Made by a program: the position numbers and the translations under genes. Source: an uncultured Acidobacteriota bacterium (GTDB lineage: Bacteria > Acidobacteriota > Polarisedimenticolia > Polarisedimenticolales > DASRJG01). Taken from it: a stretch of 64,000 bases of DNA. Positions within the stretch are counted from its first letter, which is position 1. Every line of letters starts with the position of its first letter. The notes beneath the pieces were generated by a model. That model did no database searches. It worked only from the letters and a program-made list of their open reading frames with translations, and was not told where the DNA came from. The stretch spans positions 16,944-80,943 of the forward strand of contig CAYLHQ010000013.1 in NCBI GenBank assembly GCA_964383585.1, given 5' to 3'. Below are positions 1 to 64,000 of this stretch, piece after piece.

Positions 1-1
1 C

Positions 2-328
2 GTCCAGATGGCGAGGGCGGCGGGGGCGCGGCGTGTCCTCTTCGCGTCGATGTCGCCTCCCCTCGTGCATCCCTGCGTCTACGGGATCGACATGAGCACC
101 CGGCGGGAATTCATCGCGCGCGACCTCACGGTCGACGAGATCGCGCGGCAGATCCACGCCGACGCCCTGATCTACCAGTCCCTCGACGACCTGGTCGACG
201 CGGTCGCGGGCGACCGCCCCGGAATCGACCGGATGTGCACCGCGTGTTTCTCTGGCAACTACCCGACGGGGGACATCACCCCGAAGATGCTCCTCCAGAT
301 CGAGGAGGAGCGCGCCGCCGTCCGCTGA
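2..328 (+). CDS. purF: amidophosphoribosyltransferase, C-terminal fragment (5' end outside window)
   Basis: Frame of ORF 8..328 is open to the window edge. The C-terminal sequence VHPCVYGIDMSTRREFIA...CTACFSGNYPTGD is typical of PurF. Confidence 0.85.
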   Translation, partial: VQMARAAGARRVLFASMSPPLVHPCVYGIDMSTRREFIARDLTVDEIARQIHADALIYQSLDDLVDAVAGDRPGIDRMCTACFSGNYPTGDITPKMLLQIEEERAAVR

Positions 329-416
329 GCGCGGGAGGGAAGTTGGAGGCGGCGCGCCGGGAGAGGCCCACGACGCGCCGCATCCGGCCCCCGGGAGAGG
401 AGGGCCCAAGACACGT

Positions 417-998
417 TCACTTCCGACCGGTGATCACGAACGCCGCACGACGGTTTTTGGACCAGCAGTCCTCGCGGCTCTCGAAGCAGACCGGGCGTTC
501 CTTCCCGTAGCTGACGGCCCGGAGCGTTCCCGCCGCGACCCCGGACTCCTCGAGGAACCGCTTCGCGGCGGAGGCCCTTCGGTCGCCGAGCGCGATGTTG
601 TACTCGATCGTCCCCCGCTCGTCGCAGTGTCCTTCGATCGTCACCACGAACTGCGGGTGCTCTTTGAGGAACCGGGCGTTCGCCTCGAGACGGGTCCGCG
701 CCTCCGGCCTGAGTTCGGAGCGGTCGTAGTCGAAGTACACGTCGCCCAGAAGGCCCTGCGCGTGCACATAGTCGTTCACCCGTGCCAGGTCTCCCGCGAG
801 CGGGTCGACCTTCTCGGCCGGCGGCTCGGGAGGGGGAGGGGGAGGGGGAGGGGGAGGCGGAGGCGGAGGGGGAGGGGGAGGCGGAGGCGGCGCGGGGGCC
901 GGGGGGGGCGGCTCGGGGATCGGAGCCGGCTCTTTCTTGGCGCATCCGACGGTGACGACCAGGGCCAAGAGAAGCAGGACGAGTACGGACCTTCGCAT
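417..998 (-). CDS. pal: peptidoglycan-associated lipoprotein (OmpA_C domain) with poly-proline linker
   Basis: Internal ATG at 998 of ORF 417..1670. Signal peptide plus lipobox (LVVTVGC). OmpA-like C-terminal domain (VTIEGHCDERGTIEYNIALGDRRA). The upstream part of the ORF is Arg/Gly junk. Confidence 0.88.
   Translation of the reverse strand: MRRSVLVLLLLALVVTVGCAKKEPAPIPEPPPPAPAPPPPPPPPPPPPPPPPPPPPPEPPAEKVDPLAGDLARVNDYVHAQGLLGDVYFDYDRSELRPEARTRLEANARFLKEHPQFVVTIEGHCDERGTIEYNIALGDRRASAAKRFLEESGVAAGTLRAVSYGKERPVCFESREDCWSKNRRAAFVITGRK
828..912 (-). repeat. G-rich (GGGAGG/CGGAGG)n tract on the plus strand encoding 21 consecutive prolines of Pal
   Basis: Codon-by-codon reading of 828-890 gives 21 CCN codons. 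They are flanked by further Pro/Ala codons up to 911. Confidence 0.9.
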
Positions 999-1154
999 GG
1001 CGTGATCTCCTCGGTGCCGCGAGCCCGAGACGGGGCGCACCGATCGACGATGGTATGCCACCGACAGCGATTCCGGAATAGACCGATGGATAGGTTTCTC
1101 TCTATCGAATGATATACGGCCGTCACGAGACCGTGGGGTTACACTGGCCCGGTC

Positions 1155-2858
1155 TTGGAATCGCTCTATTCTCCCCAGAGCCGGGCTGAGCGCCTGATCG
1201 CCGCCGGACGTGTCGTGCTCGCGGGGGCCTCGCTTCTCGCGGTGTGGCTCGACCCCACGGAACCCGCGAAGAACGCGGGGACGGTCTACTCGCTGATGGC
1301 CGCCTATCTCGCGTTCGGCGGGGTCGTGGCCGTTCTGGTCTGGCGTTCGTGGGCTCCTCTCGGTTTCCAGCGCCTGGTCACTCAGGCGATCGACCTCGCG
1401 ATCTTCACCGTCTTCGTCTTCCTGACGGAGGGGATCTCGAGCCCCTTCATCGCCTTCTACGTCTTCGCGGTGGTCTGCGCCACCGTCCGCTGGCAGTGGA
1501 AGGGAACGCTCTGGACGGCCTCCGCGGCGCTCGCGCTGATCGTCGCGATCGGGCTGCACGTCGCCGAGAACGATCCCCGCGGGAGGCTCGAGCTGAACCC
1601 GTTCATCATCCGGGCCGTCTACCTCGCGGTGGTCGCCGTCCTCCTCGGGTACATGGGCTTCCACGAGCAACGGGCGCGGCTCGAGATCTCGCGCCTCGCC
1701 GCGCGGCCGCGGAGCGAGGGGCCGTCACGGGATCTTCCGGTCGCGGAGCTCCTCGACTGGGCCCGCGAGGCGGTCGGGGCGCCCCGCGCGGCGATCGTCT
1801 GGGAGGAGCGGGAGGAGCCCGGGCCGAGGTTTGCGCGAACCGCTCGGAACGGGATTGCGGTCGAGCGCCTCGCACCCGGGGAGATGCGCCCGCTCGTCGA
1901 CGCCGCCCTCGACGCGGCTTCCTTTCTCACGGACGACGCGTCGGCGTCCCTCGCGACGGTTCTCCGGCGCGACGAACAGGGGAGCCGGCTGTGGCACGGC
2001 CGGCCGCTCCACGAGCGGCTCGTCGAGCGCCTCGCCGCCACCGCCTGCCTCTCGGCGCCGCTCGGGGGGGAGACGTTTTCCGGACGCCTCTTCCTCCTCG
2101 ACAAACGCGGAATGACCTCGGATGACCTGGACCTCGCGGAAGTCGCCGCGGGGGTGGTCGCGGCGCGCCTCGACCAGCACACCTTCGTCGCGAGTCTCGC
2201 GGCGGCGGCGGCGACCGAGGAGCGGATCCGCCTCGCGCGCGACCTGCACGATGGGGTGCTCCAGTCGCTGACGGGGATCGCGCTCCGGCTCGCGGCAGCC
2301 GCGCGGCGACTCGACGAGGACCCGTCCGCCGCGCGACGCGAGCTCGACGACGTGAGGCGGTTGATCGGTCTCGAACAGCGCGACCTCCGGCTCTTCATCC
2401 GCGAGCTCCGTCCCGTCCCTCTCGGGGCGTCTTCCGGCGGCCCGGGCCTCGCGGAGCGCTTGCGGGACCTCGCCTCGAGGGCGGAGATCGAGTGGTCGCT
2501 CTCCACCCGGCTCGAGCTCGCGATCGACGACGCCGGCGTCCCCGACGACGTCGGCCGCGAGATGTACCTCCTCGCCCGGGAGGCCGTGGTGAACGCCGTC
2601 CGGCACGGGGGCGCGACCGAGATCGGCATCGACGTGCAGGGCGGCGCGCAGGGCGGGGTGGATCTGCGCGTGACCGATAACGGTCGTGGGTTCCCCTTTT
2701 CCGGGCGCTTCACCGGGGAGCAACTCGCCGCGGACGAGCGGGGGCCCGCATCGCTCCGCGAGCGGGTGGCGGCGCTCGGCGGGAGCCTCGTCCTGACGAG
2801 CGGTCCCGGCGGGACCGTCCTGGAGATGCGGATCCCGTCGCCGGGTGGAGGACGGTGA
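1155..2858 (+). CDS. membrane sensor histidine kinase, NarX/LiaS type (HisKA_3 + HATPase_c)
   Basis: Multi-TM N-terminus. H-box RLARDLHDGVLQSLTGI. ATPase motifs (REAVVNAVRHG, DNGRGF). The stop overlaps the next gene's start (GTGA). Confidence 0.88.
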   Translation: MESLYSPQSRAERLIAAGRVVLAGASLLAVWLDPTEPAKNAGTVYSLMAAYLAFGGVVAVLVWRSWAPLGFQRLVTQAIDLAIFTVFVFLTEGISSPFIAFYVFAVVCATVRWQWKGTLWTASAALALIVAIGLHVAENDPRGRLELNPFIIRAVYLAVVAVLLGYMGFHEQRARLEISRLAARPRSEGPSRDLPVAELLDWAREAVGAPRAAIVWEEREEPGPRFARTARNGIAVERLAPGEMRPLVDAALDAASFLTDDASASLATVLRRDEQGSRLWHGRPLHERLVERLAATACLSAPLGGETFSGRLFLLDKRGMTSDDLDLAEVAAGVVAARLDQHTFVASLAAAAATEERIRLARDLHDGVLQSLTGIALRLAAAARRLDEDPSAARRELDDVRRLIGLEQRDLRLFIRELRPVPLGASSGGPGLAERLRDLASRAEIEWSLSTRLELAIDDAGVPDDVGREMYLLAREAVVNAVRHGGATEIGIDVQGGAQGGVDLRVTDNGRGFPFSGRFTGEQLAADERGPASLRERVAALGGSLVLTSGPGGTVLEMRIPSPGGGR

Positions 2859-3499
2859 CGGTGGCGATCTCGCTCGTCCTCGCCGACGACCATCCGATCG
2901 TCCTCGACGGTCTCGAGCGCCTGTTCGGTCTCGAGCCCGACTTCGTGGTCCGGGCGCGCTGCCGCGACGGCGAGCAGGCGATCCGGGCGGTGCGCCTCCA
3001 CCGCCCGGACGTTCTGGTCCTCGACGTGTCGATGCCGGGGAAGGACGGGATCGAGGTTCTGCGGACGCTCGCGAAGGAGGGAGGCGCGGTGCCGACCGTC
3101 CTCCTGACCGTCGCGATGGAGGAAGCGCAAATCCACGAGGCGGTCGCGCTCGGGGTGCGGGGGATCGTCCTCAAGGAAATGGCGCCGCAACTTCTCGTCG
3201 AGGCGATCCGCGAAGTGCACGCGGGGGGCCAGTGGCTCGAGATGGGGCCCGTCGGCCGCGCGCTCCGTGGCGCGCGGGAGCGCCGCGAGGCTGCCCGGGC
3301 GGTGGAGAGCCTGCTCACCCCCCGGGAAACCGAGATCGTGCGGATGGTCGCGTCGGGGATGCGGAATCGCGCGATCGCCGAGAAGCTCTTCATCACCGAG
3401 GGGACCGTCAAGATCCACCTGCACAACATCTACCAGAAGCTGCGTGTGACGGGTCGCGTCGAGTTGGCCGTCTATGCGCGCGGGAAAGGTCTCGCCTGA
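2855..3499 (+). CDS. response regulator, NarL/LuxR family
   Basis: Receiver domain (LVLADDHPIV...VLDVSMPGKDG). C-terminal LuxR HTH (LTPRETEIVRMVASGMRNRAIAEKLFITEGTVKIHLHNIY). Confidence 0.92.
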   Translation: MTVAISLVLADDHPIVLDGLERLFGLEPDFVVRARCRDGEQAIRAVRLHRPDVLVLDVSMPGKDGIEVLRTLAKEGGAVPTVLLTVAMEEAQIHEAVALGVRGIVLKEMAPQLLVEAIREVHAGGQWLEMGPVGRALRGARERREAARAVESLLTPRETEIVRMVASGMRNRAIAEKLFITEGTVKIHLHNIYQKLRVTGRVELAVYARGKGLA

Positions 3500-3503
3500 C
3501 CGC

Positions 3504-5003
3504 CTACCAGCGGAACGACGTCCTCGCCGCCGACTCCGCGAGGTCGGCGTGGAGAGCGGCCGCCGCCTCCCACGGAACGAACGGGACCGAGACCCGTGCC
3601 CCGCCGCCCGCGGCGGTGTCGACGGAGAGCCTCGCCGTCCCGTGCCTCCGGTCGAACGGGGTCCGGCGGAGCGAGACCGCCTGCACTTTCGCCTGCCGCG
3701 CGAGCGTGACGCGCCGCACCCACCACCCCGAGCGGGAAGCGACGGCGCGTGCGGTGCGCGCCCACGCGAGCCATCGGGCGTCGAGAATCGAGCGAAGGGC
3801 GTTCCACGCGAGGAGAGGGACGAGGACGGAGAGTCCCCACGGCCCGAACGCGTATCCCGCGAGCGACGTCCACACGAGGCCGAAGGGCAGCCGCCGGAGG
3901 AAGAGCCGTCGTGCCGCCTTCTCGTGGACGGCGTTCCACGAGATCCCCTCCGGGTCGAGGTCGGGGTGGACCTCGCGGAGGAGGGCCGCCGACTTCTCCC
4001 GCGGCCAGATCGGGGCGAGCCAAGGGGTCCGCGCGGTGCCGCGCCCCTCTTCGTCGCGGATCGCCCCGCCTGCCGTCTGGACCCTCAAGGAGACGCGCCC
4101 GAACAGGCGGTGGAGCGGCCCCTCGAGGATCGTGACGGTCTGGATGCGGTGGCGGGGGATCGTCGCGGAGACCCGGGTGAAGAGGCCGTGGGAAACGCGC
4201 AGGTCGTCTCCGCGCTCCTCCAGGGTGAAGCCGGCAAGCGTTGCCCAGGCGTGGAGGACCGAGAGGATCCGGATCAGGATCAGGACCCCGAGGATCGCGG
4301 CGGCGACGAGCGGCCACCCTCCCGCCGACTGGAAGGAGCCGATCCCCCGCACCACTCCTTCCGGATCGAACGGGGGTTCCGGTTTCCCCCGGTCGATCGT
4401 CAGTTGCCACCAGAGGCCGAGAGCCGCCGCGACCAAGACCATCCCGCGGTTCGCGGCGATTCCGTGGAGCGCGAGGTCGCCCCAGGAGAGGCGGGCCAAG
4501 ACACGCCCTTCGGGTTCCGGGGTGGGCTCCCTTTCCTCCTCCGCCCCCGGCTCGCGGCCGGCGAAGACCCTCCTCCGCATGTCCTCGACGGCGTCGACGG
4601 CGAGAACCCGGAAGACCGCCTCGACCTCCTCGCCGCTCGCGGTCTGCACCCGCACGTCCGCGACCCCGAAGGCCCGCTGGATCGGGTTCTGGACGAGGTC
4701 GATGCTCTGGATCCGCCGGTAGGGGATGTGGCGCTCGTTCGTGGAGATCAGTCCCTGCCGGACGACGAGCTCTTCCGCGTCGAAGCGGTAACGGAAGGTG
4801 AGGAACCGGAAGAGGGCCGTCAGGGCCGCCGGGATGAAGAGAATCGCGAAGAAGGCCTCGAAGCGGTCGCCGCGCGAGAAGACGAGGAACAGGAGGGCCG
4901 GAAGGAGGAGCCTCCACGCCGCCGAGCCCAGGGTGAAGAGGAGGGAGAGCGGGTGGAGGTGGCGGGAGTCTCCCGCGACGGAGGGAGGAGTCTCAGACGG
5001 CAT
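3504..5003 (-). CDS. YdbT-like membrane protein with repeated bacterial PH (bPH_2) domains
   Basis: Repeated modules of two TM helices followed by motifs such as RHIPYRRIQSIDLVQNPIQRAFGVADVRVQTA. It is paired with a YdbS-like gene upstream. Confidence 0.75.
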   Translation of the reverse strand: MPSETPPSVAGDSRHLHPLSLLFTLGSAAWRLLLPALLFLVFSRGDRFEAFFAILFIPAALTALFRFLTFRYRFDAEELVVRQGLISTNERHIPYRRIQSIDLVQNPIQRAFGVADVRVQTASGEEVEAVFRVLAVDAVEDMRRRVFAGREPGAEEEREPTPEPEGRVLARLSWGDLALHGIAANRGMVLVAAALGLWWQLTIDRGKPEPPFDPEGVVRGIGSFQSAGGWPLVAAAILGVLILIRILSVLHAWATLAGFTLEERGDDLRVSHGLFTRVSATIPRHRIQTVTILEGPLHRLFGRVSLRVQTAGGAIRDEEGRGTARTPWLAPIWPREKSAALLREVHPDLDPEGISWNAVHEKAARRLFLRRLPFGLVWTSLAGYAFGPWGLSVLVPLLAWNALRSILDARWLAWARTARAVASRSGWWVRRVTLARQAKVQAVSLRRTPFDRRHGTARLSVDTAAGGGARVSVPFVPWEAAAALHADLAESAARTSFRW

Positions 5004-5505
5004 CGTCGAGGCTCGCCGCGACGAAATGGTCTCGGATCCTGAGGGCCGTCTCGTGGGCGAGCCCTTCGAGTGGGACCGCGGCGTGATGGGTCCCCGCCGT
5101 GTGGAGGATCAAGGTCGCGAGTCCGAACTGTCGCTCGATCGGGCCCTGCGAGACGTCGGTGTGCTGGACTCGGGAGCGGGGCACGGTCACCACCTCGCGG
5201 ATCACGACCCCTCGACGGATCTCGATTCCGGCCGGACCGACCCGGTAGGAGGCGTGCTTCCAGACGAGCGGAGGCCAGGCGAGCGCGAAGATGCCGGCCG
5301 CCGCCACGAGGACGACCCACGCGCCGGCGAAGACGAGGGTGATCGCCGCGGGAGGTCGGATCACGAGGAGAAGAACGACCAGGGCGACGAACGACACGGC
5401 GGCGAGCACCGCCGCGCCGATCGTGCCGCCGATCCGGCCGAGCGCGATCGCGCGCGGATCGAGCTTCCGCTCGACCCCGTCGTCGATCCGATCCGTCGAC
5501 TCCAT
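4993..5505 (-). CDS. YdbS-like membrane protein with a single bPH_2 domain
   Basis: Start at the internal ATG (MESTDRIDD...). Two TM helices, then VPRSRVQHTDVSQGPIERQFGLATLILHTAG. 11-nt overlap with the downstream ydbT-like gene. Confidence 0.72.
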   Translation of the reverse strand: MESTDRIDDGVERKLDPRAIALGRIGGTIGAAVLAAVSFVALVVLLLVIRPPAAITLVFAGAWVVLVAAAGIFALAWPPLVWKHASYRVGPAGIEIRRGVVIREVVTVPRSRVQHTDVSQGPIERQFGLATLILHTAGTHHAAVPLEGLAHETALRIRDHFVAASLDDAV

Positions 5506-5559
5506 GGGCGGGTGAGTGTAGCAGGAGGCGAAGGGGGCGATCCGGGCTAGGATGACCGG

Positions 5560-6126
5560 GTGAACGTCTTCGACTGGATCGTCGTCGTGGCCGGCACCGT
5601 GTGGATCCTCCTCGGCTTCGCGAAGGGAGCGGCGCGGATCTCGTTCGGGCTCCTCGCGCTCGTCGCCGGGTTCTTCGTCGCGACCCGTTTCCAAGACCTG
5701 GTCGCGGCGAGGATCGTGAACGTCGGGATCGGAACGGGTCCCGCCGCGGTGCTGTCCTGGGCGGTGCTCTACCTCGGGACCGTCGCGGCCGGAGGCTTCG
5801 CGGGATGGGCCTTCTCGCGGGCGCTCCGGGCGGTGGAGCTCGGTTGGGCCGACCGGATCGGGGGGGCGTCGATCGGGGTCGTGGCGGGGGCGCTGTTCGC
5901 CGCCGCGCTCGTCCACGCACTCGCCGCGTCCCGCGACCTCGGCCCTCGCGCGCTCGGCGGGTCCCTCCTCGCTCCCTACGCGGCGGCCCTCGCCGATTTC
6001 GGGAACGCCGCCGTCCCCGAACGGCTGGCGGGGCGGTACCGGGAGGGGGTGGAGGCGGTGCGGGTCCTCTGGCGGGCCGAGCGCGAGCGGACCGACCGCA
6101 GCCCGGAAGCGGGGGCGCAGGAGTGA
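5560..6126 (+). CDS. cvpA: CvpA-family membrane protein
   Basis: N-terminus MNVFDWIVVVAGTVWILLGFAKGAARISF and four hydrophobic segments are typical of the colicin V production (CvpA) family. Confidence 0.75.
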   Translation: MNVFDWIVVVAGTVWILLGFAKGAARISFGLLALVAGFFVATRFQDLVAARIVNVGIGTGPAAVLSWAVLYLGTVAAGGFAGWAFSRALRAVELGWADRIGGASIGVVAGALFAAALVHALAASRDLGPRALGGSLLAPYAAALADFGNAAVPERLAGRYREGVEAVRVLWRAERERTDRSPEAGAQE

Positions 6127-7658
6127 TGGAACCGCGGGTGCGGATCACGCGGCACTTCCCCCGGCCGTTCGCGAGCATCCTGACCTCCGCCCGGACCTGC
6201 TACTCGGGGAAGGGGATCGTCGAGGACTCGGATCTCAAGCCGGGAAACGAACTCCTCGCGCGCGACCTCTACGAGGCGGGCCACCACACGACGATCCAGC
6301 ACGCCTACTTCCAGTTCGCGATCGAGAACGTCTCGAGGCAGTTCCTCTGGTCGTTCCTGCACGCGCACCCCTTCTACAACTCGGAGCAGGTCTCGCAGCG
6401 GTACGTCAAGGTGCGGCGGACGAACTGCTTCGTGCCGCCCCTTTCGGGGGAGGCCCTCGAGGTCTACCGGGAAGGTCTCGACGAGCAGACGGCCTTCTAC
6501 CGGGAGCTGATCGAGCGGCTCACCCCGCTCGCGGAACACGCCTACGACGCGCGCTTCCCCGCGCGGAAGGCAAAGCGCGAGAGATACGGGAAGGAGATCG
6601 AGAAGAAGGCCCAGGAGATCGCCCGCTACGTCTTGCCCGTTGCGACCTTCGCGGTCCTCTACCACACGGTCTCGGCGCTGACGATCCTGCGGTACTGGAG
6701 GATGTGCGAGCAACTCGACGCTCCGTACGAGCAGCGTCTCGTGGTGGGGAAGATGGTCGAGGCGCTTCTCGAGGTGGACGGCGAGTACCGGCGCCTCCTC
6801 GAAGACCCGATCCCGCTCGCGGATACTCCCGAGGCGCGTTTCTTCGACGAGCGGCCCGCCCTCGCGGCGCCCGCGAGCCGGGCGGCCTTCGTCGCCGAGT
6901 TCGACGCATCGCTCGAAGGGCGCGTGTCGAAGCTCGTCGACTGGAAGGTGCGGGGCGAAGAAGAAACGGCGCGCGCGGTGCGCGAGGTGCTCGGGGTTCC
7001 CTCTTCGGCCCTTTCCGACGACGAGGCGGTCGCGCTCGCCGCTTCTCCCGCCGCGAACCCGATGCTCGGCCAGGCGCTCAACGTCTCGACCTTCGACAAG
7101 CTGACCCGCGCGATGCACCACCCGGCGTACACGTTTCGGAAAAAGATCTCGCACGCGGCGGATAGCCAGGACCAGCGGCACCGCATGACGCCGGCCTCGC
7201 GCCCGATCCTCGCGGCGCACGCGACCGGAGAGCCCGATTTCGTCACGCCGCGCCTCGTCAAGGAGGACCCCGACGTCGAGCGCCGGTACGTCGAGATGAT
7301 GGGCCGGATCTGGGAGCGGATCGGCAGGCTCCGGCGGCTCGGGGCGGGGGCAGAGTTCGCGAACTACCTCCTTCCCAACGCGGTCGCGGTGCGGTTCACC
7401 GAGTCGTCCGACTTCCTGAACCTCCGCCACAAGCACGTGATGCGCCTGTGCTATCTCGCGCAGGAGGAGATCTGGCAGGCCTCGGTCGACGAGGCCGAGC
7501 AGGTTCGCGCCGTCCACCCACGCCTCGGCGCCTGGCTCCTCCCGCCCTGCTCGATGCGGAAGGCGGCCGGCACCAAGCCGTTCTGCCCCGAGGGGGCTCG
7601 GTTCTGCGGGGAGCCGGTGTGGAACTACCGGATGGACCAGTACCGGAGGGTGATCTGA
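6126..7658 (+). CDS. thyX: FAD-dependent thymidylate synthase-like protein, tandem ThyX-fold (about 510 aa)
   Basis: ATG overlaps the cvpA stop (TGATG). First half has GHHTTIQHAYFQFAIENVSRQFLWSFLHAHPFYNSEQVSQRY (ThyX signature with HAH in place of RHR). Second half has HHPAYTFRKKISHAADSQDQRHRM and LRHKHVMRLCYLAQEEIWQ. Confidence 0.7.
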   Translation: MEPRVRITRHFPRPFASILTSARTCYSGKGIVEDSDLKPGNELLARDLYEAGHHTTIQHAYFQFAIENVSRQFLWSFLHAHPFYNSEQVSQRYVKVRRTNCFVPPLSGEALEVYREGLDEQTAFYRELIERLTPLAEHAYDARFPARKAKRERYGKEIEKKAQEIARYVLPVATFAVLYHTVSALTILRYWRMCEQLDAPYEQRLVVGKMVEALLEVDGEYRRLLEDPIPLADTPEARFFDERPALAAPASRAAFVAEFDASLEGRVSKLVDWKVRGEEETARAVREVLGVPSSALSDDEAVALAASPAANPMLGQALNVSTFDKLTRAMHHPAYTFRKKISHAADSQDQRHRMTPASRPILAAHATGEPDFVTPRLVKEDPDVERRYVEMMGRIWERIGRLRRLGAGAEFANYLLPNAVAVRFTESSDFLNLRHKHVMRLCYLAQEEIWQASVDEAEQVRAVHPRLGAWLLPPCSMRKAAGTKPFCPEGARFCGEPVWNYRMDQYRRVI

Positions 7659-7660
7659 AC

Positions 7661-8700
7661 GGGGTCAAGTCTCGTTTCGGGACATTCCTCTAATTCCTGA
7701 GCCCGGCGAGTCAGAGCCCACCGAACGCCCTTGTCTTTCCCCGGTGCGCTCTCCATCTTACGTGCAGGTCCCGGCCTCCCCCACGGAGCCACGATGGCTC
7801 GACCTCTTCGACTGGAAGCCCCCGGCCACTTCTTCCACGTGTTGGCGCGCGGGAACGCCAAGCACCCCATCTTCCTCGACGACCGGGATCGAGAGCGTTT
7901 TTTGGACACCCTCGGCGAAGCCGTGTTCCGCTTCGAGGTGAGATGCCACGCCTACTGCCTCATGGCGAACCACTACCACCTCCTGCTTCAGCCGATGCGG
8001 GAAACCCTGTCGCGCGCGGTGCGCCACTTGAACGGCGTGTACTCGCAGCGGTTCAATCGGAGGCATGAGCGCGTGGGGCATGTGTTCGCGGGACGATTCA
8101 AAAGCCCTCTCGTGGACCGAGAGCATTACCTTCTGGCGCTCTGCCGTTACATCGCGCTCAATCCGGTCCGATCGGGTGCGGTCCGCGAGCCCGCGGACTG
8201 GAAATGGAGCGGTCACCGTGCCCTGGTGGGGATGGATACCGCTCCGGACTGGTTGACCGTGGATGAGGTGCTGCAGGCGTTCGATCCGCGCGGCGACGGT
8301 TTCGCTCGGCATGCCTACGCTCGTTTCGTCGAAGAGGGAATCCGCCCCGACCGCGCGTCGGAGTTCGCCGAGCTCGATCGAGCTGCGGATCTCGGCGGCA
8401 TCCTGGGGCGCTCGGAGTTTATCGCAGGTTTTTCCCGGAGACTCGATCGCTCACGACGCAATCGCGAGCATTCGAAGCGCGAGCGATTCGCGGACCGCCC
8501 CCCGCTCGAGCGGATTCTCGAGGCGAGCGAGTGCGCCGGCCTCGTCGGCCGCATCGAAGCGGCACGGTGCGACCACGGGTATTCGCTGGACGAGATCGGT
8601 CGCGTACTCGGCATTGATCGGAGAACGGTGGTTCGCCTCGTTCGAGCGTCGAAGGTCGAAGGAAGAATTGTCGAAATGTCCCACTTCAAGACTTGACCCC
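7661..8700 (+). mobile_element. RAYT / IS200-like unit bounded by 37-nt imperfect inverted repeats
   Basis: Left 7661-7697 is GGGGTCAAGTCTCGTTTCGGGACATTCCTCTAATTCC. The reverse complement of 8664-8700 is GGGGTCAAGTCTTGAAGTGGGACATTTCGACAATTCT. 25/37 positions are identical, in three blocks. The unit encloses the Y1 transposase gene. Confidence 0.7.
7794..8696 (+). CDS. REP-associated tyrosine transposase (RAYT) / IS200-like Y1 HUH transposase with C-terminal DnaA-C-like HTH
   Basis: HUH motif in CLMANHYHLLLQP. Catalytic Tyr motif LCRYIALNPVRSG. C-terminal GYSLDEIGRVLGIDRRTVVRLV. Noticeably more A/T-ending codons than the neighbouring genes. Confidence 0.85.
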   Translation: MARPLRLEAPGHFFHVLARGNAKHPIFLDDRDRERFLDTLGEAVFRFEVRCHAYCLMANHYHLLLQPMRETLSRAVRHLNGVYSQRFNRRHERVGHVFAGRFKSPLVDREHYLLALCRYIALNPVRSGAVREPADWKWSGHRALVGMDTAPDWLTVDEVLQAFDPRGDGFARHAYARFVEEGIRPDRASEFAELDRAADLGGILGRSEFIAGFSRRLDRSRRNREHSKRERFADRPPLERILEASECAGLVGRIEAARCDHGYSLDEIGRVLGIDRRTVVRLVRASKVEGRIVEMSHFKT

Positions 8701-8749
8701 CAACTCGGTCTCGCGTGTATTCTCCCGAGCAGTCGAGAGGAGGAACGCC

Positions 8750-10408
8750 ATGATTCGTTCGCATTCGGCCGTCCTGGCCCTCGCTCTGACCCTTTCCTGC
8801 GCGGGCCCCGCGGCGCCGCCGCCCGCGGAATCCCGGCCCGAGATCCCGCTCTACGAGGGGCTCGGCCCCCACGTCCGCAAGGTGACGACAGAATCCCCAA
8901 AGGCCCAACGGTACTTCGATCAGGGGCTGAACTTCCTCTATGGCTTCGACCACGACGAGGCGATCCGCGCCTTCAAGAAGGCCGCGGAGATCGATCCGTC
9001 GTGCGCGATGGCCCACTGGGGCGTCGCCTACGCGAACGGGCCCCACATCAACAACGCGGTCGTCCCCGAGTCGCGCGAGAAGGCCGCCTACGAGGCGGTC
9101 GCCGTCGCGCGGCAGCATCTCGACGGGGCGACGGCAATTGAGGAGGCCCTCGTGGAGGCGCTCGCCGCCCGCTACGCCTGGCCGCAGCCGGAGGACCGGG
9201 GGCCGCTCGACCGGGCGTTCGCCGAGGCGATGAAAGGGGTGTGGGCCGCCCACCCGGACGACCCCGACGTCGGCGCACTCTATGCCGAGGCGCTCATGGA
9301 TCTCCACCCGTGGGACCTGTGGAACCACGACGGCACGCCGAAGGAGTGGACGCCGCCGATCGTGGCGCTCCTCGAGGAGGTCCTCGCGAAGGCGCCCGCG
9401 CATCCGCTCGCGCTCCACCTTTACATCCACGCCGTCGAGGCGTCTTCCGCGCCGGGACGGGCCGACGTCGCCGCCGACAGCCTTCGCGACCTGATGCCCG
9501 GCCTCGGCCACATGGTCCACATGCCGTCGCACATCGACGTCCGCCGCGGCCGCTGGGAGGAGGCGATCGTCGCGAACACGAAGGCGATGGCGGCGGACCA
9601 CGCCTACCAGGAGAAGTCCCCCCAGCAGGATTTCTACCGCCTCTACATGGCGCACAACCACCACATGCGCGCCTTCGCCGCGATGATGGTGGGGAAGAGC
9701 GCCCTTGCCCTCGACTCGGTCCGCGAGATGGTCGCCGAGATGCCGGAGGACTGGCTCCGGGAGAACGCCCTGTGGGCCGACGGCTGGGTCGCGATGCCGA
9801 TCGAGGTCCTCATGCGCTTCGGGCGGTGGGAGGAGATCCTCGCGGAGCCGGAGCCGCCCGTGTACCTGCCGCACTCCCGCGCCCTCCGTCATTACGCGCG
9901 CGGGGTCGCGTACGCCGCGACGGACAGGGTCGTCGAGGCGCGCGCGGAGCAGGAGTTGTTTGTCGAGGCGCGCACGAAGGTGTCTCCCGACGCGACGTTC
10001 GGGAACAACAAGTCCTCGGACATCCTCGGGGTTGCCGAGGCTCTCCTCGAAGGGGAGATCCTCTACCGGGCGGGGGAGCAGGAGAAGGGGTTCGCCGTTC
10101 TGCGCGAGGCCGTGAAACGCGAAGACGCCCTCCGCTACGACGAGCCGCCCGACTGGATCCAGCCGGTTCGGCATCCCCTCGGAGCGGCGCTCCTCCAGTC
10201 GGGCCGGTACGAGGAGGCGGAGCAGGTGTTCCGCGAGGATCTCGCGAGACTTCCCGGAAACGGCTGGTCGCTCTTCGGCACGGGCCGCGCGCTGCGTCTC
10301 CAGGGGAAAGGAGCCGAAGCGGTGGTGTACGAGGCACAGTTCACCGACGCGTGGAAAGAGGCGGACGTGAAGATCGCCTCCCCGTGCTTCTGTCAAAGAG
10401 GGGTATAG
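8750..10408 (+). CDS. TPR-repeat lipoprotein
   Basis: GAGAGGAGG Shine-Dalgarno before ATG 8750. Lipobox LTLSC. TPR-like helices (YFDQGLNFLYGFDHDEAIRAFKKAAEIDP). Confidence 0.7.
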   Translation: MIRSHSAVLALALTLSCAGPAAPPPAESRPEIPLYEGLGPHVRKVTTESPKAQRYFDQGLNFLYGFDHDEAIRAFKKAAEIDPSCAMAHWGVAYANGPHINNAVVPESREKAAYEAVAVARQHLDGATAIEEALVEALAARYAWPQPEDRGPLDRAFAEAMKGVWAAHPDDPDVGALYAEALMDLHPWDLWNHDGTPKEWTPPIVALLEEVLAKAPAHPLALHLYIHAVEASSAPGRADVAADSLRDLMPGLGHMVHMPSHIDVRRGRWEEAIVANTKAMAADHAYQEKSPQQDFYRLYMAHNHHMRAFAAMMVGKSALALDSVREMVAEMPEDWLRENALWADGWVAMPIEVLMRFGRWEEILAEPEPPVYLPHSRALRHYARGVAYAATDRVVEARAEQELFVEARTKVSPDATFGNNKSSDILGVAEALLEGEILYRAGEQEKGFAVLREAVKREDALRYDEPPDWIQPVRHPLGAALLQSGRYEEAEQVFREDLARLPGNGWSLFGTGRALRLQGKGAEAVVYEAQFTDAWKEADVKIASPCFCQRGV

Positions 10409-10537
10409 GGGACATTCCGCTTTTAGAAAAAGTAGAAAAAGGGGACAGGCAACTTTTCCCAGCCGCCCGGGTTGCGGTACTTCCCGGGCGGCTGAGAAAA
10501 GGTGCCTGTCCCCTTTTTCTAAAAGCGGAATGTCCCC
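10408..10537. repeat. 130-bp AT-rich nested palindromic element (REP/MITE-like), termini GGGGACATTCCGCTTTTA
   Basis: Paired segments of 24+13+7+11 bp with 2 mismatches, a 9-nt bulge (duplicated TAGAAAAAG) and an 11-nt loop. It spans exactly from the G of the upstream TAG stop to the C of the downstream CTA (minus-strand TAG). Confidence 0.9.
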
Positions 10538-11820
10538 TAAGCCTTGATCGTTTCCAACCCATGGCCTCGCGGGCTCATCTCTTCGCGTCTGAGCATCCAC
10601 GCGAAAAAGAAGCCCAGGAAACCGAGCACGGAGAAGATCCACATTCCGAGCGCGTACCCGCCGGGGTTCTCGGCCGACGCGTGGGAGACGTCGTTCGCCC
10701 AGCCGATCGCCTGGTTCATTCCGGCGAGGCCGATCTGCTGGATGAGCGTCATGAGGGCGTAGGCGCTGCCGAGCCGCGTCGGGTCGACGATGTAGGCGAC
10801 CGACGGCCACATCACGGCCGGGATCAACGAGAACGCGACTCCCATGAGCGCCATCGGAACGATCGGCGGGATGTCGGTGTACACGAGCATGAGGTAGACC
10901 GGCATCAGGAGGAACGAGCCGACCATCATGAAGAGCGACCGCTTCCCGACGCGATCGACCAAAAGACCGAACAGCGGGGTCGCGAACATCGCGGCGAAGG
11001 GAAGGGCGCTGTTGAGCGCGCCGGCCGCCTCGCGCGTCATCCCGTGTCCTTCGATGAAGAACTTGATCGCGAACGATCGGAAGGGAAAAATCGCCGAGTA
11101 AAACGTGATGCAGAGAGCGACGATGAACCAGTACGAGCGGGAGAAGGAGAAGATCTCGCTCCAGACGAGTCGGTCCATCTCGCCCGCCGCCCCCAGGGAG
11201 TACCTCCGTTCCGCATGCTTCTCGAACGCCCAGTAAAGCACTCCGGCGACGACGCACAGGAGTCCGATCGCGGCTCCGATCCAGAGCGGACCCTGCCAGC
11301 CGCTCGCGTACGCGCGGCCGGCCCAGGTGGGGGAATTGTCGGCGGCGACCGACCCGAGGCGGGCGATCGTCAGGTTGACGCCGAAGGCGAAGCTCAGCTC
11401 CTTTCCGCGAAACCACTTGGCGAGCCCCGTCGTGACGGCGACGATCAGCGGCTCCGCCCCGATCCCGAGGAGAACGCGCCCCGCCGCCATCACGGGAAAC
11501 TCCGGGGAGATGGCGGTCACGACGCCGGCGACGGCGCAGATCGTGCCGAAAAGGACCGTCGAGAGGGCGGCCCCGAACCGGTCGATCAGGACGCCTCCGA
11601 TCAGCAGAACCACGATCGCCGCGACGCTGTAAACGGAGTAGAGCTGCCCGATCTGCGAATCGCTGAAGCCGAGGTCGGACTTGAGCATGTCCGCGACGGG
11701 GGCGATCGTGTCGTAGACGTAGTAATTCCCGAACATCGCGAGGCTGACGAGCAGGAGGACCGTCCACCGGAAGACCGTGGGCGGAGGAGGGCGAAGGGAA
11801 GGATCTGCGGTTCCGTTCAT
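10537..11820 (-). CDS. MFS transporter
   Basis: About 12 predicted TM segments. MFS-like loop motif GGVLIDRFG. Confidence 0.85.
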   Translation of the reverse strand: MNGTADPSLRPPPPTVFRWTVLLLVSLAMFGNYYVYDTIAPVADMLKSDLGFSDSQIGQLYSVYSVAAIVVLLIGGVLIDRFGAALSTVLFGTICAVAGVVTAISPEFPVMAAGRVLLGIGAEPLIVAVTTGLAKWFRGKELSFAFGVNLTIARLGSVAADNSPTWAGRAYASGWQGPLWIGAAIGLLCVVAGVLYWAFEKHAERRYSLGAAGEMDRLVWSEIFSFSRSYWFIVALCITFYSAIFPFRSFAIKFFIEGHGMTREAAGALNSALPFAAMFATPLFGLLVDRVGKRSLFMMVGSFLLMPVYLMLVYTDIPPIVPMALMGVAFSLIPAVMWPSVAYIVDPTRLGSAYALMTLIQQIGLAGMNQAIGWANDVSHASAENPGGYALGMWIFSVLGFLGFFFAWMLRREEMSPRGHGLETIKA

Positions 11821-11836
11821 CGTCGCTCCGCCGCCC

Positions 11837-13366
11837 TCAGCGGGCGTAGAACATCGGGGCTCCCGGCCCCAGTGGGAGTTCGAGCGCGTACCAGACCAAC
11901 AAAAGCGCGGTCCAGACGACCAGGAAGACGATCGTGTAGGGGAGCATCGTCGCGACGAGGGTCCCGATCCCCGCCTTCGGGACGTACCGCTGCAGGAAGG
12001 CCACGATCAGCGCGAAGTAGGACATGAGGGGGGAGATCACGTTCGCGGCGCTGTCGCCCACCCGGTACGCCGCCTGGGTGAGCTCCGGCGAGTAGCCGAG
12101 GAGCATCAGCATGGGGACGAAGACGGGAGCCATGATTGCCCACTTCGCCGACGCGCTCCCCATGAAGAGGTTCACGATCGCGGTGAGCACGATGAACCCG
12201 ACCAGGAGCGGTGGGCCCCCGAGGCCCACGGTTTGGAGCGCACGGGCGCCGTCGATGGCGAGGATGAGCCCCAGGTTCGTCCAGGCGAAGTAGGCGACGA
12301 ACTGCGCGGCGAAGAAGACGAGCACCAGGTAGGACGCGAGCACCGACATCGACTTCGACATCGCCTTCAGGACGTCGTCGTCGCTCCGGATCGTCCGCGC
12401 CCCGATCCCGTACGCCAGCCCGACAATCGCGCCCCCGAGGAAGATGAAGGCAACGATCCCCGAGAGGAACGGAGAGTGGAGGAGGCTCCCGGTCTCGGCG
12501 TCGCGGAGGAAGCCGTTCGAGGGGAGGGTGCCCCACAGGATCAGCCCCGTGAGGACCGCGGCCGCGATCCCCGCGAAGGCGAGGCCGCGCTTTTCGGCCG
12601 GCTCCACCCGGTCGGTCGCGCCGTCCGGTTTCTCGGGTCCGTCGTAGGTTCCGAGCCGCGGCTCGACGATCCGCTCGGTGACCCACGTCCCGGCGGCGGC
12701 GATCAGGAAGGTCGACGCCGCCATGAAGTAGTAGTTGCACGCCGGGTTGACCTCGTAGGCGGAGTCCACGAGGTGCGCGGCCTCCTGCGTGATCCCGGCG
12801 AGGAGCGGGTCGATCGTGCCCAAGAGGAGGTTCGCGCTGTACCCCCCCGAGACCCCGGCGAAGGCCGCCGCCATCCCCACGACCGGGTGGCGCTTGGCAC
12901 CCAGGAAGATGACGGCCCCGAGCGGGACCACGAGCACGTAGCCGATCTCGCTCGCCATGTTCGAGAGGATGCCGGCGAAGACGAGCGCGAACGTCAGGAG
13001 ACGCCTTGGGGCGGAAAGGACGAGGAGCTTGAGGGCGGCCGTCAGGAGGCCGCTCCCTTCGGCGACCGCGATTCCGAGCATCGCGACGAGGACCGTGCCG
13101 AGGGGCGCGAAGCCGGTGAAGCTCTTCACCATGCCGGTGAGGATGCGGTGGAGCCCTTCGACCGAGAGGAGGTTGACCGGCCGGATCGTCTCGCCGGTCG
13201 ACGGGTGGACCGCGGAGAGCCCCGCCCACGTGGCCACGGCCGACCCGACGATCACCGCGAGCGCGAGAATCGCGAAGAGGGTCGCCGGCTGCGGGAGGAG
13301 GTTCCCTCCCCGCTCGACGACGAGAAGGAACCGATCGGTGAGCGATCGTTTCTCCGCTCCGGCCAT
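11837..13366 (-). CDS. AbgT-family transporter (p-aminobenzoyl-glutamate transporter family)
   Basis: N-terminus [23 protein letters not shown] and overall polytopic sequence are typical of AbgT/MtrF. Confidence 0.85.
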
Positions 13367-13438
13367 CCGACCTCCGGCGGGCCGGCGCGGCCCACGACTA
13401 CCGGAGAGTATACGGGACCCCTCCCCGGTGCGTCCCGA

Positions 13439-14572
13439 TCAGGCGGGGGCCGCCGGGTAGGAACGTCCCTTCCAGGAAGGGGACCTCCCCGCGACCTTCC
13501 GGACGAGGGCCTGCCACTGGATCGCGAGCAGAAGGACGACGCCGGCCGGGTGGAGGAGCGCGCCGTCCCAAGCGTGGCGGAAGCGTCGGGCCGCGGCGAG
13601 CCTCACGAGGTACGAGAAGGCGATCGCGCACCCCGCGACGGTCGCGGCCGGGCCGCTGCCGCCCGTCGCGACGAGGACCCCCCAGGGAAGGACCTGCCCT
13701 CCGCCCAGGAGGAGGGTCCACGGGACGATCGCTCCCGGCGATGCGAGCCCCTCGGTCGCGTTCTTCCCGAGCCCCCTCCACACCTCGCCGGCGGAGCGGT
13801 ACATGCGGCAGGTCGCGAGCCCGGTCGCGTCGAAAAGGTCGGTCGCGAAGCCGGCGGCGCGGAAGGCGCGCGGGAGCCTCACGCCGTCGTGGAGCGACTC
13901 GCGGATCGCCCCGTGTCCTCCCGCGGCCTCGTAGGCGTCCCGCCGTGCGGCGAACAACTGCCCGCAGCCGGCGCCGAAGGCGGGGTTCACGCTCCTGCGC
14001 ATGAAGTCGACCGGGAGGAAGCCGAGCAGGAGGACGTGCATGAAGGGGAGGAGGAGTCGCTCGAGGAAGGTGACCGTCTCCTGTCGCGGAAATCCGCTCA
14101 CGAGCCCCGCCCCGGTCGCGCGGAGAAACCCGGCGATCTGTGCGAGGGCGTCGGGGGCGAGGCGGACGTCCGCGTCGACGAAGACGAGGACGTCGTGCCG
14201 CGCGTGCCGGGCGAGGACGGCGCAGGCGTGCTGCTTCCCGCACCACCCCGCGGGGAGAGCGGGCGCCCGCTCGAGGCGGACGCGGGGGTCGTGCGCAGCG
14301 TAGGACCCGACGATCGCTGCAGTCCCGTCGTCCGACGCATCGTCGAGGACGATCACCTCGAGGTCGACGCCCCGGCTTCGGAGAACGGCATCGAGGGCCG
14401 CGCCGATGGAGGCCTCCTCGTTCCGCGCGGGGATCAGGACGGAGAGCGAGGGTCGCCGACCGGGATCTGCCGGTGGGGGTGGCGCGTACGAGCGCAGGTT
14501 GCGGAAGAACAGGAGGAACGGGATCGCCGAGAGGGTGAACCCGGTCCAGGCGAGAACGAGCCCCGTCGACAT
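13439..14572 (-). CDS. family 2 glycosyltransferase (CrtQ-like candidate, carotenoid glycosylation)
   Basis: LSVLIPARNEE...VIVLDDASDDGT...VFVDADV GT2 motifs plus C-terminal TM region. Last gene of the carotenoid operon. Confidence 0.8.
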   Translation of the reverse strand: MSTGLVLAWTGFTLSAIPFLLFFRNLRSYAPPPPADPGRRPSLSVLIPARNEEASIGAALDAVLRSRGVDLEVIVLDDASDDGTAAIVGSYAAHDPRVRLERAPALPAGWCGKQHACAVLARHARHDVLVFVDADVRLAPDALAQIAGFLRATGAGLVSGFPRQETVTFLERLLLPFMHVLLLGFLPVDFMRRSVNPAFGAGCGQLFAARRDAYEAAGGHGAIRESLHDGVRLPRAFRAAGFATDLFDATGLATCRMYRSAGEVWRGLGKNATEGLASPGAIVPWTLLLGGGQVLPWGVLVATGGSGPAATVAGCAIAFSYLVRLAAARRFRHAWDGALLHPAGVVLLLAIQWQALVRKVAGRSPSWKGRSYPAAPA

Positions 14573-14581
14573 CCCGCCATC

Positions 14582-15769
14582 CTATCCGCGGCCATGCTCG
14601 CGATGGAACGTCTCTCCCCGAATACGCGCGCGGAGGGCCCGCCAGAGGTCGTACACACCTCCGACCCCCGCGGTTCCGCCCAGGATCGTCTCGAAGCGGG
14701 CGTGGTCTCGCGAGATCGACGCGCGTGCGAGGGCGTCCATCGCCGACTCGAGGCCCGCCGCGACCTCGGCCGTCCACGCCCTCGGTACGCGCGCGGCCCC
14801 GTCTTCGACGACGATCGGCTCCCCCCACAGGCAGAGTGCTTCCGGAGTGCGCTCCTCCCAGAAGGCGTACTCGATCGCGAGCGGGAGGATGGTCCCGCCG
14901 CGCAACCGTCGGGCGGCGTGGCCCACCCCGTCGAGGAGGGTGACCGGGCGCTCCCGGACGTCCGTGAAGCGTCCCTGGGGTGTGATCCAAAGGGCGGTGC
15001 CTGGCCGCGCGAAGATCTCCTCGGTCGCACGAAGGAACGCCGCGGCGCCGCGCCGGGTCCCCGGCTCCACGCCGAAGAAGCCGATCCTCGCGAAGAACCG
15101 GTAACGGGCGAGCATCGCCGCCTCGATCGGGGCGTAATGCTCCCGCTCAGGCAGATACCTCTCGGCCAGAATCAGCCCGACGAGAGGGTCCCACCATCCG
15201 GGATGGTTCGTGGCGACGAGAAGCGACCCGTCGGCGTGGATCGAGGGGAATCCCGGCTGCGCGACGCGCAACGCGTGGAAGCTCCTGCGAACGTAACGGC
15301 GCGCGTACCACCGGAACCACGCAAGGAGTCGCAGCGTGACGCGAATCGTGGGGACGGGAGGATCGAGGGACGTCGCCGAAGTCGCGGTGGGATTTGGGGA
15401 TTCCCTTTCCGCGCCGATCGGAACCTCCGGCTCGCGACTTCGCGGCACGGGCTTCGCGGCGGAACTCTCCGACCCAGCGCAACTTCGGCCCCGTGCGCGG
15501 CGCGAGTTCTCCCCACCGTTCGCGTCACCTTGAAGGAGCGGCAGCGTGACGCGAATCGTGGGGACGGGAGGATCGAGGGACGTCGCCGAAGTCGCGGTGG
15601 GATTTGGGGATTCCCTTTCCGCGCCGATCGGAACCTCCGGCTCGCGACTTCGCGGCACGGGCTTCGCGGCGGAACTCTCCGACCCAGCGCAACTTCGGCC
15701 CCGTGCGCGGCGCGAGTTCTCCCCACCGTTCGCGTCACCTTGAAGGAGCGGGGATTGAGGAATTTTCAT
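14582..15769 (-). CDS. PlsC-type acyltransferase (CrtO-like candidate) carrying a 140-codon in-frame repeat insertion after codon 6
   Basis: NHPGWWD acyltransferase motif and the following domain. The ATG at 15769 directly abuts the TAA of the upstream gene. Residues 7-146 are two identical 70-aa low-complexity units encoded by the 210-bp tandem repeat. Confidence 0.7.
   Translation of the reverse strand: MKIPQSPLLQGDANGGENSRRARGRSCAGSESSAAKPVPRSREPEVPIGAERESPNPTATSATSLDPPVPTIRVTLPLLQGDANGGENSRRARGRSCAGSESSAAKPVPRSREPEVPIGAERESPNPTATSATSLDPPVPTIRVTLRLLAWFRWYARRYVRRSFHALRVAQPGFPSIHADGSLLVATNHPGWWDPLVGLILAERYLPEREHYAPIEAAMLARYRFFARIGFFGVEPGTRRGAAAFLRATEEIFARPGTALWITPQGRFTDVRERPVTLLDGVGHAARRLRGGTILPLAIEYAFWEERTPEALCLWGEPIVVEDGAARVPRAWTAEVAAGLESAMDALARASISRDHARFETILGGTAGVGGVYDLWRALRARIRGETFHREHGRG
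15331..15540. repeat. 210-bp tandem repeat, copy 1 (MITE-like unit with 19-nt terminal inverted repeats)
   Basis: Nucleotide-identical to 15541-15750. Internal TIR: GTGACGCGAATCGTGGGGA (15336-15354) versus TCCCCACCGTTCGCGTCAC (15510-15528), 17/19 complementary. Confidence 0.92.
15541..15750. repeat. 210-bp tandem repeat, copy 2
   Basis: Perfect copy of 15331-15540. AAGGAG occurs at 15323-15328, 15533-15538 and 15743-15748. Confidence 0.92.
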
Positions 15770-15787
15770 TTATCGAGGAATGTCCCC
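15751..15787 (-). repeat. AT-rich junction element related to the RAYT left end (GGGGACATTCCTC...ATTCCTCA)
   Basis: The minus strand reads GGGGACATTCCTCGATAAATGAAAATTCCTCAATCCCC. Compare the RAYT left flank GGGACATTCCTCTAATTCCTGA. It supplies the last 5 codons and TAA of one gene and the ATG plus 6 codons of the next. Confidence 0.65.
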
Positions 15788-17290
15788 ATCCGCGGCGTCG
15801 GCCGCGATCCAGCCGGACATCAGGACCATCGGCATGCCGGGGCCGGGGTGGGCGGCGCCGCCGGAGAGGTAGAGCCCGCGGACGTCGGGGCTCCGGTTGA
15901 TCGGCTTGAACGCCCCCGTGAGGCGGCCGTGGCTCGCGAGGCCGTAGATCGCCCCCTCGAGGACCGAGTAGCGCTCGTGGATGTCCGCGGGTGTGAGCAC
16001 GCGCTCGACCTCGATGCGCTCCTCGATGTCCTCGCATCCTGCCGTGCGCTTCATCTTGTCGAGGATCGTCCTCCGGTAGGCCGGGAGCATCGTCTTCCAG
16101 TCGTGCCCCGCACGGAGGTGCGGCGTGTGGACCAAGACGTAGAGGGCCTCCCCTCCCTCGGGAGCGACCTCGGGCTCGGTGAGGGAAGGAGCGGCGACGT
16201 AGCAGGTCGGGTCGGGGGCGGGCTTCCCGCGGCGGTAGATCGCGTCGAACTCTTCCTCCGGGTCGCGGGAGAAGACGAAGTTGTGGTGGAGGAGGTGCTC
16301 GTAGCGTTCCCGGAGGCCGAGGTAGAGGACGACCCCCGAGCAGGCGGGCTCGTACGCGCGCCTCCGCTCGAAGCGCTCCGCCGCCTTTCCCCCCACCAGC
16401 TCCCGGTGCGTTCGAACGGCATCCATGTTCGACACGACCACGTCGAATGGATGGGCACGCCCGTCGTCGGTTTCGATTCCGGTCGCGCGGCCCGAGTCCA
16501 CCGTGATCCGCCGGACCCCGGCACCCTTGCGGTACTCGACGCCGAGGCGGCTTCCCAGATCGACGAGCGCGCGGGGGACCGCTCCGGTTCCGCCACGCGG
16601 GTACCAGACCCCTTCCCCGGCCTGCATGCTCGCGATGCCCGCGAGGACCGCGGGCGCGCGGTACGGGTCGGAGCCGATGTACTGAGTGTAGTGGTCGAGC
16701 ATCTGAGCGGCGCGCGCGTCGGGAACGTGCGACCGCACGGTCGCGGCGTACGTGCTCCACGACCGGAGGGCGAAGACGTCCTTGACCGTCCCGCCGCGGA
16801 ACGTCTCCTTCGCGCGGAACATGTCGGAGACCGACCCGATCGGTCTGTAGAAGAAGTAGCGGTCGGAGATGTCGTGGAGCCGCCGGGCGAGCGTTTGGAA
16901 CCGGACGAACCCCTCCCCCGCGCCGGTTCCCGGGGCGAGCCGGTCGAGGGAGGCCGCCATCTTCGCGACGTCCTCCTCGAGGTCGAGGACGGTGCCGTCC
17001 TCGAAGAAGCAGCGCCACTGCGGGTCGAGACGAACGAGCTCGAGGTCGGTCTCGAGCGGTGTTCGCGCCTCGGCCCAGATCCGGCGGAGCACCGACGGCA
17101 TCGTGAGGATCGTCGGCCCCATGTCGAAGCGGTAGCCCCCCTCCTCGAGGACGGCGGCCTTCCCCCCGAGCCAGCCGTTCCTCTCGAAGACGGTCACCTC
17201 GAAACCCCGGGCTGCGAGGACCGCGGCGGCGGAAAGCCCGCCGAGCCCGGCGCCGACCACGGCGGCGCGTCTCTTCTTGCCGTTCTTCAT
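15770..17290 (-). CDS. CrtI-family FAD-dependent carotenoid desaturase/oxidase (CrtP-like candidate)
   Basis: N-terminal dinucleotide fold AAVVGAGLGGLSAA. CrtI-family C-terminus LYLSGGAAHPGPGMPMV. ATGA overlap with the upstream aldehyde dehydrogenase. Confidence 0.85.
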   Translation of the reverse strand: MKNGKKRRAAVVGAGLGGLSAAAVLAARGFEVTVFERNGWLGGKAAVLEEGGYRFDMGPTILTMPSVLRRIWAEARTPLETDLELVRLDPQWRCFFEDGTVLDLEEDVAKMAASLDRLAPGTGAGEGFVRFQTLARRLHDISDRYFFYRPIGSVSDMFRAKETFRGGTVKDVFALRSWSTYAATVRSHVPDARAAQMLDHYTQYIGSDPYRAPAVLAGIASMQAGEGVWYPRGGTGAVPRALVDLGSRLGVEYRKGAGVRRITVDSGRATGIETDDGRAHPFDVVVSNMDAVRTHRELVGGKAAERFERRRAYEPACSGVVLYLGLRERYEHLLHHNFVFSRDPEEEFDAIYRRGKPAPDPTCYVAAPSLTEPEVAPEGGEALYVLVHTPHLRAGHDWKTMLPAYRRTILDKMKRTAGCEDIEERIEVERVLTPADIHERYSVLEGAIYGLASHGRLTGAFKPINRSPDVRGLYLSGGAAHPGPGMPMVLMSGWIAADAADGDIPR

Positions 17291-18681
17291 CGAGCGCTCT
17301 CCTGGACGATCCCTGCGATGGCGCGGAGGCGGCGGGCGAGTCCACGGCCGTGCGCGGCGCCGAGCCATGCGCGGAAGATCCGCTCTTCGCGGTCGCCGGG
17401 GGGGACGAGATGCCGGAGGGTTCGACCCTTCCTCACCGAGATCGTCTTCGAGGTCGTCATCGCGAGGAGTCCTTCCCCCCCGCGGGTCTTCCCGAAGCCG
17501 CTCCGCCCCCGGCCGCCGAAGGGGAGGCGCGGGTCGGCGGTCGGCACGATCAGATCGTTGATCGTCACCGACCCGGCGCGGATACGCCGGGCGATCGCGC
17601 GGGCCCGGCCCTCGTCTCCGAAGATCGAGGCCCCGAGGGCGTACGGGCACCGCGCGTCGGCCTCGATCGCCTCGTCGACCGAGCCGACGGGCACGAGCGA
17701 AAGGAACGGGGCGAAGACGTCCTCCCGGAGAAGGCGCATCGCGGGATTCGCGTCCGACAGCACCACCGGACGCATGGACGCGAGGACCCGTAACTCGCCG
17801 AAGACGAGGCGGGCGCCCCCGGCGACGGCCTCCCTCGCGCATTCGATCCCGAGGGCGGCGGCCCGGGGGTCGGCCGCGACCGCTCCCGCGCGCGAAAGTG
17901 CGGCGCCGAGACGTTCCTCGAGCGCGGCGAGCGATCGGGACGGAACGAAGACGCGTTTCGGGGCGATGCAGGTGGCGGCGCCGTTCCACCGCAGTCCGAA
18001 GGCGAGGCAGGAGGCGACGTGGGCGAGGTCGGCGTCCTCGAGGACGAAGACGGCGTCGCACCCCGAGGACTCCACGATCGCCGGAACGAGGCGGGAGGCG
18101 CAGCGTGCGAGGACCTCGCGGGCCGTGATGGCCGACCCCGTGAGCACGACGAGATCGGCCTCTTCGTCGATCGCGCGTCGGGCGGAGTCCGGATCCTCCG
18201 GCAGCACGCGGAGCGCCGCGGGGGGAAGACCCGCGTCGCGGAGCCACCCCTCGATCACCGCGGCCGCCGCCGTCCCCCCCGCTCCCGGCTTCCACAGGAC
18301 GTCGTTTCCCGCCGCGAGCGCCTGAAGCATCTGGACGCCCGGGAGGAAGAGAGGGTAATTCGAGGGGGCGATGACGAGGACCGTTCCATGGGGCTCGCGG
18401 ACGATTTCGGCGTGCACGCCCGCGAGCCAGGCGGGCCGGCCCCTTCGACCGAGCCGCCGGACGCGGAGGAGGTGCGGGGCCTCCCGTTCGAGGAATCGGA
18501 TCGCGTCGGCCAACGGGATGACCTCCGACGCGAGCGACTCCGCGTCGGCCGTGCGCGCGGGACGCCGCAACGCATCGATGAGGGGTCCCGGCTCGTCGGC
18601 GATCCGGCGGCGGAGTTTCGTCAGCACCGCAAGGCGCGCCGCCAGCGGCCGATCGGCCCAGCCGGACCGGCGCGCCTTCAC
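17287..18681 (-). CDS. aldehyde dehydrogenase family protein (carotenoid aldehyde dehydrogenase candidate)
   Basis: GTG start overlapping the stop of the upstream gene (GTGA). ALDH-like motifs ([16 protein letters not shown] with catalytic Cys context, REDVFAPF). Confidence 0.8.
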
Positions 18682-20222
18682 ACCGCCTCGGCCAGATCCG
18701 GATGCGGCCGGACCGAGGAGACGATCTCGGCCCAACGGTTGTCGAGGCCCATGTCCTCGAGCAGGAGCCGGGACGAGATCCGCGCCGATTCGAAGATGAC
18801 GGGAAGCCCGCTTCCGGGATGGGTTCCCCCGCCGACGAGGTACATCCCGTCGAGATCCTCGAACCGGTTGTGGGGGCGCAGGTGGAGCATTTGACCGAGA
18901 TTGTGCGCCAGGTTGAACGTCGCGCCTTTGTGAATCTCGAAGGAGGCGTCCCAGTCGTCGGGGGTGATGCACCGCTCGAAGCGAACGCGCTCCTCGACCC
19001 CGGGGAATCCGAGCCGCTCGACCTGCCGGAGCACGACGGAGCGGAAACGCTCCTTCTCCTTCGCCCAGTCGACGTTGGGGTGCCGGTGGGTGACCGGGGC
19101 GAGGACATAGAGGGTCGACATCCCCGCGGGCGCCAGGGTGGGGTCGGTCACAGAGGCGTTCTGCACGTACACCGACGGGTCGTCGCTCAGGACGTGGCGA
19201 CGCTCGATGTCGTCGAGATTCCTCCGGTAGTCTTCCGCGATGTAGATGTTGTGGTGGTGGGGGGCGTCGTAGCGCCCCTCGATCCCCAGGTAGAGCATGA
19301 AGGTCGAGCACGAGAATTTCTTCCGGGCGATCTTCCGTTTCGTCCAGCGGCGCCGGAGAGAGTCGGGAACGAGCCGCTCCATCGCCCGCGCGAAGTCGGC
19401 GTTGACCACGAGCGAATCCAACGCGTATTCGCCGGCGGGGGTCCGCACGCCGACTGCGCGGCGGCTGCGGAAGACGATCTCCACGACCGGCTCCCCGAGA
19501 CGGATCTCCACCCCGAGACGCTCGGCACATCGCGCCATCGCGTCGGAGACGGCGTTGCATCCTCCCATCGGATGGTACACGCCGTGCTCGTATTCGAGGA
19601 AGGACAGAATCGTGAAAAGGCTCGGGCAGCGGAACGGGGACATTCCGAGGTACTTCGACTGGAAGGAAAAGGCGAGCCGGATCCGCGGGTCGGAGAAGTA
19701 GCGCGAGAGGTCGGAGTCGACGCTCTTCGTCGGCCGGAGCCAAGGGAGGGCGCCGAGGAGGGAGGGGTCGAGGAGGGCGGTCCACGAATCGAACGGCCGC
19801 TCGAGAATCGGCCGGAAAGCCTCGAGCTTCGCGCGGTTGTCGGAGAGGAACGCTCGGAACCTCGGGGCGTCCCCGGGCGCGATCGCGGCGATCTCCGCCT
19901 CCATCCGGGCCACGTCGGCGGTCGCGAGGATCTCCCCCCCTCCGCCGAACACGAGGCGGTACTGCGGGTCGAGACGCTTCATTGGCATCTCGTCCCGGAG
20001 ACGGAAGCCGCACGCCTCGAAGATCTCGTTGAGGATCCTGGGATAGAGAAAAAACGTCGGCCCGACATCGAACCGAAAGCCATCTTCCTCGATCGCCGAG
20101 GTCCGGCCGCCGACCCGTTCGTTCCTCTCGAGGACCGTCACGTCGAGCCCGGCGCGGGCGAGGAGCATCGCCGAAGCGAGACCCCCCGGACCGGCACCCA
20201 CCACGACAACTTTTTTCGCCAT
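18678..20222 (-). CDS. CrtI-family desaturase (CrtN/phytoene-dehydrosqualene desaturase-like)
   Basis: [15 protein letters not shown] Rossmann motif. [31 protein letters not shown] and [14 protein letters not shown] are typical of CrtI/CrtN. Confidence 0.88.
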
Positions 20223-20261
20223 CCGTCACCTCGCGGGGCCGAATACGGCCGGATGGTACAT

Positions 20262-20295
20262 CTGTCCAAAAGTTGTCGCAAGTCTGTCCAAGACA
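20262..20295. promoter_or_regulatory. candidate operator in the divergent carotenoid/HDAC promoter: CTGTCCAA direct repeat, 22-bp period
   Basis: CTGTCCAA occurs at 20262-20269 and 20284-20291. The second copy is part of the palindrome TGTCCAAGACA. The site lies in the lower-GC intergenic region between divergent genes. Confidence 0.3.
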
Positions 20296-20339
20296 TTTTT
20301 CGCGGCCTGTGAAATCATGTGGGGCGGAGCGATCGGCGC

Positions 20340-21239
20340 GTGAAAGCCTTCTACAGCGACACCTTCGTCCTCCCCCTCCCCGCCGGCCACAAGTTCCCGA
20401 TGGCGAAATACACCCGCCTCCGGGAGCGTCTCCTGCTCGAGGGAATCGTCGACGCCGTCCGGATGCACATCCCCGACGCGGCGACCGACCTCGAACTCCA
20501 TCGGGTCCACGACCCCGCCTACGTCGCGCGGGTCGTCGAGGGCCGGCTCGATCCCGCGGAGGTCCGGAGGATCGGCTTCCCGTGGTCCGAGGCGATGGTC
20601 GAGCGCTCGCGACGGTCGGCGGGGGCGACGCTCGCCGCCTGCCGCGCGGCCCTCGTCGACGGCCTCGGGATCAACCTCGCGGGCGGGACCCACCACGCCT
20701 TCGCCGACCGCGGCGAGGGATTCTGCGTCTTCAACGACGCGGCGGTGGCGGCGCGCGGGATGCAAGCGGAAGGGCGTGCGCGTCGCGCCGTCGTCCTCGA
20801 TTGCGACGTGCATCAGGGGAACGGAACCGCGGCGATCTTCCGTGGCGACGACACCGTCTTCACCTTCTCGATCCACGGCGCGGGAAACTTCCCGTACCGG
20901 AAGGAGAACAGCGACCTCGACATCGCCCTCCCCGACGGGACGGGGGACGACGCCTACCTGGAGGCGCTCGACCGCGGAATCGCCGCGTCGATCGAAAGCG
21001 CCCGCGCCGATCTCGCGATCTACCTCTCGGGGGCCGACCCGCACGAGGGGGACCGCTTCGGGCGGCTGAAGCTGACGAAGGACGGCCTCAGGGAACGGGA
21101 TCGCCGCGTGTTCGAGGCGTGCCGCCGCGCCGGACTCCCGGTCGCCGTCGCGATGGCGGGAGGGTACGGCAGGGAGGTCGAGGACACCGTCGATGTGCAC
21201 GTTGCGACGGTGGAAGAGGCGCTCGAACGTTTCGCGTAG
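20340..21239 (+). CDS. histone deacetylase-family amidohydrolase
   Basis: GGTHHAFADRGEGFCVFND and VLDCDVHQGNGT motifs. Start taken at GTG 20340 (MKAFYSD-type N-terminus); GTG 20319 is an alternative. Confidence 0.88.
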   Translation: MKAFYSDTFVLPLPAGHKFPMAKYTRLRERLLLEGIVDAVRMHIPDAATDLELHRVHDPAYVARVVEGRLDPAEVRRIGFPWSEAMVERSRRSAGATLAACRAALVDGLGINLAGGTHHAFADRGEGFCVFNDAAVAARGMQAEGRARRAVVLDCDVHQGNGTAAIFRGDDTVFTFSIHGAGNFPYRKENSDLDIALPDGTGDDAYLEALDRGIAASIESARADLAIYLSGADPHEGDRFGRLKLTKDGLRERDRRVFEACRRAGLPVAVAMAGGYGREVEDTVDVHVATVEEALERFA

Positions 21240-21368
21240 TCCGGGCCGGTGCCGGGTTCTTGCTGCGACGGCATTTCTCGCCACGTCGCCTTTCCCCGCA
21301 CCGGTTCCCACGTATATTCCGCGCGATCCGTGGGGGATCCGCACGGTTCCGTGCGTGAGGGATGCACC

Positions 21369-23051
21369 ATGCGGTGGGTGCGGGTGGCCGCGTTCGCGGC
21401 CACGCTCGGGGTCTTGCTCCTGCATGCGTGGCACTACGCCTTCCTGACGGACGACGCGTTCATCTCCTTCCGTTACGCCCGCAACCTCGCCACGGGGCAC
21501 GGCCTCGTCTTCAACCCCGGGCTCGAGCCGGTCGAGGGGTACACGAACTTCCTCTGGGTCCTGATCCTCGCCGGATTCCGATGGTGGGGAGCCGCGCCCG
21601 AGGTCGTTGCCCCCGTTCTCTCGCTCGCGCTGACCGTCGTCCTGTGGATCCTCGTCGCGCGACGGTCCCTCGCCATCGCGGGTCCCCGCGAGCCCGCGTG
21701 GGTCGTCTTCCTGCCGTGCGCCTTCCTGGCCGCGACTCGAAGCGTCGCCGTATGGTCGAGCGGCGGTCTGGAAACGCGCCTCTTCGAGGTGCTGGTGGTG
21801 GCGGGGACCTTCCGCGTCCTCGCCGAGATCGAGTCGGACCGCCTCCGGACGTGGGCTTCGGGGGGCCTCTTCGCGCTCGCCTCCCTCACGAGGCCGGACG
21901 GCATCCTCGTCGGGGGATCGGTGCTCGCGGTCGCGGCCCTCTGGACGATGCGCCGCGGTCGCTTCGTCGCGCGGCAGTGGATCGTGCGCACCGCCGCCTT
22001 CTTCGTCCCCGTCGCGGCCCATCTCCTCTTCCGGCTCGCCTACTACGGCGACTGGGTTCCCAATACCTGGCACGCCAAGGTCGGGGGGAGGGTGTGGTGG
22101 GACATGGGCTTCACGTACTTGGGAGCGTTCGCCCTCGAGTACGGGCTCGTCTTCCTTGCACCGCTCGTCGGTCTCGGAGTCGCGAGTTGCCTTCGGAAAG
22201 GCGACGGGATCGTTCCCCTTGCCTACGCCGCCGTCGCTCTTCCGCATGCCCTCCACGTCGCTGCGGTCGGAGGCGACCACTTCGAGTACCGGCCGCTCGA
22301 CCTCTACTTCCCGTTCTTGTTCCTGCTCGCCACCGACGGCGTGCGGGAGGGGGTCGAGAGGACGAGGCGGACCTGGCCCTCCCTCGTCCTCGCGACCGCC
22401 GGGTTCGCCGGCCTCGTCTGGATCCCGCTCCAGTCGCACCTCCAGTACCCGACCGACCGATACCGTCCGACCTTCCCCGGGGGGGACACCGACGACGGTG
22501 CCGTCGAGCGTTACCTCGACCCCGCGCGCGACCCGGTGTTGCGTCTTCCGGGGCTCCGCCGGGCGGCGGAGCTTCACCGAGGTTGGTTGCGCTTGTTGAC
22601 CCAACATGCGGTCGGAATCCGGCAGGAGGACCACCGAGGATTCACGGCATCGGTCGTTCCGGAAGGGAAGAGGATCGCGGACCTGATCCGCGTCGGCCGG
22701 TTCCCGAGGGACGTCCCGATCGTGCTCACCTCCGTAGGGGCGATCCCGTATTACACCGATCTTCCGACGATCGACCGCGCGGGGCTCACCGACGCGACGG
22801 TCGCGCGGGCCCCGATCGCGGGGGGGGTCCGGGGGATGGCGCACGACTTCAGAAACGTCGGGGACTACGTGCGTCGGCGAGGGGCGGTCCTGTCCGCGGT
22901 CACCGCGGGCCATCTCCTCTTTCGCGCCGACGACCCCGATCTCGTCACGGTTCTCGCCTCCGCGATCGGCGCCGAGATCGTCCCCGCGTGGGCGGAGATC
23001 GCGCCGGGGGAGATCCTCCTCGCGCACCTTCCCTCGGGGATCGAAGCGGCG
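21369..23051 (+). CDS. GT-C-type polytopic membrane glycosyltransferase-like protein (arabinofuranosyltransferase-like); 3' end unresolved
   Basis: N-terminal AFLTDDAFISFRYARNLATGHG motif and many TM segments. This frame has no stop until 24437, but loses coding character near 23060, where coding signal moves to the +1 frame. Confidence 0.65.
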
Positions 23052-23052
23052 C

Positions 23053-23427
23053 GTGCCCGGCTCCCCGGGATCGCGCCGCGAGATTTCGGAGCCCGGAGCG
23101 CTCGACGCGCTCCTCGCGCGCGCCGATCTCGCGCTCCGTGCGCGGATCGACTCGTCGGCCGCGGACCTCGACGCGCGCATCGCGCTCGGCCAAGTGCTTC
23201 TCCTCACCTCCGATCCGGCGGAAGCGGCGCAGGTCTTCGACCGGGTGCTCCTCCCCGCCCCCGACCGGATCTCCGCGTGGGCCGGGCTCTCGGGGGCGCG
23301 ATTCGGGCTCGGCGATCGCGCGGGGGCTCTCGCCGCGGCCGACCGCGCCCTCGCTCTCGCCCGCAGGCGGGGCGCCGGCCGGATCCTGACGGACCTCGAG
23401 CGGGCACGGAGACGGATCCTCGGGTAG
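23053..23427 (+). CDS. TPR-like helical repeat ORF, probably the frameshifted C-terminus of the preceding glycosyltransferase
   Basis: High third-position GC. TPR-like sequence ALDALLARADLALRA...DARIALGQVLLLTSDPAEAAQVFDRVL. GTG start only. Confidence 0.5.
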   Translation: MPGSPGSRREISEPGALDALLARADLALRARIDSSAADLDARIALGQVLLLTSDPAEAAQVFDRVLLPAPDRISAWAGLSGARFGLGDRAGALAAADRALALARRRGAGRILTDLERARRRILG

Positions 23428-23489
23428 GTCCCCGCGGTTGCGGGGGCTCGGGCTCCTCGGATACAAGGGGGCTCTTTCGGGGGTCCGTC

Positions 23490-24437
23490 TTGATCCGATC
23501 CGGCGCCCACAGCAGCTACCCGAGGAACGACGAAGGCCCCCTCGATCGGGACGCGGCGGATCGTGCCGCGCAGGTCGCGGTCGCGGAACAGAGCCGCGCC
23601 TTCGTCGACATCGTCACGGACGGACTCGTCCGCGGGGAGGGACTGGTCGCCCGGTTCGCCGCTCGCCTCGACGGCGTCGAGCCGGGGCCGGCGATCCCCT
23701 GGTTCTCGATCGGGGCGCACGACTGCGCGCCGGTCGTGACCGGACCGATCCGCCGGAGAGGCCCCGTTCTCCTCGAGGAGTACCGCGTCGCCGCGCAGGT
23801 CGGTCCCAAGGCCCTCAAGATGGTCTTTCCGGGTCCGGTCACGTTCGCGAGGCTCGCCGAACGGCGAAGCGGCGTCCCCCTCGAGGCGGTCGCGAGGGAT
23901 CTCGCCGCCGCGCTCGCGGAGGAGGTGTCCGACCTCGCGGCCGCGGGCTGCCGGATTTTCCATCTCGAAGAGCCGGGGGTCTGCGTATGGCCCGAACTCC
24001 TTCCCCTCGCCGCGGAGACGGCGGCGACCGTCTTCGGCGCCGCCCCGGGCGGAGCGACGACGATCTTCTCGACTTCGTTCGGCGATCTCGCCCACGCGAA
24101 GGAGACGGTCGGCGACCTTCCGGGGACCCATGTCGGCCTCGATCTCGTCGAAGGGTCCGGCAACTGGGATCTCCTCCCCGAGGTCCCGGCGAGGAAGGGG
24201 CTCGTCCTCGGGCTCTTCGACGCGCGGTCGGCGACGGTCGAGGATCCCGACGACGTCCTCCGCCGTCTGACCCCGTACCGCGAGGCCTTGACGGCGCACG
24301 ACGTGATCGTCGGCTCGCACGCGGGGCTCGCAGGCCTCACGAGGGACGCCGCCTTCGAACACCTCCTGCACGCCCGCTATCTGGTCGAGGGGTTCTCCCG
24401 CGAGTGGGGGTGGGGTCCGGGAGCGCGACGGCGGTGA
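23490..24437 (+). CDS. cobalamin-independent methionine synthase (MetE C-terminal-like) family protein
   Basis: TTG start giving (M)IRSGAHSSYPR, followed by FVDIVTDGLVRGEG, VFPGPVTFARL and IFHLEEPG, typical of the MetE-like/URO-D-like family. Confidence 0.7.
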   Translation: MIRSGAHSSYPRNDEGPLDRDAADRAAQVAVAEQSRAFVDIVTDGLVRGEGLVARFAARLDGVEPGPAIPWFSIGAHDCAPVVTGPIRRRGPVLLEEYRVAAQVGPKALKMVFPGPVTFARLAERRSGVPLEAVARDLAAALAEEVSDLAAAGCRIFHLEEPGVCVWPELLPLAAETAATVFGAAPGGATTIFSTSFGDLAHAKETVGDLPGTHVGLDLVEGSGNWDLLPEVPARKGLVLGLFDARSATVEDPDDVLRRLTPYREALTAHDVIVGSHAGLAGLTRDAAFEHLLHARYLVEGFSREWGWGPGARRR

Positions 24438-25357
24438 CGGATCCGCGCTCTTCCGCCACCGTCCGCGCCGCGGCTCTTTCGGTCCTCGTCGCGATCCTCG
24501 TCCTCCTCTTCAAGGGGGCGGCCTGGATCCTCACGGGATCGGTCGCGCTCTACTCCGACGCGATGGAGTCCGTCGTGAACGTCGTCGCTGCGACCGCGGT
24601 GTGGGCGGCCCTGCGTTACGCCTCTCGGAAGCCCGACGAGAACCATCCGTACGGGCACGCGAAGGTCGAGTACCTCTCGGCGGTGCTCGAGGGGGTGCTG
24701 ATCGTCCTGGCCGCGGTCGCGATCCTGCGCGAGGCGGTTCCTCGCTTCGTGCTCCCGAAGCCGGCCGATCTCACGGGGATGGCGGTCGCGGCGTCGTTCG
24801 TCGCCTCCGGCCTCAACGCCGCGCTCGCCTGGTTCCTCGTGCGGTCGGGGCGCCTCCACCGATCTCCCGCCCTCGTCGCCGACGGCAGGCACGTGTTCTC
24901 GGACGTCGTGACCTCGCTCGGCGTCCTGATCGGGATCGGGGTCGCGTGGGCGACCGGGTTCTGGATCCTCGACCCGATTCTGGCCGGGTTGGTCGCCCTC
25001 TACGTCGTCTGGCTCGGGTGGAAGCTGATCCGGGGGTCGGTCGGCGGCCTGATGGACGAGGGGCTCGATCCCGGGGCGCTCGATGGGCTTCGGAAGAGGC
25101 TCGAGTCGTCGATGGAAGGGGCGATCGAGATCCACGACCTCCGGACCCGGCGGGCGGGGTGGAGCACCTTCGTCGAGTTCCATTTGATCGTTCCCGCCGG
25201 CATGAGCGTGGAGGACGCGCACCGGATCTGCGACCGCCTGGAGGCGGCGGTCGAGCGGGAGGTGCCGGGCGCAGAGGCCGCGATTCACGTCGAGCCGGAG
25301 GGGGAGGCCGGGCAGGGGCGTTTCATCATCGCCCCCCACGGGGAGGGGACCCGGTGA
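24434..25357 (+). CDS. cation diffusion facilitator (CDF) metal efflux transporter
   Basis: GTGA overlap start. LYSDAMESVVN and HVFSDVVTS motifs. C-terminal cytoplasmic domain IHDLRTRRAG...VEFHL. Confidence 0.88.
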   Translation: MTDPRSSATVRAAALSVLVAILVLLFKGAAWILTGSVALYSDAMESVVNVVAATAVWAALRYASRKPDENHPYGHAKVEYLSAVLEGVLIVLAAVAILREAVPRFVLPKPADLTGMAVAASFVASGLNAALAWFLVRSGRLHRSPALVADGRHVFSDVVTSLGVLIGIGVAWATGFWILDPILAGLVALYVVWLGWKLIRGSVGGLMDEGLDPGALDGLRKRLESSMEGAIEIHDLRTRRAGWSTFVEFHLIVPAGMSVEDAHRICDRLEAAVEREVPGAEAAIHVEPEGEAGQGRFIIAPHGEGTR

Positions 25358-26127
25358 GCGCCCTGGCGGACCGTTTCGAAGCCGCGCCGCTGGTCTGGCA
25401 GGTGTTCGGGGCGGCTCTGGGAACGGCGCTCGCGACCGGTCTCGGTGCGATCCCCTTCGCGTTCATGCGCAGGCTCTCCCTTCGATGGCAGGGGATCCTC
25501 GCGGCGGCCGCGGGCGGGATGATGATCTCGGCGTCGGTCTTCGCCCTCGCGGAGCAAGCGCTCCGGCGCGGCGCGTCGTGGGAAGTCGCGGGCGGGATGC
25601 TGATCGGCGCCGCCTTCTTCGCATGGACGGCGCGTCTCGTGGGGGATCAGGAGATCCGGGTCGCGGGGCTCGCGACCGACGAGTCGCGGAGGGCGGTCCT
25701 CATCATCCTCGCGATGTTCATCCACTCGATCCCGGAGGGGGTTGCGATCGGCGTCGGGTACGCGACGGGGGAAATCCGCTTCGGGTTTCTCCTCGCCCTC
25801 GCGATCGCGGTCCACAACGTTCCCGAAGGGATGGCGGTCACCCTCCCTCTGCGCTCTCGGGGGGTGTCGCTCTGGGTCTGCGCCGGCTACGCGATCCTGA
25901 CGAGCATGCCGCAGCCGATTTTCGCGGTCCCTTCGTTCCTGCTCGTTCAGTGGTTCCAGCCGCTCCTCCCCTCGGGGCTCGGGTTCGCGGGGGGGGCGAT
26001 GATCTACCTGGTCGTCGCGGAACTCGTTCCCGAGGGGCTCGAGCACGCCTCGAGGAAGGCGACGGCGTGGGCCTTCCTCCTCGGTCTTCTCGCGATGCTC
26101 ATGATGACGGCGGGGGTCGGGTTGTGA
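25354..26127 (+). CDS. ZIP-family metal transporter (ZupT-like)
   Basis: GTGA overlap start. HSIPEGVAIG and HNVPEGMAV motifs. Confidence 0.88.
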   Translation: MSALADRFEAAPLVWQVFGAALGTALATGLGAIPFAFMRRLSLRWQGILAAAAGGMMISASVFALAEQALRRGASWEVAGGMLIGAAFFAWTARLVGDQEIRVAGLATDESRRAVLIILAMFIHSIPEGVAIGVGYATGEIRFGFLLALAIAVHNVPEGMAVTLPLRSRGVSLWVCAGYAILTSMPQPIFAVPSFLLVQWFQPLLPSGLGFAGGAMIYLVVAELVPEGLEHASRKATAWAFLLGLLAMLMMTAGVGL

Positions 26128-26134
26128 TGTCGGG

Positions 26135-28174
26135 TCAGTCGGCCCCCAACCCCTCCATCGCCTTCCGGGCCGCGGCGAGGAGCGCTTTCGCCGAGATCGG
26201 CTCGCCGACGGCCCCCTTCATCCACGCGTCGGGAGTGAGCCGCCCCTGACGCGAGACCCGCTCGAATTCCGCCCCGAACGCCTTCCCGTGGAGCTTCTCG
26301 CCGAGTTGGAAGGCGATGACGTGGCCGATCGCGTAGTCCGGGAGGTACAGCGGGTAGGCGACCATGTGGGAGTAGATCGCGAGGATCTCGGAGTCCTTCA
26401 CCCCGAAGACCGGAGCGTAGAAGCGGTTCCAGACGTCCCGCGCGATCGCGAGCGTCGCCTCGCGCAGCTCCGCGGGGGTCGCCTCGGGATGGTCGTACAT
26501 CCACCGCCAGACCCGCATGTCGACGAGCGAGACCCCCCCGATTTCGTAGGTCGCCCACAGGGTCGAAAGGGCCTCGAGGTTCCGGGATTCCGCGCTCGGC
26601 CCCGCGAGACCGAGCAGTTCCATGTCGCGCTGCTGGAAGGTGAACGCGAGCGCCTCGGTGAAGGCGTTGTTCGGGACGCCGGAGAGGGTCCACCAGTCGA
26701 TGGCATGGAGCGAGAACACCTGCTCGACGTTGTGGCCGAGTTCGTGGATCGCGATGTTGTACCCCTTGTAGAGCATCCCCCCTTCCGGGATCCGTGTCCT
26801 CAGGTGCGCCTTGTCCTCCCTCCGGACCGCTCCCATCGCGTGGCCCGCGCCGCGCGATGGGTCGACGACGATCCGCTCCGAGAGGAACGCCGCCTTCTCC
26901 GCCGAGAAGCCGAGACCGGACAGGATCGCGGGGAGGTCCTCCTGGAACGCCGCGACCGTCGGGTACTTCTCCGTCATGATCGCGTCGAGCTCGGCCTCGC
27001 TCCGCCCGGAGCGAGGCTGGAACCCCGCGTACCAGATGTCGAACGGCTCCAGCGGACGGCCGAGGCGCTTCTCCACGATCTTCCCGAGACGCTTCACCTC
27101 CGGCGATTCGAGGACGGAGATCAAGAGCCCCTCGACCTCCGCCTCCGGGATCTGCCGGTCGATCTCGAATCGGCGCTTCGAGAAGGTCGGAGCGGTCGGG
27201 ACGTACGGGTCGGCGGCCTTCACGGCGCGGAAGGTGTCGAGGATCTTCGCGTAGCGGGTGTCGGGCTCGCGGGGCGCCGTTTCCCACGATCCGTTCCGGA
27301 CGGCGTTCGTCTCCGGGCACCAGAGAAGCTCGCCGTTCCCCCGCACCGCCTCGGGAATCTCCTGCCGGACGATCCGCTCCATCACCTTCAGGATGATCCG
27401 CTGCTTCTTCAGCCCTTCGACCCCCTGACCGTAGTGGGACTTGAGTTCGTCGCGCAGTCCCCAGTGCGTGATGAGACGGAGCCCCTCGGGAAACGGCTTC
27501 GTCCCGTCCGCGCAGACGAGGCGGTCCATCCGGATGTCGTACTCGTCGATGTAGCGGCTCGCGGCGGTGACCGCCTGGGAGATCCTCGCGGAAACTTCCG
27601 CCGGGATGCGCGCGGCGAAGCGGTCCATCAGGCGCGACCGGGCCCACGTCTCCCGGTCCCAAGAGGGTCCGAGGCGGAGGCGCTCGTCGAGGGTGTGGAC
27701 CGGGAAGTTGAGCAGGGCGAGGAAGGCGACTTTGGTCCGGTAGAGGTTCTCGTCGACCAAGGTCGCGAGGTCGAGGTTCGCGAGCAGATCGTCGACCTTC
27801 CCGACCGGCCCGGTGTCGAGGTCGATCGGGCTCAGGAGGCCGCGGCGGACCTCGTGGAGATGGCCGTCGATCTGCTCGAGCGCCTCCGAAAGGCGCCGGA
27901 AGGTCGCCGCGCGCTCGGCCGGGTCGGCGAGGAACCGATCGGTCACGAACGTCAGGAGTGCGGCGGCGTCCCCGTCCTCGGCGCGCCAACGCTCGACGAC
28001 CTGGCGGACGCCGCGCTCGATCCGTTCTCGCTCGGCGGCTCCGTAACGCTCGACCAGGAGGCGCACCCCCTCCTGGGCGGCGGGGTCGTACGGGCCGGGC
28101 GATGCCGTTCTCGCCGCGGAGACGGCGAGCGGAGCGAGGAGGAGAACGAGGGGGAGAGCGGTGCGGAGCGACAT
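26135..28174 (-). CDS. secreted zinc metallopeptidase (HExxH)
   Basis: Internal ATG 28174 with a signal peptide (MSLRTALPLVLLLAPLAVSAA). HELGHNVEQ zinc-binding motif. Confidence 0.7.
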   Translation of the reverse strand: MSLRTALPLVLLLAPLAVSAARTASPGPYDPAAQEGVRLLVERYGAAERERIERGVRQVVERWRAEDGDAAALLTFVTDRFLADPAERAATFRRLSEALEQIDGHLHEVRRGLLSPIDLDTGPVGKVDDLLANLDLATLVDENLYRTKVAFLALLNFPVHTLDERLRLGPSWDRETWARSRLMDRFAARIPAEVSARISQAVTAASRYIDEYDIRMDRLVCADGTKPFPEGLRLITHWGLRDELKSHYGQGVEGLKKQRIILKVMERIVRQEIPEAVRGNGELLWCPETNAVRNGSWETAPREPDTRYAKILDTFRAVKAADPYVPTAPTFSKRRFEIDRQIPEAEVEGLLISVLESPEVKRLGKIVEKRLGRPLEPFDIWYAGFQPRSGRSEAELDAIMTEKYPTVAAFQEDLPAILSGLGFSAEKAAFLSERIVVDPSRGAGHAMGAVRREDKAHLRTRIPEGGMLYKGYNIAIHELGHNVEQVFSLHAIDWWTLSGVPNNAFTEALAFTFQQRDMELLGLAGPSAESRNLEALSTLWATYEIGGVSLVDMRVWRWMYDHPEATPAELREATLAIARDVWNRFYAPVFGVKDSEILAIYSHMVAYPLYLPDYAIGHVIAFQLGEKLHGKAFGAEFERVSRQGRLTPDAWMKGAVGEPISAKALLAAARKAMEGLGAD

Positions 28175-28185
28175 GGGACCTCCGT

Positions 28186-29058
28186 TCAGTCGCGGCCCGC
28201 GAGCGAGAGCAGGCGCTTGAAGGCGCGGTCGAGGAGCCGCTCGGCCTCGCGCTCGTCCGCGGCGAACGTCTCGAGAATGACGCCGACGTTCCGGCGACGG
28301 CGGCCGAGACCGGAAGAGCGGGTGTGGATCCAAACGGCGGGGAACTCCTCGCGAAGGGTGTCGAGGATGGGCCGGAGGACCGACTCGTCGGGAGAAGGGG
28401 CCTCGAGATCGCGCCGTGCCGCCGCTCCGGGCGGGAAGAGGTCCCGAAGCGACGGGATCGCCGCCTCGAGAACGCTCTTCGCTTCCTCGGGGACACCGGG
28501 AAGGCAGAGAATCGCCCCTCCTCCGGTCCGGCGGACGAGGACCCCGGGAACCACCCCGTCTGCGTTTTCGATCACGTCGGCGCCGACCGGGAGGGTCGCC
28601 ATTTTCTCGCGGACCGCGGTCAGCCCTCCGGTCGGAACGACCCCGCGGTCGGCGAGCCGCACGTAAGCGGCCTCGACCATCCGGCGCGCGCCCGGGTGGA
28701 GCGCGAGGGGGAGGCGCAGAGCGTCCGAGATCCCGGCGAGCGTACGGTCGTCCTGGGTCGGGCCGAGCCCGCCGCTCGTGACCAGGAGGTGGGCCCCCCG
28801 CTCGAGCGCTTCGACGATCGCGGCGGCGATCGCCCTCTCGGAGTCGTCGACCGCGGTGATCCGGTGGACGATCGCCCCGCGCAGACTGAGCTGGGCGGCG
28901 ATTTCCGACGCGTTCCGGTCCTGCACGCGTCCGCGGAGGACGTCGCGGCCCACGACGAGGATTTCGGCGTGGAGCGGCTCTCGCCGGTCGCGGACGACCT
29001 TCGGCGCGGGAGAGGCCGAAGGACGCCTCCTCGGCGATCTGGGCGGAGTTCGTTTCAC
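28186..29058 (-). CDS. CinA-like / molybdopterin-binding (MoCF) domain protein
   Basis: AEILVVGRDVLRGRVQDRNASEI...LLVTSGGLGPTQDDRT is the CinA N-terminal/MoaB-like signature. The true start may be downstream of the Arg/Pro-rich N-terminus. Confidence 0.7.
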   Translation of the reverse strand: MKRTPPRSPRRRPSASPAPKVVRDRREPLHAEILVVGRDVLRGRVQDRNASEIAAQLSLRGAIVHRITAVDDSERAIAAAIVEALERGAHLLVTSGGLGPTQDDRTLAGISDALRLPLALHPGARRMVEAAYVRLADRGVVPTGGLTAVREKMATLPVGADVIENADGVVPGVLVRRTGGGAILCLPGVPEEAKSVLEAAIPSLRDLFPPGAAARRDLEAPSPDESVLRPILDTLREEFPAVWIHTRSSGLGRRRRNVGVILETFAADEREAERLLDRAFKRLLSLAGRD

Positions 29059-29165
29059 GTCGAGCCTCGGGTCCGGGAGGACCGGCGGCCGACCATAGCA
29101 CAGCCCCGGCCGGCGGGGCGGAAACCGAACCGCGCCGGTATCATCGAACGGTCGAGGGAGAGACG

Positions 29166-29777
29166 ATGGGACGACGATTCGGTTTGCTGGTCGCGGCGGC
29201 GTTTGTCGCGGCGCCCGCCCTCGGGGAGGTCAAGAACGGCATGGAGCGGGAAACGATCGTCCTTGGGGGGGGCTGTTTCTGGTGCATCGAAGCGGTCTTC
29301 GAGGAACTCCGCGGCGTGGACGCGGTCGTGTCGGGGTACGCGGGAGGCCACGTCCCCAACCCCACCTACGCGCAGGTTTGCGACGGCGAGACCGGACACG
29401 CGGAGGTGGTTCAGGTCACCTTCGATCCGAAGGTCATCCCGCTCCGGAAGATCCTCGAGGTCTTCTTCACCGTCCACGACCCGACGACTCCGAACCGGCA
29501 GGGGCCCGACGTGGGGACGCAGTACCGTTCCGTGGCCTTCTACCGGAACGAGGAGCAGAAGCGAGCGATCGAGGAGACGATCGCCGATTTCGCCGCGCGA
29601 AAGGTCTGGCGGGGGACGATCGTCACGGAGGTCGCTGCCCTGACGACCTTCTGGCCCGCCGAGGACTACCACCAGGAGTACTTCGAGCGGAACGGCTCGC
29701 AGCCCTATTGCCGGGCGGTCGTCGCCCCGAAGGTCGCGAAGTTCCGGAAGGAGTTCAAGGACTGGCTCAAGCGCTGA
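29166..29777 (+). CDS. msrA: peptide-methionine (S)-S-oxide reductase
   Basis: GGGCFWCIEAVF active-site motif with an N-terminal signal-like segment. Confidence 0.92.
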   Translation: MGRRFGLLVAAAFVAAPALGEVKNGMERETIVLGGGCFWCIEAVFEELRGVDAVVSGYAGGHVPNPTYAQVCDGETGHAEVVQVTFDPKVIPLRKILEVFFTVHDPTTPNRQGPDVGTQYRSVAFYRNEEQKRAIEETIADFAARKVWRGTIVTEVAALTTFWPAEDYHQEYFERNGSQPYCRAVVAPKVAKFRKEFKDWLKR

Positions 29778-30999
29778 GCGCGATCCCGCGCAGCGAGGCG
29801 ACGCGGCGGATCACCGCCTCGATCTCGCCGTTCGGGGTCGACGCACCGGCGGTGACGCCGATCTCGAGGGGTCCGGGAGGGAGCCAACCCGACGCCGTCT
29901 CCTCTCTGTGGAGGTGAAGCGGCTGGTGGCGGAGCCGCTCGGCGCTCTCGACGCACTCGGCCGACTGGATGTGGAACGTCGCGACCCCCTTTTCGAGACC
30001 GATCTCGAGGAGGTGCCCGGTGTTCGAGGAGTTGTACCCCCCGATCACGAGGAGCAGGTCGAGACGGTGGGCGGCGAGCAACGCGTAGAGGGCGTCCTGA
30101 CGGTCTTGGGTGGCGCTGCAGATCGTGTCGAACGTGCGGAAACGCGCCGCGGCCTCGGCCTCGCCGAATCGACGGACCATCGCCTGCCGGACGGTCTCCG
30201 CGATCTCGAGCGATTCGCTCGAGAGCATGGTCGTCTGGTTCGCGCAACCGATGCGCTCGAGGTCCCGGTCGGGATCGAACCCCGGGGACAGCGCGGGCGC
30301 GAGCCGCCGCAGGAACTCCTCGCGGTCCCCCTTCCCCTCGATCCGGTCGCACAGCGTTCGGGCCTCTTCCATGTCCCGCACGACGACGTACCGACCTCCC
30401 GGGTACTGGAGGGCCCTCGACGCGGTCGCCCGGGTCTCCTCGTGGGCGTACTTGCCGTGGATCAGGGCGGTGAAACCGTCGCGGGCGTAGCGCTCGACGT
30501 TCTTCCAAACGTTCAAGACGGAGCCGCAGGTCGTGTCGACGAGGATCACGTTCTTCTCGCGGAGCCGCGCCATGTCCTCGACCGGGACGCCGAAGGCCGG
30601 CAGGAGGACCACGTCGTCCTCGCGCAATCCGTCGATCGAGGCCCCGTCGTCCGATCCGTCGAGGAAACGGATCCCCATCTCGACGAGCCGACCGTTCACG
30701 CCTGGGTTGTGGATGATCTCTCCCGTGATGAAGAGGCGCTTGCCGGGGAATTTCTCCCGGGTCTCGTAGGCATACTCGATCGCGCGGTCGACGCCGTAGC
30801 AGAAACCGAACTCCTGGGCGAGGCGGAAGGTGACGTCTCCCGCACGCAGCGCGAACCCATCCGCGCGCATCCGCTCGATGAGGGGGCTGTGGTAGTGCCG
30901 GACGAGCTGCCCGCCGATCACCTGCTTGAGGCCGAAGCCCCGATTGACGTACCGCGTCTCCGCCATGCCGCCTCTCTCCACCGGGGCACTATAGGCCAC
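29767..30999 (-). CDS. ispH: 4-hydroxy-3-methylbut-2-enyl diphosphate reductase (long form)
   Basis: FGFCYGVDRAI, TGEIIHNP and DTTCGSVLNVW motifs. Confidence 0.9.
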   Translation of the reverse strand: MAYSAPVERGGMAETRYVNRGFGLKQVIGGQLVRHYHSPLIERMRADGFALRAGDVTFRLAQEFGFCYGVDRAIEYAYETREKFPGKRLFITGEIIHNPGVNGRLVEMGIRFLDGSDDGASIDGLREDDVVLLPAFGVPVEDMARLREKNVILVDTTCGSVLNVWKNVERYARDGFTALIHGKYAHEETRATASRALQYPGGRYVVVRDMEEARTLCDRIEGKGDREEFLRRLAPALSPGFDPDRDLERIGCANQTTMLSSESLEIAETVRQAMVRRFGEAEAAARFRTFDTICSATQDRQDALYALLAAHRLDLLLVIGGYNSSNTGHLLEIGLEKGVATFHIQSAECVESAERLRHQPLHLHREETASGWLPPGPLEIGVTAGASTPNGEIEAVIRRVASLRGIALSA

Positions 31000-31062
31000 G
31001 AGGTGGAGGGCGTCACGCGGGGGCGGGTGCTATCGTGCACGGCGTTCCGGGGGCCAGTCGAG

Positions 31063-32247
31063 ATGCCGCTCATCCGCGCCGGGGTCGGACTCTCCACCGC
31101 GGCCGAAACCGAAGTCGCAGCGAACGAGGCGTCCCGGCGGGCGATGTCTGCCCTCGGGGGGCAGCCGGCCGATTGGTGCCTCGCCTTCACGACCGTGCCC
31201 CACTGCAAGCGCCTCGACGACCTCCTCACCGGTGTCTCCCTCGCGTGCGGCACGCCGTACGTCGCGGGGTGTTCCGGCTGGGGGGTCATCGCCGAGGGTC
31301 GCGAGGTCGAACGTGGCGCGGCGGTGGGCGTGCTCGCCGTCGCCTCGGATTCCCTCCGCGCGACCCCCTTCCTGTTCCACGACGAGGGAGGCCGGGGGCT
31401 CACCGCCGGGATCCGGGTCGGGCAGAGACTCCAGAGTTCGCGGGGGACGCGTGATCTCGTCCTCGTGTGGCCCGACCCGTTCCGCATCCGGCCCGACCGG
31501 CTCCTTCAAGGGCTCGGATCGACGCTCGGCGGGATCCCCGTGTGCGGCGCGGCGGCCGCGGGGGACGCACCCGACGGCCCGACCTTCCAGTTTTGCGGGA
31601 TCGAGGCGGCAACCGGGGCCGTCTCAGGGGTCCGACTCGGAGGGGAGTTCCGGCACCGCGTGGCGATCAGCCAGGGGTGCCGCCCCGCCGGTCGGCCGGT
31701 CCGCGTCACCCGCGCGCACGACAACTTGATCCTCGAACTCGACGGACGCTCGCCGTACGAGGTCCTCGAGTCCTCGGTCCCGGCCGAGTGCCTCCGCGCG
31801 CCGGAGCACACGGTCGCCTGCGTGAGCGTCGGCTTGATTCCCGACCCCACGCAGGCGATTTTCCGGCCCGGCGAGTACCTGATCCGGAACCTCGTCGCCG
31901 CCGACCCCGACACGGGGATCCTGGCGATCGCCGATTCGATCGAGGAGGGTCAATCGCTCGTCTTCGCGGTGCGCGAGCCGCGCGCGGCGAGGGAGGACCT
32001 GACCACGGTCGTCTCGCGGGTCGCCGCGGAGAGCGCCGGAGAAACCCACCGGTTCGGGCTCTACTTCAACTGCCTCGCGCGCGGCGAGTCGCTGTACGGA
32101 TCGCCGGGGGTCGACGCGGAGATCCTCGGCCGCGCGTTTCCGGGGCTCCCGATCCTCGGCTTCTTCGGAAACGCGGAGATCGCCCCTTTGCGAGGGGCGA
32201 GCCACCTCTTCACCTATACCGGGGTCCTCCTCCTCGTGGGGGAGTGA
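31063..32247 (+). CDS. FIST N/C domain signal-transduction protein
   Basis: Internal ATG 31063. Overall FIST-like sequence ending GFFGNAEIAP. Confidence 0.7.
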   Translation: MPLIRAGVGLSTAAETEVAANEASRRAMSALGGQPADWCLAFTTVPHCKRLDDLLTGVSLACGTPYVAGCSGWGVIAEGREVERGAAVGVLAVASDSLRATPFLFHDEGGRGLTAGIRVGQRLQSSRGTRDLVLVWPDPFRIRPDRLLQGLGSTLGGIPVCGAAAAGDAPDGPTFQFCGIEAATGAVSGVRLGGEFRHRVAISQGCRPAGRPVRVTRAHDNLILELDGRSPYEVLESSVPAECLRAPEHTVACVSVGLIPDPTQAIFRPGEYLIRNLVAADPDTGILAIADSIEEGQSLVFAVREPRAAREDLTTVVSRVAAESAGETHRFGLYFNCLARGESLYGSPGVDAEILGRAFPGLPILGFFGNAEIAPLRGASHLFTYTGVLLLVGE

Positions 32248-33184
32248 TCGCCCCGGCCGCGCGGCGTAGAGCCCGGACCAGCTTCCGGAAATCGGAAGGC
32301 GGGTCCGCCTGGAACCGGAGGCTTTCTCCGGAGACCGGGTGGGTGAGCGAGAGCCTCCAGGCGTGGAGCGCGACCCGTCCGATGAGTGGGGAGTCGGTTC
32401 CGTACGTGCGGTCTCCGATGAGGGGATGGCGCTCCGCCGCGAACTGCACGCGGATCTGGTTCCTCCGTCCGGTCTCGAGCCTCACCTCGACGAGCGCGGC
32501 GTCGTCGAAGCGTTCCTTCACGCGGTAGCGGAGCGTCGCAGGGCGAGCACCCGGGGCGGGAGGGACGACGCGGACCTTGAGGCTTCGAGGGTCCTCGTGG
32601 AGTGCGTGCGCGAGGCGTCCCGCCGGCGGTTGCGGGACGCCGTGGACCACCGCGAGGTAGACGCGCTGCGGTTCCCCCGAGGCGAAGGCCCGGCGAAGTG
32701 CGCTCCACGTCCGGGAATCGCGCGCGTAGGCGACGAGTCCCGACGTGAAGCGGTCGATCCGGTGGACCGCGCGCACCCGATCCCTGCGTCCGCGGAGGCG
32801 CTCGCGGGCGGAGAGCAGATCCTGGAGCGATTCTCCGCGGAGCGAGGGGACGGGAACGGTGAGGAACCCCGCTTCCTTGTCGACGACGATCAAGTGGTCG
32901 TCCTCGAAGACGACGCGGAAGCCGGGGCCCGACGATCGGTTCCGTTTCGGCGTCCGGTAGCCGCGTTCCGCCTCGAAGGCCGCCTCGACGCGGTCTCCCT
33001 CGGAGAGCCGTTCGTCGACTCGGACGACCCGCTCTCCGTTCCGTCGGACCGCGCCGGCGGCGATGAGCCCTTTCGCGAGGGCGTGGCTCATGCCTCCCCG
33101 GTCGTGAAGGAGACGCGCGACGGTCTTCCCCGCGTCGTCCGCCGAGGCGTCGAGGCGGAGGCGTCCCGCGGCGCGGTCGGTCAC
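32210..33184 (-). CDS. RluA-family pseudouridine synthase (S4 domain + catalytic domain)
   Basis: GTG start in a GTGA overlap. Catalytic motif HRIDRFTSGLV. ETGRRNQIRVQ. Confidence 0.85.
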   Translation of the reverse strand: MTDRAAGRLRLDASADDAGKTVARLLHDRGGMSHALAKGLIAAGAVRRNGERVVRVDERLSEGDRVEAAFEAERGYRTPKRNRSSGPGFRVVFEDDHLIVVDKEAGFLTVPVPSLRGESLQDLLSARERLRGRRDRVRAVHRIDRFTSGLVAYARDSRTWSALRRAFASGEPQRVYLAVVHGVPQPPAGRLAHALHEDPRSLKVRVVPPAPGARPATLRYRVKERFDDAALVEVRLETGRRNQIRVQFAAERHPLIGDRTYGTDSPLIGRVALHAWRLSLTHPVSGESLRFQADPPSDFRKLVRALRRAAGAITPPRGGGPRYR

Positions 33185-33774
33185 GTGGACGTTCTCCTGC
33201 GAATCACGCGGGCCTCGCGCACGACGATCGCCGGTACCTCGAGGCAGGTCCGCCGGAACTGGACGATCCCGAACGGCTCTCCACGGACCGTTCCGCGTCC
33301 GTGGAGCTCGAAACGGTGGACCCGCGCGTACATCCCACCGGCGTCCTCGTCCTCGCTGCGTCGCTCCTCGAACTCCTCCTCGGGTTCGAGGACGACGCCG
33401 GCGGGCAACGCGGCGAAAACGGCCCGGATGCGGGCGGCGAGGTCCGGGGCGAAGACCCGGACCTCGTACTCGAAGCGCGCCTCGGCGAGATTCCGCTCCC
33501 GCAGGATCCTCGTCTCGATCTCTTGCGCGTTCGCTTCGGCGACCGCCTCGCGCAGGGCCGGAAGGTCGGCGGCCGACACGAGCAGGTGCGACACGTTGTG
33601 GCCCGGACGGAGGATCTCGCCGATGCGCTCCTTCACGCTCTCGCAGTCGAACCCCTCGCGCTCGAGGTCGACGACGGGGTCCGTCGTCCCTCGCCCGCGG
33701 AGGAAGGCGATCACGAAGGCCTTCGCGATCTCCTTCGGGCCCTCCATCAGTACCTCGATGCTCGAAGAGGCCAT
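33181..33774 (-). CDS. hypothetical cytoplasmic protein (197 aa), two beta-alpha-beta-like halves
   Basis: High GC3 and acidic, non-repetitive sequence. Translationally coupled to the downstream rluA-like gene and 9 nt downstream of the permease gene. Confidence 0.6.
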   Translation of the reverse strand: MASSSIEVLMEGPKEIAKAFVIAFLRGRGTTDPVVDLEREGFDCESVKERIGEILRPGHNVSHLLVSAADLPALREAVAEANAQEIETRILRERNLAEARFEYEVRVFAPDLAARIRAVFAALPAGVVLEPEEEFEERRSEDEDAGGMYARVHRFELHGRGTVRGEPFGIVQFRRTCLEVPAIVVREARVIRRRTST

Positions 33775-33783
33775 GGTGTCCTC

Positions 33784-35172
33784 CTACCTCAGGATCAACG
33801 TCAACACCAGGAAGATCGGGAAGAGGACCGGGAGCGACCAGCGAAACACGTACCCGAAGAACGACGGCATCGGGACGCCGCGGTCCTCCGCGATCGACTT
33901 CACCATGAAGTTGGGGGCGTTGCCGATGTAGGTGTTCGCCCCCATGAACACGGCGCCCAGCGAGACCGCGGCCAGGTGCAGCGGGTGTTCGGTCACGAGA
34001 CGCGCAACCGCGTGCGCCTCCGCGAGGCCGGGGTAGAAGCGCCCCAACTCCAGGGTGAAGAAGCTGAGATACGTCGGCGCGTTGTCGAGGAAAGACGAGA
34101 GGAACCCGCTCGCCCAGAAGTACTGCCACGGTTCCTCGACGCGCGTGAAGAGCGGACCGAGCGGGCCTTCGGTACCCGCGCGGAGGATCGAGAGCGCCGG
34201 GATGATCGTGACGAAGATCCCGGCGAAGAGGATCGCGACCTCACGGATCGGCTCCCACGAAAAGTCGTTCCGGCGTCTCAAGTCCGTGGGGGTCGCGAGG
34301 AGCGAGAGTCCCCCGCAGGCGAGCACCAGAAGGTCCCGCACGATCCCCGCCGGCGAGAGGGAGACGCCCAGGAGCGGGATGGGTTCCGGCCGCCAGACCC
34401 CCGAGAGGAAAACCGCGCCGAGGATTCCCGCGAGAAAGATCAGATTGACGAGGCCGTCCGCCCCGAACGGCTCGTCGGAGAGGGGCGGCTCCTCGTCCTC
34501 GCGGGCGTAGTAACGGCGGTCGAGGAAGTAGAAGACGACAAGGAGGTAACCGACCGTGAGCGCCGTTTCGGGAAAGAGCTGCAACGTCCACTCGAACGGC
34601 ACCCCGTGGAGGAAACCGAGGAAGAGAGGGGGGTCGCCGAGCGGCGTCAGGCTTCCCCCGACGTTCGCGACGAGGAAAATGAAAAAGACGACGGTGTGGA
34701 CCCGGTAGCGCCTCCAAGCGTTCGAACGCAGGAGCGGCCGGATGAGGAGCATCGCGGCACCGGTCGTTCCGACGAACGAGGCGATCGACGTTCCGACCGC
34801 GAGGATCGCGACATTGGTTCCGGGACTGCCGGCGAGACCGCCGCGGAGGACGATCCCGCCGGATACGGTGAAGAGCCCCCAGAGCAGGATCACGAAAGGA
34901 ACGTAGTCGAGGAGCCCGATGTGCAAGATCTCGTGCAGCGCCGCGCCGCGATGGACGGCGAGGAAGGGCGCCGCGAAGAGGACGGCCCAGGCGAGGGACA
35001 CCTTCGGATAGTGGCGATGCCAGAAGTGCGGCGCGAGGAGGGGAAAGAGGGCGATCGAGAGGAGGATCCCCGTGAAGGGGATCGTCGTCCAGAGCGGGAG
35101 GGCCCCGTCGAGTCCGGTCCCAGTCCCGGACGAGGGTGCTGCGGTAAGGAGCAGGGAGGAAATCGGCGTCAA
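33784..35172 (-). CDS. ArsB/NhaD-superfamily ion permease (sodium:proton antiporter-like)
   Basis: Polytopic membrane protein with LIRPLLRSN, VANVGGSLTPLGDPPLFLGF and YIGNAPNFMV motifs. Start placed at TTG 35172 (GAGG 7 nt upstream); ATG 35247 is an alternative. Confidence 0.75.
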   Translation of the reverse strand: MTPISSLLLTAAPSSGTGTGLDGALPLWTTIPFTGILLSIALFPLLAPHFWHRHYPKVSLAWAVLFAAPFLAVHRGAALHEILHIGLLDYVPFVILLWGLFTVSGGIVLRGGLAGSPGTNVAILAVGTSIASFVGTTGAAMLLIRPLLRSNAWRRYRVHTVVFFIFLVANVGGSLTPLGDPPLFLGFLHGVPFEWTLQLFPETALTVGYLLVVFYFLDRRYYAREDEEPPLSDEPFGADGLVNLIFLAGILGAVFLSGVWRPEPIPLLGVSLSPAGIVRDLLVLACGGLSLLATPTDLRRRNDFSWEPIREVAILFAGIFVTIIPALSILRAGTEGPLGPLFTRVEEPWQYFWASGFLSSFLDNAPTYLSFFTLELGRFYPGLAEAHAVARLVTEHPLHLAAVSLGAVFMGANTYIGNAPNFMVKSIAEDRGVPMPSFFGYVFRWSLPVLFPIFLVLTLILR

Positions 35173-35197
35173 GGACGACCTCGGCCCGCGGAGGGTA

Positions 35198-37282
35198 TCA
35201 CGGAGGCGGCGCGCCCCCGGCGGCGCCCACCGTGAGACCCGCGACACGGTCGAGATCCACCGTCTTCCCGAGCAGCACCAGGTGGTCTCCGGGTCCGATC
35301 TTCCAGTCGGGTCCGACCGGTGCGAACTCGCGCTTCAGCTCGCCCTCGGTGCGCCGAACCGCAAGGACGAAGACCCCGTACTTCCCGTACGGGTCGGCGT
35401 CGCCGAGCGTCTTGCCTTTCCAGTGCTCCGGGACTGCGACCTCGCGGATGTTCAGGTCTCCCGCGCGGCGCGCGCTCTCGGCTTCCCCCGCACTCCCCGC
35501 CTCGAGGAAACGTGCGAGGAGCACGCGGCGGCGGACGACCTCCCGGTCGAGCGCGGCGACGACGTCCCTTCGCGCGACGGTTCCGAGGAGACGGTCGGGG
35601 TCCTGGGCGCTGACGACCGGAAGCTGCGCCAGCTCGAGACGGGAGAACCGGCGCATCACGTCGTCGAGCGGGGTGCGCGGCGTCAGGCGCGGGACGTCGC
35701 GTACGAGGTCCATGGCGGTCCTCTCGCGCCGGAGCGAAGGGTCTCCCGCGACCTGGAAGGCGTCGCGGAGGTCGATCGCTCCGACGAGCCGGTCCTGGGC
35801 GTCGAGCGCGTAGACGGCAGTCTGGCGGGTGGAGCCGAACCGGTCCAGTACCTCGCCGAGAGGGGCGTCCGCGCGGACCGTCATCGGGTCCGTGCGGATC
35901 AGGTCCTCGGCGCGGAGCGTGGCGAGGGCCATTTCCTCGAAGGCGAGGTCGAAGTCGATGCCGCGGCGCCTCAACGACTCGGTGTAGATGGAATCCCGCC
36001 GGAGCTGCCTCGCGACCCAGGTCGAGGTCACGACGACCGCCGCGAGCGGCATGACCGAGCCGTAGTTCTGGCTCGTCTCGAAGACGATGACGAGGGCCGT
36101 GATCGGCGCGAACGTCGTAGACGCGATCGCGGCGCTCATCCCACCGAGCGCCCAGAAGACCGAGGAGACGCCGAGGGCGGGGAAGACCGCTTCGACGCCG
36201 AGCCCGAACAGGGTCCCGCCGGCCGCCCCGACGAGGAGGGCGGGGGTGAACACTCCGCCCGATCCTCCCGACCCGAGCGAGGCCGAGGTCGCCGCGATCT
36301 TCGCGAGCACGAGGGGGAGGAGCATCGCGGGCAGGACCCCGCCGGAGACCACCTCCCGCACCGCGTCGTAGCCGTTCCCCCAGACCTCGGGGATGAAGAC
36401 GGCGAGGATGCCCACCACGAGCCCCCCGAGCGCCGTCTTCACCGGGAGCGGCGCCCGCAGGCGGGCCGCCGCGCTCGACACCCCCTCGATCCCCGAGCGG
36501 AGCAGGAGGCCGGTCCACGCGACCAGGGCGCCGAGGAGGGCGAAGAGCGGGAGGGAGAGGAGGGACGGGGCGTGCTCCGACGGGACCGGGTAGAGTGGAG
36601 CCGAACCGAACGCGCCCCACGAGATCATCGTCGACGTGACGGCGGACATCACGACCGGGCCGAAGACCTCGAGAGCGAAGTTCCCGTGCACCACCTCCAT
36701 CACGAACATCGCGGCGCCGAGCGGTGCGTTGTACGAGGCGGCCATCGCGGCCGCAACGCCGCACCCGATCAGGATCCGCCGCCGCTCGACCGGGGCCTTC
36801 AGCTTCGAAGCGAGCCGCGAGGCGGCGGCCGCGGCGATCTGCACGATCGGTCCTTCCCTCCCGACCGAGCCTCCGGTCGCGTTGAGGAAGACCGAGGCCA
36901 CCGACTTCCCGACCGTCCGACCGAGATGGAGGCGCCCCGACCCGCGCAGGGAGACCGCCTCCATGATCTCGGAGACTCCCTCTCCGGTGGAACCCGTTCT
37001 TCTCCGGATCGAGGAGACGATGAGTCCCGCGACGAGTCCCCCGGCGGCGGGTCCCAGGATGCGCCGAGGGATCCCGAGCCTTCCGGCGACCTCGAGCGGC
37101 TCGCCCGTGTCCCAGAAGACGAGGGCCTGGAAGCCGAGCCCGAGATACCGGACCCCCACGGCGACGAGCGACCCGAGGAGACCGGCCCCGACGACGAGCG
37201 CGATCGCGTACATCCGCTCGTCGGTCCGGAAGCGGATCCGAACCCGTTGCCAGAGGTCGGCCGCTCGGCGCAAAGGGGTCAA
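35198..37282 (-). CDS. ClC chloride channel with C-terminal CBS pair and TrkA-C-like domain
   Basis: GSVGREGP, GLPAM-like and GGVFTP selectivity motifs. CBS-like repeats. TTG start in a TTGA overlap with the upstream stop. Confidence 0.88.
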   Translation of the reverse strand: MTPLRRAADLWQRVRIRFRTDERMYAIALVVGAGLLGSLVAVGVRYLGLGFQALVFWDTGEPLEVAGRLGIPRRILGPAAGGLVAGLIVSSIRRRTGSTGEGVSEIMEAVSLRGSGRLHLGRTVGKSVASVFLNATGGSVGREGPIVQIAAAAASRLASKLKAPVERRRILIGCGVAAAMAASYNAPLGAAMFVMEVVHGNFALEVFGPVVMSAVTSTMISWGAFGSAPLYPVPSEHAPSLLSLPLFALLGALVAWTGLLLRSGIEGVSSAAARLRAPLPVKTALGGLVVGILAVFIPEVWGNGYDAVREVVSGGVLPAMLLPLVLAKIAATSASLGSGGSGGVFTPALLVGAAGGTLFGLGVEAVFPALGVSSVFWALGGMSAAIASTTFAPITALVIVFETSQNYGSVMPLAAVVVTSTWVARQLRRDSIYTESLRRRGIDFDLAFEEMALATLRAEDLIRTDPMTVRADAPLGEVLDRFGSTRQTAVYALDAQDRLVGAIDLRDAFQVAGDPSLRRERTAMDLVRDVPRLTPRTPLDDVMRRFSRLELAQLPVVSAQDPDRLLGTVARRDVVAALDREVVRRRVLLARFLEAGSAGEAESARRAGDLNIREVAVPEHWKGKTLGDADPYGKYGVFVLAVRRTEGELKREFAPVGPDWKIGPGDHLVLLGKTVDLDRVAGLTVGAAGGAPPP

Positions 37283-38088
37283 GCCTCGTCGTCCCCCTCG
37301 CCGCCGAGCCAACGCGCGGTCAGCTCGGCGCGAAGGTGTTCGAACGCCTCGTCGACCGTGTCGGTGATTCGGAACAGCTCGAGATCTCCGGGCGAGATCG
37401 TTCCCCACTTCACGAGCGCGTCGAACCGGAGGACGTCCTCCCAGAACTCCCGGCCGTAGAGGACGATCGGCACCTTCTTCGTGCTCTTCCGCGTCTGCAC
37501 GAGAGTGAGGAGCTCCACGAGTTCGTCGAGCGTGCCGAACCCGCCGGGGAAGACGACGAGCGCCTTCGCGAGGTAGACGAACCAGAACTTCCGCATGAAG
37601 AAGTAGTGGAATTCGAAGGCGAGCTCGCGCGTGATGTAGGGATTCATCGTCGGCTCGACGGGGAGGCTGATCCCGAGTCCGATCGAGATTCCCGAGGCCT
37701 CGGACGCGCCGCGGTTCGCGGCCTCCATGATTCCGGGCCCTCCGCCGGAGCAGACGATGAACCGCCGGTGGTTGTTCGGCGCGAGCCCTTTCGACCATTC
37801 CGTCATCCGGCGGGCAAGTTGCCGCGCGTCCTCGTAATACCGGGCGAGGCGAAGCGCGGCCTCGGCGCGGGAGATCGTGTCCCGGTCCCCTCCCGCGCGG
37901 GCGGCGCGCATCCGCTCCTCCGCCTGTTCGGGAGGGAGCGCGCGCGCGGAGCCGAAGAAGACCACCGTGTCCTTGACGCGGTAACGGGCAAAACGGGCCT
38001 GCGGCTCGAGGTACTCCGAGAGGATGCGGAGGGTGCGCGCGTCTCGGCTGTTCAGGAAGTCGAGGTTCTTGTACGCCTTCTCTACCAT
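37279..38088 (-). CDS. LOG-family (TIGR00730) nucleotide phosphoribohydrolase
   Basis: GGGPGIMEAANRGA and PGGFGTLDEL motifs. Internal ATG 38088. Confidence 0.88.
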   Translation of the reverse strand: MVEKAYKNLDFLNSRDARTLRILSEYLEPQARFARYRVKDTVVFFGSARALPPEQAEERMRAARAGGDRDTISRAEAALRLARYYEDARQLARRMTEWSKGLAPNNHRRFIVCSGGGPGIMEAANRGASEASGISIGLGISLPVEPTMNPYITRELAFEFHYFFMRKFWFVYLAKALVVFPGGFGTLDELVELLTLVQTRKSTKKVPIVLYGREFWEDVLRFDALVKWGTISPGDLELFRITDTVDEAFEHLRAELTARWLGGEGDDEA

Positions 38089-38188
38089 CGGGACTCCAGG
38101 CCCGGGGAAGGTTCGGGCCAGGGCATCATTCCACAGGCGGGAGCGCGAGCCCACCTGCTATGCTCTCCGTTCTCGAGGGGGAAACGCG

Positions 38189-38719
38189 ATGCGACTTCGT
38201 ACATGGGCTCTCGCGGCATTCGGTTTCGGCGCCGCCTTCGCCGCCGACGGGGCGGGGGGGGCGGCCGGGAAGGTGCAGGCCCCGTCGTTCGAGCTCCGAG
38301 GCTCGGACGGCGCGATCCACCGGCTATCCGACCACGCCGGCAAGCGTGCGGTCGTCCTCGCCTGGTTTCCGAAAGCGTTCACCGGCGGTTGCACGGCCGA
38401 ATGCAAGTCGCTCCGTGAGAGCGGCGCCGCGATCCGTGAGTTCGAGGTTGCCCTGTACGCGGCAAGTTGTGACGACGCGGAAACGAACCGGAAATTCGCC
38501 GCGTCGCTCGATCTCGACTACCCGATCCTCAGCGATCCCGGCTGCGCGATTGCCCGCGCCTACGGGGTGGCGACGGAGGGGTCGAGCTACGCCCAGCGCG
38601 TCACCTTCTACATCGGCCCGGACGGGACGATTCTCGACGTCGACCGGTCCGTGAAAGCCTCGACTGCCGGAAACGACATCGCCGAACGCCTCACTGCCCT
38701 GGAGGTCAAGAGGAAATAG
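38189..38719 (+). CDS. secreted peroxiredoxin (Bcp/AhpC-TSA family)
   Basis: Signal peptide, then WFPKAFTGGCTAEC peroxidatic Cys motif. Confidence 0.85.
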   Translation: MRLRTWALAAFGFGAAFAADGAGGAAGKVQAPSFELRGSDGAIHRLSDHAGKRAVVLAWFPKAFTGGCTAECKSLRESGAAIREFEVALYAASCDDAETNRKFAASLDLDYPILSDPGCAIARAYGVATEGSSYAQRVTFYIGPDGTILDVDRSVKASTAGNDIAERLTALEVKRK

Positions 38720-38871
38720 GGGACATTCCGCTTTTACTTCTAAAGGTTGAATAGAAAAAGCGGGAGCGAAAAAGGGACTGGCACCTTTTCCGGTCTCCGG
38801 AAAAGGTGCCAGTCCCTTTTTCGCTCCCGCTTTTTCTATTCAACCTTTAGAAGTAAAAGCGGAATGTCCCC
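38719..38871. repeat. 153-bp perfect palindromic AT-rich element (75-bp arms, 3-nt loop), termini GGGGACATTCCGCTTTTA
   Basis: Base-by-base pairing was checked from 38719/38871 inward to 38793/38797 with no mismatch. It fills the gap between convergent genes, starting with the G of the TAG stop. Confidence 0.93.
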
Positions 38872-38872
38872 A

Positions 38873-41050
38873 TCACGGACACGGGTTCGGTCGAGGGGTG
38901 CCCGAGCTGTCGTTCCCCAACGGACCCGCTCCGCCGCATCCCGCATCCCGTCCGCCGATCAGGTACCAGTACCCTTCGTCGGTGGCTGGGGTCTCCGGTT
39001 CGTCGAACTCGGTTCCCGCGAGCCCCAGGACGAGGCAGCTTCCGTCCGTGGAACCGAGATTGCCGCGGACCACGTCATAACTGTCGGCACGCAAGGCCGC
39101 GGACCACGTGAGCCGCGTGGGCGTCGAGCCGTCGAGCATGAGGTTCGTGACCTCGCCCGGCGCACCGGCGGAGGGATCCAGGGGCGCGCAGTCGGTCCCG
39201 TCGAGCAGCCCGTCGTTGTCGTCGTCGAGATCGCAGGCGTCCCCCGCGGTGTCGAGATCCGCGTCGCCCTGTGCGGGGTTCGGGGTCGCGAGACAGTTGT
39301 CGTTCCGGTCGGGGACCCCGTCCCCGTCGGAGTCGTTGAGGGGGACGAAGGTCTCGGTCGACTTGAGAATCCAGTCGTCCGCGTCGAAGAGGACGTCGAC
39401 GACCGGGAGCGAGCTCTCGAGGACGAAGTCCTGATCGCTTCCGTCGTTCCAGACGGTTCGCACGTCGGCGCCCGCGGAGGTGATCAGGGTCAAACGGACC
39501 GGCATGGTGAAGACGGGTTGGGACGACTGGGTCTGGCGAATCCGCACGTAGACCCGGAAGAGGCCGCCTCCCGCATCGGCCTGGCTCCAACCGACCTCAT
39601 ACGCCGGCTGTCCCTCTCCGTAGACCCATTCCGCGAAGAACCAGTCGAGGAGCGCACCGTGGACGGCCTCCATCGTGTTCCGGTACATCTGGGTGTCGCC
39701 GACGCCGTCCCGGTTCTGGACGTACCAATTCCTGAGGCCTTGAAAGAACGCTGCGTCGCCGACTACGCCGCGAAGCATGTGCTGCACCCACGCGCCCTTG
39801 TCGTAGACGGTCGCACCGAAGGTGTCCGGGTTGTCGTAGAGAGGGCCGCTGAAGCTCGCGCGCCAGAGCGAGTTCATGTACGCCTTGTAGCCGGAGAAGC
39901 CTTCCAGGTGTTCCTTCCAAAGCGCCTCGGAGTGCGTCGCGAACCCCTCGTTGAGCCAGATCTCCCGCCAATCACGCGGGCTGACGCTGTCCCCCCACCA
40001 CTGGTGGGCGAGTTCGTGCGCGACGACGTAATCGTAGCCGTGTCCGCCGTTGATCAGCGAATACCCGTACGAGGTGTTCGTGGTGTGCTCCATGGCCCCC
40101 GAGAATGGGAAGGCGCTCATTCCGTACTTGTCCTCGACGAACGGGTACTCTCCGAAGGTCTGCGCGTAGAAGGTGATCATCGCGGGAGTGACGTTGAAGG
40201 ACTCCTCCGCGTCGGCGAGGTCTTCCGGGTAGACGTAGTAATCGACCGGCATCGTCCCGCCCGAGAGGGTCGTGTAGGAGTCGGAAAAGGTCTCGTAGAC
40301 GGTCGCGGCTACCGAGACGAGGTAGGTCGTCAGCGGCCGCGTCGGTTTCCACCGAAACTGCTTGCGTTTCCGGGGGAGATCCGCGGTTCCGATCCGCCGG
40401 CCGTTTCCGGTCGCGATCCAGGTGTTCGGAACGGTCCACCACATCTCGACCTCGGCCTTGTCGTCGGGGCGGTCCTTGCAGGGCCACCACGAGCGCGCCC
40501 CTTCGGGCTCCGAGAGAGACCACGCCATCTGGCCCTGCCCCTGGCCGTAGAGGTACTTGTTCCAACCGAAGGAGCCGAGCCCCGTCGATTGGGGCGCCCC
40601 CGAGTACTCGACGACCACCTCGAAGGTCTCTCCCGCGGCGTACGCGCGGTCGAGGGTGATGTCGAGAAGGTCCCCGGGGCGCGCGAAAGCCCGGGCGGAA
40701 CCGTTCTGCGTCACGCGGCTCACGGTCATGTTCGAAAGGAGATCGAGAACCAGGTGCTGAAACCCCCCGACGAGGCTCCGCCCCGTCACCGTCACCTTGC
40801 CCGAGACCGTCCGGGCGGCGGGGTCGAACTCGAGGTCGAGGAAGTACCGGGTCACATCGACATCGTCCTGAGCGACCAGAATGGAGTTCTCCTCGAGCGT
40901 CTTCGGCGCCCCCATCCCCGAGAGGCGGACGTGGCTCTTCCGCAGGAGATCCCGCTCCTCCCGGGTCGGAACCGGCATCGACTCGGTTCGCCCGGGAAGC
41001 GGGACGAGCGCGATGGCGAAGGCGATGGCTGCGGCGGCGAGGTGTCTCAT
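38873..41050 (-). CDS. M1-family aminopeptidase with C-terminal thrombospondin-type-3-like calcium-binding repeats
   Basis: GAMEHTT exopeptidase motif. HELAHQWWGD...WLNEGFATH zinc site. C-terminal DSDGDGVPDRNDNC...DLDDDNDGLLDG. Confidence 0.9.
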   Translation of the reverse strand: MRHLAAAAIAFAIALVPLPGRTESMPVPTREERDLLRKSHVRLSGMGAPKTLEENSILVAQDDVDVTRYFLDLEFDPAARTVSGKVTVTGRSLVGGFQHLVLDLLSNMTVSRVTQNGSARAFARPGDLLDITLDRAYAAGETFEVVVEYSGAPQSTGLGSFGWNKYLYGQGQGQMAWSLSEPEGARSWWPCKDRPDDKAEVEMWWTVPNTWIATGNGRRIGTADLPRKRKQFRWKPTRPLTTYLVSVAATVYETFSDSYTTLSGGTMPVDYYVYPEDLADAEESFNVTPAMITFYAQTFGEYPFVEDKYGMSAFPFSGAMEHTTNTSYGYSLINGGHGYDYVVAHELAHQWWGDSVSPRDWREIWLNEGFATHSEALWKEHLEGFSGYKAYMNSLWRASFSGPLYDNPDTFGATVYDKGAWVQHMLRGVVGDAAFFQGLRNWYVQNRDGVGDTQMYRNTMEAVHGALLDWFFAEWVYGEGQPAYEVGWSQADAGGGLFRVYVRIRQTQSSQPVFTMPVRLTLITSAGADVRTVWNDGSDQDFVLESSLPVVDVLFDADDWILKSTETFVPLNDSDGDGVPDRNDNCLATPNPAQGDADLDTAGDACDLDDDNDGLLDGTDCAPLDPSAGAPGEVTNLMLDGSTPTRLTWSAALRADSYDVVRGNLGSTDGSCLVLGLAGTEFDEPETPATDEGYWYLIGGRDAGCGGAGPLGNDSSGTPRPNPCP

Positions 41051-41997
41051 CGGGGCCCCCCGAAAGGAACGGAAGGCCTGTTATACCGCGTGCCCTGGAC
41101 CAGGGCGACCCCGAAGACGGCGACGAATCCCCCGGCGAGCGCTCCGGGACGGATCGCCTCCCCGAGGACCGAGGCGGCGACGAAGACGGTCACGATCGGT
41201 TGCACGTACTGAAAGGTCGTGAGGGTCCCCGGCTCGAGGATCTCGAGGGCCCGGGCCCAAGCGAGAAACGCGATCCCGGTGCACCCGACGCCCAGGAACG
41301 CGAGCGCGGCCCAACCCGTCCACGAGATCAGCGCGAGCTCGGCGACCCGGCCGGTCGCGAGGTAGAGCAGAACGGCTCCGGCGGTCCCCGCGGCGAGGAT
41401 CCGTACCGTCGTGCGAAGCGCCCCGCGCCGCAGGAAAAGCCCGCGCGAGATCAAGGTGTAGACCGCCCAGTTGAACGCGGAGAGGAGCATCAGGAGGTCG
41501 CCTTGCGTCGACGGGAGGGCGATCGAGCCGGCGCCGGGGCCGGAGAGCGTGACGACGAGTGCGCCCGAGAAGCCGAGGGTGACGCCGGCGAGCTTGAGCG
41601 GCGGGAACCGCTCCCGCAGGAACAGAGCCGACAGGATCCCCGTGAAGATCGGAATCAGAGTCACGAGCCACCCGGCGTTCTGCGCGGACGTCAAGCGAAG
41701 CGCGAAGGCCTGGAGTCCCGTTTGGACGACGACGCCGAGCAATCCGAGGAAGATCAATCGGCTCCCGTCCCCCGGTCGCTCGTTCCCCGTTCGGGGCGGC
41801 CGGAGAGCCGCGAGGACGACCCCCAGGGCCGCGAGGCCGAGCACCCCCCGCAGCGCGACGACTCCGAGCGGGGAGACCTCACGGAGCGCGACCTTCACCG
41901 CGATGAACGAGGAGCCCCAGAAGAGGATCGGCACGACCGCGAGGAGATAGAGGGACGCCGTCGATCGGCCTCTCAACGATTCTCCCGGGCGGTCCAT
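41047..41997 (-). CDS. EamA/DMT-family transporter
   Basis: Ten hydrophobic segments in two EamA-like halves. ATGA overlap with the downstream gene. Confidence 0.82.
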   Translation of the reverse strand: MDRPGESLRGRSTASLYLLAVVPILFWGSSFIAVKVALREVSPLGVVALRGVLGLAALGVVLAALRPPRTGNERPGDGSRLIFLGLLGVVVQTGLQAFALRLTSAQNAGWLVTLIPIFTGILSALFLRERFPPLKLAGVTLGFSGALVVTLSGPGAGSIALPSTQGDLLMLLSAFNWAVYTLISRGLFLRRGALRTTVRILAAGTAGAVLLYLATGRVAELALISWTGWAALAFLGVGCTGIAFLAWARALEILEPGTLTTFQYVQPIVTVFVAASVLGEAIRPGALAGGFVAVFGVALVQGTRYNRPSVPFGGPR

Positions 41998-43487
41998 CGG
42001 TAGACCGAGAGACGATCCCTCCGCTTCGCGTCGAGCCGCACGATCTCGGCGATCCCGTCCCCGTCGAGATCGACCGGCCGAGGCGCGAAGAACGGGGCGA
42101 GATCGGAGCCTCCCTGCACCCCCTCGGCGCCGACGCCGACCCAGGGCGATCCGAGCGACGCGACTCCTTCCGGGAGCGCGAGGACCGCCGAGGGCTCGGA
42201 TTCGACCGGGAGGCCCCGTCGCGCGCGCGCCAACCCGCGGTGGATCCGGAGCGCGCCCTTCCCCGAAACGAGCAGGTCCATGAATCCGTCCCCGTCGAGG
42301 TCGGATCCGAAGGAGAGAAACGACCGGTCTCCGTCGGGGACGTCGACACTCCCCGAGACGGGTTTCGACGGCCAGCGCCCTTCCGTGTCCCGGCTCCAGA
42401 TCTCGAACTCCACCTTCTCGTCCTCGAGCCCCTTCCAGTAGACGAGGACGAGGTCGTCGCGCCCGTCGCCGTCGACATCGGCCACCCGCGCCTGGACCGG
42501 CTGCCAGAGATTCGCCCCGGTTTCCGCGGCGAGGAAGGGCGCGATCCCGGTCCGCGTCCGGTCCGGCTCGAGCCGGAAGACCCGGAGCCGTTTCTCCCCG
42601 AAGAACTGCATCTTGTCCGCGCGGATCGTCGTGAGGACGAGTGCGGGCCTCCCGTCGAGGACGACAAAGTCCGAGTCGATCGTGCGTTCCTGGCCGGGGA
42701 GGCGGGCCCAGCACTCGACCGCCTCCGCGCCGGTCGTCTTCGGTTCGGCGAGCCAGACCCTCAGTCGCTCGTCTCCGACCGGCTCCGGGTCGGCGGCCAG
42801 CAGATCTCCCCCCGACGACGAGCGGCCGACCGGAACGTAAGGCGGCGTGTGAACCCACGCCGAGCGCGACCCCGCGCGGACGAGGACGGGGAGCGAACTC
42901 GAACCCAGCGCGGCGAACCCCTCCTCCTCGCGCGGTCCGAACGACGTCACGCCCCCCGCTTCGAAGACGTGGAGGCGGCTCGGCGCGATCGGCCCTCCGG
43001 GGGAGCCGTGGTCGCTTCCGAACCACCCCCCCGGGATCGTCACGATCGCCCGCGACCCGGCGGAAGGACTCCAGACTTCGAGCGTCCCACGTCGTCCGAG
43101 GAGGATCTCGTCGTTCCCGTCCCCGTCGAGGTCGAACGCGCCGACGCGGGAGGTCGAACGGGGGAGGTCGTCTCGAAGGACCCGGAACGGCGGGTCCGCA
43201 CCCGGCGAGTAGGTCGCGAGTTTCCGGGCAGGGCCGTCTCCCGGTCCTTCGTCCGGTTCCCGCATGCGGCACGCCCCGTCGGTCCTCGCCGGTTCGACGG
43301 GAACCGGGTCGAGGAGCAGCACGACCGTGCGCCGTCCGCCGGCATCCCGCGGGGTCGCCAGATCGAGCACGTACGATCCCGCGGAGATCTCGATCCGCTC
43401 GCCGCCGGGGAGCGCCACCACCCGGACGGGCGGGGTCTCCCCCGTCGCCGCGGCGGCGAGGAGGAGACGGGCGATGGTCCTCGTCAC
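41973..43487 (-). CDS. FG-GAP/VCBS-repeat protein
   Basis: GTG start in a GTGA overlap. Repeated DxDGDGxxD motifs (FDLDGDGNDEILL, VADVDGDGRDDLVL, SDLDGDGFMDLLV, VDLDGDGIAEIV). Confidence 0.75.
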   Translation of the reverse strand: MTRTIARLLLAAAATGETPPVRVVALPGGERIEISAGSYVLDLATPRDAGGRRTVVLLLDPVPVEPARTDGACRMREPDEGPGDGPARKLATYSPGADPPFRVLRDDLPRSTSRVGAFDLDGDGNDEILLGRRGTLEVWSPSAGSRAIVTIPGGWFGSDHGSPGGPIAPSRLHVFEAGGVTSFGPREEEGFAALGSSSLPVLVRAGSRSAWVHTPPYVPVGRSSSGGDLLAADPEPVGDERLRVWLAEPKTTGAEAVECWARLPGQERTIDSDFVVLDGRPALVLTTIRADKMQFFGEKRLRVFRLEPDRTRTGIAPFLAAETGANLWQPVQARVADVDGDGRDDLVLVYWKGLEDEKVEFEIWSRDTEGRWPSKPVSGSVDVPDGDRSFLSFGSDLDGDGFMDLLVSGKGALRIHRGLARARRGLPVESEPSAVLALPEGVASLGSPWVGVGAEGVQGGSDLAPFFAPRPVDLDGDGIAEIVRLDAKRRDRLSVYRWTARENR

Positions 43488-45073
43488 CGTGTCCCTCCCG
43501 AGAGGAGCAACTCGACCCGGGCGGGGGCGGAGATCGATTCGTCCTCGGGGGACCCGACCCGGGTGACGGCGAGGTCGGCGCGGCCGTCTCCGTCGAGATC
43601 GCGCACCTGCACGAGCGCCAGGTCCTGCGGCTCCTCCGCGAGATCGATCGCGAAATCGGGGCGCTGCGGGTAGACCCCGCCCGGTTTTCCGAGGTGGATC
43701 GTGAGAGTGCGCCCGCGGCCGAGGTGAACGAAGTCGATCCGCCCGTCCCCGTCGAAATCCCCGGCGAATTGCGCCATCCGCGCGATTCGGAGGTCGTCGA
43801 GGTCGAACTTGAGCTTCTCGTCGAGCCCCTTGTTCGGCGCCCTCCTGAAGGAGCCGTCCGGTTGCTGGACGCGGACCTCGAAATCGACCCCGATCGAGAT
43901 CCGCTTCGTCGTGAGCACGCGGAGCGCCTGGAGGACGGAGAAGTCGAGGGTGAGGGTCACGAGGTCCTTCCGGCCGTCCCCGTCGAGATCGCGGAAATCG
44001 GGTTCGTCGCCGGTGAACCCTCCCGAAGAGGCGTACCCGGGTGCCTCGAATCGCAGATAGGGCTCGTGCCCGACTTCGAACCCCTTCCCGACCCTGTGGA
44101 ACGAGTACGCCCACCGCGGCTCCCGGGCCTTCTTCAGCTGCCCACGGTCGGTGTCGACCTCCTTGCGGAGGACCACCTCGGGAAGTCCGTCCCCGTCGAG
44201 GTCGCCGAAGTGGCTCAGCGCGGCCGGGGACTCCCCGTTGCCGAAGCGGAGACAACCGAGGTGAAGGACACGAAAAGGGGCGAACCGGCCGCCGCCCTTC
44301 CCCTCCGCGATCCAGACGGTCGGGGGGATCCTTCCCTCCACGGCGACGAGGTCGAGGATGCCGTCTCCCGTCGTGTCTTCGACCGTCGGGAGCAGGAATT
44401 CCCGCGTCGCGCCGAGGCCGGAGAAGGTCCGGTCCCCCGGAAGGCCGAGCCGCGCGAGCGGCTCTCCGGCGATCGACTCCCTCCGCGCGCGCAACACGAC
44501 GAGATCGCGTCGTCCCGGGAGGAGCACCTCGCGGATCCCGTCGCCGTCGACGTCCGCGGTCAGGCGGAGGGCGGGAAGGAACGCCCCGGAACCGTCGAAC
44601 GCCCCGGCCTCCTCGCGGAGGGGCTCCGCGCGAAGGACCGCTTCCCCCTCCTCGCGAATCGCGCGGATTCCCCAAAGACCTCCGTCGCGGATCACGAAGA
44701 CGGGGAGGTCGTCTTCCCCTTCGTCGATCGCGTGCACCGACGCGTCGAGAGGGAGGGGGGCCGCGACCGGGACGAAGCCGCCCCGCTCCTCGCCGAGCCA
44801 CGCGCGGGCCTCGAGCCGCTCGAAGAGAGCGGGGACGACCTCCGTGATCATCACGGCGTCTTCGACGCGGTCGGACGAAACCTGGCCCCATCGGGTGTAG
44901 GCGACGACGGCGAGGAGATCGCGGCGGCCGTCGCCGTCGAGGTCGGGCGAGAGGATGCGTGACGGGGCCGCCGGGAGGGGAATCTCCGTCCGGCGGAATC
45001 CGAACGGTTCCCCGTGGGCGGGGAACCACACGGCGGCGAGGAAGGCGGCGGAGATCGCGACCCGTCCCGACAC
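43484..45073 (-). CDS. FG-GAP/VCBS-repeat protein with signal peptide
   Basis: Repeated DLDGDGRRDLL, ADVDGDGIREVLL, GDLDGDGLPEVVL, RDLDGDGRKDLV, GDFDGDGRIDFV and RDLDGDGRADLAV. The start (GTG 45073) is uncertain. Confidence 0.72.
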   Translation of the reverse strand: MSGRVAISAAFLAAVWFPAHGEPFGFRRTEIPLPAAPSRILSPDLDGDGRRDLLAVVAYTRWGQVSSDRVEDAVMITEVVPALFERLEARAWLGEERGGFVPVAAPLPLDASVHAIDEGEDDLPVFVIRDGGLWGIRAIREEGEAVLRAEPLREEAGAFDGSGAFLPALRLTADVDGDGIREVLLPGRRDLVVLRARRESIAGEPLARLGLPGDRTFSGLGATREFLLPTVEDTTGDGILDLVAVEGRIPPTVWIAEGKGGGRFAPFRVLHLGCLRFGNGESPAALSHFGDLDGDGLPEVVLRKEVDTDRGQLKKAREPRWAYSFHRVGKGFEVGHEPYLRFEAPGYASSGGFTGDEPDFRDLDGDGRKDLVTLTLDFSVLQALRVLTTKRISIGVDFEVRVQQPDGSFRRAPNKGLDEKLKFDLDDLRIARMAQFAGDFDGDGRIDFVHLGRGRTLTIHLGKPGGVYPQRPDFAIDLAEEPQDLALVQVRDLDGDGRADLAVTRVGSPEDESISAPARVELLLSGGTR

Positions 45074-45099
45074 GCGGGGAAGTATGGACGAGAACCGGG

Positions 45100-46443
45100 T
45101 CAGCCGGTCACCGGTCCGGTTCCCGCTTCCGCCACCGGAGGGGGAGCGGCCGGCGCCGCAGGGGCCGGCGTGCGACGCGCGAGCCGATGGTCGCGCGCCC
45201 CGAGAACGATCGCCCCGAGACCGAGGAGCGACGTCAGGAACCAAATCCACGTGCCGACGACCGGGAGGGCGTAGATCAGGTAGAGCCCGAACAGGCCCGC
45301 GACGAACGCCCAGCCGTCGGAGGCCGAAGCCCGTCCGATCCGGCCGAGGCCGAAACGGCCGACCCACACCGCAACGGGGATCTTGCCCAGGTAGAAGGCG
45401 ATCAGGAGGAGGAGCCAGTAGATCAAGACGAGCGGGATCGTGACGATGAGGATCGCGGCGAAGACCGCCGCGATGCCGCTCAGGATCGTCAGGAACCCGA
45501 CCCCCAGGCTCTTGAGCGGGTCGGAGCCGACGTAGTCGGTGACGGCCGGGGCGGCGGCGCGGAAAGTCCGCAGGGCCAGGAGGCCGACGACAAGCGCCGC
45601 GAAAAACGCGAAGATCTTCGTGCCGAAGCCGCGGGAGCCTTTCTCCTCATGCACGACGCGCGCCTTCTCGGCCATCGAGCGGCCATTCTCGAAGTCGACG
45701 TCGACGTCGACGGTCTTCCCCCCCTTTTCGCCGAATCGGACGGTGCCCCCGACGATCGGAGCGAGGACGGCATCGTCCAGCTTCCTGCGCGCCTGGTAGT
45801 CGAGGTCCCCGCGTACCCGCGCGTCGGGGCCGACCTCGAGGAGGTCGCACGTGATCGAGGAGTCGCCGCCGATCTTGCCGAGGAGACGAACGACCCCTCC
45901 GGCCGCCGTGAGGTCCCGTTCGACGTTCCCCTCCACGATGATCTCGCTGGCGTAGAGGCGGGCGTCGCCGCGGATCACCGACTTGGGACCGATCCGGACG
46001 CGTCCCCCCGAGGCGATCAACTCGCCGTCGACGAGGCCGTCGATCCGGACGTCGGCCGCCCAGATCCGCACCGCGTCGTCGGCGTACCCGTCGAACTCGA
46101 AGCTGCGGCCGACGAACCCGACGTCGCCGAGGACCTTTCCGGAGATCGTCGCGGTTGCGGCGAGCGCGAAGAGGTCTCCGTCGAGTGTCCCGTCGACCCG
46201 GACGGATGGGGTGATCAGGTACGCGTTTCCCTTGTGGACGTCCCCCTTGGCGACCTCGAAGCTCCCGGCGATCGCCGTGGTCCCGAGCGGCGGCGATGGG
46301 GGTGGGGGAGCCTCCGGTACGGGGGGAGGCGCGGGAACAGGGGGGGGTTCCTGGGCTCGGGCCGGGATCGCGGCCGAAAGAAGGAGGGCGGCGCAGAGGA
46401 CCGCGGGGACCCAACGTGCGCGATGGAGTGTCCTACGGGCCAT
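45100..46443 (-). CDS. bactofilin-like (polymer-forming beta-helix) protein with signal peptide, Pro-rich linker and C-terminal multi-TM anchor
   Basis: GGAGGAGG Shine-Dalgarno before ATG 46443. Repetitive V/I-x-G-x-V beta-helical segment (VRVDGTLDGDLF...ISGKVLGDV...VRIDGLVDGELI...IIVEGNVERDL). Four C-terminal hydrophobic helices. Confidence 0.65.
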   Translation of the reverse strand: MARRTLHRARWVPAVLCAALLLSAAIPARAQEPPPVPAPPPVPEAPPPPSPPLGTTAIAGSFEVAKGDVHKGNAYLITPSVRVDGTLDGDLFALAATATISGKVLGDVGFVGRSFEFDGYADDAVRIWAADVRIDGLVDGELIASGGRVRIGPKSVIRGDARLYASEIIVEGNVERDLTAAGGVVRLLGKIGGDSSITCDLLEVGPDARVRGDLDYQARRKLDDAVLAPIVGGTVRFGEKGGKTVDVDVDFENGRSMAEKARVVHEEKGSRGFGTKIFAFFAALVVGLLALRTFRAAAPAVTDYVGSDPLKSLGVGFLTILSGIAAVFAAILIVTIPLVLIYWLLLLIAFYLGKIPVAVWVGRFGLGRIGRASASDGWAFVAGLFGLYLIYALPVVGTWIWFLTSLLGLGAIVLGARDHRLARRTPAPAAPAAPPPVAEAGTGPVTG

Positions 46444-46531
46444 CACGGTCGCCTCCTCCGGACTGTGACACGGGAAGGATGTCGAGCCGGTTCCGCGCGA
46501 GCAACGCAAAAAACGTGAGCGGATGGCATGC

Positions 46532-46569
46532 GTGGGCGAGCGGCGGTACGCGCCTCCGCAGTGGGCGAG
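46532..46569. promoter_or_regulatory. direct repeat GTGGGCGAG(G)CGGCGG x2 (29-bp period) upstream of the bactofilin-like gene
   Basis: Copies at 46532-46540 and 46561-46569, within the 137-bp gap between the LytTR regulator stop and the next gene's start. Confidence 0.3.
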
Positions 46570-46580
46570 GCGGCGGGGGC

Positions 46581-47366
46581 TCACCATGACAGGATCTCCC
46601 TCAGCTTCTGAGCTTGGCGCCGGGAAAGGGGGACCGAGGAGCGGGCCTCGTCGCGGAGGACGACCCGGTAGGTTCCGCCGTCCCCCGGGACGATCTCCGC
46701 CACGTGGGCGAGGTTGAGGAGGATGCTTCGGTGGGACCGGAAGAAACCGGTTCCAAGCAACGCCTCGAGGTCGGCGAGCGGCCGCTCGACGAGATAGCGC
46801 CCTCCCGCCGTGCGGGCGTGCACGATCGTGTCCTCGGCCTCGAACCAGAGGACCTCGCCCGGATCGAGAAGGATGATCTTCGCCCCCCGCTTCGCCGGGA
46901 GCCGGAAGGGGGGCGTCGCGGGGCCCTTCGGCGGGGGGGCTCCCGAGATCTCCGCCCGGATCGCCTCGAGCAGGCGTAGGACCTGGTCCGGGGTCGTCGC
47001 CGTTCCCCGCGCCAGCGACATGCGGACGCGCTCGAGCGCCGCGGCGAACCGCTCCCGGTCGAACGGCTTGAGGAGATAGTCGACCGACCGCACCTCGAAG
47101 GCGCGCACGGCGTACTGATCGAACGCCGTCGTGAAGACCACCGCCGGGCGCTGCCGGATGCGGGACAGGACCTCGAACCCGTCGCCGCCGGGCATCCGGA
47201 CGTCGAGGAAGATCAGGTCGGGAGCGAGCGAGTCGATCGCTTCGACCGCGCCCGGCACGTCGGCCGCCTCTCCGACGACCTCCGTGTCGGGGTGATCCCG
47301 GAGGAGCCGTCGCAACCGGTCGCGCGCGGGCTTCTCGTCGTCGACCAGCACCACACGCATCGTCAT
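46581..47366 (-). CDS. LytR/AlgR-family response regulator (receiver + LytTR DNA-binding domain)
   Basis: VVLVDDEKPARDRL...FLDVRMPGGDGF receiver. C-terminal LytTR (FFRSHRSILLNLAHV). Confidence 0.92.
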   Translation of the reverse strand: MTMRVVLVDDEKPARDRLRRLLRDHPDTEVVGEAADVPGAVEAIDSLAPDLIFLDVRMPGGDGFEVLSRIRQRPAVVFTTAFDQYAVRAFEVRSVDYLLKPFDRERFAAALERVRMSLARGTATTPDQVLRLLEAIRAEISGAPPPKGPATPPFRLPAKRGAKIILLDPGEVLWFEAEDTIVHARTAGGRYLVERPLADLEALLGTGFFRSHRSILLNLAHVAEIVPGDGGTYRVVLRDEARSSVPLSRRQAQKLREILSW

Positions 47367-48457
47367 GCCGCTTTTCCCTCCTCGGTTCGTGCGATCGGAA
47401 TCCGGAGCCTCGAGAGGACGCCGCGCCCCTCGGACGCCGGTCCGAGCTCGAGGCGCCCCTCGCCCCCGTACTGCGCCGCCAGCCGCCGGCGCACGTTGCC
47501 CAGGCCGTGATCGTCCTCGATCAGCGCGGCGGCGGGGGCGCGAAGGCCGACCCCGTCGTCCTCGACCTCGACCACCAGGAATCCGTTCTCGACCCGCGCT
47601 GCGATGCGGACCGTTCCCCCCTCCGGCAGGGGCGCAAGGCCGTGCCCGACCGCGTTCTCGACGAGCGGCTGCAGGATCAGTCCCGGGACCGCGAGTTCCC
47701 GGGTTTCGGGGGAGATGTCCCACGACGCGCACAGGCGCTCTCCGAACCGCGCCTGCTCGATCGACAGGTACCGTTTCACGAAGTCGAGTTCCTCCGCGAG
47801 GCGGACCGGCCCCGATTCCGCCGACCGGAGGGTGTAACGGAAAAGGTCGGCGAGAGTCTGCACGAGGGCCTCCGCCTTCCGCGGATCGTCCTCGAGCAGG
47901 GAGGAAATCGTGTTCAACGTGTTGAAGAAGAAGTGCGGGTTGATCCTCGCCTGCAAGGCGGCGAGCTCCGCCCGCGCGGCCTCCGCACGGAGCCGGGCCT
48001 CCACCAGACGGACCTCCTCGACCTCGCGGAGACTCTCCGCGAGACGCCAGCGCATCCCTTCGTAGACGTAGGCAACGGTTCCGACGAGAACGGCAACGAT
48101 CCCGTTCACGGCCACGACTGCCGCCGTCCGTCGGGGGTCGGCGAGCACGAAGAGAGGGAAGAGAAGGAGGGCGAGCGCGCTTCCGGCCGTGGAACCCGCG
48201 AGCAGGCCTGCGAGCAGGATGCCGAACCGGAGGGTCGGCGACAACGCCCGGAGCCGCGGGTAGAGCGCCACCGACACCGAGAGGACCGTGAGCCCGGCGA
48301 CGTTCGCGAAGACGACGCTCAACCGGAGGATCTCCGGGTCGAGCCCGTCCTTCTGGAAGAACCCGACCACGACGCCGGTGGCGGCGCCGGCGACGGTGCT
48401 CCCCGCGATCCAGACCAGAACCTGAAGCGGCAGGGACAGCTGCGTACGGCCGCTCAT
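47363..48457 (-). CDS. LytS/YehU-type sensor histidine kinase
   Basis: Membrane N-terminus, then the His_kinase motif INPHFFFNTLNTISSL and the HATPase region (VENAVGHG, DDGVG). ATGA overlaps on both sides. Confidence 0.9.
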   Translation of the reverse strand: MSGRTQLSLPLQVLVWIAGSTVAGAATGVVVGFFQKDGLDPEILRLSVVFANVAGLTVLSVSVALYPRLRALSPTLRFGILLAGLLAGSTAGSALALLLFPLFVLADPRRTAAVVAVNGIVAVLVGTVAYVYEGMRWRLAESLREVEEVRLVEARLRAEAARAELAALQARINPHFFFNTLNTISSLLEDDPRKAEALVQTLADLFRYTLRSAESGPVRLAEELDFVKRYLSIEQARFGERLCASWDISPETRELAVPGLILQPLVENAVGHGLAPLPEGGTVRIAARVENGFLVVEVEDDGVGLRAPAAALIEDDHGLGNVRRRLAAQYGGEGRLELGPASEGRGVLSRLRIPIARTEEGKAA

Positions 48458-49707
48458 CGGGCCCTCGCGAGGACGACGGTCACGTCGTCGTGCTGAGGCC
48501 CGTGCCGCGTCCAATCCTTCACCTCGCGCACGACGCGGTCCAGGATCTCCGTCAACTCGCCGCCGCGACTCCGCTCGAGGATCTCGATGAGGCGCCCCTC
48601 GCCGAATTCGAGGCCGGCCGTATCGGGGGCCTCGAGGAGGCCGTCGGTGCAGAGGACCAGCAGGTCACCGGGGGCCATCGCGCGCCGCCCCTCTCCGTAG
48701 GTCGCCTCGCCGAAGAGGCCGAGCGGGAGCCCACCTTGGGTGAGGCGCACCGCGCCCGTAGGACCGAGCAGGATCGGGGGGAAATGGCCGGCGTTGCTGT
48801 ACCGGATCTCCCGGAGGTGCGGGTCGTAGAGGGCGAAGAAGAGGGTCGCGTAGCGCGCATCGGAGGTGGTGTCGTGGAGGAGGGCGTTGACCCGCCGGTT
48901 CACCTCCGCCGGTCCGCATCCGGAGAGCGAGACGCTGCGTACCGAGGCCTGGAGCCCCGCCATCAGGAGCGCCGCCGGAATCCCTTTTCCGGAGACGTCG
49001 GCCACGACGAGGCCCAGGCGGTCTTCCGGCAAGGCGAGGAAATCGAAGTAGTCCCCCCCGACGCCCACCGCCGGAAGGCAGACCCCCGCGACCTCGAGAC
49101 CGGCAAGGCGCGGGAACGCCCGCGGGAGGAGTTCGCGCTGGACCTCTCGGGCGATCGCCAATTCGCGTTCGAGAGCTTCCTTTTCCCGGAGCGCGCGGAA
49201 GCTGGCCTCGATCTGGTTCCGCATCGTGTCGTAGGTGTGGAGGACGATCCCGACGAGGACGGCGAGGATCGCGTTGATCGCGACGATGACCGACACGAGC
49301 CGGATGTTCGCCAGGCTGAAGAGCGGCTGCGCCGCCAGGACGGCCACCGAGCCGAAGATCGTCCCCGAGCAGAGGGTGACGATCTGAAGGCCGAGCCGGA
49401 CGGGAAAGGCCAGGCGCGAGAAGAGCGGGAAGACCTGCCGGGCGGAAAGGAGCGCGGTGAAACCGACGACCTCCGCGAAGAGGACGCTCGTCGTGACGAG
49501 AGGGCCGAGGTCGGTCGAGGGCACGGCGAAGTGGATCCCCGCCGCAACGACCGCTCCCGTCAGTGCCCACCCCGCGGCCCAGAGGGCCAGGAATCGGTTC
49601 CCGAGCGTCCCCGGGTTGACCGAGGAAAAAGACACCTCGGGAGTTCCTTCGTGAAGAGGCGCACGAGCGCCCGCCGCGCTCGTCCCGGAATCGAGGGTCG
49701 TTTGCAC
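48454..49707 (-). CDS. membrane-anchored PP2C/SpoIIE-family serine phosphatase
   Basis: GGDYFDF, VVADVSGKGIPAAL and LVLCTDGLLEA motifs. The N-terminal membrane module is paralogous to that of the adjacent kinase. GTG start. Confidence 0.88.
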   Translation of the reverse strand: MQTTLDSGTSAAGARAPLHEGTPEVSFSSVNPGTLGNRFLALWAAGWALTGAVVAAGIHFAVPSTDLGPLVTTSVLFAEVVGFTALLSARQVFPLFSRLAFPVRLGLQIVTLCSGTIFGSVAVLAAQPLFSLANIRLVSVIVAINAILAVLVGIVLHTYDTMRNQIEASFRALREKEALERELAIAREVQRELLPRAFPRLAGLEVAGVCLPAVGVGGDYFDFLALPEDRLGLVVADVSGKGIPAALLMAGLQASVRSVSLSGCGPAEVNRRVNALLHDTTSDARYATLFFALYDPHLREIRYSNAGHFPPILLGPTGAVRLTQGGLPLGLFGEATYGEGRRAMAPGDLLVLCTDGLLEAPDTAGLEFGEGRLIEILERSRGGELTEILDRVVREVKDWTRHGPQHDDVTVVLARAR

Positions 49708-49724
49708 CGCCCTATAATACGAGG

Positions 49725-50717
49725 ATGGTCCTCATCGACGGCTTCGGACGCGTCCACGACGACCTTCGGGTATCGGTGACCGATCGTTGCAATCTCCGCT
49801 GCGCCTACTGCATGCCGGTGACCCCCGTCTGGTTTCCCCGGGAGGAAATCCTGCGGTACGAAGAGACCGAGAGGATCGTCCGGATCGCGGCGGGGCTCGG
49901 GATCCGGCGCGTCCGGGTGACCGGGGGGGAGCCCCTCGTCCGCCGCGATCTCGACCGGTTGATCGCGATGCTTGCCGCGGTCCCGGGGATCGACGACCTC
50001 TCCCTCACGACGAACGGAATCCTCCTCGCCGAGTGGGCGGCGCGCCTCCGTGCCGCGGGGCTTCGCCGCGTCAACGTCTCGCTCGACACGCTCGACCGCG
50101 ACCGGTTCCACCGGGTGGCGGGCAGGGACGGGCTCGAACGGACCCTCGCCGGCCTCGAGGCGGCGGAGAAGGCGGGGCTCTCCCCGCTCAAGATCAACAC
50201 GGTCCTCCTGCGGGGTCTGAACGACGAGGAGATCGAGCCGATGGTCGCCCTCGCGCGCGAGCGCGGGTGGGAGATCCGGTTCATCGAGTTCATGCCGCTC
50301 GAAAACGGTGGGACCTGGGATCTCGGCCGCGTCGTCACGGGGGACGAGGTGAGACACCGCATCCACGCTCGCTGGCCGATCGCGCCCGTCGACCCCGATC
50401 CCCCGCACGCGCCCGCGTCGCGCTGGCGGTTCGAGGACGGGGCCGGCTTCGTCGGCTTCATCGACTCGGTCAGCGCGCCGTTCTGCGGGGACTGCTCGCG
50501 CCTGCGGCTCACCTCCGACGGGAAGCTCCGGGTCTGTCTTTACGACGCTTCGGAAACCGACCTCAAGGGACCGCTCCGCGCGGGAGAGCCGGACGCGGCG
50601 ATCGCCTTCCGGATCGAGCGGGCGGTCGCAAGGAAAGGAAGGGGGGGCGCTCTCGACGTGCTCGAGCGGAAGGCCCCCGACCTCCGCGGCCGAACGATGC
50701 ACCAGATCGGCGGCTGA
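49725..50717 (+). CDS. moaA: GTP 3',8-cyclase (molybdenum cofactor biosynthesis protein A)
   Basis: Radical-SAM motif CNLRCAYCMP. C-terminal cluster motif CGDCSRLRLTSDGKLRVCL. Confidence 0.93.
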   Translation: MVLIDGFGRVHDDLRVSVTDRCNLRCAYCMPVTPVWFPREEILRYEETERIVRIAAGLGIRRVRVTGGEPLVRRDLDRLIAMLAAVPGIDDLSLTTNGILLAEWAARLRAAGLRRVNVSLDTLDRDRFHRVAGRDGLERTLAGLEAAEKAGLSPLKINTVLLRGLNDEEIEPMVALARERGWEIRFIEFMPLENGGTWDLGRVVTGDEVRHRIHARWPIAPVDPDPPHAPASRWRFEDGAGFVGFIDSVSAPFCGDCSRLRLTSDGKLRVCLYDASETDLKGPLRAGEPDAAIAFRIERAVARKGRGGALDVLERKAPDLRGRTMHQIGG

Positions 50718-50727
50718 ACCGCACCGC

Positions 50728-50763
50728 AAAAAACGAACCCCCGGGCCGGAGCCCGGGGGTTCG
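50728..50763 (-). terminator. Rho-independent terminator of the OmpA-like gene (possibly bidirectional)
   Basis: 13-bp GC stem CGAACCCCCGGGC/GCCCGGGGGTTCG with a 4-nt loop, followed on the minus strand by TTTTTT. It lies 22 nt past the TAG at 50785-50787. Confidence 0.85.
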
Positions 50764-50784
50764 CGCATCGTTCCCGAAACCGGA

Positions 50785-52182
50785 CTACGGCCGCTTGAGC
50801 TCGACGCGGCGGTTCCGCGCGCGGCCTTCCTCGGTGTCGTTCGTCGCGGTCGGGCGGGTCTCCCCGTACCCCTTCACCGTCAGCTGGGAAGCGGGCACGC
50901 CCTGGGCGATCAGGTAGTCGGCTACCGCCTGGGCACGCTTTTCGGAGAGCTTCTGGTTGTAGGCGTTGCTTCCCTTCGAGTCGGTATGACCGCCGACTTC
51001 GATCTTGACGTCCGGGTTCGCCTTGAGGCCGCGAGCGACCTTATCGAGGGTCTCCTTGGTACCGGCCGCCAGTTCGGCGCTGTTGAACTCGAAGAGAGCC
51101 CCCTCGAGGACGAGGACCTCCTGGGGCTTGATCACGATCGCCTCCTCCTTCGGGAGGCTGCAGCCCTTTTCGTCGATCTTGTCGCCGGCAGGCGTGCTCA
51201 GGCACTGATCGAGGCCGTCGCAGACGCCGTCCCTGTCGCCGTCGACCGGGCAGCCCTTCGCGTCGACCTTGCATCCCTTGACCGTGTTCGCGCACTGGTC
51301 GAGACCGTCGCAGACTCCGTCTCCGTCCGCATCGGACGGGCAGCCCTTCGCGTCGACCTTGCATCCCTTTGCGGTGCTCGGACAGCTGTCCATCTTGTCG
51401 CAGACACCGTCGCCGTCCGCGTCGATCGGACAGCCGTTCACGTCCACCGAGCAATCCTTGGGGCTGCCGGCGCAGCGATCGAGGCCGTCGCAGACGCCGT
51501 CGCCGTCCGCGTCCCGCGGGCAGCCGGCCTCATCGACGATGCAGCCCGCGGGGGTACCGGGGCACTTGTCCTTCTTGTTCGGAACCCCGTCGCCGTCGTC
51601 GTCCTTGGGAATCGAAGCCGCTCCCCAGGAGAGGCCCATCAGGAACTGCCCGTTCAGGACGTCCTCCTCGTTGAGGCCGGAGGATCCGTAAACCGACTGG
51701 TCGGCGCGGAGCTCCCAACGGAAGGAGCGGTTCTCGGTCTGCTGGTAGCGGCGCCCGACTCCGAGAGAGACCATCCCGCGGCTGAAGTCGTCGCCGGAAT
51801 CGGGGTAGAAGCCCATCCACCCGACGGCGCCCGAGAGGAACCACCGATTCGTCTTCTCCGGGGAGAAGAGATACTCGAGGCCGGTGCGGGCGGTGAGGTT
51901 CGTGACGTCGCCCAGGGCGGTTACGCCGTTGTAAGGAACCGCCGTCCCGTCGAGAAACCATGCGAGCCGCTCGTTCTCCATGAGGTGCGCGAGCCGCAGC
52001 CCGAGTAGCAGGTTCGGCCGGTAGTCCTTCGACTCCCCGACGAACTCCTTGTCCGGGAACCCGAACCCGAGCAGGATCCCGGCCTCGTTCTTCGGCTCGT
52101 CCGCGGCGAGCGCCGCGCTCGCTCCGATCGTCATGACCAGCGCCACCACGGCCAACGCGCGAATCGATTGGGTGATTTTCAC
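50785..52182 (-). CDS. outer-membrane protein: N-terminal beta-barrel-like region, Cys-rich thrombospondin-type-3 repeats, OmpA_C domain
   Basis: AAGGAGGA Shine-Dalgarno before GTG 52182. Signal peptide. Five CPxDADGDGVCDxxDxC units. C-terminal GHTDSKGSNAYNQKLSEKRA. Confidence 0.88.
   Translation of the reverse strand: MKITQSIRALAVVALVMTIGASAALAADEPKNEAGILLGFGFPDKEFVGESKDYRPNLLLGLRLAHLMENERLAWFLDGTAVPYNGVTALGDVTNLTARTGLEYLFSPEKTNRWFLSGAVGWMGFYPDSGDDFSRGMVSLGVGRRYQQTENRSFRWELRADQSVYGSSGLNEEDVLNGQFLMGLSWGAASIPKDDDGDGVPNKKDKCPGTPAGCIVDEAGCPRDADGDGVCDGLDRCAGSPKDCSVDVNGCPIDADGDGVCDKMDSCPSTAKGCKVDAKGCPSDADGDGVCDGLDQCANTVKGCKVDAKGCPVDGDRDGVCDGLDQCLSTPAGDKIDEKGCSLPKEEAIVIKPQEVLVLEGALFEFNSAELAAGTKETLDKVARGLKANPDVKIEVGGHTDSKGSNAYNQKLSEKRAQAVADYLIAQGVPASQLTVKGYGETRPTATNDTEEGRARNRRVELKRP
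51160..51612 (-). repeat. intragenic tandem repeats (about 30 codons each) encoding TSP3-like Ca-binding Cys-rich units
   Basis: Recurrent GTCGCAGAC(G/T)CCGTC...GCAGCCCTTCGCGTCGACCTTGCATCCCTT blocks. The protein repeats CP(S/I/R)DADGDGVCD(G/K)(L/M)D. Confidence 0.8.
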
Positions 52183-52273
52183 GGTTTCCTCCTTCTGAGT
52201 CACCAGCGATTCGGGCCCATGGTAGCCGCGTCCCGCTGCACTGTCGATGCATTTCCTCGAGATTCGAGGGGGG

Positions 52274-52981
52274 TCAGTTGAGACCGCTTTCCCCCTCTCC
52301 CGCCCCTCGGAGCGACTTGAGACGGAGCACCCGCTCCAGGACCTCGTCGAGGAGGGCGACCGTGCGCGAGAGGCGCCGTCCGAGGTCGGTTTCCTCGAGG
52401 AGGGACTGGCGCACGGCCGGGTCGACCGGGAGCCCCGCGCTCGCCCCATTGACCGCATCGGCGAGGCCGATCGCCTCGTCGAGGACGAGCCCAGGAGACG
52501 ATTCGCCCGACAGCTCCCGAAGGAGACAGCCGTGGGACGCGAGGAGGTCGAGCTTGGCCGCGCGCGTCCCGGGGTCGTGCTCGTCCGGGATCGTCTCCGG
52601 GAGCGTGGTGTAGCGCGCGGTCCGGTACGGGGAAGCCGATACGATCTCGCCGAAGCGGACCCGCGCGAGGCCTTGCAGTCTCAGGTGGAACCTCCCGTCG
52701 GGAAGGGGCTCGAGATCCTCGATCCGTCCGATCGTCCCGACGTCGTGAAACGGGGGGTTCCCCTCGTAGTCGGACTCCCAGCCCGGCCGGAGGAGGGAGA
52801 CGGCGAGCAAACGGTTCCCCGCGACGGCGTCCCGGACCATCGTCCGGTAGCGGGGCTCGAACACGTGGAGCGGTAGGGAGGTGCGAGGGAAGAAGACCAC
52901 CCCGGGGAGCGGAAAGACGGGGACGACCCCGATCGGCCCGCACTCCGGCGACGACGAGGCTGGGCGGTCTCGACGGGCCAT
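52274..52981 (-). CDS. LON N-terminal (substrate-binding) domain protein
   Basis: Internal ATG 52981. VPVFPLPGVVFFPRTSLPLHVFEPRYRTMV is the Lon N-domain signature. Confidence 0.8.
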   Translation of the reverse strand: MARRDRPASSSPECGPIGVVPVFPLPGVVFFPRTSLPLHVFEPRYRTMVRDAVAGNRLLAVSLLRPGWESDYEGNPPFHDVGTIGRIEDLEPLPDGRFHLRLQGLARVRFGEIVSASPYRTARYTTLPETIPDEHDPGTRAAKLDLLASHGCLLRELSGESSPGLVLDEAIGLADAVNGASAGLPVDPAVRQSLLEETDLGRRLSRTVALLDEVLERVLRLKSLRGAGEGESGLN

Positions 52982-53090
52982 GGAGGGAGTATAGCGGGCG
53001 GCGTGGACGCCGACCTGCCGCCTCGATCGGTACGGCGGCTCGCGGGTTCTCACTCCCGAACACGCGGTCTTCCGGGAGGTTCCCTTCGAC

Positions 53091-53410
53091 ATGGCCCTGC
53101 GGAGCGTCACCGACAACGGGTCGTTCGGGTACCGGCCGGGGAGTCCGTGGGAGTTGGTCTACGCCATCGACGGCGATCCGGACGGGTGTGGTTCCATGCG
53201 GAACTCGCGATCCCCGCCGGTCCGCTCCCCGTGAGGGCCGCCGCGCTCGAAGGCGGACTCGACAACCTCGCCGTCGCGGAAAATCGAGGGGGAGGGCCGG
53301 GGGATGCGCCGTCCCTCGAGGAGGGCCTCTACGCGGGCTTTCTCGCGACGATCCCCGCGAGGGCCTTCGGCGAGTCGCCGGGGAGGCCGGGGTCGACGCC
53401 TTCCCGATGA
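53091..53410 (+). pseudogene. unannotated small ORF split by an apparent -1 frame change near 53186 (or two short ORFs)
   Basis: GGGAGG lies 12 nt before ATG 53091. That 47-codon frame has high GC3 and ends at TGA 53232-53234. From GTG 53186 the -1 frame carries the coding signal (VWFHAELAIPAGPLPVRAAALEGGLDNLAVAEN...) to TGA 53408-53410. Confidence 0.3.
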
Positions 53411-54177
53411 TGCAGGATCTCCCAGTCGGAGAAGACGTCGAGAAGTTCTCCGGGCCGCAGCAGAAACGCGGGGTTGTCGGGCTTCCCGAAGCGCGGCTGG
53501 TCGGCGGTGAAGGTCTGGAAGACCACGGTGCCCCCGCGGCGGACGCCGTCCTTGATGTCGCGGAAGAGGGGACGGTGGAGGTAATTGAACACCGTGATCA
53601 GGTCGTACGCGTCGATCGGGATGATGTAGGTCCCGTCCTCGACGTTTCCGACGACCGCGCGGATCGGTGCGCCGAGCCTCCTCGCCGCCACCCGCGCGCG
53701 CTCGACCACCGCGGGGTCGACGTCGACGCCGTCGACGTCGAAGCCGCGCGTGGCGAGGTAGATCGCGTTCCGACCGTTTCCCATCGCGACGTCGAGCGCC
53801 GTGCCGCGGCGAAGGAGATGGAAGTGGTCGACGAGGAATCGCGACGGGGCGACCAGCTGGTGGGGATGATGGACGTCGGCACCCGCGGAGAGCGGGCCCG
53901 GCCATGCGGCGAGCCCGCCGTCGACGTGGAACAGGGGTTCGAAGCCGCGCTCCGCGAGGAAGCGGCAGGCCGCGATGCTCCGGAAGCCGTGCTCGCAGAT
54001 CACCGCGATCGGTGTGCCGTGGTTCGGAATTTCCTCGAGCGACGACTCGATTTCGTGGAGTGGTACGAGGACGGACCCCGGAATGTGGGCGAGCGCGTAT
54101 TCCTGCTCGGTTCGGACGTCCAGGACGACGAGCGGCTCGCCCATCGCGAGCCGGCGATAGAGTCCGTCTCCGTCCAT
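53329..54177 (-). CDS. rhodanese domain fused to a TehB-like SAM-dependent methyltransferase
   Basis: Rhodanese region LVVLDVRTEQEYALAHIPGSV...AVICEHGFRS with active-site Cys. Methyltransferase motif ALDVAMGNGRNAIYLA. Start taken at ATG 54177; upstream ATGs would overlap nth. Confidence 0.78.
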   Translation of the reverse strand: MDGDGLYRRLAMGEPLVVLDVRTEQEYALAHIPGSVLVPLHEIESSLEEIPNHGTPIAVICEHGFRSIAACRFLAERGFEPLFHVDGGLAAWPGPLSAGADVHHPHQLVAPSRFLVDHFHLLRRGTALDVAMGNGRNAIYLATRGFDVDGVDVDPAVVERARVAARRLGAPIRAVVGNVEDGTYIIPIDAYDLITVFNYLHRPLFRDIKDGVRRGGTVVFQTFTADQPRFGKPDNPAFLLRPGELLDVFSDWEILHHREGVDPGLPGDSPKALAGIVARKPA

Positions 54178-54232
54178 CCTCCCGTACCGCGCGTCGATCC
54201 GCACTTCCGCGCCCCTCACTGGTCCGAGCGCA

Positions 54233-54907
54233 CTATAGCGAACCGCGGCGGACTTGGCCCGCCGGACAGTCGGGACGCAGGGGGCAGCGGTCACAGGCGG
54301 GTTTGCGCGCGGAACAGACGCGCCGCCCGTGCCAGATGAGCGCGTGGGACGCGAAGGTCCAGTCGGACTCGGGAAGGAGGTCCATGAGGGCGAACTCGAT
54401 CCTCACGGGGTCGGTTTCGCGGGTGAGATCGAGGCGCCCCGCGAGGCGCTGCACGTGGGTGTCGACCGGGATCGCGGCGTTTCCGAACCAGGTGCCCGAG
54501 ACGACGTTCGCCGTCTTGCGGCCGACGCCGGGAAGCGCGACGAGGGCCTCCATCGTTCGGGGGACCTCCCCGCCGTGTCGCTCGACGAGTGCTTTCCCGA
54601 GTCCGACGAGGGCTTTCGCCTTGTTCTGGTAAAAGCCGGTGGAGCGAATCTCCTCCCGGAGCGTCGCGAGGTCCGCGGATGCGTAGTCGGCGGCGGTCCG
54701 GTACTTGGCGAAGAGCGCCGGGGTCACACGGTTCACCCGCTCGTCCGTGCACTGCGCGGAGAGGATCGTCGCGACGAGGAGTTCGAGCGCGCTCCGGTGA
54801 TGGAGCGCGCAGTCGGCGTCGAAGTAGAGACGCCGCAACCCGTCGACGATCCGTCCGGCACGCTCCCGTTTCGCCGTCTTCGACTCGCGCGCGCTAGGCC
54901 TTCGCAC
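54233..54907 (-). CDS. nth: endonuclease III
   Basis: HhH-GPD motif LVALPGVGRKTANVV, PVDTHVQRL, and the C-terminal 4Fe-4S cluster CSARKPACDRCPLRPDC. Confidence 0.93.
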   Translation of the reverse strand: MRRPSARESKTAKRERAGRIVDGLRRLYFDADCALHHRSALELLVATILSAQCTDERVNRVTPALFAKYRTAADYASADLATLREEIRSTGFYQNKAKALVGLGKALVERHGGEVPRTMEALVALPGVGRKTANVVSGTWFGNAAIPVDTHVQRLAGRLDLTRETDPVRIEFALMDLLPESDWTFASHALIWHGRRVCSARKPACDRCPLRPDCPAGQVRRGSL

Positions 54908-56648
54908 CGCGCCTCCGCGCGCGTCTCTTGCGTTCCTCGAACCAACGGAGCAGACGCTCGAGGGGCCAGGCGTTGAGGACGTCGTCGGCCGTGCACCAAC
55001 CGCGACGCGCGACCCCGACCCCCCACCGGACGTCGTCGAGACCGGCGGTCTCGTGGGCGTCGGGGTCGATGCTCGTCTTCATCCCCTTCGGAATGCCGTA
55101 GCGAAGGGCCGCCGTGTCGAGGTCGAGCCGCATCGGGTGGGCGTTGATCTCGACGGCGACCCCTTCCTCGATCGCCGCGTCGAGCACGCGGAAGAGGTCC
55201 ACCGGATACGGATCCCGCTCGAGCAGGAGTCGGCCCGTCGGATGCCCGAGGATGTCGACCCAAGGGTTTCGGAGCGCACGAACGATCCGGGCGGTCTGCT
55301 CCTGCTCCGACCTATGGAAGCGGGAATGGACGGAGGCGATCACGAAATCGAAGGAGGCGAGGACCTCGTCGGGATAGTCCAGGGCCCCCTCGGCGAGGAT
55401 GTCGCACTCGATACCCTTCAGGATCCGGAATCCGCCCCTTTCCTTCGCGTTCCAGGCGTCGATCTCCGCGTGCTGCTCGCGGACTCGATCGATCGTCAGC
55501 CCGCGAGCGTAGGTCGCCGACCTCGAATGGTCGGTCAGGCCGAGGTAGTCCATGCCCCGCTCGCGCGCCGCATCCGCCATGCGCGCGACCGAGTCCTGCC
55601 CGTCGGACCAGGTCGAGTGGCAGTGCAAGACTCCGCGCAGGTCGCCGTCCTCGAGGAGCACGGGGAGGCGACCCTCCTCGGCCGCCTCGATCTCGCCGCG
55701 GTCCTCACGGAGCTCGGGGGGGATGAAACCGAGGCCGAGTTCCCGGTAGATCCCCTCCTCGTCGGCGCACGGAATCTCCTCGCCGTTCGCTTCGCGGACG
55801 AGGGCGTACTCGTTCAACTTGAGACCGCGCTTCTGCGCGCGGCTTCGGAGGGCGACGTTGTGGGCCTTGCTCCCCGTGAAGTAGCACAGAGCGAAGGGGA
55901 ACGACCGCTCGGGCACGACCCGGAGGTCCGACGAGAGTCCCGAGGCGAGGCGGAGGCTGCACTTCGTCTCGCCACGCCCCGTCACCTCGACGACGCCCCC
56001 GGCGGAGACGAACGCGTCCATGGCCGTTTCCGCGTCTTCCGCGACCACGACGAGGTCGATGTCCTTCGAAGTCTCGGCCCGGCGGCGGACGGAGCCCGCC
56101 GCCTCGACCCGATGGACGCCTCGAACTCCGCGGAGGAGAGCGACGAGGCGGTCGGCCTCCGCGCGGGCGACCGGCATCAGGAAGCGGCCGGCGTGGGAAC
56201 GGACACGCGCGATCCCTTCCAGGATTCTCTTCTCGCTCGTTTCCCCGAACCCCTCGAGGACGCGGATCTTCCCCGCCCGCGCCGCTTCCTCCAGCTCGTC
56301 GAGCGTTTCGATGCCGAGCGCGACGTGGATCGTCCGCGCCTTCTTCGGACCGAGTCCGGGGATGTCGAGCCACGCGAGCAGCCCCGGCGGGACCTCGCGC
56401 CGGAGTTTCTCCAGGTAGGGGAGGGAACCGGTCTCGTGAAGTACCGTGACCTTCTCGACGAGCGCCTCACCGAACCCCTTGATCGTCCCCAGTTCCTTCG
56501 TGCGGATCAACTCGCCGAGATCGCGGTCGAGACCGCGCAGGATCCGCGCCCCGTTGGCGTAAGCTCGCGTCTTGAAGGGGTTCTCGCCGAGCAGCTCGAG
56601 GAGGAGGCCGATCTCCTCGAGAGCATCGGCGACCTTCGCACGGTCCAC
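54894..56648 (-). CDS. polX: DNA polymerase X family protein with C-terminal PHP domain
   Basis: N-terminal LEEIGLLLELLGENPFKTRAYANGAR. HhH and nucleotidyltransferase region. PHP motif GVLHCHSTWSDG. Confidence 0.9.
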   Translation of the reverse strand: MDRAKVADALEEIGLLLELLGENPFKTRAYANGARILRGLDRDLGELIRTKELGTIKGFGEALVEKVTVLHETGSLPYLEKLRREVPPGLLAWLDIPGLGPKKARTIHVALGIETLDELEEAARAGKIRVLEGFGETSEKRILEGIARVRSHAGRFLMPVARAEADRLVALLRGVRGVHRVEAAGSVRRRAETSKDIDLVVVAEDAETAMDAFVSAGGVVEVTGRGETKCSLRLASGLSSDLRVVPERSFPFALCYFTGSKAHNVALRSRAQKRGLKLNEYALVREANGEEIPCADEEGIYRELGLGFIPPELREDRGEIEAAEEGRLPVLLEDGDLRGVLHCHSTWSDGQDSVARMADAARERGMDYLGLTDHSRSATYARGLTIDRVREQHAEIDAWNAKERGGFRILKGIECDILAEGALDYPDEVLASFDFVIASVHSRFHRSEQEQTARIVRALRNPWVDILGHPTGRLLLERDPYPVDLFRVLDAAIEEGVAVEINAHPMRLDLDTAALRYGIPKGMKTSIDPDAHETAGLDDVRWGVGVARRGWCTADDVLNAWPLERLLRWFEERKRRARRRGAKA

Positions 56649-56649
56649 G

Positions 56650-57336
56650 TCATTCCCCCCTCACGACGGCCCAGCGCGTGTAGATCTCGTCTCCGGCGAC
56701 TTCCGTCGAGACCAGACGCAGTCGCCGCCGCTCCGCCATGCGGAGACCCGTACCCTCGCAGAGGGTCGGTGCGTCGCGGCCGCCGAGGAGGGCGGGGCCG
56801 ACCGTGATGAAAAGCTCGTCGACGAGGTCGTCCCGGACGAACGCCCAGTTCGTCTCGCCCCCTCCTTCCAGGAGGAGGCGCTCCACTCCGCGCGCGCGGA
56901 GCCGGCGAAGCAGCTCCGACAGGTCGACCGAGCCGGAGCCGACCTTCCAGACTTCGGCTTTCCCGTCGAGCGCGGCGAGCCGCTGGGGCGGGGCTTCCTC
57001 GACGGTGGCGACGATCCGTCCGGCGGCGTGGGCGTCCGAGAAGAAGCGTGAGTCGGGATCGAGGGAGAGGCTCGCGCTGACGACGACGTTCAGGAGGCCG
57101 GGGGGTTTCCCGAGCGATCGCCGGTAGGCCTGCATCTCGGCGTCGCGCACGTGGAGCGGAGGGTCGTCGGCCCGCAGCGTTCCCGCGCCCACGACGAGCG
57201 CGTCCGCCTCTGCGCGCAGGCGGTCCATCGTCTTCCGGTCGAGCGCCGAGGTGAACTTCGGGTACTCCCGGCTGGCGGACGTGATTTTTCCGTCGGCGGT
57301 CATCGCCATGTTGAGATAGACGAAGGGACGGTCCAT
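56650..57336 (-). CDS. RibD C-terminal domain reductase (dihydrofolate reductase-like fold)
   Basis: MDRPFVYLNMAMTADGKIT...LVVGAGTLRADDPPL...LLLEGGGETNWAF. The ATG lies 2 nt downstream of the 44-bp hairpin element. Confidence 0.82.
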   Translation of the reverse strand: MDRPFVYLNMAMTADGKITSASREYPKFTSALDRKTMDRLRAEADALVVGAGTLRADDPPLHVRDAEMQAYRRSLGKPPGLLNVVVSASLSLDPDSRFFSDAHAAGRIVATVEEAPPQRLAALDGKAEVWKVGSGSVDLSELLRRLRARGVERLLLEGGGETNWAFVRDDLVDELFITVGPALLGGRDAPTLCEGTGLRMAERRRLRLVSTEVAGDEIYTRWAVVRGE

Positions 57337-57338
57337 AC

Positions 57339-57382
57339 GGGGACAGGTTACTTTTTTTGGGCTCAAAAAGTAACCTGTCCCC
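57339..57382. repeat. 44-bp perfect hairpin GGGGACAGGTTACTTTTT-loop-AAAAAGTAACCTGTCCCC, related to the inner module of the 10408 element
   Basis: 18-bp perfect stem with an 8-nt loop. Compare GGGGACAGGCAACTTTTCC inside 10408-10537. The loop contains the stop of the upstream small ORF. Confidence 0.85.
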
Positions 57383-57656
57383 GATGCCTTCGGCGGTGCC
57401 CCGCGATCTCCCGGCGGCGGATCGCGAGGACGGCGCGGAGCCCGGTGAAGAGCCAGACCACCGCGAGACACGCGAACCCCGACTTCGAAACGATCCCGCC
57501 GAACGGGTGGAGGGCCATGGGAAAGCCGGCGCTTCCACCCACGAGCGCGCCGACTCCGTAGACGATGGCACGCGGCCGTTCTTCGCCTCGGACACTCTCG
57601 TGAGCGAGCCCGGCACGTCCGATCGTCGAACCGGCCGGCCGATGCTCGGGCGCCAT
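57363..57656 (-). CDS. small membrane protein (about 97 aa), C-terminus and stop encoded by the hairpin element
   Basis: High GC3. Two hydrophobic helices (IVYGVGALVGGSAGFPMAL, GFACLAVVWLFTGLRAVLAI). The last codons GGG GAC AGG TTA CTT TTT TGA lie in the element. The start is uncertain (57656 or 57689). Confidence 0.5.
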   Translation of the reverse strand: MAPEHRPAGSTIGRAGLAHESVRGEERPRAIVYGVGALVGGSAGFPMALHPFGGIVSKSGFACLAVVWLFTGLRAVLAIRRREIAGHRRRHRGQVTF

Positions 57657-57737
57657 CGCGGGTCGGCCCGTTCCAAGCCGGGGCCCCACGCCGGTACGCC
57701 GGCGAACGCTGCGACCGAGGATCAGCCCGACGAAAGC

Positions 57738-58241
57738 CTACACCCGATCGACCGGGGGTTCGACCCGTATCGTCTCCAACGCCTCCTCGAGGGGCGCCCG
57801 GTCGAACTGGTTCGACCCGACGCGCACGAAGCGGAGCACGCCGTCACCTCCGACGACGAACGACGCCGGCCGCGCGATGTGCACCGACTCGAAGTTCAAG
57901 CGAACGTACACGTCCCAGCGCTTCGCGATCGAACGGTCCTGATCGGCGACCACGGGGAAAGGAACCGGCCGCCGCGCGAACCAAGACGCGAGCGCCTCCC
58001 GCTTCTGGCAGTAGACCGCGATCACCTCGGCCCCCGCCTCGCGGAACTTCGGATGCCATTCGCGCAACTGCGCGATGCGCTTCGCGCAGTTCGGACACCA
58101 GGTGCCGCGGAGGAATTCCAGCAGCACCGGCTTGGGCCGGAAATCGACGAGATCGATGGGGCGACCGTCGATCGCCTCCCCCCGCATCTCGGGAGCCGGC
58201 ATCCCGGCCTCGAGGGAGTTCGTCCGTGCCACGCGAGTCAC
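57738..58241 (-). CDS. thioredoxin-fold redoxin (AhpC/TSA-like, CxxC)
   Basis: LLEFLRGTWCPNCAKR motif. GTG start in a GTGA overlap with the upstream stop (ATG 58202 is an alternative). Confidence 0.8.
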   Translation of the reverse strand: MTRVARTNSLEAGMPAPEMRGEAIDGRPIDLVDFRPKPVLLEFLRGTWCPNCAKRIAQLREWHPKFREAGAEVIAVYCQKREALASWFARRPVPFPVVADQDRSIAKRWDVYVRLNFESVHIARPASFVVGGDGVLRFVRVGSNQFDRAPLEEALETIRVEPPVDRV

Positions 58242-58858
58242 CGCACCCGGTAGGAAACCATCACCCCGTCCCGCACGGGGAGAAGCGTCGACACGAAGTC
58301 GGAATCGCTCTTGATCTTCCGCGTCAGCTCGAGCACCGCGGTGGTCGACGGATCGTCGGGCGACGGCTCGGCGACCTTCCCTTTCCAGAGCATGTTGTCC
58401 GAGATGAGGAGTCCTCCGACCCGCAAGAGGCGCTTCGCGACCTCGTGGACCCGTGCGTAATCGTGCTTGTCGACGTCGTTGAAGAGGACGTCGAATCGCT
58501 CCGTGAACGTCTCGGCGATCGCGAACGCGTCCCCGACCTGGACCCGGAACCGGCCCTCGTAACCGGATCGCGAGAGGAAGACGCGCGCCTTGGCCGCGCG
58601 CTCCTCCGAGCCCTCCGTCATCTCGACGAAGCCGTCGGGAGCGGTCGCGCGGAGGAACCACCAGGCGCTGTAACCGAACCCGGAACCGAGCTCGAGCACC
58701 CGCCGCGCCCGCGCCGCCCGTGTCACCACGTCGAGGAGGCGGCCGACCTGCGGACCGACGATCGGGAAGTCGCGTTCCTTCGCGAGCGCTTCCATCTCCA
58801 GGACGACCGGGTGTTCGACCCGCGCCACGCGCTCGAGATACGCTCCCAGGGTGTCCAA
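58238..58858 (-). CDS. class I SAM-dependent O-methyltransferase (caffeoyl-CoA OMT-like)
   Basis: VLELGSGFGYSAWW SAM-binding motif. DVLFNDVDKHDY and LLRVGGLLISDN are typical of the family. Confidence 0.85.
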   Translation of the reverse strand: MDTLGAYLERVARVEHPVVLEMEALAKERDFPIVGPQVGRLLDVVTRAARARRVLELGSGFGYSAWWFLRATAPDGFVEMTEGSEERAAKARVFLSRSGYEGRFRVQVGDAFAIAETFTERFDVLFNDVDKHDYARVHEVAKRLLRVGGLLISDNMLWKGKVAEPSPDDPSTTAVLELTRKIKSDSDFVSTLLPVRDGVMVSYRVR

Positions 58859-58879
58859 CGAGACCTCCGCCGGAAGCGA

Positions 58880-60142
58880 TCAGGATAGCGCAGTTGCGCG
58901 CGGGGGGAGTCGGAAGGCCGCCGCGCGGGCCAAGAGCGCGGCGGCTGCGAGCCCGAGAACGAAGCACCCCCCCCAGAGAACGACCGGGCCGAACCGCTCG
59001 AGGACGAGCGTCCCGGTCGAAGGGCCGAACGTGAAGGCGAGCCCCCAGGTCATCGTGTAGAAGCCCATCGCCTCCCCCCGCCGGCTCGGGTGGGCGACCT
59101 CCGCGACGAAGTCCGACATCGAGGGGAGGAGAACCATCTCTCCGAAGGTCCAGATCAGGACGGTCGCCACGACGGCCCAGGGGGTGCGGGCGACGGCGAG
59201 CGCGCCGAAGCCCACGGCCGTCCACACGGCACCCAGCGCGAGCGAACGGGCGTGGGTCCAGTGCGAGATCGCGAAATTGATCCGTACCTCGAGGAAGACG
59301 ATCACGAGCGTGTTGACGGTGAATAGCGCTCCGAAGAAGGCGGTCGAGAGCCCGAGGTTCCCCACCAGGTCGAGCGGCATCGCACCGACGTGCTGGAAAA
59401 AAACGACGATGATCGGAAGGCAGGCGAGCAGGAACGAGGTGAGCCGGCGGTTCTTCCACGCCGGCACGTCCGGGGGAAGAGCGATCGCGGCGGCGGGGAC
59501 GGTCTCGCCCTCGACGCTCCCGCTCGCCTCCGGCTCCGCCGTCCGCGTCGCCGCGCGCGGCGGCCGGACGAAGACGAGGGCCGCCGCGAGCAGCGAGGTG
59601 ATCCCGTCGGTCCAGAAGAGCCAGGAGAACGACACGGCCGCGAGGACCCCCCCGAGCGCCGGGCCGACGCTCATCCCGAGGTTCACCGCGAGCCGAATCA
59701 TCGCGAAGGCCGCCTTGCGCTTCCCATGGGGGGCGAGCTCGACGAGCGCGGTCATGCTCGCCGGGCGGAACGCCTCGGAGGTGGCGGCGTAGGCGACGGT
59801 CGCCGCGAGGATCCATCCCCAGGACGGGGCGAGGGGGAAGAGGACGAGGACGATCCCCGAGGTGAGGAGGGAGAGACGCATCACCGGCACCGAGCCGAAG
59901 AGATCGCAGAGCCTCCCTCCGACCGGAGAGGCGAAGAGGCTCGACACGCCGTAGACGGCGAGGAGCAGAGCGGCCCGCGAGGCGGGAAGATCGAGTTCCT
60001 GGGTCACGTAGAGGGCGAGGAAGGGGAGGACCATCGTCCCCGCGCGGTTCACGAGCGAGGCGAAGAAGAGGATCCAGAGAGGCCGGGGAAGGTCGCCCAG
60101 GCCCCTCCAGGGGTTCCATCGGGAGAGGTTCGCTCCGTTCAT
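58880..60142 (-). CDS. MFS transporter
   Basis: Internal ATG 60142. About 12 TM segments. GGRLCDLFG motif. Confidence 0.85.
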   Translation of the reverse strand: MNGANLSRWNPWRGLGDLPRPLWILFFASLVNRAGTMVLPFLALYVTQELDLPASRAALLLAVYGVSSLFASPVGGRLCDLFGSVPVMRLSLLTSGIVLVLFPLAPSWGWILAATVAYAATSEAFRPASMTALVELAPHGKRKAAFAMIRLAVNLGMSVGPALGGVLAAVSFSWLFWTDGITSLLAAALVFVRPPRAATRTAEPEASGSVEGETVPAAAIALPPDVPAWKNRRLTSFLLACLPIIVVFFQHVGAMPLDLVGNLGLSTAFFGALFTVNTLVIVFLEVRINFAISHWTHARSLALGAVWTAVGFGALAVARTPWAVVATVLIWTFGEMVLLPSMSDFVAEVAHPSRRGEAMGFYTMTWGLAFTFGPSTGTLVLERFGPVVLWGGCFVLGLAAAALLARAAAFRLPPRATALS

Positions 60143-60196
60143 GGCGTGAGGCGCTATCCTGGTCCGCGGCCGGCCGACCCGGCAAGGAGGAATCCG

Positions 60197-60793
60197 ATGA
60201 ACGGCGGAACCGCTCGGGGAACGCTCCCCTCGCGGGAAGAGGCGCTCGCACTCCTCCACGAGTGGACCCGGAACCCGAACCTGAGGAAACATGCCTACTC
60301 CGTCGAGGCGGCGATGCGCGCCCACGCGGCGCGAACGGGTGGAGACGTCCACGCCTACGGCCTCGCCGGCCTCCTCCACGACTTCGACTACGAGCGTTAC
60401 CCGACGCTCGACGACCACCCGTTCCGCGGGAGCGAGGCGCTCGAGGCGGAGGGATACCCGGAGTGGTTCCGGCGGGCGATCCTCGCCCACGCCCCCCACA
60501 CCGGCGTCGTGCCGGAGACCGATTTGGAAAAGGCGCTCTTCGCGGTCGACGAGCTTTGCGGCTTCCTGACCGCCTGTACGCTCGTCCTGCCGACGAAGTC
60601 GATCCGCGACCTCAGGGTCTCTTCGGTCCGCAAGCGCATGAAGGACAAGGCGTTCGCGCGGAACGTCGTGCGGGAGGACATCGTGAAGGGGGCCGATCTC
60701 GTCGGGATGGACCTCGACGCTCACATCGAGTTCGTCCGGGCCGCGATGGCGGAGATCGCCGAGGATCTGGGCCTCGCGGGCTCGCCGTCGTGA
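60197..60793 (+). CDS. HD-domain phosphohydrolase
   Basis: AAGGAGGA Shine-Dalgarno before ATG 60197. LAGLLHDFDY metal-binding HD motif. Confidence 0.8.
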   Translation: MNGGTARGTLPSREEALALLHEWTRNPNLRKHAYSVEAAMRAHAARTGGDVHAYGLAGLLHDFDYERYPTLDDHPFRGSEALEAEGYPEWFRRAILAHAPHTGVVPETDLEKALFAVDELCGFLTACTLVLPTKSIRDLRVSSVRKRMKDKAFARNVVREDIVKGADLVGMDLDAHIEFVRAAMAEIAEDLGLAGSPS

Positions 60794-61956
60794 CCGAAGC
60801 GGAGATCCGCGCCCTTTGGCCGGGTGCTTCGAAGGTCCGCTACTTCAACGCCGCCTCGCAGGCTCTCCTGCCCGTTCCGGTCGCGGACGCGGTTCGGAGG
60901 ACCCTCGATCGGTGGGTCGAGGGCGGGATCCACGCGTGGCCCGAGGACATGCGGGAGGTGGAAGGGGCGCGTTCCCTCCTTGCGCGCCTCGTCGGGGCCG
61001 ACCCTCGCGACGTCGCCTTCACCGCGAATACCGCCGACGCGGTCGCACGCGTCGCGCTGGGACTCGGCCTCCGAGAGGGAGACGAAATCGTCCTCTCCGA
61101 CCTCGAGTATCCCGCGAACGTCTACCCGTGGACGACGCGAGGGGCCCGGCTCCGCCTCGTCCCCTCCTCGGGGGGGCGCGTCGATCCGGAGCGGCTCGTC
61201 GACGCGATCGGCCCGCGGACGCGAGTGCTCGCGCTGTCGATGGTCCAATTCTCGAGCGGCTTCCGCTCCGATCTCGCTCCGCTCGGCGAGGCTTGCCGGA
61301 GGCGCGGGGTCCTCTTCTTCGTCGACGTGATCCAGGGGCTCGGCGTTTTCCCCGTCGACATGCGCGCGATGGGGATCGGCGCGCTCGCGGGAGAGGGGAG
61401 GAAATGGCTCGCGGCTCCGCCGGGGACGGGCTTCCTCGCCGTCGGGCCGGAGTGGATCGCCCGGATCCGCCCATCGTCGATCGGGGCGATGTCGGTCTCG
61501 CCGGACTTCGGGATGCTCGGATGGGTGCCTCGTGTCGCGCGCGAGGGAGACCTCGATCTCGACCCCGTGTACCGGGAAGGGGCCGGCCGCTACGAGGCGG
61601 GGTACTACAACGTGGCGGGGCTCGCGGGGCTCGCCGCGGCGCTCGCGCTCCACCGTTCGATCGGGCCCGAGACGGTGCGGTCTCGCGTCGAAGCGCGCGT
61701 GGACGAGATCGTTCGGGGCGTCGAGTCCCTGGGACTCCCCGTCTTCGGCCCGCGCGCGAGGGAGGAGCGCTCCGGCATCGTCTCGATCGAGGTCGCCGGC
61801 GACGCGGAGGTGTGGCGCCGGCAACTCGCGGGCGCGGGGATCTCCGTCGGGGTGCGCGACGGGAGGCTCCGCGCCGCACCCCACGTTTACAACGAAGGCC
61901 GGGACGTGGAGGCTCTTCTCGAGGCCCTCGACCGTCTGCGGTCGGCCCGCGTATGA
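60790..61956 (+). CDS. class V aminotransferase-fold PLP enzyme (cysteine desulfurase/SufS-like)
   Basis: GTG start in a GTGA overlap. YFNAASQALLP, LFFVDVIQGLG and the Lys context AGEGRKWLAAPPGTGFL. Confidence 0.8.
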   Translation: MTEAEIRALWPGASKVRYFNAASQALLPVPVADAVRRTLDRWVEGGIHAWPEDMREVEGARSLLARLVGADPRDVAFTANTADAVARVALGLGLREGDEIVLSDLEYPANVYPWTTRGARLRLVPSSGGRVDPERLVDAIGPRTRVLALSMVQFSSGFRSDLAPLGEACRRRGVLFFVDVIQGLGVFPVDMRAMGIGALAGEGRKWLAAPPGTGFLAVGPEWIARIRPSSIGAMSVSPDFGMLGWVPRVAREGDLDLDPVYREGAGRYEAGYYNVAGLAGLAAALALHRSIGPETVRSRVEARVDEIVRGVESLGLPVFGPRAREERSGIVSIEVAGDAEVWRRQLAGAGISVGVRDGRLRAAPHVYNEGRDVEALLEALDRLRSARV

Positions 61957-61963
61957 TCCCGGT

Positions 61964-62233
61964 ATGCCGAACTTTGCCGGGGGAAGTGCGTACGCCATGG
62001 CTCGGGATATCGGGGAGGGCTTTCAGCTCGTCACCGAGCGGACGTTCAAAGGGTACACGCTCGCCGAACTCGACCAACTCGGATTCGAGATGGACCGTTA
62101 CCTGCGGGAACTCCGCGGCGAGTCGCAGGGAGGGGAGTCCACCCAGGAGATCCAGGCTCGCAACCGGAAGATCCAGCGCCTGAACACGGCGCTCGTCGTG
62201 CTGCGCGGGTACCGGGCGAAGTCCCGGCGGTAG
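61964..62233 (+). CDS. hypothetical small protein (89 aa)
   Basis: High GC3 and non-repetitive sequence with a basic C-terminus. The ATG lies 8 nt after the upstream stop. Confidence 0.5.
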   Translation: MPNFAGGSAYAMARDIGEGFQLVTERTFKGYTLAELDQLGFEMDRYLRELRGESQGGESTQEIQARNRKIQRLNTALVVLRGYRAKSRR

Positions 62234-62237
62234 GCGA

Positions 62238-62843
62238 TCAGAAGGCGAGGCCGAGGCGGAAGCGAGCCGTCCGCTCCCGCCTGTCCCATTCGGCGCCGAC
62301 CGTGGGCGCGAATCTCGAATCGGGCTTGAAGTCGGCTTCGGCGCGCCCGTCGAGCGTCGCGGCGAACCGGAAGGCACCCGAAGCGAACGGCCGCTCCACG
62401 GTGACCCGCGGGTAGAGGCGGGAAAAGCCGAGACGGATCTGCGTGTCGTCGCCCGAGTTCCCGGGGGTCAGCCGCTCCCCCGCCCGCTCGACCGCCTCGG
62501 CGAACGGACGGAAGGTCAGTGTGAAGCGTTCCGCACCGGTCGCCTCGACGAGCCAGTCTCGCGCGGCTCTCCGGACCGCGCGGATCGTGTTCCGCTCGAT
62601 CCCTTCTACCGTCTCGAAGTAGCCGTTCGAGCCGGCCTCGCGGTGAAGACCGTACGAAGGCGATCCGACGTAAGAGCGGAACGCTTCGGTCTGCCGCGCA
62701 AGTTCGGGAGCGAGATAGGCGTCGACGAATGCGGGCGCGGCGGCCAGCGTTCGGAGCGGAACGCCGGGTCGTGCCGGGTGTTCCGCGGCGAAGGCCGGCA
62801 CGACCGCGACGAGCACCGAGGCTGCGAACGCAAACCACCGCAT
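62238..62843 (-). CDS. secreted hypothetical protein ending in aromatic residue (outer-membrane-like C-terminus)
   Basis: Signal peptide MRWFAFAASVLVAVVPAFAA. C-terminal ...RFRLGLAF. Lower-GC putative promoter region upstream (62844-62928). Confidence 0.6.
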   Translation of the reverse strand: MRWFAFAASVLVAVVPAFAAEHPARPGVPLRTLAAAPAFVDAYLAPELARQTEAFRSYVGSPSYGLHREAGSNGYFETVEGIERNTIRAVRRAARDWLVEATGAERFTLTFRPFAEAVERAGERLTPGNSGDDTQIRLGFSRLYPRVTVERPFASGAFRFAATLDGRAEADFKPDSRFAPTVGAEWDRRERTARFRLGLAF

Positions 62844-62928
62844 CAGGCGAACCTCACCCGGTTTCTACGTACGCGCAGCCAGCCTCCGATTCAAGCGCCC
62901 ATTTTCGGCCGAGAAGAATTATAAGAAA

Positions 62929-63429
62929 TCAGCGTTCCCAGACCATCTGGGTGTACTTCCCGTCACGGTCGCAGCGGACCTCCAGGGCGCCCCCTCCCGC
63001 GCGTGAAAGAGCTTCGGCCAAACGACGGGCCAGATGCCCGTCGGTCGTCGTCAGCTGCGTCGAGCCGTCGTCCTGCGTCGAGATCCCCATCACCCGGGAC
63101 AGCGGATGGGCCTCTCGGGCGAGCCGCGCTTCCCGATCGATCAACGAGAGGATCTCGTCCCGATGGGCGGCGAACCACTCGCCGCGGAGGGTGAGCGCCG
63201 CCTTCGGGGCGCGGCCGCGAATCCTCACGCAGGCGGGACAGAGGTGCTTCGAAGCCTCAGGAGGTGCCGGTTCCCAACTCCAGCGGCCGCGGTGGAAGGC
63301 GGCACCGCAATCGGGACACGTGCAGGGGGCGGTCGGCTTCCGCGCCGTCGAGAAGTTGTCGTGGGGACGCGGCCGCAAGGTTCGATCGCGGCGCGTCTGT
63401 CCGGCGTTCGCGTGGCTCGATCGGATCAT
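62929..63429 (-). CDS. zinc-ribbon protein (two CxxC pairs), function unknown
   Basis: Internal ATG 63429. CTCPDCGAAFHRGRWSW...CPACVRI, followed by a conserved-looking C-terminal domain. Confidence 0.6.
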   Translation of the reverse strand: MIRSSHANAGQTRRDRTLRPRPHDNFSTARKPTAPCTCPDCGAAFHRGRWSWEPAPPEASKHLCPACVRIRGRAPKAALTLRGEWFAAHRDEILSLIDREARLAREAHPLSRVMGISTQDDGSTQLTTTDGHLARRLAEALSRAGGGALEVRCDRDGKYTQMVWER

Positions 63430-63598
63430 GCTCGGTCCTCCCGTCGGAGCCGTCGTCGGCCCGGGGGGACCGCGGGGCGCGGCCCCGAGGGTCGGACGGA
63501 AGATCCCGACACCACGAGCATACGCTCCTCCACGGCCGGTGTCACGGCGGGAACGTCGTTTGCAGACGACCGTACCCGGATCGCGCCGCGGGGACCGC

Positions 63599-64000
63599 AT
63601 GCGACTGCCAAGCCGACGGAGTCTCGCCGAGTACCTGGGATCCCTCCGCGGCTTACCGGTCGCCGTTCGCGAGGTGACCCCGCTCCACGGAGTGGAGGCG
63701 CTCCGAGCGACCAAGGGGTTCACCTACGGCGATCGGTTCCTCGTCGAGTACGAGGCCCGGGGGCGGACGCATCGTGCGGTCTTCGAGGCGGTCAGGCCGG
63801 GGCCGTACGGCCACGAGCACATGGCCGATCGAGCCAGCGCGATCCTCCGAGCCCACCGGGCATACAACCGCCTTCCCCGCCATGCCCGATCCCTCGACGT
63901 GGGTGCGGTCGTTCGCGGGGGGACGCTCGAGTCGCTCGGCGACGTGGAAGAGGTCTTCCTCGTCCGCGACTTCGTGTCGGGGTCCCCGTACTTCGAGGAC
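63599..64000 (+). CDS. phosphotransferase (APH/kinase-like) family protein, N-terminal fragment (3' end outside window)
   Basis: ATG 63599 opens a frame with high GC3 that runs to the window edge with no stop (MRLPSRRSLAEYLGSLRGLPVAVREVTPL...FLVRDFVSGSPYFED). It is absent from the ORF track because it has no stop. Confidence 0.5.
   Translation, partial: MRLPSRRSLAEYLGSLRGLPVAVREVTPLHGVEALRATKGFTYGDRFLVEYEARGRTHRAVFEAVRPGPYGHEHMADRASAILRAHRAYNRLPRHARSLDVGAVVRGGTLESLGDVEEVFLVRDFVSGSPYFED

Follow-up and report, generated by a model that had tools for sequence, protein, structure and literature searches.

The locus described here is most probably a TIRtron: a gene for a TIRYT-type Y1 transposase framed by terminal inverted repeats (TIRs) of its own and fixed in its lineage, with the palindromic elements dispersed around it belonging to a second TIRYT subfamily. 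Below, the window denotes the whole 64-kb stretch of DNA that was analysed; the coordinates of its features are collected in Table 1.

Table 1. Features of the TIRtron locus and of the related palindromic elements in the window
Feature	Position	Strand	Remarks
Left TIR	7661..7697	+	kept in orthologous loci L003, L005, L006-8, L118 and L120
Outer 12-mer GGGGTCAAGTCT (family hallmark GGGGTCARGTCT)	7661..7672	+	corresponds to the published GGGGWSAS TIR motif
Inner TIR blocks GGGACATTCC and TCTAATTCCT	7679..7698	+	resemble L010-type TIRs and palindrome tips
TIRYT gene, 300 aa	7794..8696	+	Y1 HUH domain, helical linker, C-terminal HTH (about residues 250-298)
Right TIR, inverse of the left	8664..8700	-	covers the final seven codons of the gene with its TGA stop
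Nested palindromic element, 134 nt, tips TAGGGGACATTCCGCTTTTAG	10406..10539	.	between convergent genes
Solo TIR-like tip GGGGACATTCCTCGATAAATGAAAATTCCTCAATCC	15752..15787	-	encodes the last codons (GDIPR) and stop of an amine-oxidase-like gene
Perfect palindrome, 153 nt (75+3+75, 100% complementary), tips GGGGACATTCCGCTTTTACTTCT	38719..38871	.	22/23 nt equal to the TIR on the left of the L010 transposase gene

The transposase and its domains

The gene encodes a Y1 HUH transposase from the RAYT/IS200 superfamily, as the first-pass annotation had read from its motifs. The protein matches the Pfam Y1_Tnp model (E 6.4e-11; 42.9 bits, where the cut-off is 23), and neither the HUH motif NHYHLLL (H60/H62) nor the catalytic tyrosine of RYIALNPVR (Y119) varies among 35 aligned homologues. 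A phmmer search of PDB sequences with the protein found no match and a family profile gave marginal matches only, such that a fold search was needed: Foldseek with the AF2 model (pLDDT 89.9) recovered E. coli TnpA_REP (4ER8) as the best match (E 8e-7), followed by the TnpA proteins of IS608, ISDra2 and IS200. At the sequence level, the protein is 41-46% identical over the catalytic domain to the published TIRYTs sml1152 and sml4509, and the match to an E. coli RAYT spans 39 residues only. When searched with models for both groups, it passes as a Y1_Tnp but not as a RAYT, scoring 72.9 bits with NCBIfam NF047646 (REP_Tyr_transpos), which is under the 80-bit equivalog cut-off. Of the original designation as a RAYT, the superfamily (with 4ER8 as the closest fold) and the inverted repeats hold good; the score and, as detailed below, the REP-type hairpins do not.

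The C-terminal HTH region is helical in the AF2 model. Pfam recognizes it below threshold as HTH_23 (20.7 bits, cut-off 24.6) and HTH_38 (20.0 bits, cut-off 27), and in a profile search residues 242-284 matched DeoR-type HTH domains (E 0.006). It had been called DnaA-C-like at first; an HTH does appear to be there, but Pfam does not make the DnaA-C call, though the literature treats these C-termini as related. The preference for A/T-ending codons noticed earlier is borne out by a GC3 of 0.748 as against 0.89-0.92 in four neighbouring genes. This offset recurs in the orthologues, and the persistently low GC3 could hint at a foreign origin or at a different selection.

The terminal inverted repeats

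The two arms (7661-7696 and 8665-8700) form a 36-nt inverted repeat with 75% complementarity. Counted over 37 nt, 27 of the 37 positions match (25 in the first-pass annotation), comprising the same blocks of 12, 8 and 5 nt along with two isolated matches, with the outer 12 nt being perfect. The left arm begins 2 nt past the stop codon of thyX, and the ATG of the transposase gene lies 133 nt downstream of the start of this arm. The right arm, as already seen in the initial reading, holds the end of the coding sequence (EMSHFKT, with the TGA at 8694-8696), and lies 50 nt upstream of the start of a TPR gene. C-termini of the form ...FKT* (TTCAAGACTTGA) recur in the distant homologues P0020, P0046 and P0048. 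A 75% inverted repeat of such length is not rare in this GC-rich window, where a 29-nt, 76% pair is found within the transposase gene itself; what shows this repeat to be real is its conservation, both among the orthologues and throughout the family.

The outer 12-mer GGGGTCAAGTCT occurs in the window only at the two flanks of the gene. It matches the published motif GGGGWSAS at 7 of 8 positions (GGGGTCAA, the last base being A and not S), while GGGGTCAG is present at the TIR of the orthologues and in 52/58 left arms of the family. In DNA of 70% GC the shorter GGGGWSA is uninformative as a search motif for the window (57 observed versus about 68 expected). The ends, which the first-pass annotation did not recognize, are of the GGGGWSAS type published for TIRtrons/TIRYTs and are not REP hairpins, and the gene therefore belongs to this class. 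Its more specific assignment to TnpA_Y1 subclass 2.1 is one of likeness, suggested by the domain architecture and the TIR motif.

The inner core of the TIR differs between lineages: GGGACATTCC in the window gives way to GGGAAGTTCT in both arms of L006-8 (relatives with this core including GCA_041597275.1, GCA_041630555.1 and GCA_041636215.1), which are altered together, and to GCGGCAAGTC/GCGGCATTCT in L118. Across the family, the arms are 66% identical over TIR positions 13-30 within a locus versus 39% between loci. We also considered the TIR as a REP-like hairpin substrate. When position pairs were tested in 108 arms, intra-arm pairing did not reach significance (maximum z 3.3 over about 500 pairs), and hence we dropped this idea. 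Reading of the sequence does reveal a weak GTCT...GGAC stem of 4-6 bp in the lineage of the window, with one compensatory change in the right arm of L005. Informal inspection of the flanks of the cassette did not reveal a consistent target-site duplication, and an Rfam scan of the whole window at the gathering threshold matched neither the repeats nor the palindromes to a known RNA family.

The family-wide end signature and the mobility of relatives

The hallmark GGGGTCARGTCT, scored in the family as a near-exact 11-mer with one R position, is found at the expected place beside 73 of the 94 homologous gene copies among the matches listed, and on both sides in 40. The homologues thus flanked share 37-47% protein identity and occur in unrelated gene contexts in phyla including Nitrospirota, Proteobacteria, Acidobacteriota, Desulfobacterota, CPR and Elusimicrobia; with one mismatch, the hallmark also flanks a homologue on a plasmid of Legionella adelaidensis. 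From these comparisons the outer 12 nt appear to be the conserved signature of the whole family and the only part of its ends that is conserved family-wide. That they do not change even as protein identity falls to 40% makes them a specific candidate for a binding or cleavage site. With more than 4,000 homologues passing among 8,000 candidates scored, the TIRYTs form a very large, phylum-spanning group related to the REP-associated transposases.

Several relatives have the marks of mobile elements. For instance, near-identical second copies (94-100%) are seen in L036, L051, L056, L071 and L088, and tandem copies of the gene are present in other genomes, while L103 has MITEs with 27-nt TIRs of the type of this gene, including the full 12-mer. 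Full-length homologues are found on plasmids in just 1 of 72,556 records. A search of other genomes of the family for collapsed inner-TIR copies returned chance-level or degenerate matches only.

In typical members the left TIR also seems to carry a regulatory signal. In 26/45 left arms, as against 3/41 right arms, TIR positions 12-17 are followed at a distance of 16-18 nt by a TANNNT motif, suggesting that in most members the left TIR doubles as the -35 region of the promoter. The left TIR in the window does not have the TTG of such a -35 box and its leader is 133 nt long, as compared with 46 nt in members of the L052 or L074 type. No sigma-70-like promoter or terminator was found at the arms in the window, though a -10-like TATNCT that follows the right arm is conserved in all orthologues.

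Fixation beside thyX

The gene lies directly downstream of thyX in six lineages (the window, L003/4, L005, L120, L006-8 and L118/9), with the identity of the orthologous proteins ranging from 87% down to 54%. The TPR gene is the next gene after the cassette in the window, L005 and L006; in the remaining loci the next ORF is cut short or has no annotation. The cassette gene has diverged in step with its neighbours (dS of 0.275 versus 0.308 for thyX, and of 0.434 versus 0.421 for the TPR gene) and its dN/dS is 0.19-0.27. Taken together, the equality in dS and the low dN/dS indicate that the cassette is fixed, vertically inherited and under purifying selection in this Acidobacteriota-like lineage. 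In keeping with this, the 75 kb of available source DNA (the window with 8.8 kb downstream and 2.2 kb upstream) have one copy of the gene, and the 8.8 kb and 2.2 kb beyond the window have neither a second Y1 gene nor further tips. Hence, the family has two lifestyles: the mobile, multi-copy members described above and a lineage with a fixed and selected cassette.

The palindromic elements and a second TIRYT subfamily

The central block of the TIR recurs at the tips of palindromic elements in the window, just as the first-pass annotation had proposed. GGGACATTYC occurs eight times where 0.25 are expected, a count that no shuffle reached: at both flanks of the gene, at both tips of 10406-10539 and 38719-38871, at 15777-15786 (-) and at 19637 (+). 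The two tips of the first of these elements supply the TAG stop codons of the convergent genes on either side; the element is present at the same site in an 85% relative (L005) and absent in a 56% relative (L006). The perfect complementarity of the 153-nt palindrome suggests recent activity.

The further proposal that these palindromes are the cognate family of the gene fares less well. Neither the 10406 nor the 38719 element has the 12-mer GGGGTCARGTCT, and their tips (GGGGACATTCCGCTTTTAC...) match the TIRs of a different set of loci over 22/23 nt, as against 10-11 nt for the TIR of the gene. These loci (L010, L113, L114 and L115) have a Y1 gene of about 211-235 aa without an HTH and TIRs starting (A)AAGGGGACATTC. 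In another Acidobacteriota contig, this L010-type subfamily is found together with palindromes of this kind, and L113 has nine of its tips within 10 kb. On these grounds the 10406 element fits best in the L010-type TIR family and not with the gene beside thyX, and the GGGGACATTCC-tipped palindromes have most likely derived, as MITE-like elements, from a second TIRYT subfamily with a gene that would lie outside the window; the 75 kb of source DNA encode no L010-type gene. The initial reading had also been made to depend on homologues having such repeats; since about 88 other loci of the family do not have GGGGACATTC at all, at the family level they occur without them.

Nevertheless, the two sets of ends are related. 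The right TIR of L114, GGGGACATTC[tgcttttttc]TCTAATTCCTATAG, served for comparison of the inner blocks, and the second block TCTAATTCCT is common to the TIR of the gene, the L010-type TIRs and the MITE tips. This two-block likeness is too long for chance, making a functional link between the gene and the palindromes possible. Related ends are a feature of two TIRYT subfamilies, of which one is tied to abundant palindromic MITEs in Acidobacteriota.

A possible mechanism and competing explanations

Under the TIRtron interpretation, the protein would recognize the 12-mer at both ends, most likely through its HTH, which might bind either duplex DNA or the duplex formed by snap-back of the two inverted arms of one strand. 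The HUH/Tyr119 center would then cut and rejoin single-stranded DNA via a 5'-phosphotyrosine intermediate, as do TnpA_REP and the TnpA of IS608. Both binding and cleavage are extrapolated from the latter systems because we found no biochemical study of any TIRYT in the literature. As the left TIR carries the -35 box in typical members, binding of the ends would also autoregulate expression; given that the left TIR of the window has neither the TTG nor a sigma-70-like promoter, this idea draws on other members of the family. In the Acidobacteriota-like lineage the cassette is immobile, with selection keeping both the protein and the TIRs. Cross-mobilization of the palindromes in trans by the protein is also possible.

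A stronger form of the last point is that the gene is a domesticated RAYT-like enzyme with the GGGGACATTCC-tipped palindromes as its cognate family, which it copies through the shared inner block (GGGACATTCC...AATTCCT) and which it may have taken over from another subfamily. A fixed TIRYT whose ends fuse the family 12-mer to the core of a palindromic MITE would then mobilize or control these elements in trans, in a long-term, REPIN-RAYT-like association outside Proteobacteria. The enriched 10-mer at both gene flanks and all palindrome tips, along with the second shared block, speaks for such a link, as does the retention of the GGGACATTCC core in the subclade with at least 68% identity (the window, L003, L005 and L120), which co-occurs with palindromes where the flanks are visible (the window and L005). 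Moreover, the gene is syntenic, single-copy in the 75 kb and under purifying selection like the RAYTs, the perfect 153-nt palindrome looks recently active, and the 75 kb have no L010-type gene. However, the palindromes lack the 12-mer, the sole family-wide conserved part of the ends of the gene, which the MITEs of its own family in L103 do carry; their tips fit the L010-type TIRs far better, dense tips accompany L010-type genes in L113, and the other loci of the family are without GGGGACATTC. We consequently regard both the cognate relationship and control in trans as unlikely. If there were trans control, the inner core of both arms should co-evolve with the resident repeats (GGGACATTCC here, GGGAAGTTCT in the sister lineage), and if the relationship were cognate, the palindrome tips of the GGGAAGTTCT lineage should have changed in parallel (GGGGAAGTTC...); the L006-8 contigs of that lineage, being just 2-3.5 kb each, have no palindromes and thus offer no tips for this comparison.

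That the cassette is instead a horizontally acquired, autonomous IS-like TIRtron still mobile in the source genome would account for the TIRs, the low GC3, the near-identical and tandem copies elsewhere, the patchy spread of the family over many phyla and the copy on the Legionella plasmid. Yet six lineages, with protein identity falling to 54%, retain the thyX-adjoining site, the dS equals that of the flanking genes, the 75 kb have neither a second gene copy nor the 12-mer at any further site, and full-length plasmid homologues are very rare, all of which make this account very improbable. We give the least credence to a catalytically idle relic whose flanks are kept for the host as promoter or terminator signals of thyX and the TPR gene. 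The placement of the arms, abutting the thyX stop on the left and 50 nt from the TPR start on the right, and the conserved -10-like TATNCT would suit it, but the catalytic residues are invariant, the dN/dS is that of a selected protein, the same 12-mer flanks homologues in unrelated contexts across phyla, and a search of the arms recovered no site resembling a terminator or promoter. In favor of the TIRtron interpretation stand the fold and catalytic motifs of the protein, the conservation of the TIRs, a fixed position with divergence in step with the neighbours, purifying selection and the closer fit of the palindromes to the other subfamily; DNA binding by the HTH, the cleavage chemistry, autoregulation and any action in trans are inferred.

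Comparison with known systems

The RAYT/TnpA_REP enzymes with their REP/REPIN elements, exemplified by E. coli YafM (PDB 4ER8), are said to have been described by Nunvar in 2010, Bertels and Rainey in 2011 and Ton-Hoang in 2012. The gene resembles them in that 4ER8 is the closest solved fold to its product, in its single copy (in 75 kb), vertical inheritance and purifying selection, in its inverted flanking repeats and in the long, palindromic, doublet-like elements in intergenic DNA. REP units are short imperfect hairpins with a GTAG/CGTC head. In contrast, the flanks of the gene are not REP hairpins and show no intra-arm pairing signal, its own outer repeat occurs in the window at the two flanks only, and the protein scores below the equivalog cut-off and has an extra 150-aa C-terminal region with the HTH. 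The IS200/IS605 elements have no TIRs but end in directly oriented subterminal hairpins, and their TnpA is a protein of about 130-150 aa without an HTH. With these (IS608, ISDra2, IS200) the gene shares the HUH/Tyr catalytic fold, and other members of its family are likewise multi-copy; it differs in that its ends are inverted repeats without hairpins and the copy in the window is immobile. The 75 kb of source DNA have no identical further copies of the cassette.

Closer relatives are the genes of TnpA_Y1 subclass 2.1, which combine a Y1 core with a C-terminal Bac_DnaA_C/HTH_23/HTH_28-like domain, show a patchy distribution over phyla, have no REP-like repeats nearby and are equated with the TIRYTs by the authors (Quentin, Siguier, Chandler and Fichant, 2018, BMC Genomics 19:475; PMC6006769). 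The gene has the same Y1 core, a C-terminus that is probably of the same HTH type, no REP beside it and a patchy phylum spread, the difference being that its inner TIR block is common to a dispersed palindrome family. The TIRtrons themselves were described by Di Nocera, De Gregorio and Rocco (2013, BMC Genomics 14:522; PMC3733652): TIRYTs are RAYT-like Y1 genes, longer than canonical RAYTs, with long TIRs in place of REP hairpins. GGGGWSAS opens these TIRs, and the one on the 3' side runs over the gene end; moderately abundant TIR families are found in some genomes, and the hosts include Acidobacteria. Our gene corresponds in its long TIRs, the 3' one lying over the gene end, and in their start GGGGTCAA (GGGGTCAG in relatives); it differs in its HTH_23-type C-terminus, which is seen at full length in 0/12 of the published TIRYTs compared (of 35 in the supplementary alignment). 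That description does not include the conservation of the end over 12 nt, its placement over the promoter, a fixation beside thyX or the two-block likeness to the TIR of another TIRYT group. Thus, the locus is an ordinary though informative member of the described TIRYT/TIRtron class, and leaves the category itself unchanged.

Sequence and structure of the transposase

The product of the gene adjoining thyX is a Y1 transposase, as the first-pass annotation had proposed from its HUH and tyrosine motifs: it is recovered by the Pfam Y1_Tnp profile, and both HUH histidines (H60 and H62) and the catalytic tyrosine (Y119) show no variation in an alignment of 35 homologues. The C-terminal third yields only sub-threshold Pfam matches to HTH_23 and HTH_38, and a family profile search matches residues 242-284 to DeoR-type HTH domains. 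An AlphaFold model built from the 35-homologue alignment is confident (pLDDT 89.9); its top match among solved structures is the E. coli TnpA_REP with bound REP hairpin (4ER8, E 8e-7, TM 0.72 for the target), followed by TnpA from ISDra2, IS608 and IS200. Of the two kinds of model suggested for profile searches, Y1_Tnp gave a match, while the NCBI RAYT equivalog model scored 72.9 bits, below its cut-off of 80. The excess of A/T-ending codons reported earlier is reflected in a GC3 of 0.748 versus 0.89-0.92 in the neighbours, and reduced GC3 is seen in all orthologues too.

Features of the window and their coordinates
Feature	Position	Strand	Details
ThyX homologue	6126-7658		510 aa
TIRYT (TIR-associated tyrosine transposase) gene	7794-8696	+	300 aa, Pfam Y1_Tnp E 6.4e-11
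Inverted-repeat arms	7661-7696 / 8665-8700		36 nt, 75%
Palindromes	10406-10539; 38719-38871		tips GGGGACATTCCGCTTTTA(G/C)
GGGACATTYC sites	both gene arms; four palindrome tips; 15777-15786; 19637	15777-15786 (-)	15777-15786 solo
Modules nested in palindromes	10441-10459; 10495-10513; 38775-38815		GGGGACAGGCA(A/C)CTTTTC and GGGACTGGCACCTTTTCC, related to the 57338 hairpin
Tandem duplication	15323-15742		210-nt unit, two copies, 99% identical, each bordered by 19-nt inverted repeats GTGACGCGAATCGTGGGGA / TCCCCACCGTTCGCGTCAC; within minus-strand ORF call
Isolated tip matches	19636-19646; 37275-37286		GGGGACATTCC; GGGGTCAAGCCT (one mismatch)
Hairpin	57338-57383		perfect, 19 bp, CGGGGACAGGTTACTTTTT...AAAAAGTAACCTGTCCCCG
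Tips supplying last codons and/or stop	10406-10408; 10537-10539; 38717-38719; 15770-15787; 8676-8696		GDIPR* at 15770-15787

Structure of the gene ends

The bracketing of the gene by inverted arms, the right one of which encodes its final seven codons and the stop, was likewise upheld: by our count the arms match at 27 of 37 positions, with the outer 12 nt (the 12-mer) perfect. In DNA of 70% GC such as this, 75% inverted repeats this long are not unusual; it is relatives that show the repeat to be relevant. The family alignment was used to scan a single genome for each species, and the matches listed include at least 80 loci with 37-47% identity from Nitrospirota, Gamma- and Betaproteobacteria, Acidobacteriota, Desulfobacterota, CPR, Elusimicrobia, Omnitrophota and others. 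When these matches are taken together with the orthologues (94 gene copies), the 11-mer GGGTCA[AG]GTCT, mostly with a G in front, is found at the expected place in 73 and flanks the gene at both ends in 40. The left 11-mer typically lies 45-53 nt upstream of the ATG and the right one at or directly past the stop; a plasmid copy from Legionella adelaidensis, annotated "transposase", has it with one mismatch. The outer 12 nt are invariant although the proteins diverge to 40% identity. Divergence between loci begins past position 14, and over positions 13-30 arm identity is 66% within a locus as against 39% between loci. When every pair of positions was tested across 108 arms, no conserved intra-arm pairing emerged; the ends are therefore terminal inverted repeats (TIRs) rather than REP-type hairpins.

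Tandem two- to fourfold duplications of the cassette ends are frequent among the relatives, whose loci and contigs bear L-numbers (L047, L057, L067, L068, L074, L081, L084, L087, L091, L102, L104 and L108). The duplicated units of 22-72 nt comprise a few bases of outside flank and the TIR's initial 15-20 nt, ggatacgcGGGGTCAGGTCTTGC occurring twice in L084 for instance. As the unit boundaries vary, these look like products of slippage more than of cleavage at a fixed site.

Repeat tips often supply the last codons and/or the stop of a neighbouring gene. The right TIR encodes EMSHFKT*, a TAG stop comes from TAGGGGACATT at both sides of the 10406 element, and in the orthologous loci L006 and L118 the TIR's first G falls within the TAG stop of thyX.

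Palindromic elements and a second TIRYT subfamily

The central block of the arms does recur at the palindrome tips, GGGACATTYC being observed 8 times in the window versus 0.25 expected; with the domain, arms, core motif and GC3 all borne out, every observed element of the first-pass annotation is confirmed. Its interpretation, a transposase paired with a cognate repeat family, is supported in part. The 12-mer is absent from both palindromes, which border or provide the stop codons of convergent genes, and these better fit another type of element. In a metagenome scan the 18-nt tip was found on 24 contigs, many with ~100-nt elements having inverted ends of ~30 nt (GGGGACATTCCGCTTTTATCTTCAATTCCT...) and variable centres. 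On L010 two such ends enclose a different Y1 gene, whose 235-aa product is without an HTH and shares 36% identity with the window protein in the catalytic core; the left of the two ends agrees with the 38719 element's tip at 22/23 positions. A member of a large family, the L010 protein is 41-49% identical along its entire length to dau2153, gbm2474 and rba2408, which are published TIRYTs; every TIR of three more members on longer contigs starts (A)AAGGGGACATTC. L113, an Acidobacteriota MAG contig, has nine L010-type tips within 10 kb, some as small palindromic pairs. The 75 kb read holds no L010-type gene. Homologues of the window gene were expected to carry the repeats as well, but GGGGACATTC is absent from the ~88 loci examined of its own family, the sole match being at chance level. 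The simplest reading of these comparisons is that the window palindromes are MITE-like derivatives of the L010-type subfamily, sister to that of the window gene.

There is nonetheless a link between the two TIR types. Beyond the outer 18 nt the window gene TIR reads GGGACATTCC-TCTAATTCCT, and the right TIR of L114 reads GGGGACATTC-tgcttttttc-TCTAATTCCTATAG; two blocks of ~10 nt common to both in the same order are more than chance would produce. Members of the subclade with 68% identity or more retain the GGGACATTCC core; the orthologous L006-8 have GGGAAGTTCT in both arms and L118 has GCGGCAAGTC/GCGGCATTCT, and (G/A)CATTCC is also found at positions 21-28 in many distant family members. This sharing may come from a common origin of the two TIR types, from patchy recombination involving the abundant palindromes, or from selection for one recognition core. 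The L006-8 contigs, only 2-3.5 kb long, contain no palindromes, such as ones with GGGGAAGTTC tips matching the GGGAAGTTCT core. Cross-mobilisation of the palindromes by the window gene we regard as unlikely.

Elements with GGGGACATTCC in L015, L018, L019, L021, L022, L026, L029, L032 and L113 are ~100 nt long with conserved ends of ~30 nt and unrelated, non-palindromic centres of 30-45 nt, mostly within an AAAA...TTTT frame, whereas the window copies are near-perfect nested palindromes. In L022 (700-730), TCTAGACTTGACCGG lies ~45 nt past the GGGGACATTCC element and includes the reverse complement of GGTCAAGTCT, a sequence of the other TIR type; this 2.9-kb contig has no Y1 gene. The window matches at 19636 and 37275, being without an inverted partner or extended similarity, are probably due to chance. 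The 210-nt tandem duplication adjoins the solo GGGGACATTCC tip at 15787. The 57338 hairpin and its related modules form a further GGGGWSAS-type repeat, with 9/12 positions as in GGGGTCAGGTCT; in two metagenome contigs, L024 and L028, the GGGGACAGGCACCTTTTC module likewise comes after the tip, and we identified no transposase for this family.

Fixation in this lineage and mobility elsewhere

The orthologues (protein identity 87, 85, 68, 56 and 54%) are without exception found directly downstream of thyX with both arms retained, and this site is kept in six lineages; a TPR gene follows wherever annotation exists (the window, L005 and L006). The gene has diverged at synonymous sites to the same degree as its neighbours: its dS is 0.275 against L003 (thyX, 0.308) and 0.434 against L005 (TPR gene, 0.421). 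Its dN/dS is 0.19-0.27, and the protein changes faster than its neighbours (56% identity to L006 against 75% and 87%). The window belongs to JGI metagenome contig Ga0484859_0000198. Neither the gene nor the 12-mer recurs elsewhere in its 64 kb or in 11 kb of adjoining contig, and full-length homologues on plasmids came to one record among 72,556. The cassette is fixed and immobile in this Acidobacteriota-like lineage, and its protein is under selection. In other genomes it can behave like an insertion sequence: second copies with 94-100% nucleotide identity lie less than 20 kb away in L036, L051, L056, L071 and L088, and L103 has two mini-elements, 83-93 nt long and lacking the gene, whose 27-nt TIRs are of the window-gene type. 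In L051 (9948-11776) two 100% identical cassettes stand head-to-tail with one 25-nt TIR copy in common between them.

The closest named homologue of the window ThyX (78%) is from Candidatus Polarisedimenticolaceae (Acidobacteriota), and it is this one protein that suggests the placement of the lineage. An ordinary ThyX is about half as long as this protein; homologues measuring 505-538 aa occur widely in MAGs of Acidobacteriota, Gemmatimonadota and Nitrospirota.

Proposed mode of action

By analogy with the chemistry of TnpA_REP and IS608 TnpA, Tyr119 would cut single-stranded DNA, forming a 5'-phosphotyrosine link, and the strand would be rejoined. The domain architecture suggests that the C-terminal HTH would read the 12-mer, either in duplex DNA or in a stem of the two paired inverted arms of one strand. 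At the family level, TTG is found at TIR positions 12-14 in 29/45 left arms and TANNNT 16-18 nt further in 26/45, versus 3/41 right arms. At that level the left arm also serves as a promoter, so that end binding would shut down expression of the transposase. In the window copy the leader is 133 nt long and no sigma-70 promoter can be recognised; hence the repression idea is not directly transferable to it.

Comparison with known systems

The kind of repeat structure that the first-pass annotation did not recognise is already published. Di Nocera (2013; PMC3733652) described "TIRtrons", RAYT-like genes with long flanking TIRs that have the GGGGWSAS motif in common and of which the 3' one overlaps the gene; their products were termed "TIRYTs", some genomes have moderately abundant TIR families, and acidobacterial TIRtrons are among the examples. 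Quentin (2018; PMC6006769) equated TIRYTs with TnpA_Y1 subclass 2.1, defined by a C-terminal Bac_DnaA_C/HTH_23/HTH_28-like domain and a gene without REP nearby. Within the library searched, either term appears in these two papers alone, both of them free of biochemistry, and no paper there was found to contain the 12-mer in this context. The window locus is an added member of this known class: across the catalytic domain its protein is 41-46% identical to sml1152 and sml4509, two TIRYTs already published, whereas the E. coli RAYT is alignable with it over 39 residues only.

Follow-up and report, generated by a model that had tools for sequence, protein, structure and literature searches.

Among the described systems closest to the locus analysed here are the TIRtrons, or TIRYT, and their dispersed TIR repeats (Di Nocera, De Gregorio & Rocco 2013, PMC3733652; subclass 2.1 in Quentin et al. 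2018, PMC6006769), which end in the motif GGGGWSAS (PMC3733652, PMC6006769). As at our locus, the Y1 HUH protein of this system is longer than the classical RAYTs and has a C-terminal HTH-like region (a putative one at our locus), its gene lies within long terminal inverted repeats starting GGGG[AT][CG]A, and dispersed repeats, partly self-complementary, occur singly, as inverted dimers or in clusters. Within Acidobacteria, genes of this kind form a well-defined group. There are also differences. The dispersed hairpins found here match the subterminal part GGGACATTCC...AATTCC of the transposase cassette and not its outermost TIR GGGGTCAAGTCT, and they also agree with the sequences flanking another, shorter type of RAYT (contigs L009 and L030). 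Their tip is common to Acidobacteriota-like and Woeseiaceae genomes, and the concentric composite, in which a hairpin of type B lies within arms of type A, hereafter A(B), is not described for that family.

REP/REPIN-RAYT systems (Nunvar 2010; Bertels & Rainey 2011, PMC3116915; E. coli TnpA-REP, PMC3479197) resemble our elements in that two inverted units with a spacer form a long extragenic hairpin, the 3' sides of genes are preferred and the termini can supply TAG stops. Their cognate Y1 gene is flanked by repeats, single-copy and syntenic among related strains; flanking by repeats was found here in L009 and L030. Unlike in these systems, a 5' GTAG tag is not the consensus here (4 of 78 arms, against 24 with AAAG), the spacers between the arms are highly variable or contain a second hairpin family, and the Y1 cassette in our sequence shows a clean presence/absence polymorphism of the kind expected for an insertion sequence.

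BIMEs of E. coli are mosaics of the REP types Y, Z1 and Z2 in alternating orientation with linker motifs, and some of them attenuate transcription. Our elements, too, are mosaics of differing repeat modules, but whereas BIMEs are side-by-side arrays, the modules here are concentric, with one hairpin in the loop of another. Bidirectional intrinsic terminators share with the inner B hairpins the succession of A-run, GC-rich stem and T-run between converging genes; they are, however, locus-specific and lack outer arms carrying an 18-nt sequence common to several loci and phyla. Finally, the bacterial MITEs Correia/NEMIS, ERIC and RUP are 70-300 bp long, have terminal inverted repeats and lie next to coding regions (PMC3733652). 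Like our elements they form RNA hairpins, which in their case affect neighbouring genes (PMC3733652), but the transposases to which they are linked are of the DDE type and they make target-site duplications, TA in the case of Correia, whereas the genes associated here are of the Y1 type and no consistent duplication was seen.

Architecture of the palindromic elements

The window, that is the whole stretch of 64,000 nucleotides analysed, contains the following features (coordinates, strand, description).

7661-8700, plus: TIRtron-like cassette of 1,040 bp with 12-bp terminal inverted repeats GGGGTCAAGTCT at 7661-7672 (plus) and 8689-8700 (minus)
7679-7688 and 8673-8682: subterminal repeats of the cassette, GGGACATTCC and GAAATGTCCC, respectively; the cassette ends read GGGGTCAAGTCT-N6-GGGACATTCC
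7794-8696, plus: gene for a RAYT/TIRYT-type Y1 HUH transposase, 300 aa, with putative C-terminal HTH-like region, 1.7 kb upstream of element 1
8750-10408 (ORF 8693-10408), plus: TPR-repeat protein gene; G10408, the third base of its TAG, is shared with element 1
10408-10537, no strand: element 1, nested palindromic repeat of 130 nt; the palindrome spans 10406-10539 with the flanking TA/TA
10408-10432, plus: left outer arm, A-type tip GGGGACATTCCGCTTTTA followed by GAAAAAG; pairs with 10513-10537
10424-10441, plus: tandem duplication of the 9-nt TAGAAAAAG (10424-10432 and 10433-10441), bulge of the left arm
10436-10518, no strand: inner B-type hairpin GGGGACAGGCAAC...GGTGCCTGTCCCC of element 1, flanked by A5 (5' side) and T5 (3' side); loop at 10472-10482
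10513-10537, minus: right outer arm, reverse complement of the A-type tip
10537-11820, minus: MFS transporter gene; C10537, the first base of CTA (its TAG), is shared with element 1
15770-15787, minus: solo tip variant GGGGACATTCCTCGATAA, which makes up the end of an amine-oxidase gene, namely its last five codons and TAA
38719-38871, no strand: element 2, perfect 75+75 palindrome with 3-nt loop, 153 nt, with 18-nt tips GGGGACATTCCGCTTTTA and B-like core GGGACTGGCACCTTTTCCGG
57338-57383, no strand: element 3, simple 46-nt B-type hairpin GGGGACAGGTTACTTTTT with a perfect stem of 19 bp

The first-pass annotation had described element 1 as a nested palindrome between convergent genes that shares the stop codons of both, and the coordinates and the fold bear this out. 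The predicted RNA fold has an energy of −101.2 kcal/mol (z = −15.7), equalled by none of 200 shuffled sequences, and as single-stranded DNA the element reaches −65.4 kcal/mol (z = −16.2). The outer arms (10406-10432 and 10513-10539, 27 nt) are 100% complementary and correspond to a stem of 25 bp within the element, lengthened on both sides by the flanking TA. The inner arms (10433-10471 and 10483-10521, 39 nt) are 95% complementary, with their two mismatches in GGCAAC/GGCACC and TTTTCC/TTTTCT. The stem is thus segmented as had been proposed, with an outer perfect run of 25 bp instead of the 24 bp given earlier. We also recovered the GC-rich core hairpin, AGCCGCCCGGG, with its 11-nt loop TTGCGGTACTT, as well as the 9-nt tandem duplication bulging from the left arm. 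An assembly artefact is excluded, since an independent Logan assembly gave the identical sequence at this locus and in a second JGI sample the palindrome of element 2 is continuous across its loop.

The 18-nt tip said to be common to elements 1 and 2 is indeed exact at both: GGGGACATTCCGCTTTTA occurs four times in the window (10408 plus, 10520 minus, 38719 plus and 38854 minus), against 0.01 copies expected from shuffles. The motif GGGGACA-N5-CTTTT, which the third hairpin shares, gave 8 matches against 0.07 expected. These 64 kb of the genome contain two copies of A type, one of B type and a solo tip. Beyond the tips and the B core, elements 1 and 2 have nothing in common and are therefore not recent copies of each other. 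The related third hairpin at 57338 was absent from the first-pass annotation. A near match, GGGGTCAAGCCT at 37275, was judged to be due to chance.

On the whole, we consider it probable that element 1 belongs to the non-coding palindromic repeats known as REP/REPIN or TIR dimers, a class associated with Y1 HUH transposases of the RAYT/TIRYT type and an already recognized form of selfish DNA in bacteria. Neither the kind of element nor the GGGGWSAS ends nor the sharing of stop codons overturns current views, as all of these are already published.

Y1 transposase genes and copies in other genomes

The Y1 cassette 1.7 kb upstream of element 1 had gone unmentioned in the first-pass annotation. Its protein matched the Pfam family Y1_Tnp with 42.9 bits (cutoff 23) and the NCBIfam family REP_Tyr_transpos with 72.9 bits, just below the cutoff of 80 bits. 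Residues N59, H60, H62 and Y119 were invariant in an alignment of 19 sequences. A search of the PDB with the single sequence returned nothing and a family profile was needed; the profile matched E. coli TnpA-REP (PDB 4ER8, E = 2.3e-4), and both the HUH motif and the catalytic tyrosine were in register (NHyHLL and YvvlNPvR to EHMHCI and YIYINPVK). The C-terminal residues 254-286 gave sub-threshold matches to HTH_23 (20.7 bits, cutoff 24.6) and HTH_38 (20.0 bits, cutoff 27), and several homologues have precomputed matches to these two families.

The ends of the cassette are conserved in three related strains, and the entire cassette is precisely missing, without target duplication, from the relative L021, at 87% nucleotide identity. 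GGGGTCAA fits 7 of the 8 positions of the TIRYT motif GGGGWSAS, and both tip types fit this published motif at 7-8 of 8 positions. In L028, a homologue with 49% identity has inverted ends GGGGTCAGGTCTCTCWTTGACGCAA, with GGGGTCAGGTCT... at both ends. No further copy of the outer 12-mer GGGGTCAAGTCT was found within the window. What the dispersed hairpins share with the cassette is only the subterminal GGGACATTCC(...TCT..AATTCC) part: GGGACATTCC-TCT-AATTCC of the cassette resembles the 30-nt arms GGGGACATTCCGCTTTTATCTTCAATTCC of metagenome copies, and within the window the subterminal match is degenerate.

A closer association with the tip was observed for a second type of RAYT. On contig L009, a RAYT-like gene of 207 aa (ORF 139-762) has tip hairpins on both sides (89-139 and 790-840), one of which supplies its TAG stop. 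On contig L030, a RAYT-like Y1 ORF of 236 aa lies between exact inverted 18-mers at 601-618 (plus) and 1472-1489 (minus), 870 nt apart. This type is only 38% identical to the Y1 protein of the window. The acting enzyme can here only be inferred, since the window cassette ends in GGGGTCAAGTCT and not in the A tip, and since the tip-flanked RAYT type is divergent and was not found in the window.

Outside the window, the tip GGGGACATTCCGCTTTTA bounds about 25 further hairpins of 36-204 nt, spread over about 14 metagenome contigs and four MAGs, three of them from Woeseiaceae and one from Acidobacteria; in one of the Woeseiaceae MAGs copies lie on at least 4 contigs. The first 11 nt of the tip are almost invariant among copies from different phyla, which indicates a site recognized by a protein. 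Three composites (130, 153 and 204 nt) have A on the outside and the GGGGACAGGCACCTTTTC B core inside with differing spacers, and a Woeseiaceae MAG contains an A-within-A nested hairpin. Most family members have an A-rich 5' flank and a T-rich 3' flank. With copies of the same tip in the window, in related strains and in other phyla, a polymorphic interior, and tips that flank Y1 genes, the earlier description of a modular, repeated palindrome of insertion type holds. The opposite outcome envisaged there was a lack of further copies together with conservation in distant relatives; copies do exist, and distant TPR orthologues have TGA at the same final residue, without the element.

For an 18-mer in 596 Gb, about 17 matches are expected by chance (by arithmetic), and single tip matches without a partner arm were treated as such (L002, L004, L008, L012-L014, L031-L034, L045 and L051). 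The same verdict was reached for viral contigs, where a 17-mer scan gave 4 single matches in low-GC contigs, none with a partner arm. A blastn search of the element against plasmids gave no match, a scan of the metagenome collection for the nested pattern (tip, N10-40, GGGACWGGCAMC) gave 0 matches, and a literature search for GGGGACATTCC returned only unrelated primers and viral sequences. Between the arms, 5 symmetric changes stand against 24 asymmetric ones; this covariation count is uninformative and was set aside, as all loci had been found through an exact 18-mer on one arm.

Many tip-bearing contigs break inside the element or about 100 nt away, as expected of repeats or long palindromes. 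The repeat family thereby explains recurring contig breaks in metagenome assemblies of Acidobacteriota-like and Woeseiaceae genomes, and GGGGACATTCC...GGAATGTCCCC provides a sequence handle for its annotation in these poorly studied groups.

Gene ends and alternative explanations

Element 2 also lies between converging genes; its G is shared with the TAG of an AhpC/TSA gene and its end lies 1 nt before the TGA of a peptidase M1 gene. Over all copies, 11 of 21 junctions between an arm and the 3' end of a gene were no more than 6 nt away from the stop codon, and the G of a TAG was shared at 4. The family also marks out genes in which repeat DNA provides the stop codon and even the final codons. 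For E. coli, Liang et al. (2015) are reported to have found that REPs located no further than about 15 nt from a stop codon stall the termination of translation. That REP termini can supply TAG stops has been published (Di Nocera et al. 2013, PMC3733652). The first-pass annotation had proposed either a TA-type target or selection for landing on stop codons. The sharing of stop codons is real, although already published; the TA target could not be upheld. The ends in the window read ATAG, TTAG, ATAG and GATG; the 4-mer preceding GGGAC in 78 arms was AAAG in 24, ATAG in 5, GTAG in 4 and TTAG in 1, with NTAG totalling 10.

These flanks bear on the reading of element 1 as a MITE from a DDE transposon of the IS630/Tc1-mariner type, which inserts at TA and duplicates it. 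TA stands on both sides of element 1 and the palindrome runs through both, but as TA is self-complementary, such a duplication is not distinguishable from an extension of the palindrome. TA|GGGG was found at three of the four ends in the window; element 2, however, has TA on its left and AT on its right, and AAAG, not TA, is the commonest flank over the 78 arms. Furthermore, no DDE transposase is tied to the tips, the genes between inverted tips being Y1 transposases, and the insertion of the Y1 cassette relative to L021 left no target duplication. We therefore regard a DDE origin as very improbable. It is even harder to see in element 1 another class of recombination site or a structured RNA, be it an attC site of an integron, a CRISPR-like repeat, or a riboregulator or small RNA. 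The palindromes of attC sites are imperfect and commonly touch or overlap the stop codons of their cassettes, and element 1 resembles them in size, palindromy and contact with stop codons, besides having a very stable fold. Against this, the tips lack the GTTRRRY/RYYYAAC core sites, and on either side lie converging, conserved genes of the chromosome that have orthologues in relatives, with neither a cassette array nor an integrase nearby. Near-perfect arms of 25-75 bp are atypical of functional RNAs, and a search of the whole window against Rfam at the gathering score gave 0 matches. This reading appears extremely unlikely.

More has to be said about a bidirectional Rho-independent terminator that evolved in place, its resemblance to other copies arising from convergent selection for A-run, GC-stem and T-run. 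In shape, the B cores with A5/T5 on their flanks resemble bidirectional terminators. Elements 1 and 2 are each placed between converging genes, and their inner hairpins are GC-rich, very stable, A5/T5-flanked and show, on both strands, the GC-rich stem-loop and U-run by which intrinsic terminators are recognized in sequence. They reach −66.8 and −70.0 kcal/mol on the two strands of element 1 and −51.4 kcal/mol for element 2, with U5 following in each case, and the A-rich and T-rich flanks of most family members fit this picture. A simple terminator scan called only a sub-stem and not the full hairpin of element 1, whose loop and stem exceed the limits of the scan. Convergence does not explain, however, why an identical 18-nt tip and an invariant 11-nt core recur over unrelated loci and phyla, nor why transposase genes are flanked by tips. 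No T-run follows the outer arms of elements 1 and 2, hairpin 3 lies within an operon-like gene pair and has no T-run either, and other converging pairs in the window, e.g. 3499/3504, are without any hairpin. Evolution in place as a terminator is thus distinctly unlikely as the origin of element 1.

Proposed mechanism and alleles in relatives

For a Y1-associated repeat, the following course of events may be envisaged. Element 1 consists of an outer layer, the pair of inverted A tips GGGGACATTCCGCTTTTA, and an inner layer, a second, related hairpin module B (GGGGACAGGCACCTTTTC...) with A5/T5 flanks and the shape of a bidirectional Rho-independent terminator. On single-stranded DNA, for instance the lagging-strand template, both arms would fold, and the Y1 enzyme might bind the foot of the hairpin, cut and rejoin without target-site duplication, like IS200/IS605 and E. 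coli TnpA-REP. Copies would be kept where they are harmless, right after the stop codons of converging or co-directional genes, and the triplet ahead of the hairpin foot (TAG or TAA) could become or replace the stop codon of the gene. As a secondary effect, the inner hairpin may terminate and/or stabilize the transcripts of both flanking genes. Template switching inside the palindrome probably keeps the long perfect arms symmetric, and microhomology-mediated deletion could make them collapse.

A bolder version would see in the GGGGACATTCC hairpins a cross-phylum, Y1-mobilized family that inserts by preference into the single-stranded apices of hairpins already in place, repeated insertion giving rise to concentric A(B), A(A) and A(x(B)) arrangements, and that may also insert directly behind stops, regenerating TAG/TAA and leaving the host protein unchanged. 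The 11-nt foot would then be kept in Acidobacteriota-like and gammaproteobacterial genomes because two Y1 clades, 38% identical, read the same site. We put this forward tentatively, as a rather unlikely extension of the Y1-associated reading.

The loci allow three comparisons of a kind largely missing from the RAYT/TIRYT field: the clean presence or absence of a TIRYT cassette between strains with 87% nucleotide identity, a pair of alleles of 39 and 153 nt at one site, and one tip shared by the surroundings of two Y1 clades with just 38% identity. For element 1, no transposition was observed directly, and no empty site was found among the contigs of relatives and more distant orthologues. Contig L020 stops 27 nt into a variant of the element, L021 stops 5 nt past the TPR stop, and the region was not syntenic in orthologues at 71-82% identity. 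For element 2, a candidate empty site at 61% identity (L026) showed only partial synteny, with a different converging gene present. Closer relatives (L060, L061 and L063, at 89-92% nucleotide identity) have, exactly where element 2 lies, a tip hairpin of 39 nt. Positions 38746-38859 (114 nt) of element 2 are absent there, and an AAAG microhomology bounds the difference. Microhomology-mediated collapse of the long arms would account for the two alleles at this site.

Element 1 and related hairpins in the window

Element 1 (10408-10537) is quite probably a RAYT/TIRYT-associated palindromic repeat, that is, one linked to the Y1 (HUH) tyrosine transposases tied to REP/TIR repeats. Its description in the first-pass annotation held in every particular. 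The element reads GGGGACATTCCGCTTTTAGAAAAAG-TAGAAAAAG-GGGACAGGCAAC-TTTTCCC-AGCCGCCCGGG-TTGCGGTACTT-CCCGGGCGGCT-GAGAAAA-GGTGCCTGTCCC-CTTTTTCTAAAAGCGGAATGTCCCC, with TTGCGGTACTT as the loop. A repeat finder returned outer arms at 10406-10432 and 10513-10539 (27 nt, 100% complementary, the TA on either side counted) and inner arms at 10433-10471 and 10483-10521 (39 nt, 95% complementary) around the 11-nt loop; TAGAAAAAG, present twice in tandem at 10424-10441, gives rise to a bulge. In this window of 69.6% G+C, the RNA fold was predicted at −101.2 kcal/mol (z = −15.7) and the ssDNA fold at −65.4 kcal/mol (z = −16.2). The element completes both adjacent stop codons, as had been claimed: G10408 is the final base of the TAG of the TPR-protein gene and C10537 completes the TAG (CTA on the plus strand) of the MFS gene.

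The 18-nt tip, whose type we call A, has four occurrences in the window where 0.01 would be expected. The second pair, also recognized in the first-pass annotation, bounds element 2 (38719-38871), a perfect 75+75 palindrome (z = −25) that shares the G of the TAG of an AhpC/TSA gene and lies 1 nt from the TGA of a peptidase M1 gene. Both loci were recovered in independent assemblies. Two further features belong here:

57338-57383: hairpin 3, 46 nt, perfect 19-bp stem GGGGACAGGTTACTTTTT
15770-15787, minus strand: solo A-variant GGGGACATTCCTCGATAA, supplying the final five codons (GDIPR) plus the TAA stop to a gene of the amine-oxidase family (15770-17290, minus strand)

Hairpin 3 is of the GGGGACAGG type, called B, and lies without a U-run between two co-directional genes. 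It overlaps the stop of the first, and 2 nt separate its end from the ATG of the second (RibD_C), so that any ribosome-binding site would be occluded. The motif GGGGACA-N5-CTTTT is common to hairpin 3, the tips and the inner modules of elements 1 and 2 (8 matches versus 0.07 expected). A DUF2306 gene on the minus strand has its TGA inside hairpin 3 and its last 7 codons in the arm. A 16-mer of the solo variant also heads a 64-nt hairpin in a Woeseiaceae locus (L003, 4931-4994). An Rfam search of the window matched 0 families.

Three composites had A outside and B inside, with unrelated spacers, and in a Woeseiaceae MAG (L015, 414-528) a complete A hairpin (451-497) lay within the loop of another. 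Taken together, these sequences mark nesting as a recurrent trait of the tip family; its mechanism we infer.

The Y1 cassette and tips in other genomes

Upstream of the TPR gene, 7794-8696 encodes a Y1_Tnp protein of 300 aa, annotated as RayT by JGI, which scored 72.9 bits against NCBIfam REP_Tyr_transpos, slightly under the cutoff of 80. A profile built from its family matched E. coli TnpA-REP (PDB 4ER8, E = 2.3e-4) with HUH motif and catalytic tyrosine aligned, and the C-terminus of the window protein gave a weak HTH signal. Aligned with three RAYT-bearing strains, the cassette ends fall on terminal inverted repeats of 12 bp, GGGGTCAAGTCT (7661-7672 and 8689-8700), with subterminal GGGACATTCC and GGGACATTTC 6 nt inside the respective ends. 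In L021, a related contig (GCA_964628935.1, ~87% nucleotide identity), 30 nt (9931-9960) stand in place of window 7660-8709. Related strains differ cleanly in the presence or absence of the cassette (7661-8700), which is bounded exactly by the GGGGTCAAGTCT repeats, and no target duplication was visible in comparison with L021 and the three RAYT-bearing strains. This suggests movement of the cassette itself, or its precise loss, in insertion-sequence fashion. It begins 2 nt past the TGA of thyX (Thy1).

TIRtrons comprise RAYT-like TIRYT genes with C-terminal HTH domains and TIRs sharing GGGGWSAS; an Acidobacteria subgroup exists, and dispersed TIRs occur singly, as dimers and in clusters (PMC3733652, PMC6006769). 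The window Y1 gene and its TIRs read as this published arrangement. The TIRtron/TIRYT family with its dispersed TIR dimers is the nearest known system. The dispersed hairpins here do not copy the outermost TIR of the window cassette. A homologue 49% identical to the window Y1 protein is flanked by inverted GGGGTCAGGTCTCTCWTTGACGCAA in another genome (L028).

With one genome scanned per species, the 18-mer turned up at 14 loci. Lone matches made up about half of these, which fits chance (~17 expected by our own arithmetic); the others were hairpins between the tip and its complement, from one Acidobacteria MAG and three Woeseiaceae MAGs. Another 24 loci came from a metagenome scan. Further copies exist as tip hairpins in the window, in Woeseiaceae and Acidobacteria MAGs and in metagenome contigs; viral contigs and plasmids yielded nothing relevant. 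In partner arms, which the search did not select, the first 11 nt were near-invariant and positions 12-18 variable. The elements form a repeat family with a conserved foot of 11-18 nt.

Locus L009 carries a RAYT-like gene (207 aa, 38% identical to the window Y1 protein) with tip hairpins on both flanks, one of which provides the gene's own TAG (CGA TAG/GGGAC, 139-141). In L030, a 236-aa Y1 ORF of the L009 type is enclosed by exact inverted 18-mers 870 nt apart. In two genomes unrelated to each other, tips are physically tied to Y1 genes; beside element 1 stands a TIRYT cassette. Window TPR and M1 homologues of 60-74% identity bore the labels Thermoanaerobaculia, Polarisedimenticolaceae or Acidobacteria which, together with the Woeseiaceae loci, places the same tip in Acidobacteriota-like and gammaproteobacterial genomes. 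Neither this tip nor its cross-phylum occurrence beside two Y1 clades 38% identical is described in the literature we found; a text search for the tip motif gave nothing relevant.

Eight metagenome elements of ~100 nt, flanked by AAAA/TTTT, had arms of 30 nt (GGGGACATTCCGCTTTTATCTTCAATTCC) around variable centres that are not palindromic; the cassette's subterminal GGGACATTCC-TCT-AATTCC resembles a shortened form of this arm. The smallest metagenome hairpin with the tip measured 36 nt. L044 and L048, overlapping by 44 nt, merged into a single 204-nt nested palindrome with the layers GGGGACATTCCGCTTTTA, GGGGACAGAGAAAA and GGGGACAGGCACCTTTTCGG. Contig L039, from a metagenome, has a 39-nt hairpin of the GGGGACAG type (42-80) at a distance of 20 nt from a tip-type element; both module types therefore co-occur outside the window too.

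Gene ends and proposed working

Where an arm meets the 3' end of a gene (21 junctions), 11 cases lay within 6 nt of the stop. At four junctions, including three in the window, the G of TAG was shared; another five had TAA or TGA plus 1-3 nt. [quoted passage not shown] Before GGGAC, 78 arms showed AAAG 24 times, ATAG five, GTAG four and TTAG once; with GTAG this rare, the tip family is not a canonical GTAG-tagged REP, which separates it from classical REPs. Here the stops are met by a variant of the A-rich foot that ends in TAG. Neither the suggested TA-type target nor a TA duplication was borne out: element 2 has TA on one flank and AT on the other, and a DDE transposase is absent. Stop-codon abutment extends to transposase cassettes, as seen in L009 and in L028 (2897-2912), whose TIRYT cassette starts 1 nt past an NDK gene's TAG (GTAGC/GGGGTCAGG).

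By analogy with IS200/IS605 and TnpA-REP biochemistry (PMC3479197), the arms would fold on ssDNA, and a Y1 enzyme would bind the hairpin foot with the adjoining 5' bases as guide, then cut and rejoin without making a duplication. The likeness to the REPIN-RAYT system lies in this way of working. The inner B hairpins (−67, −70 and −51 kcal/mol) have A5/T5 flanks, with U5 next on both strands; their probable role is to terminate the converging transcripts or make them more stable. On the right, the outer arm lies past the U-run and would often stay untranscribed.

Possible insertion and interior change among relatives

For element 1, TPR orthologues of 71-82% identity keep the same final residue (…CQ[RKQ]GV) and end in TGA without the element, but their neighbour genes differ. 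In the closer L020 (TPR protein 90% identical), TAG-GGGGACATTCCGTTTTTTGGGAAAGGGG occupies the position of element 1 directly before the contig end, and L021 stops 5 nt past the TPR stop.

At precisely the element 2 site, three assemblies of one strain (L060, L061 and L063; 89-92% nucleotide identity) carry GGGGACATTCCGCTTTTACTTTCAAAGCGGAATGTCCCC, a 39-nt hairpin of −28 kcal/mol. Compared with these assemblies, the window contains an extra 114 nt between …CTTCTAAAG and CGGAATG…. Since AAAG stands at either end of this difference and the short allele's right tip is truncated exactly there, collapse of a long palindrome by microhomology deletion offers the simplest explanation; an insertion that was later symmetrised may also account for it. 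Under either reading, tips and site are retained as the interior turns over. Concentric A(B) composites and such a pair of 39-nt and 153-nt alleles are likewise undescribed in the literature found.

In a more distant relative (L022, 7370-7440), three copies of the unit GGGGTCTGACCCCGTGTTGCA, another GGGGTC-type repeat family, directly follow the stop of the TPR orthologue at the equivalent gene end. A 2.46-Mb Thermoanaerobaculia contig (L024) carries, ~8 kb from its TPR orthologue, a type I-E-like CRISPR adaptation module (19961-21653; Cas1, Cas2, CRISPR_assoc gene) unrelated to the palindromic repeats. JGI contig Ga0484859_0000198 is the counterpart of the window. A 210-nt unit, twice in tandem at window 15336-15755, is present only once in the JGI contig copy (L016), a copy-number difference between assemblies or strains.

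Follow-up and report, generated by a model that had tools for sequence, protein, structure and literature searches.

A tandem, in-frame MITE in an acyltransferase gene of an uncultured Acidobacteriota bacterium and its partner insertion sequence

In the stretch of Acidobacteriota DNA analysed here (64,000 nucleotides, referred to as the window), an acyltransferase gene contains two identical, head-to-tail copies of a 201-bp element, inserted in frame directly after codon 6. Judged from its sequence, this element is a classical, non-autonomous MITE and forms a new sequence family in Acidobacteriota. Its in-frame tandem arrangement adds a well-documented case to a phenomenon already known and does not amount to a new type of system. 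Comparison of the loci shows that a MITE bearing the ends of an insertion sequence (IS) was inserted after codon 6, and makes it probable that a second insertion then took place at the upstream 9-mer.

The tandem unit and its host gene

The original prediction proposed that 15331-15540 and 15541-15750 are the same sequence, and the two units indeed match exactly (100% identity at the nucleotide level). The identical stretch extends over 15331-15751, a 1-nt microhomology, and Tandem Repeats Finder delimits the repeat to 15323-15751, with a period of 210 and 2.0 copies. Each 210-bp unit is composed of the 201-bp element and a 9-bp target-site duplication, and is equal to 70 codons. Both elements are on the minus strand, at 15332-15532 (copy 1) and 15542-15742 (copy 2, identical to copy 1 and reached first by the ribosome), and the nhmmer profile of the element matches exactly these intervals (E 1e-58 for copy 2). 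In gene sense, copy 2 reads CAAGGTGACGCGAACGGTGGGGA ... TCCCCACGATTCGCGTCACGCTG. The elements contain no ORF except read-through frames. A promoter and terminator scan of 15100-16000 detected none, and Rfam models compared with 14500-16500, at E up to 1, matched nothing in the element and gave a single chance match to mir-48 outside it.

The host ORF (14582-15769, minus strand) is intact and encodes a lysophospholipid-acyltransferase-like protein of 395 aa, with PF01553 at residues 177-299, so that the minus-strand frame is open across both units as had been claimed. It belongs to a CrtI/CrtI/aldehyde dehydrogenase/acyltransferase/GT2 cluster, in agreement with the carotenoid operon proposed as its setting. 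The native start, as aligned with the loci L001, L005 and L006, is the ATG at 15767-15769, which abuts the TAA (15770-15772) that ends the upstream CrtI-family gene (15767-15772 together, minus strand), an arrangement also present in orthologues. Exact look-up of the 395-aa protein and of the 509-aa CrtI product returned no record.

Codons 7-146 of this ORF are derived from the insert. The original prediction regarded these 140 residues as extra, and the alignment of orthologues that it suggested bears this out: the closest ones (P0001 and P0002; 86-87% identical, in full synteny) have an empty site and are 255 aa long, that is, 395 - 140. They start MTIPQSRLLAWFRWYARRY, with the pattern M(T/K)IPQS-RLLAWFRWYARRY, which is the clean N-terminus expected upon deletion of the 420 bp. 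At the nucleotide level, the empty site of L001 reads CGGCTCCTC. The site is empty in L001-L007, occupied by one copy in contig L108 and by two in the window, and the upstream stop and the GT2 start are correspondingly 778, 988 or 1198 bp apart. Among 39 aligned homologues, none has a related N-terminal extension, and their N-terminal tails are variable, from 0 to 80 aa. From these alignments, it is not in doubt that the 140-residue segment is a DNA insertion in the acyltransferase gene.

The composition of the insert differs from that of its surroundings. Its GC3 is 0.714, in line with the about 71 percent first estimated, versus 0.84 in the remainder of the gene and 0.90-0.94 in neighbouring genes, and its GC content is flat over codon positions 1, 2 and 3 (0.69/0.67/0.71). 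Three of the six frames of the unit are stop-free. As about 60% of random 210-nt frames lack a stop codon in this GC-rich window, the open frame of the insert is not significant; it is unremarkable and expected by chance at 70% G+C. The open frame, together with a unit length that is an exact multiple of three, is what would speak for a genuine repeated N-terminal domain. The empty sites, together with the copies at unrelated loci, refute such a domain, to which we give practically no credence: the segment is absent from all 39 aligned homologues, the site is empty in the closest orthologues, the same DNA is found in intergenic regions and, in a different frame, in another gene, the codon-position GC is flat, and disorder is predicted for the inserted residues.

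In an AlphaFold2 model, residues 1-140 have a pLDDT of 32-55 and the core exceeds 90, the first helix being formed by residues 146-163. The inserted residues are thus predicted to form a disordered segment just ahead of the first conserved helix. As homologues already have variable tails at this position, the model suggests that the enzyme tolerates the insert and probably still works. It is less likely that the insertion has inactivated the acyltransferase, leaving a young pseudogene or a product of internal re-initiation in which the insert is not tolerated as protein. This would fit an N-terminus that now bears 140 low-complexity residues, a strong predicted mRNA hairpin (about -102 kcal/mol per unit) and the gene call made by JGI, in which the insert is passed over and a 229-aa product starts from an internal TTG at codon 167. 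However, the ORF is intact, the coupling of its native ATG to the upstream stop is preserved, the insert is placed where the tails of homologues vary, and the modelled folded core is unaffected. Moreover, a start at the TTG loses the first helix with its invariant or near-invariant residues F152, Y155, Y159, F164 and H165. In-frame starts for re-initiation before this helix are only ATG and GTG codons lying within the element, so that a functional enzyme must contain element-derived residues.

A MITE family and its partner insertion sequence

The inverted termini described by the original prediction are present in both units. The 19-nt terminus GTGACGCGAATCGTGGGGA is found at 15336-15354 and 15546-15564 (plus strand), and its inverted partners, matching at 17/19 positions, at 15510-15528 and 15720-15738. 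These four matches compare with 0.05 expected from shuffles, and no terminus is found outside the units in the 64-kb window when up to 3 mismatches are allowed; nor does the nhmmer profile of the element detect a further copy there. Comparison with other copies adds 4 nt to the termini, which then read 5'-CA[AG][GC]GTGACGCGAA. An inner inverted repeat, with arms of 22 nt at 15370-15391 and 15473-15494 (span 15370-15494, and again at +210 in copy 2) that are 82% complementary, makes the entire element one long imperfect hairpin. The folding check suggested for the 210-nt unit gives this hairpin with a z of about -2.2; 6 family members conserve its pairing, and the nhmmer profile also matches the opposite strand of the element.

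The AAGGAG motif, previously likened to a target-site duplication, occurs at 15323-15328, 15533-15538 and 15743-15748. It does belong to a real duplication, of which it is the first 6 nt, but the length of this duplication is 9 bp and not 6. The corresponding 9-mers are AAGGAGTCG at 15323-15331 and AAGGAGCGG at 15533-15541 and 15743-15751. In gene sense (minus strand), the upstream duplication (15743-15751) reads CCGCTCCTT and encodes P-L-L; the junction 9-mer between the copies (15533-15541) is CCGCTCCTT as well, exactly the upstream one; and the downstream duplication (15323-15331) is CGACTCCTT, which encodes R-L-L and matches the upstream 9-mer at 7/9 positions. The chance of a match of at least 7/9 at a random 201-nt spacing in the window is 0.011. 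The upstream duplication has its counterpart in CGGGTCGCT, a perfect 9-bp duplication on either side of another copy of the element, copy A of contig L107. Target-site duplications are thus perfect (9/9) at L107 copy A and 7/9 in the window and in L108, and none was found at nine other full copies (4 older MITE copies and 5 IS copies).

A search of other genomes finds the 19-nt termini again, bounding a repeated element. L107 copy A (L107 1034-1236) is identical to the window element at 200/203 positions and lies in frame within a membrane-protein gene (P0241), where a frame other than that used in the acyltransferase is read; there are thus two independent in-frame insertions, one in the window acyltransferase and one in P0241. 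The other copies, L107 copy B (90%), L075 (79%) and L013 (72%), are all intergenic, as are the variant copies in L037 and L040, so that 2 of the approximately 8 copies seen are intragenic. Family members are 201, 202, 152 or 164 bp long and have no conserved frame compatibility; a family "designed" for such compatibility is ruled out by the members of 202, 152 and 164 bp. In the sister genome GCA_964628935.1, six termini are found on six contigs, three of them at contig ends. Scans of genomes and metagenomes with the 19-mer gave mostly chance or unrelated matches, the only family members being the CAZVOE loci, L065, L075 and L089; since the collections scanned exclude metagenome 3300043177, the apparent rarity of the family is an underestimate of its abundance. 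No termini were found in viral contigs.

The following features of a MITE are found: 201 bp without a transposase gene, terminal inverted repeats, a duplication of fixed length (as at L107 copy A), copies at unrelated loci, presence/absence polymorphism, and a partner IS with the same termini. The ends of the MITE are the approximately 23-29-nt ends of a ~1.44-kb IS from related Acidobacteriota, and its core terminus, which resembles the left end of this IS, is 28/29 identical to that of the copy in L065 (179-207). IS copies in L065 (179-1626), L089, L103, L104 and L106 have the MITE termini at both ends and a single ORF of 390 aa, and an IS end is located 700 bp from copy A on L107, the contig with two MITE copies. 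Within the 64-kb window, tblastn detected no gene for the partner transposase.

The 390-aa protein is a putative DDE-type transposase, with a predicted zinc ribbon, helix-turn-helix and DDE/RNase-H-like fold, with invariant D149 and D229 and a nearly invariant E295. Its structure model (pLDDT 87.8) has as best PDB matches the ISCth4, Tn5, Hermes and Mu transposases, the top ones being ISCth4 chains (E 5e-5, TM-score about 0.4, 11-13% identity). Its homologues, which form a family of about 2,200 clusters at 50% identity, are found almost only on contigs of 1.3-2.5 kb. Pfam, NCBIfam and PHROGs gave no match to a catalytic domain: Transposase_mut (PF00872), DDE_Tnp_IS1 and the other Pfam catalytic domains had 0 matches in 1 + 38 + 10 members, at E up to 0.1-1. 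Among 38 members, HTH_38 is matched by 17 and Zn_ribbon_InsA, weakly, by a single one (E 0.029); a match to phrog_1191 (4e-5) gives weak support to a likeness to InsA of IS1. A PDB profile search with the transposase gave no match, and the literature searched yielded no relevant description of such an IS family.

IS256- and IS1-family insertion sequences produce 8-9-bp target-site duplications. The partner IS has the same general organisation as its presumed nearest relatives, the IS256 (ISCth4) and IS1 families (1.2-1.5 kb, one ORF of ~390-400 aa, terminal inverted repeats of ~25 bp), into which its 1.44 kb and its 9-bp duplication fit. Nevertheless, it differs from IS256 in having no Transposase_mut (PF00872) match and only a remotely similar fold, and from IS1 in having no DDE_Tnp_IS1 match, while its N-terminal zinc ribbon and helix-turn-helix resemble InsA, with Zn_ribbon_InsA matched in only 1/38 members. 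A sizeable transposase family without a curated Pfam or NCBIfam model now has defined ends and a defined target-site duplication, which are useful for the annotation of Acidobacteriota and metagenome-assembled genomes.

A Y1_Tnp gene is present at 7794-8693 and, as the element is a long hairpin, it could also be read as a REP/REPIN-type palindrome moved by this Y1 (RAYT/IS200-like) transposase, 7 kb away. We consider this very improbable, as the terminal motif is absent near the Y1_Tnp gene and in the rest of the window (up to 3 mismatches), genomes with an empty site have the Y1 gene in synteny and in one copy, and the element has made a 9-bp duplication and has its ends in common with a DDE-type IS. 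Y1 transposases create no target-site duplication. Membership of the RAYT/REPIN class is effectively refuted by the absence of the motif at Y1_Tnp, the 9-bp duplication and the ends of DDE-type IS.

Copy number and origin of the dimer

JGI metagenome 3300043177 contains a 101-kb contig, L108, that shares 13.1 kb of identical sequence with the window; the only difference over this length is that L108 has a single unit. Two more contigs of this strain, 50-200 kb in length, are on record. The string across the junction of the two-copy allele is ...CGTCACGCTGC-CGCTCCTT-CAAGGTGACG..., and the corresponding string of the one-copy allele is CGTCACGCTGC-GACTCCTT-GCGTGG. The original prediction had named a single copy as speaking against it; with one unit in L108, this applies in part to the tandem state, and the insertion itself stands. 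The "2 x" state is not fixed: the dimer may be polymorphic, maybe a minority allele, or it may be an assembly difference.

In the latter case, the organism would have one copy and the second 210-bp unit would result, for instance, from a contig overlap left untrimmed or a loop resolved wrongly, in keeping with the single unit of the otherwise identical L108 and with the 100% identity of the window copies. We regard such an artefact as unlikely. The duplicated length is exactly that of the element plus its 9-bp duplication, and the junction is the exact upstream 9-mer; as overlap and k-mer errors are indifferent to the ends of an element, an artefact is unlikely to respect these boundaries, whereas transposition predicts them. 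In addition, a de Bruijn assembler is unable to create junction k-mers, and short-read assemblers collapse tandem copies more often than they create them. Finally, L109, a k=31 contig from an independent run, begins at the graph branch expected for the junction ...GCTGC|CGCTCC, and the SNP of L107 copy A cannot account for a branch at this position.

Two successive insertions would explain the dimer as follows. The IS protein would cut the ends of the element and insert it into a target with a 9-bp stagger; a first such event would give the one-copy allele of L108. A second, identical copy entering the upstream 9-mer would then duplicate this 9-mer exactly, in the order 9-mer / element / 9-mer / element / 9-mer. 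Because 201 + 9 = 210 = 70 codons and three of the six frames are stop-free, the gene would be left unbroken by both events, and translation from the native, translationally coupled ATG would put a disordered stretch of 70 or 140 residues ahead of the first conserved helix. Double insertion is favoured by the identity of the junction and upstream 9-mers and by breakpoints that avoid the 6-nt CTCCTT microhomology, and a junction of the length of the target-site duplication is its reported signature (PMC5932611).

Alternatively, a real dimer could have arisen by unequal crossing-over or replication slippage between the flanking 9-mers, without a second transposition. The period of element plus target-site duplication and the CTCCTT that the 9-mers have in common are compatible with such an event, and the long hairpin could stall replication. 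We nonetheless hold it to be a minority possibility: an exchange within CTCCTT predicts CGACTCCTT at the junction, and the observed CCGCTCCTT needs an exchange at one shared C, whereas homology-driven events are expected at the longest microhomology. Double insertion is therefore retained as the more probable origin.

The match of the outer 9-mers at 7/9 positions only, the nine other full copies that lack a duplication and the absence of a transposase gene for the element from the window speak against this best explanation.

Relation to known elements

Like ERIC/IRU of enterobacteria, QMITE1/2 of Coxiella burnetii and MITEb/MITEe of Anabaena PCC 7120, the present element is small and non-coding, with inverted termini and a target-site duplication, and is multi-copy and mostly intergenic. 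Unlike them, it belongs to a new Acidobacteriota family, has a known partner IS whose transposase is outside Pfam and NCBIfam, and forms a head-to-tail dimer in a coding sequence, within a natural 0/1/2-copy series. Occasional in-frame fusions by which bacterial MITEs add residues to host proteins have been described (PMC10969869, PMC5896051), and so have tandem transposon dimers with a target-site duplication at their junction (PMC5932611). As in Drosophila P-element dimers and bacterial IS dimers, the copies are head to tail, one target-site-duplication length apart, and the target is copied; the MITE dimer differs in being non-autonomous and intragenic, with transposition as its probable origin, as against recombination or assembly.

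The RPE elements of Rickettsia, to which the insert had been likened, are 100-200-bp palindromes that keep the frame of the ORFs in which they lie, the added peptide being predicted to be compatible with the host fold (PMC10969869). The analogy is retained, as a palindromic element lying in frame within ORFs adds a peptide in the acyltransferase and in P0241, and works alike; membership is not, the element being a classical MITE with a partner IS. RPE are Rickettsia-specific families with no known transposase partner, and in-frame insertion is the rule in several of them, whereas only 2 of about 8 copies of this MITE are intragenic and its lengths (201, 202, 152, 164 bp) do not conserve the frame. 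Its Acidobacteriota host, and copies found only in related metagenomic contigs, set it apart from RPE as these are described.

More tentatively, the IS and the MITE could represent an undescribed IS family (a transposase outside Pfam and NCBIfam, with about 2,200 clusters at 50% identity and a remotely IS256-like fold), whose 201-bp derivative would always add 70 codons, stop-free in half of its frames, and might re-insert beside a resident copy. If so, an RPE-like route would be open to free-living Acidobacteriota, by which proteins gain disordered modules of 70 residues, single or tandem. The current understanding of MITEs is unchanged by these results. They nevertheless provide an allelic series within one enzyme gene, with 0 (sister species), 1 (identical-strain contig) or 2 copies (window), which could probe the tolerance of in-frame selfish DNA and its effect on the enzyme, with a readout that should be easy (acylated versus non-acylated glycosyl-carotenoid). 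They also point to an annotation problem, as the truncation at TTG made by the automatic caller strips a conserved helix from the protein.

An insertion within the acyltransferase gene

The minus-strand ORF at 14582-15769 stays open, as originally stated, for 395 aa, and its PF01553 acyltransferase domain covers residues 177-299. The closest proteins, the orthologues P0001 (87% identical) and P0002 (86%; GCA_964628935.1, 'uncultured Acidobacteriota bacterium'), are both 255 aa long, that is, 395 minus 140. P0001 starts with MTIPQSRLLAWFRWYARRY, which bears out the N-terminus reconstructed in the original prediction by deleting the insert. None of the homologues retrieved by a protein search with the 395-aa product carries an N-terminal segment related to its own, which speaks against a homologous extension in orthologues. 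The contigs of P0001 and P0002 show full synteny with the window, the gene order being CrtI-family, aldehyde dehydrogenase, CrtI-family, acyltransferase, GT2, AbgT and MFS. DNA alignment gives a clean empty site, reading TAA ATG ACC ATT CCT CAA TCC CGG CTC CTC GCG TGG in the sister-genome locus L001, and the upstream-gene stop directly adjoins the native ATG in all these aligned loci. These alignments show that the 140 extra residues of the acyltransferase are an insertion.

The GC3 of the insert, estimated earlier at about 71%, is indeed 0.714, against 0.84 in the remainder of the gene and 0.90-0.94 in neighbouring genes; its GC is flat over the three codon positions, like that of non-coding DNA. 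The open frame of the insert is unremarkable, since at the 70% G+C of the window about 60% of randomly drawn 210-nt frames are stop-free, as are three of the six frames of the unit.

The two 210-bp units (15331-15540 and 15541-15750) are nucleotide-identical, as had been claimed, the identity spanning 15331-15751, one base past two units. Tandem Repeats Finder reports a single array at 15323-15751 (period 210, 2.0 copies). The proposed 19-nt inverted termini are also found: GTGACGCGAATCGTGGGGA is present in each unit, with its inverted partner 155 nt downstream (17/19 matching). The window has four occurrences of the motif (0.05 expected), and the rest of the 64 kb outside the two units has none. 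Because a 22-nt inner inverted repeat (82% complementary) exists besides these termini, the unit is a long imperfect hairpin. In gene sense, the layout is TCC / CCGCTCCTT / CAAGGTGACGCG ... CGCGTCACGCTG / CCGCTCCTT / same 201 bp / CGACTCCTT / GCGTGG, with 201-bp element copies at 15332-15532 and 15542-15742 and 9-mers at 15323-15331, 15533-15541 and 15743-15751. AAGGAG, taken earlier for a duplication-like flank, reads CTCCTT on the opposite strand and does belong to a duplicated sequence, but the latter is 9 bp long and extends beyond AAGGAG; each unit thus consists of a 201-bp element and a 9-mer. Two other tandem arrays lie in the window, at 51207-51525 (90-bp unit x3.5, 74% matches) and 828-890 (GGGAGG x10).

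A mobile element family and its partner IS

The 19-mer was scanned for in one genome per species and, separately, in metagenomes. In the sister genome (GCA_964628935.1), its six matches lie on six contigs with unlike flanks, all preceded by CAAC, so that the termini do recur at unrelated flanks in the genome search that had been proposed. L013 (2491-2691) is a full copy, 72% identical, with termini also 193 nt apart, L037 and L040 are shorter variants, and all three are intergenic; three more termini of the sister genome fall at the ends of contigs, where a high-copy repeat would be expected to lie. Scanning the metagenomes yielded a 79% identical copy, L075. A profile built from six copies detected no additional copy in the window.

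The six-frame translation of the unit matched one protein, P0241, on the metagenome contig L107, which carries several family members. At 1035-1235, its copy A matches the window element at 200/203 positions and has a perfect 9-bp duplication (CGGGTCGCT) on its flanks. It lies in frame in the gene for a hypothetical membrane protein, between the parts encoding transmembrane segments, and the element frame read there differs from that read in the acyltransferase. Copy B, at 10249-10450, is intergenic with 90% identity, and the end of an IS copy occupies the first 350 bp of L107. The long-hairpin pairing is kept across the family, with compensatory changes at a few positions only. As judged from these sequences, the window element appears to be a mobile, multi-copy element of the MITE type.

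The same termini are found on 1.44-kb elements (L065, 179-1626; L089, L103, L104 and L106), the left end of L065 being identical to the window element end at 15332 at 28/29 positions. Each IS has one 390-aa ORF (328-1500 in L065; the family also includes P0121-P0389). This protein has no match in Pfam or NCBIfam, nor to a PHROG catalytic-domain model, and ten distant members lack any catalytic-domain Pfam match. Homologues occur almost solely on 1.3-2.5-kb contigs, and the source annotation names some of them 'transposase-like protein'. The family displays an N-terminal CPxxxC...CxxC zinc ribbon, an HTH (HTH_38 match in 17/38 members), invariant D149 and D229 and a nearly invariant E295. The AlphaFold2 model (pLDDT 87.8, pTM 0.89) best matches the transposase of ISCth4 (IS256 family; E 5e-5, 11-13% identity), followed by Tn5, Hermes and Mu. 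We conclude that the modelled protein is a putative DDE-type transposase, from a family without a curated Pfam/NCBIfam model that emerges as a by-product of the MITE analysis; a full-library profile search with this family retrieves 2,243 clusters (50% identity) at E <=0.001.

L104 and L105, from two assemblies of one sample, share the same IS copy and left flank and differ in their right flanks, reflecting either two insertions or a chimeric assembly across a multi-copy IS; such situations may account for the IS copies devoid of target-site duplication. The Y1 transposase gene of the window (7794-8693, plus strand) was rejected as the mobiliser, being unrelated to the element. It encodes 300 aa with an N-terminal Y1_Tnp domain (IS200/RAYT-like, E 6e-11) and a C-terminal HTH; its syntenic counterpart in L001 (16609-17511) shares 87% identity with it, and the metagenome contig L108 carries the gene as well. 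No repeats were seen associated with it, and it looks like a single-copy, vertically inherited gene.

L005 5264-5385, in the sister genome, weakly matches the MITE interior profile (E 5e-5) without termini, in an enlarged intergenic region immediately upstream of the same carotenoid operon, and may be a decayed copy. The 19-mer variant GTGACGCGAAGGGTGGGGA is shared by a different repeat family of the Phycisphaerae MAG OFTM250 (L025, L027, L030, L041 and L042), in which a CCCCACCCTTCGCC hairpin follows it, with at least 5 occurrences in one genome. The metagenome contig L066 (1-4074; 4,074 bp) ends in near-identical inverted copies of >100 nt, each beginning with the same 19-mer; this contig may represent either a fold-back artefact of assembly or an unrelated element bearing long terminal repeats.

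Copy number and origin of the dimer

The exact window GT2 protein is also encoded on L108, a 101.5-kb contig of JGI metagenome 3300043177, from which L107 also comes. Over 13.1 kb, L108 matches the window exactly except that it has one unit (CCGCTCCTT, element, CGACTCCTT); the sole two 'mismatches' are the junction GA/CG, produced by overlapping alignments. Accordingly, the upstream stop and the GT2 start are separated by 778 bp at the empty site of L001, 988 bp in the one-unit L108 and 1198 bp in the two-unit window. The predicted two copies thus hold for the window, but not for this otherwise identical allele, so the dimer could be polymorphic, of recent origin, or the outcome of an assembly that was collapsed or expanded. 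In favour of a real dimer, its period equals the length of the element and the 9-bp duplication together, and its junction reproduces the upstream 9-mer exactly, which an assembly artefact is not expected to respect. Furthermore, L109, a k=31 contig from an independent run, begins with 29 nt of the element end plus CG, implying that the assembly graph branches just past the element end + C, where junction (CCGCTC...) and exit (CGACTC...) part; the SNP of L107 copy A would instead place the branch 27 nt earlier.

We favour a double insertion: the same element inserting a second time at the upstream 9-mer would generate exactly the observed structure. Tandem transposon dimers whose junction holds a target-site duplication have been described, those of bacterial IS among them (PMC5932611). 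Slippage or unequal exchange seems a less likely origin, as exchange inside the shared CTCCTT would give a CGACTCCTT junction, whereas the observed CCGCTCCTT requires exchange at a single shared C. Under double insertion, site re-use would be made likelier by the weak common pattern of the targets CGGGTCGCT (L107) and CGACTCCTT (window), which, with the possible ancestral target CGGCTCCTT suggested by the L001 empty site CGGCTCCTC, reads CGG.TC..T.

The outer 9-mers differ at 2/9 positions, in both the one- and two-copy alleles; each is one substitution away from CGGCTCCTT. The window element differs from L107 copy A at only 3/201 positions, and the duplication of copy A is perfect.

In-frame insertion and its predicted consequences for the protein

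The in-frame insertion is real, and the original interpretation is supported. It is a further instance of the in-frame MITE insertions already known from RPEs, ERIC, QMITEs and Anabaena MITEs (PMC10969869, PMC5896051). The resemblance to RPEs stands in that the element works like one; membership in that group is however rejected, given the different host, the transposase partner, the target-site duplication and the mostly intergenic copies. Insertions of the 201-bp variant never shift the frame because 201 + 9 bp make 70 codons, but this reflects survivorship rather than design, since lengths of 202, 152 and 164 bp occur among the other members of the family.

In an AlphaFold2 model of the 395-aa product, residues 1-140 have a pLDDT of 32-55 without secondary structure, compared to >90 for the acyltransferase core, whose first helix is 146-163. 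N-terminal tails of homologues vary from 0 to 80 aa ahead of the first conserved motif. The JGI gene call on L108 (5302-5991, i.e. window 14582-15271) predicts 229 aa from an internal TTG that corresponds to codon 167 in the window ORF. This start skips the insert at the expense of the conserved first helix and invariant residues, and is probably an artefact that the MITE introduced into the annotation. As the only in-frame starts upstream of the first helix are the native ATG and element-internal GTG codons, a working acyltransferase, if any, would have to carry element-derived residues.
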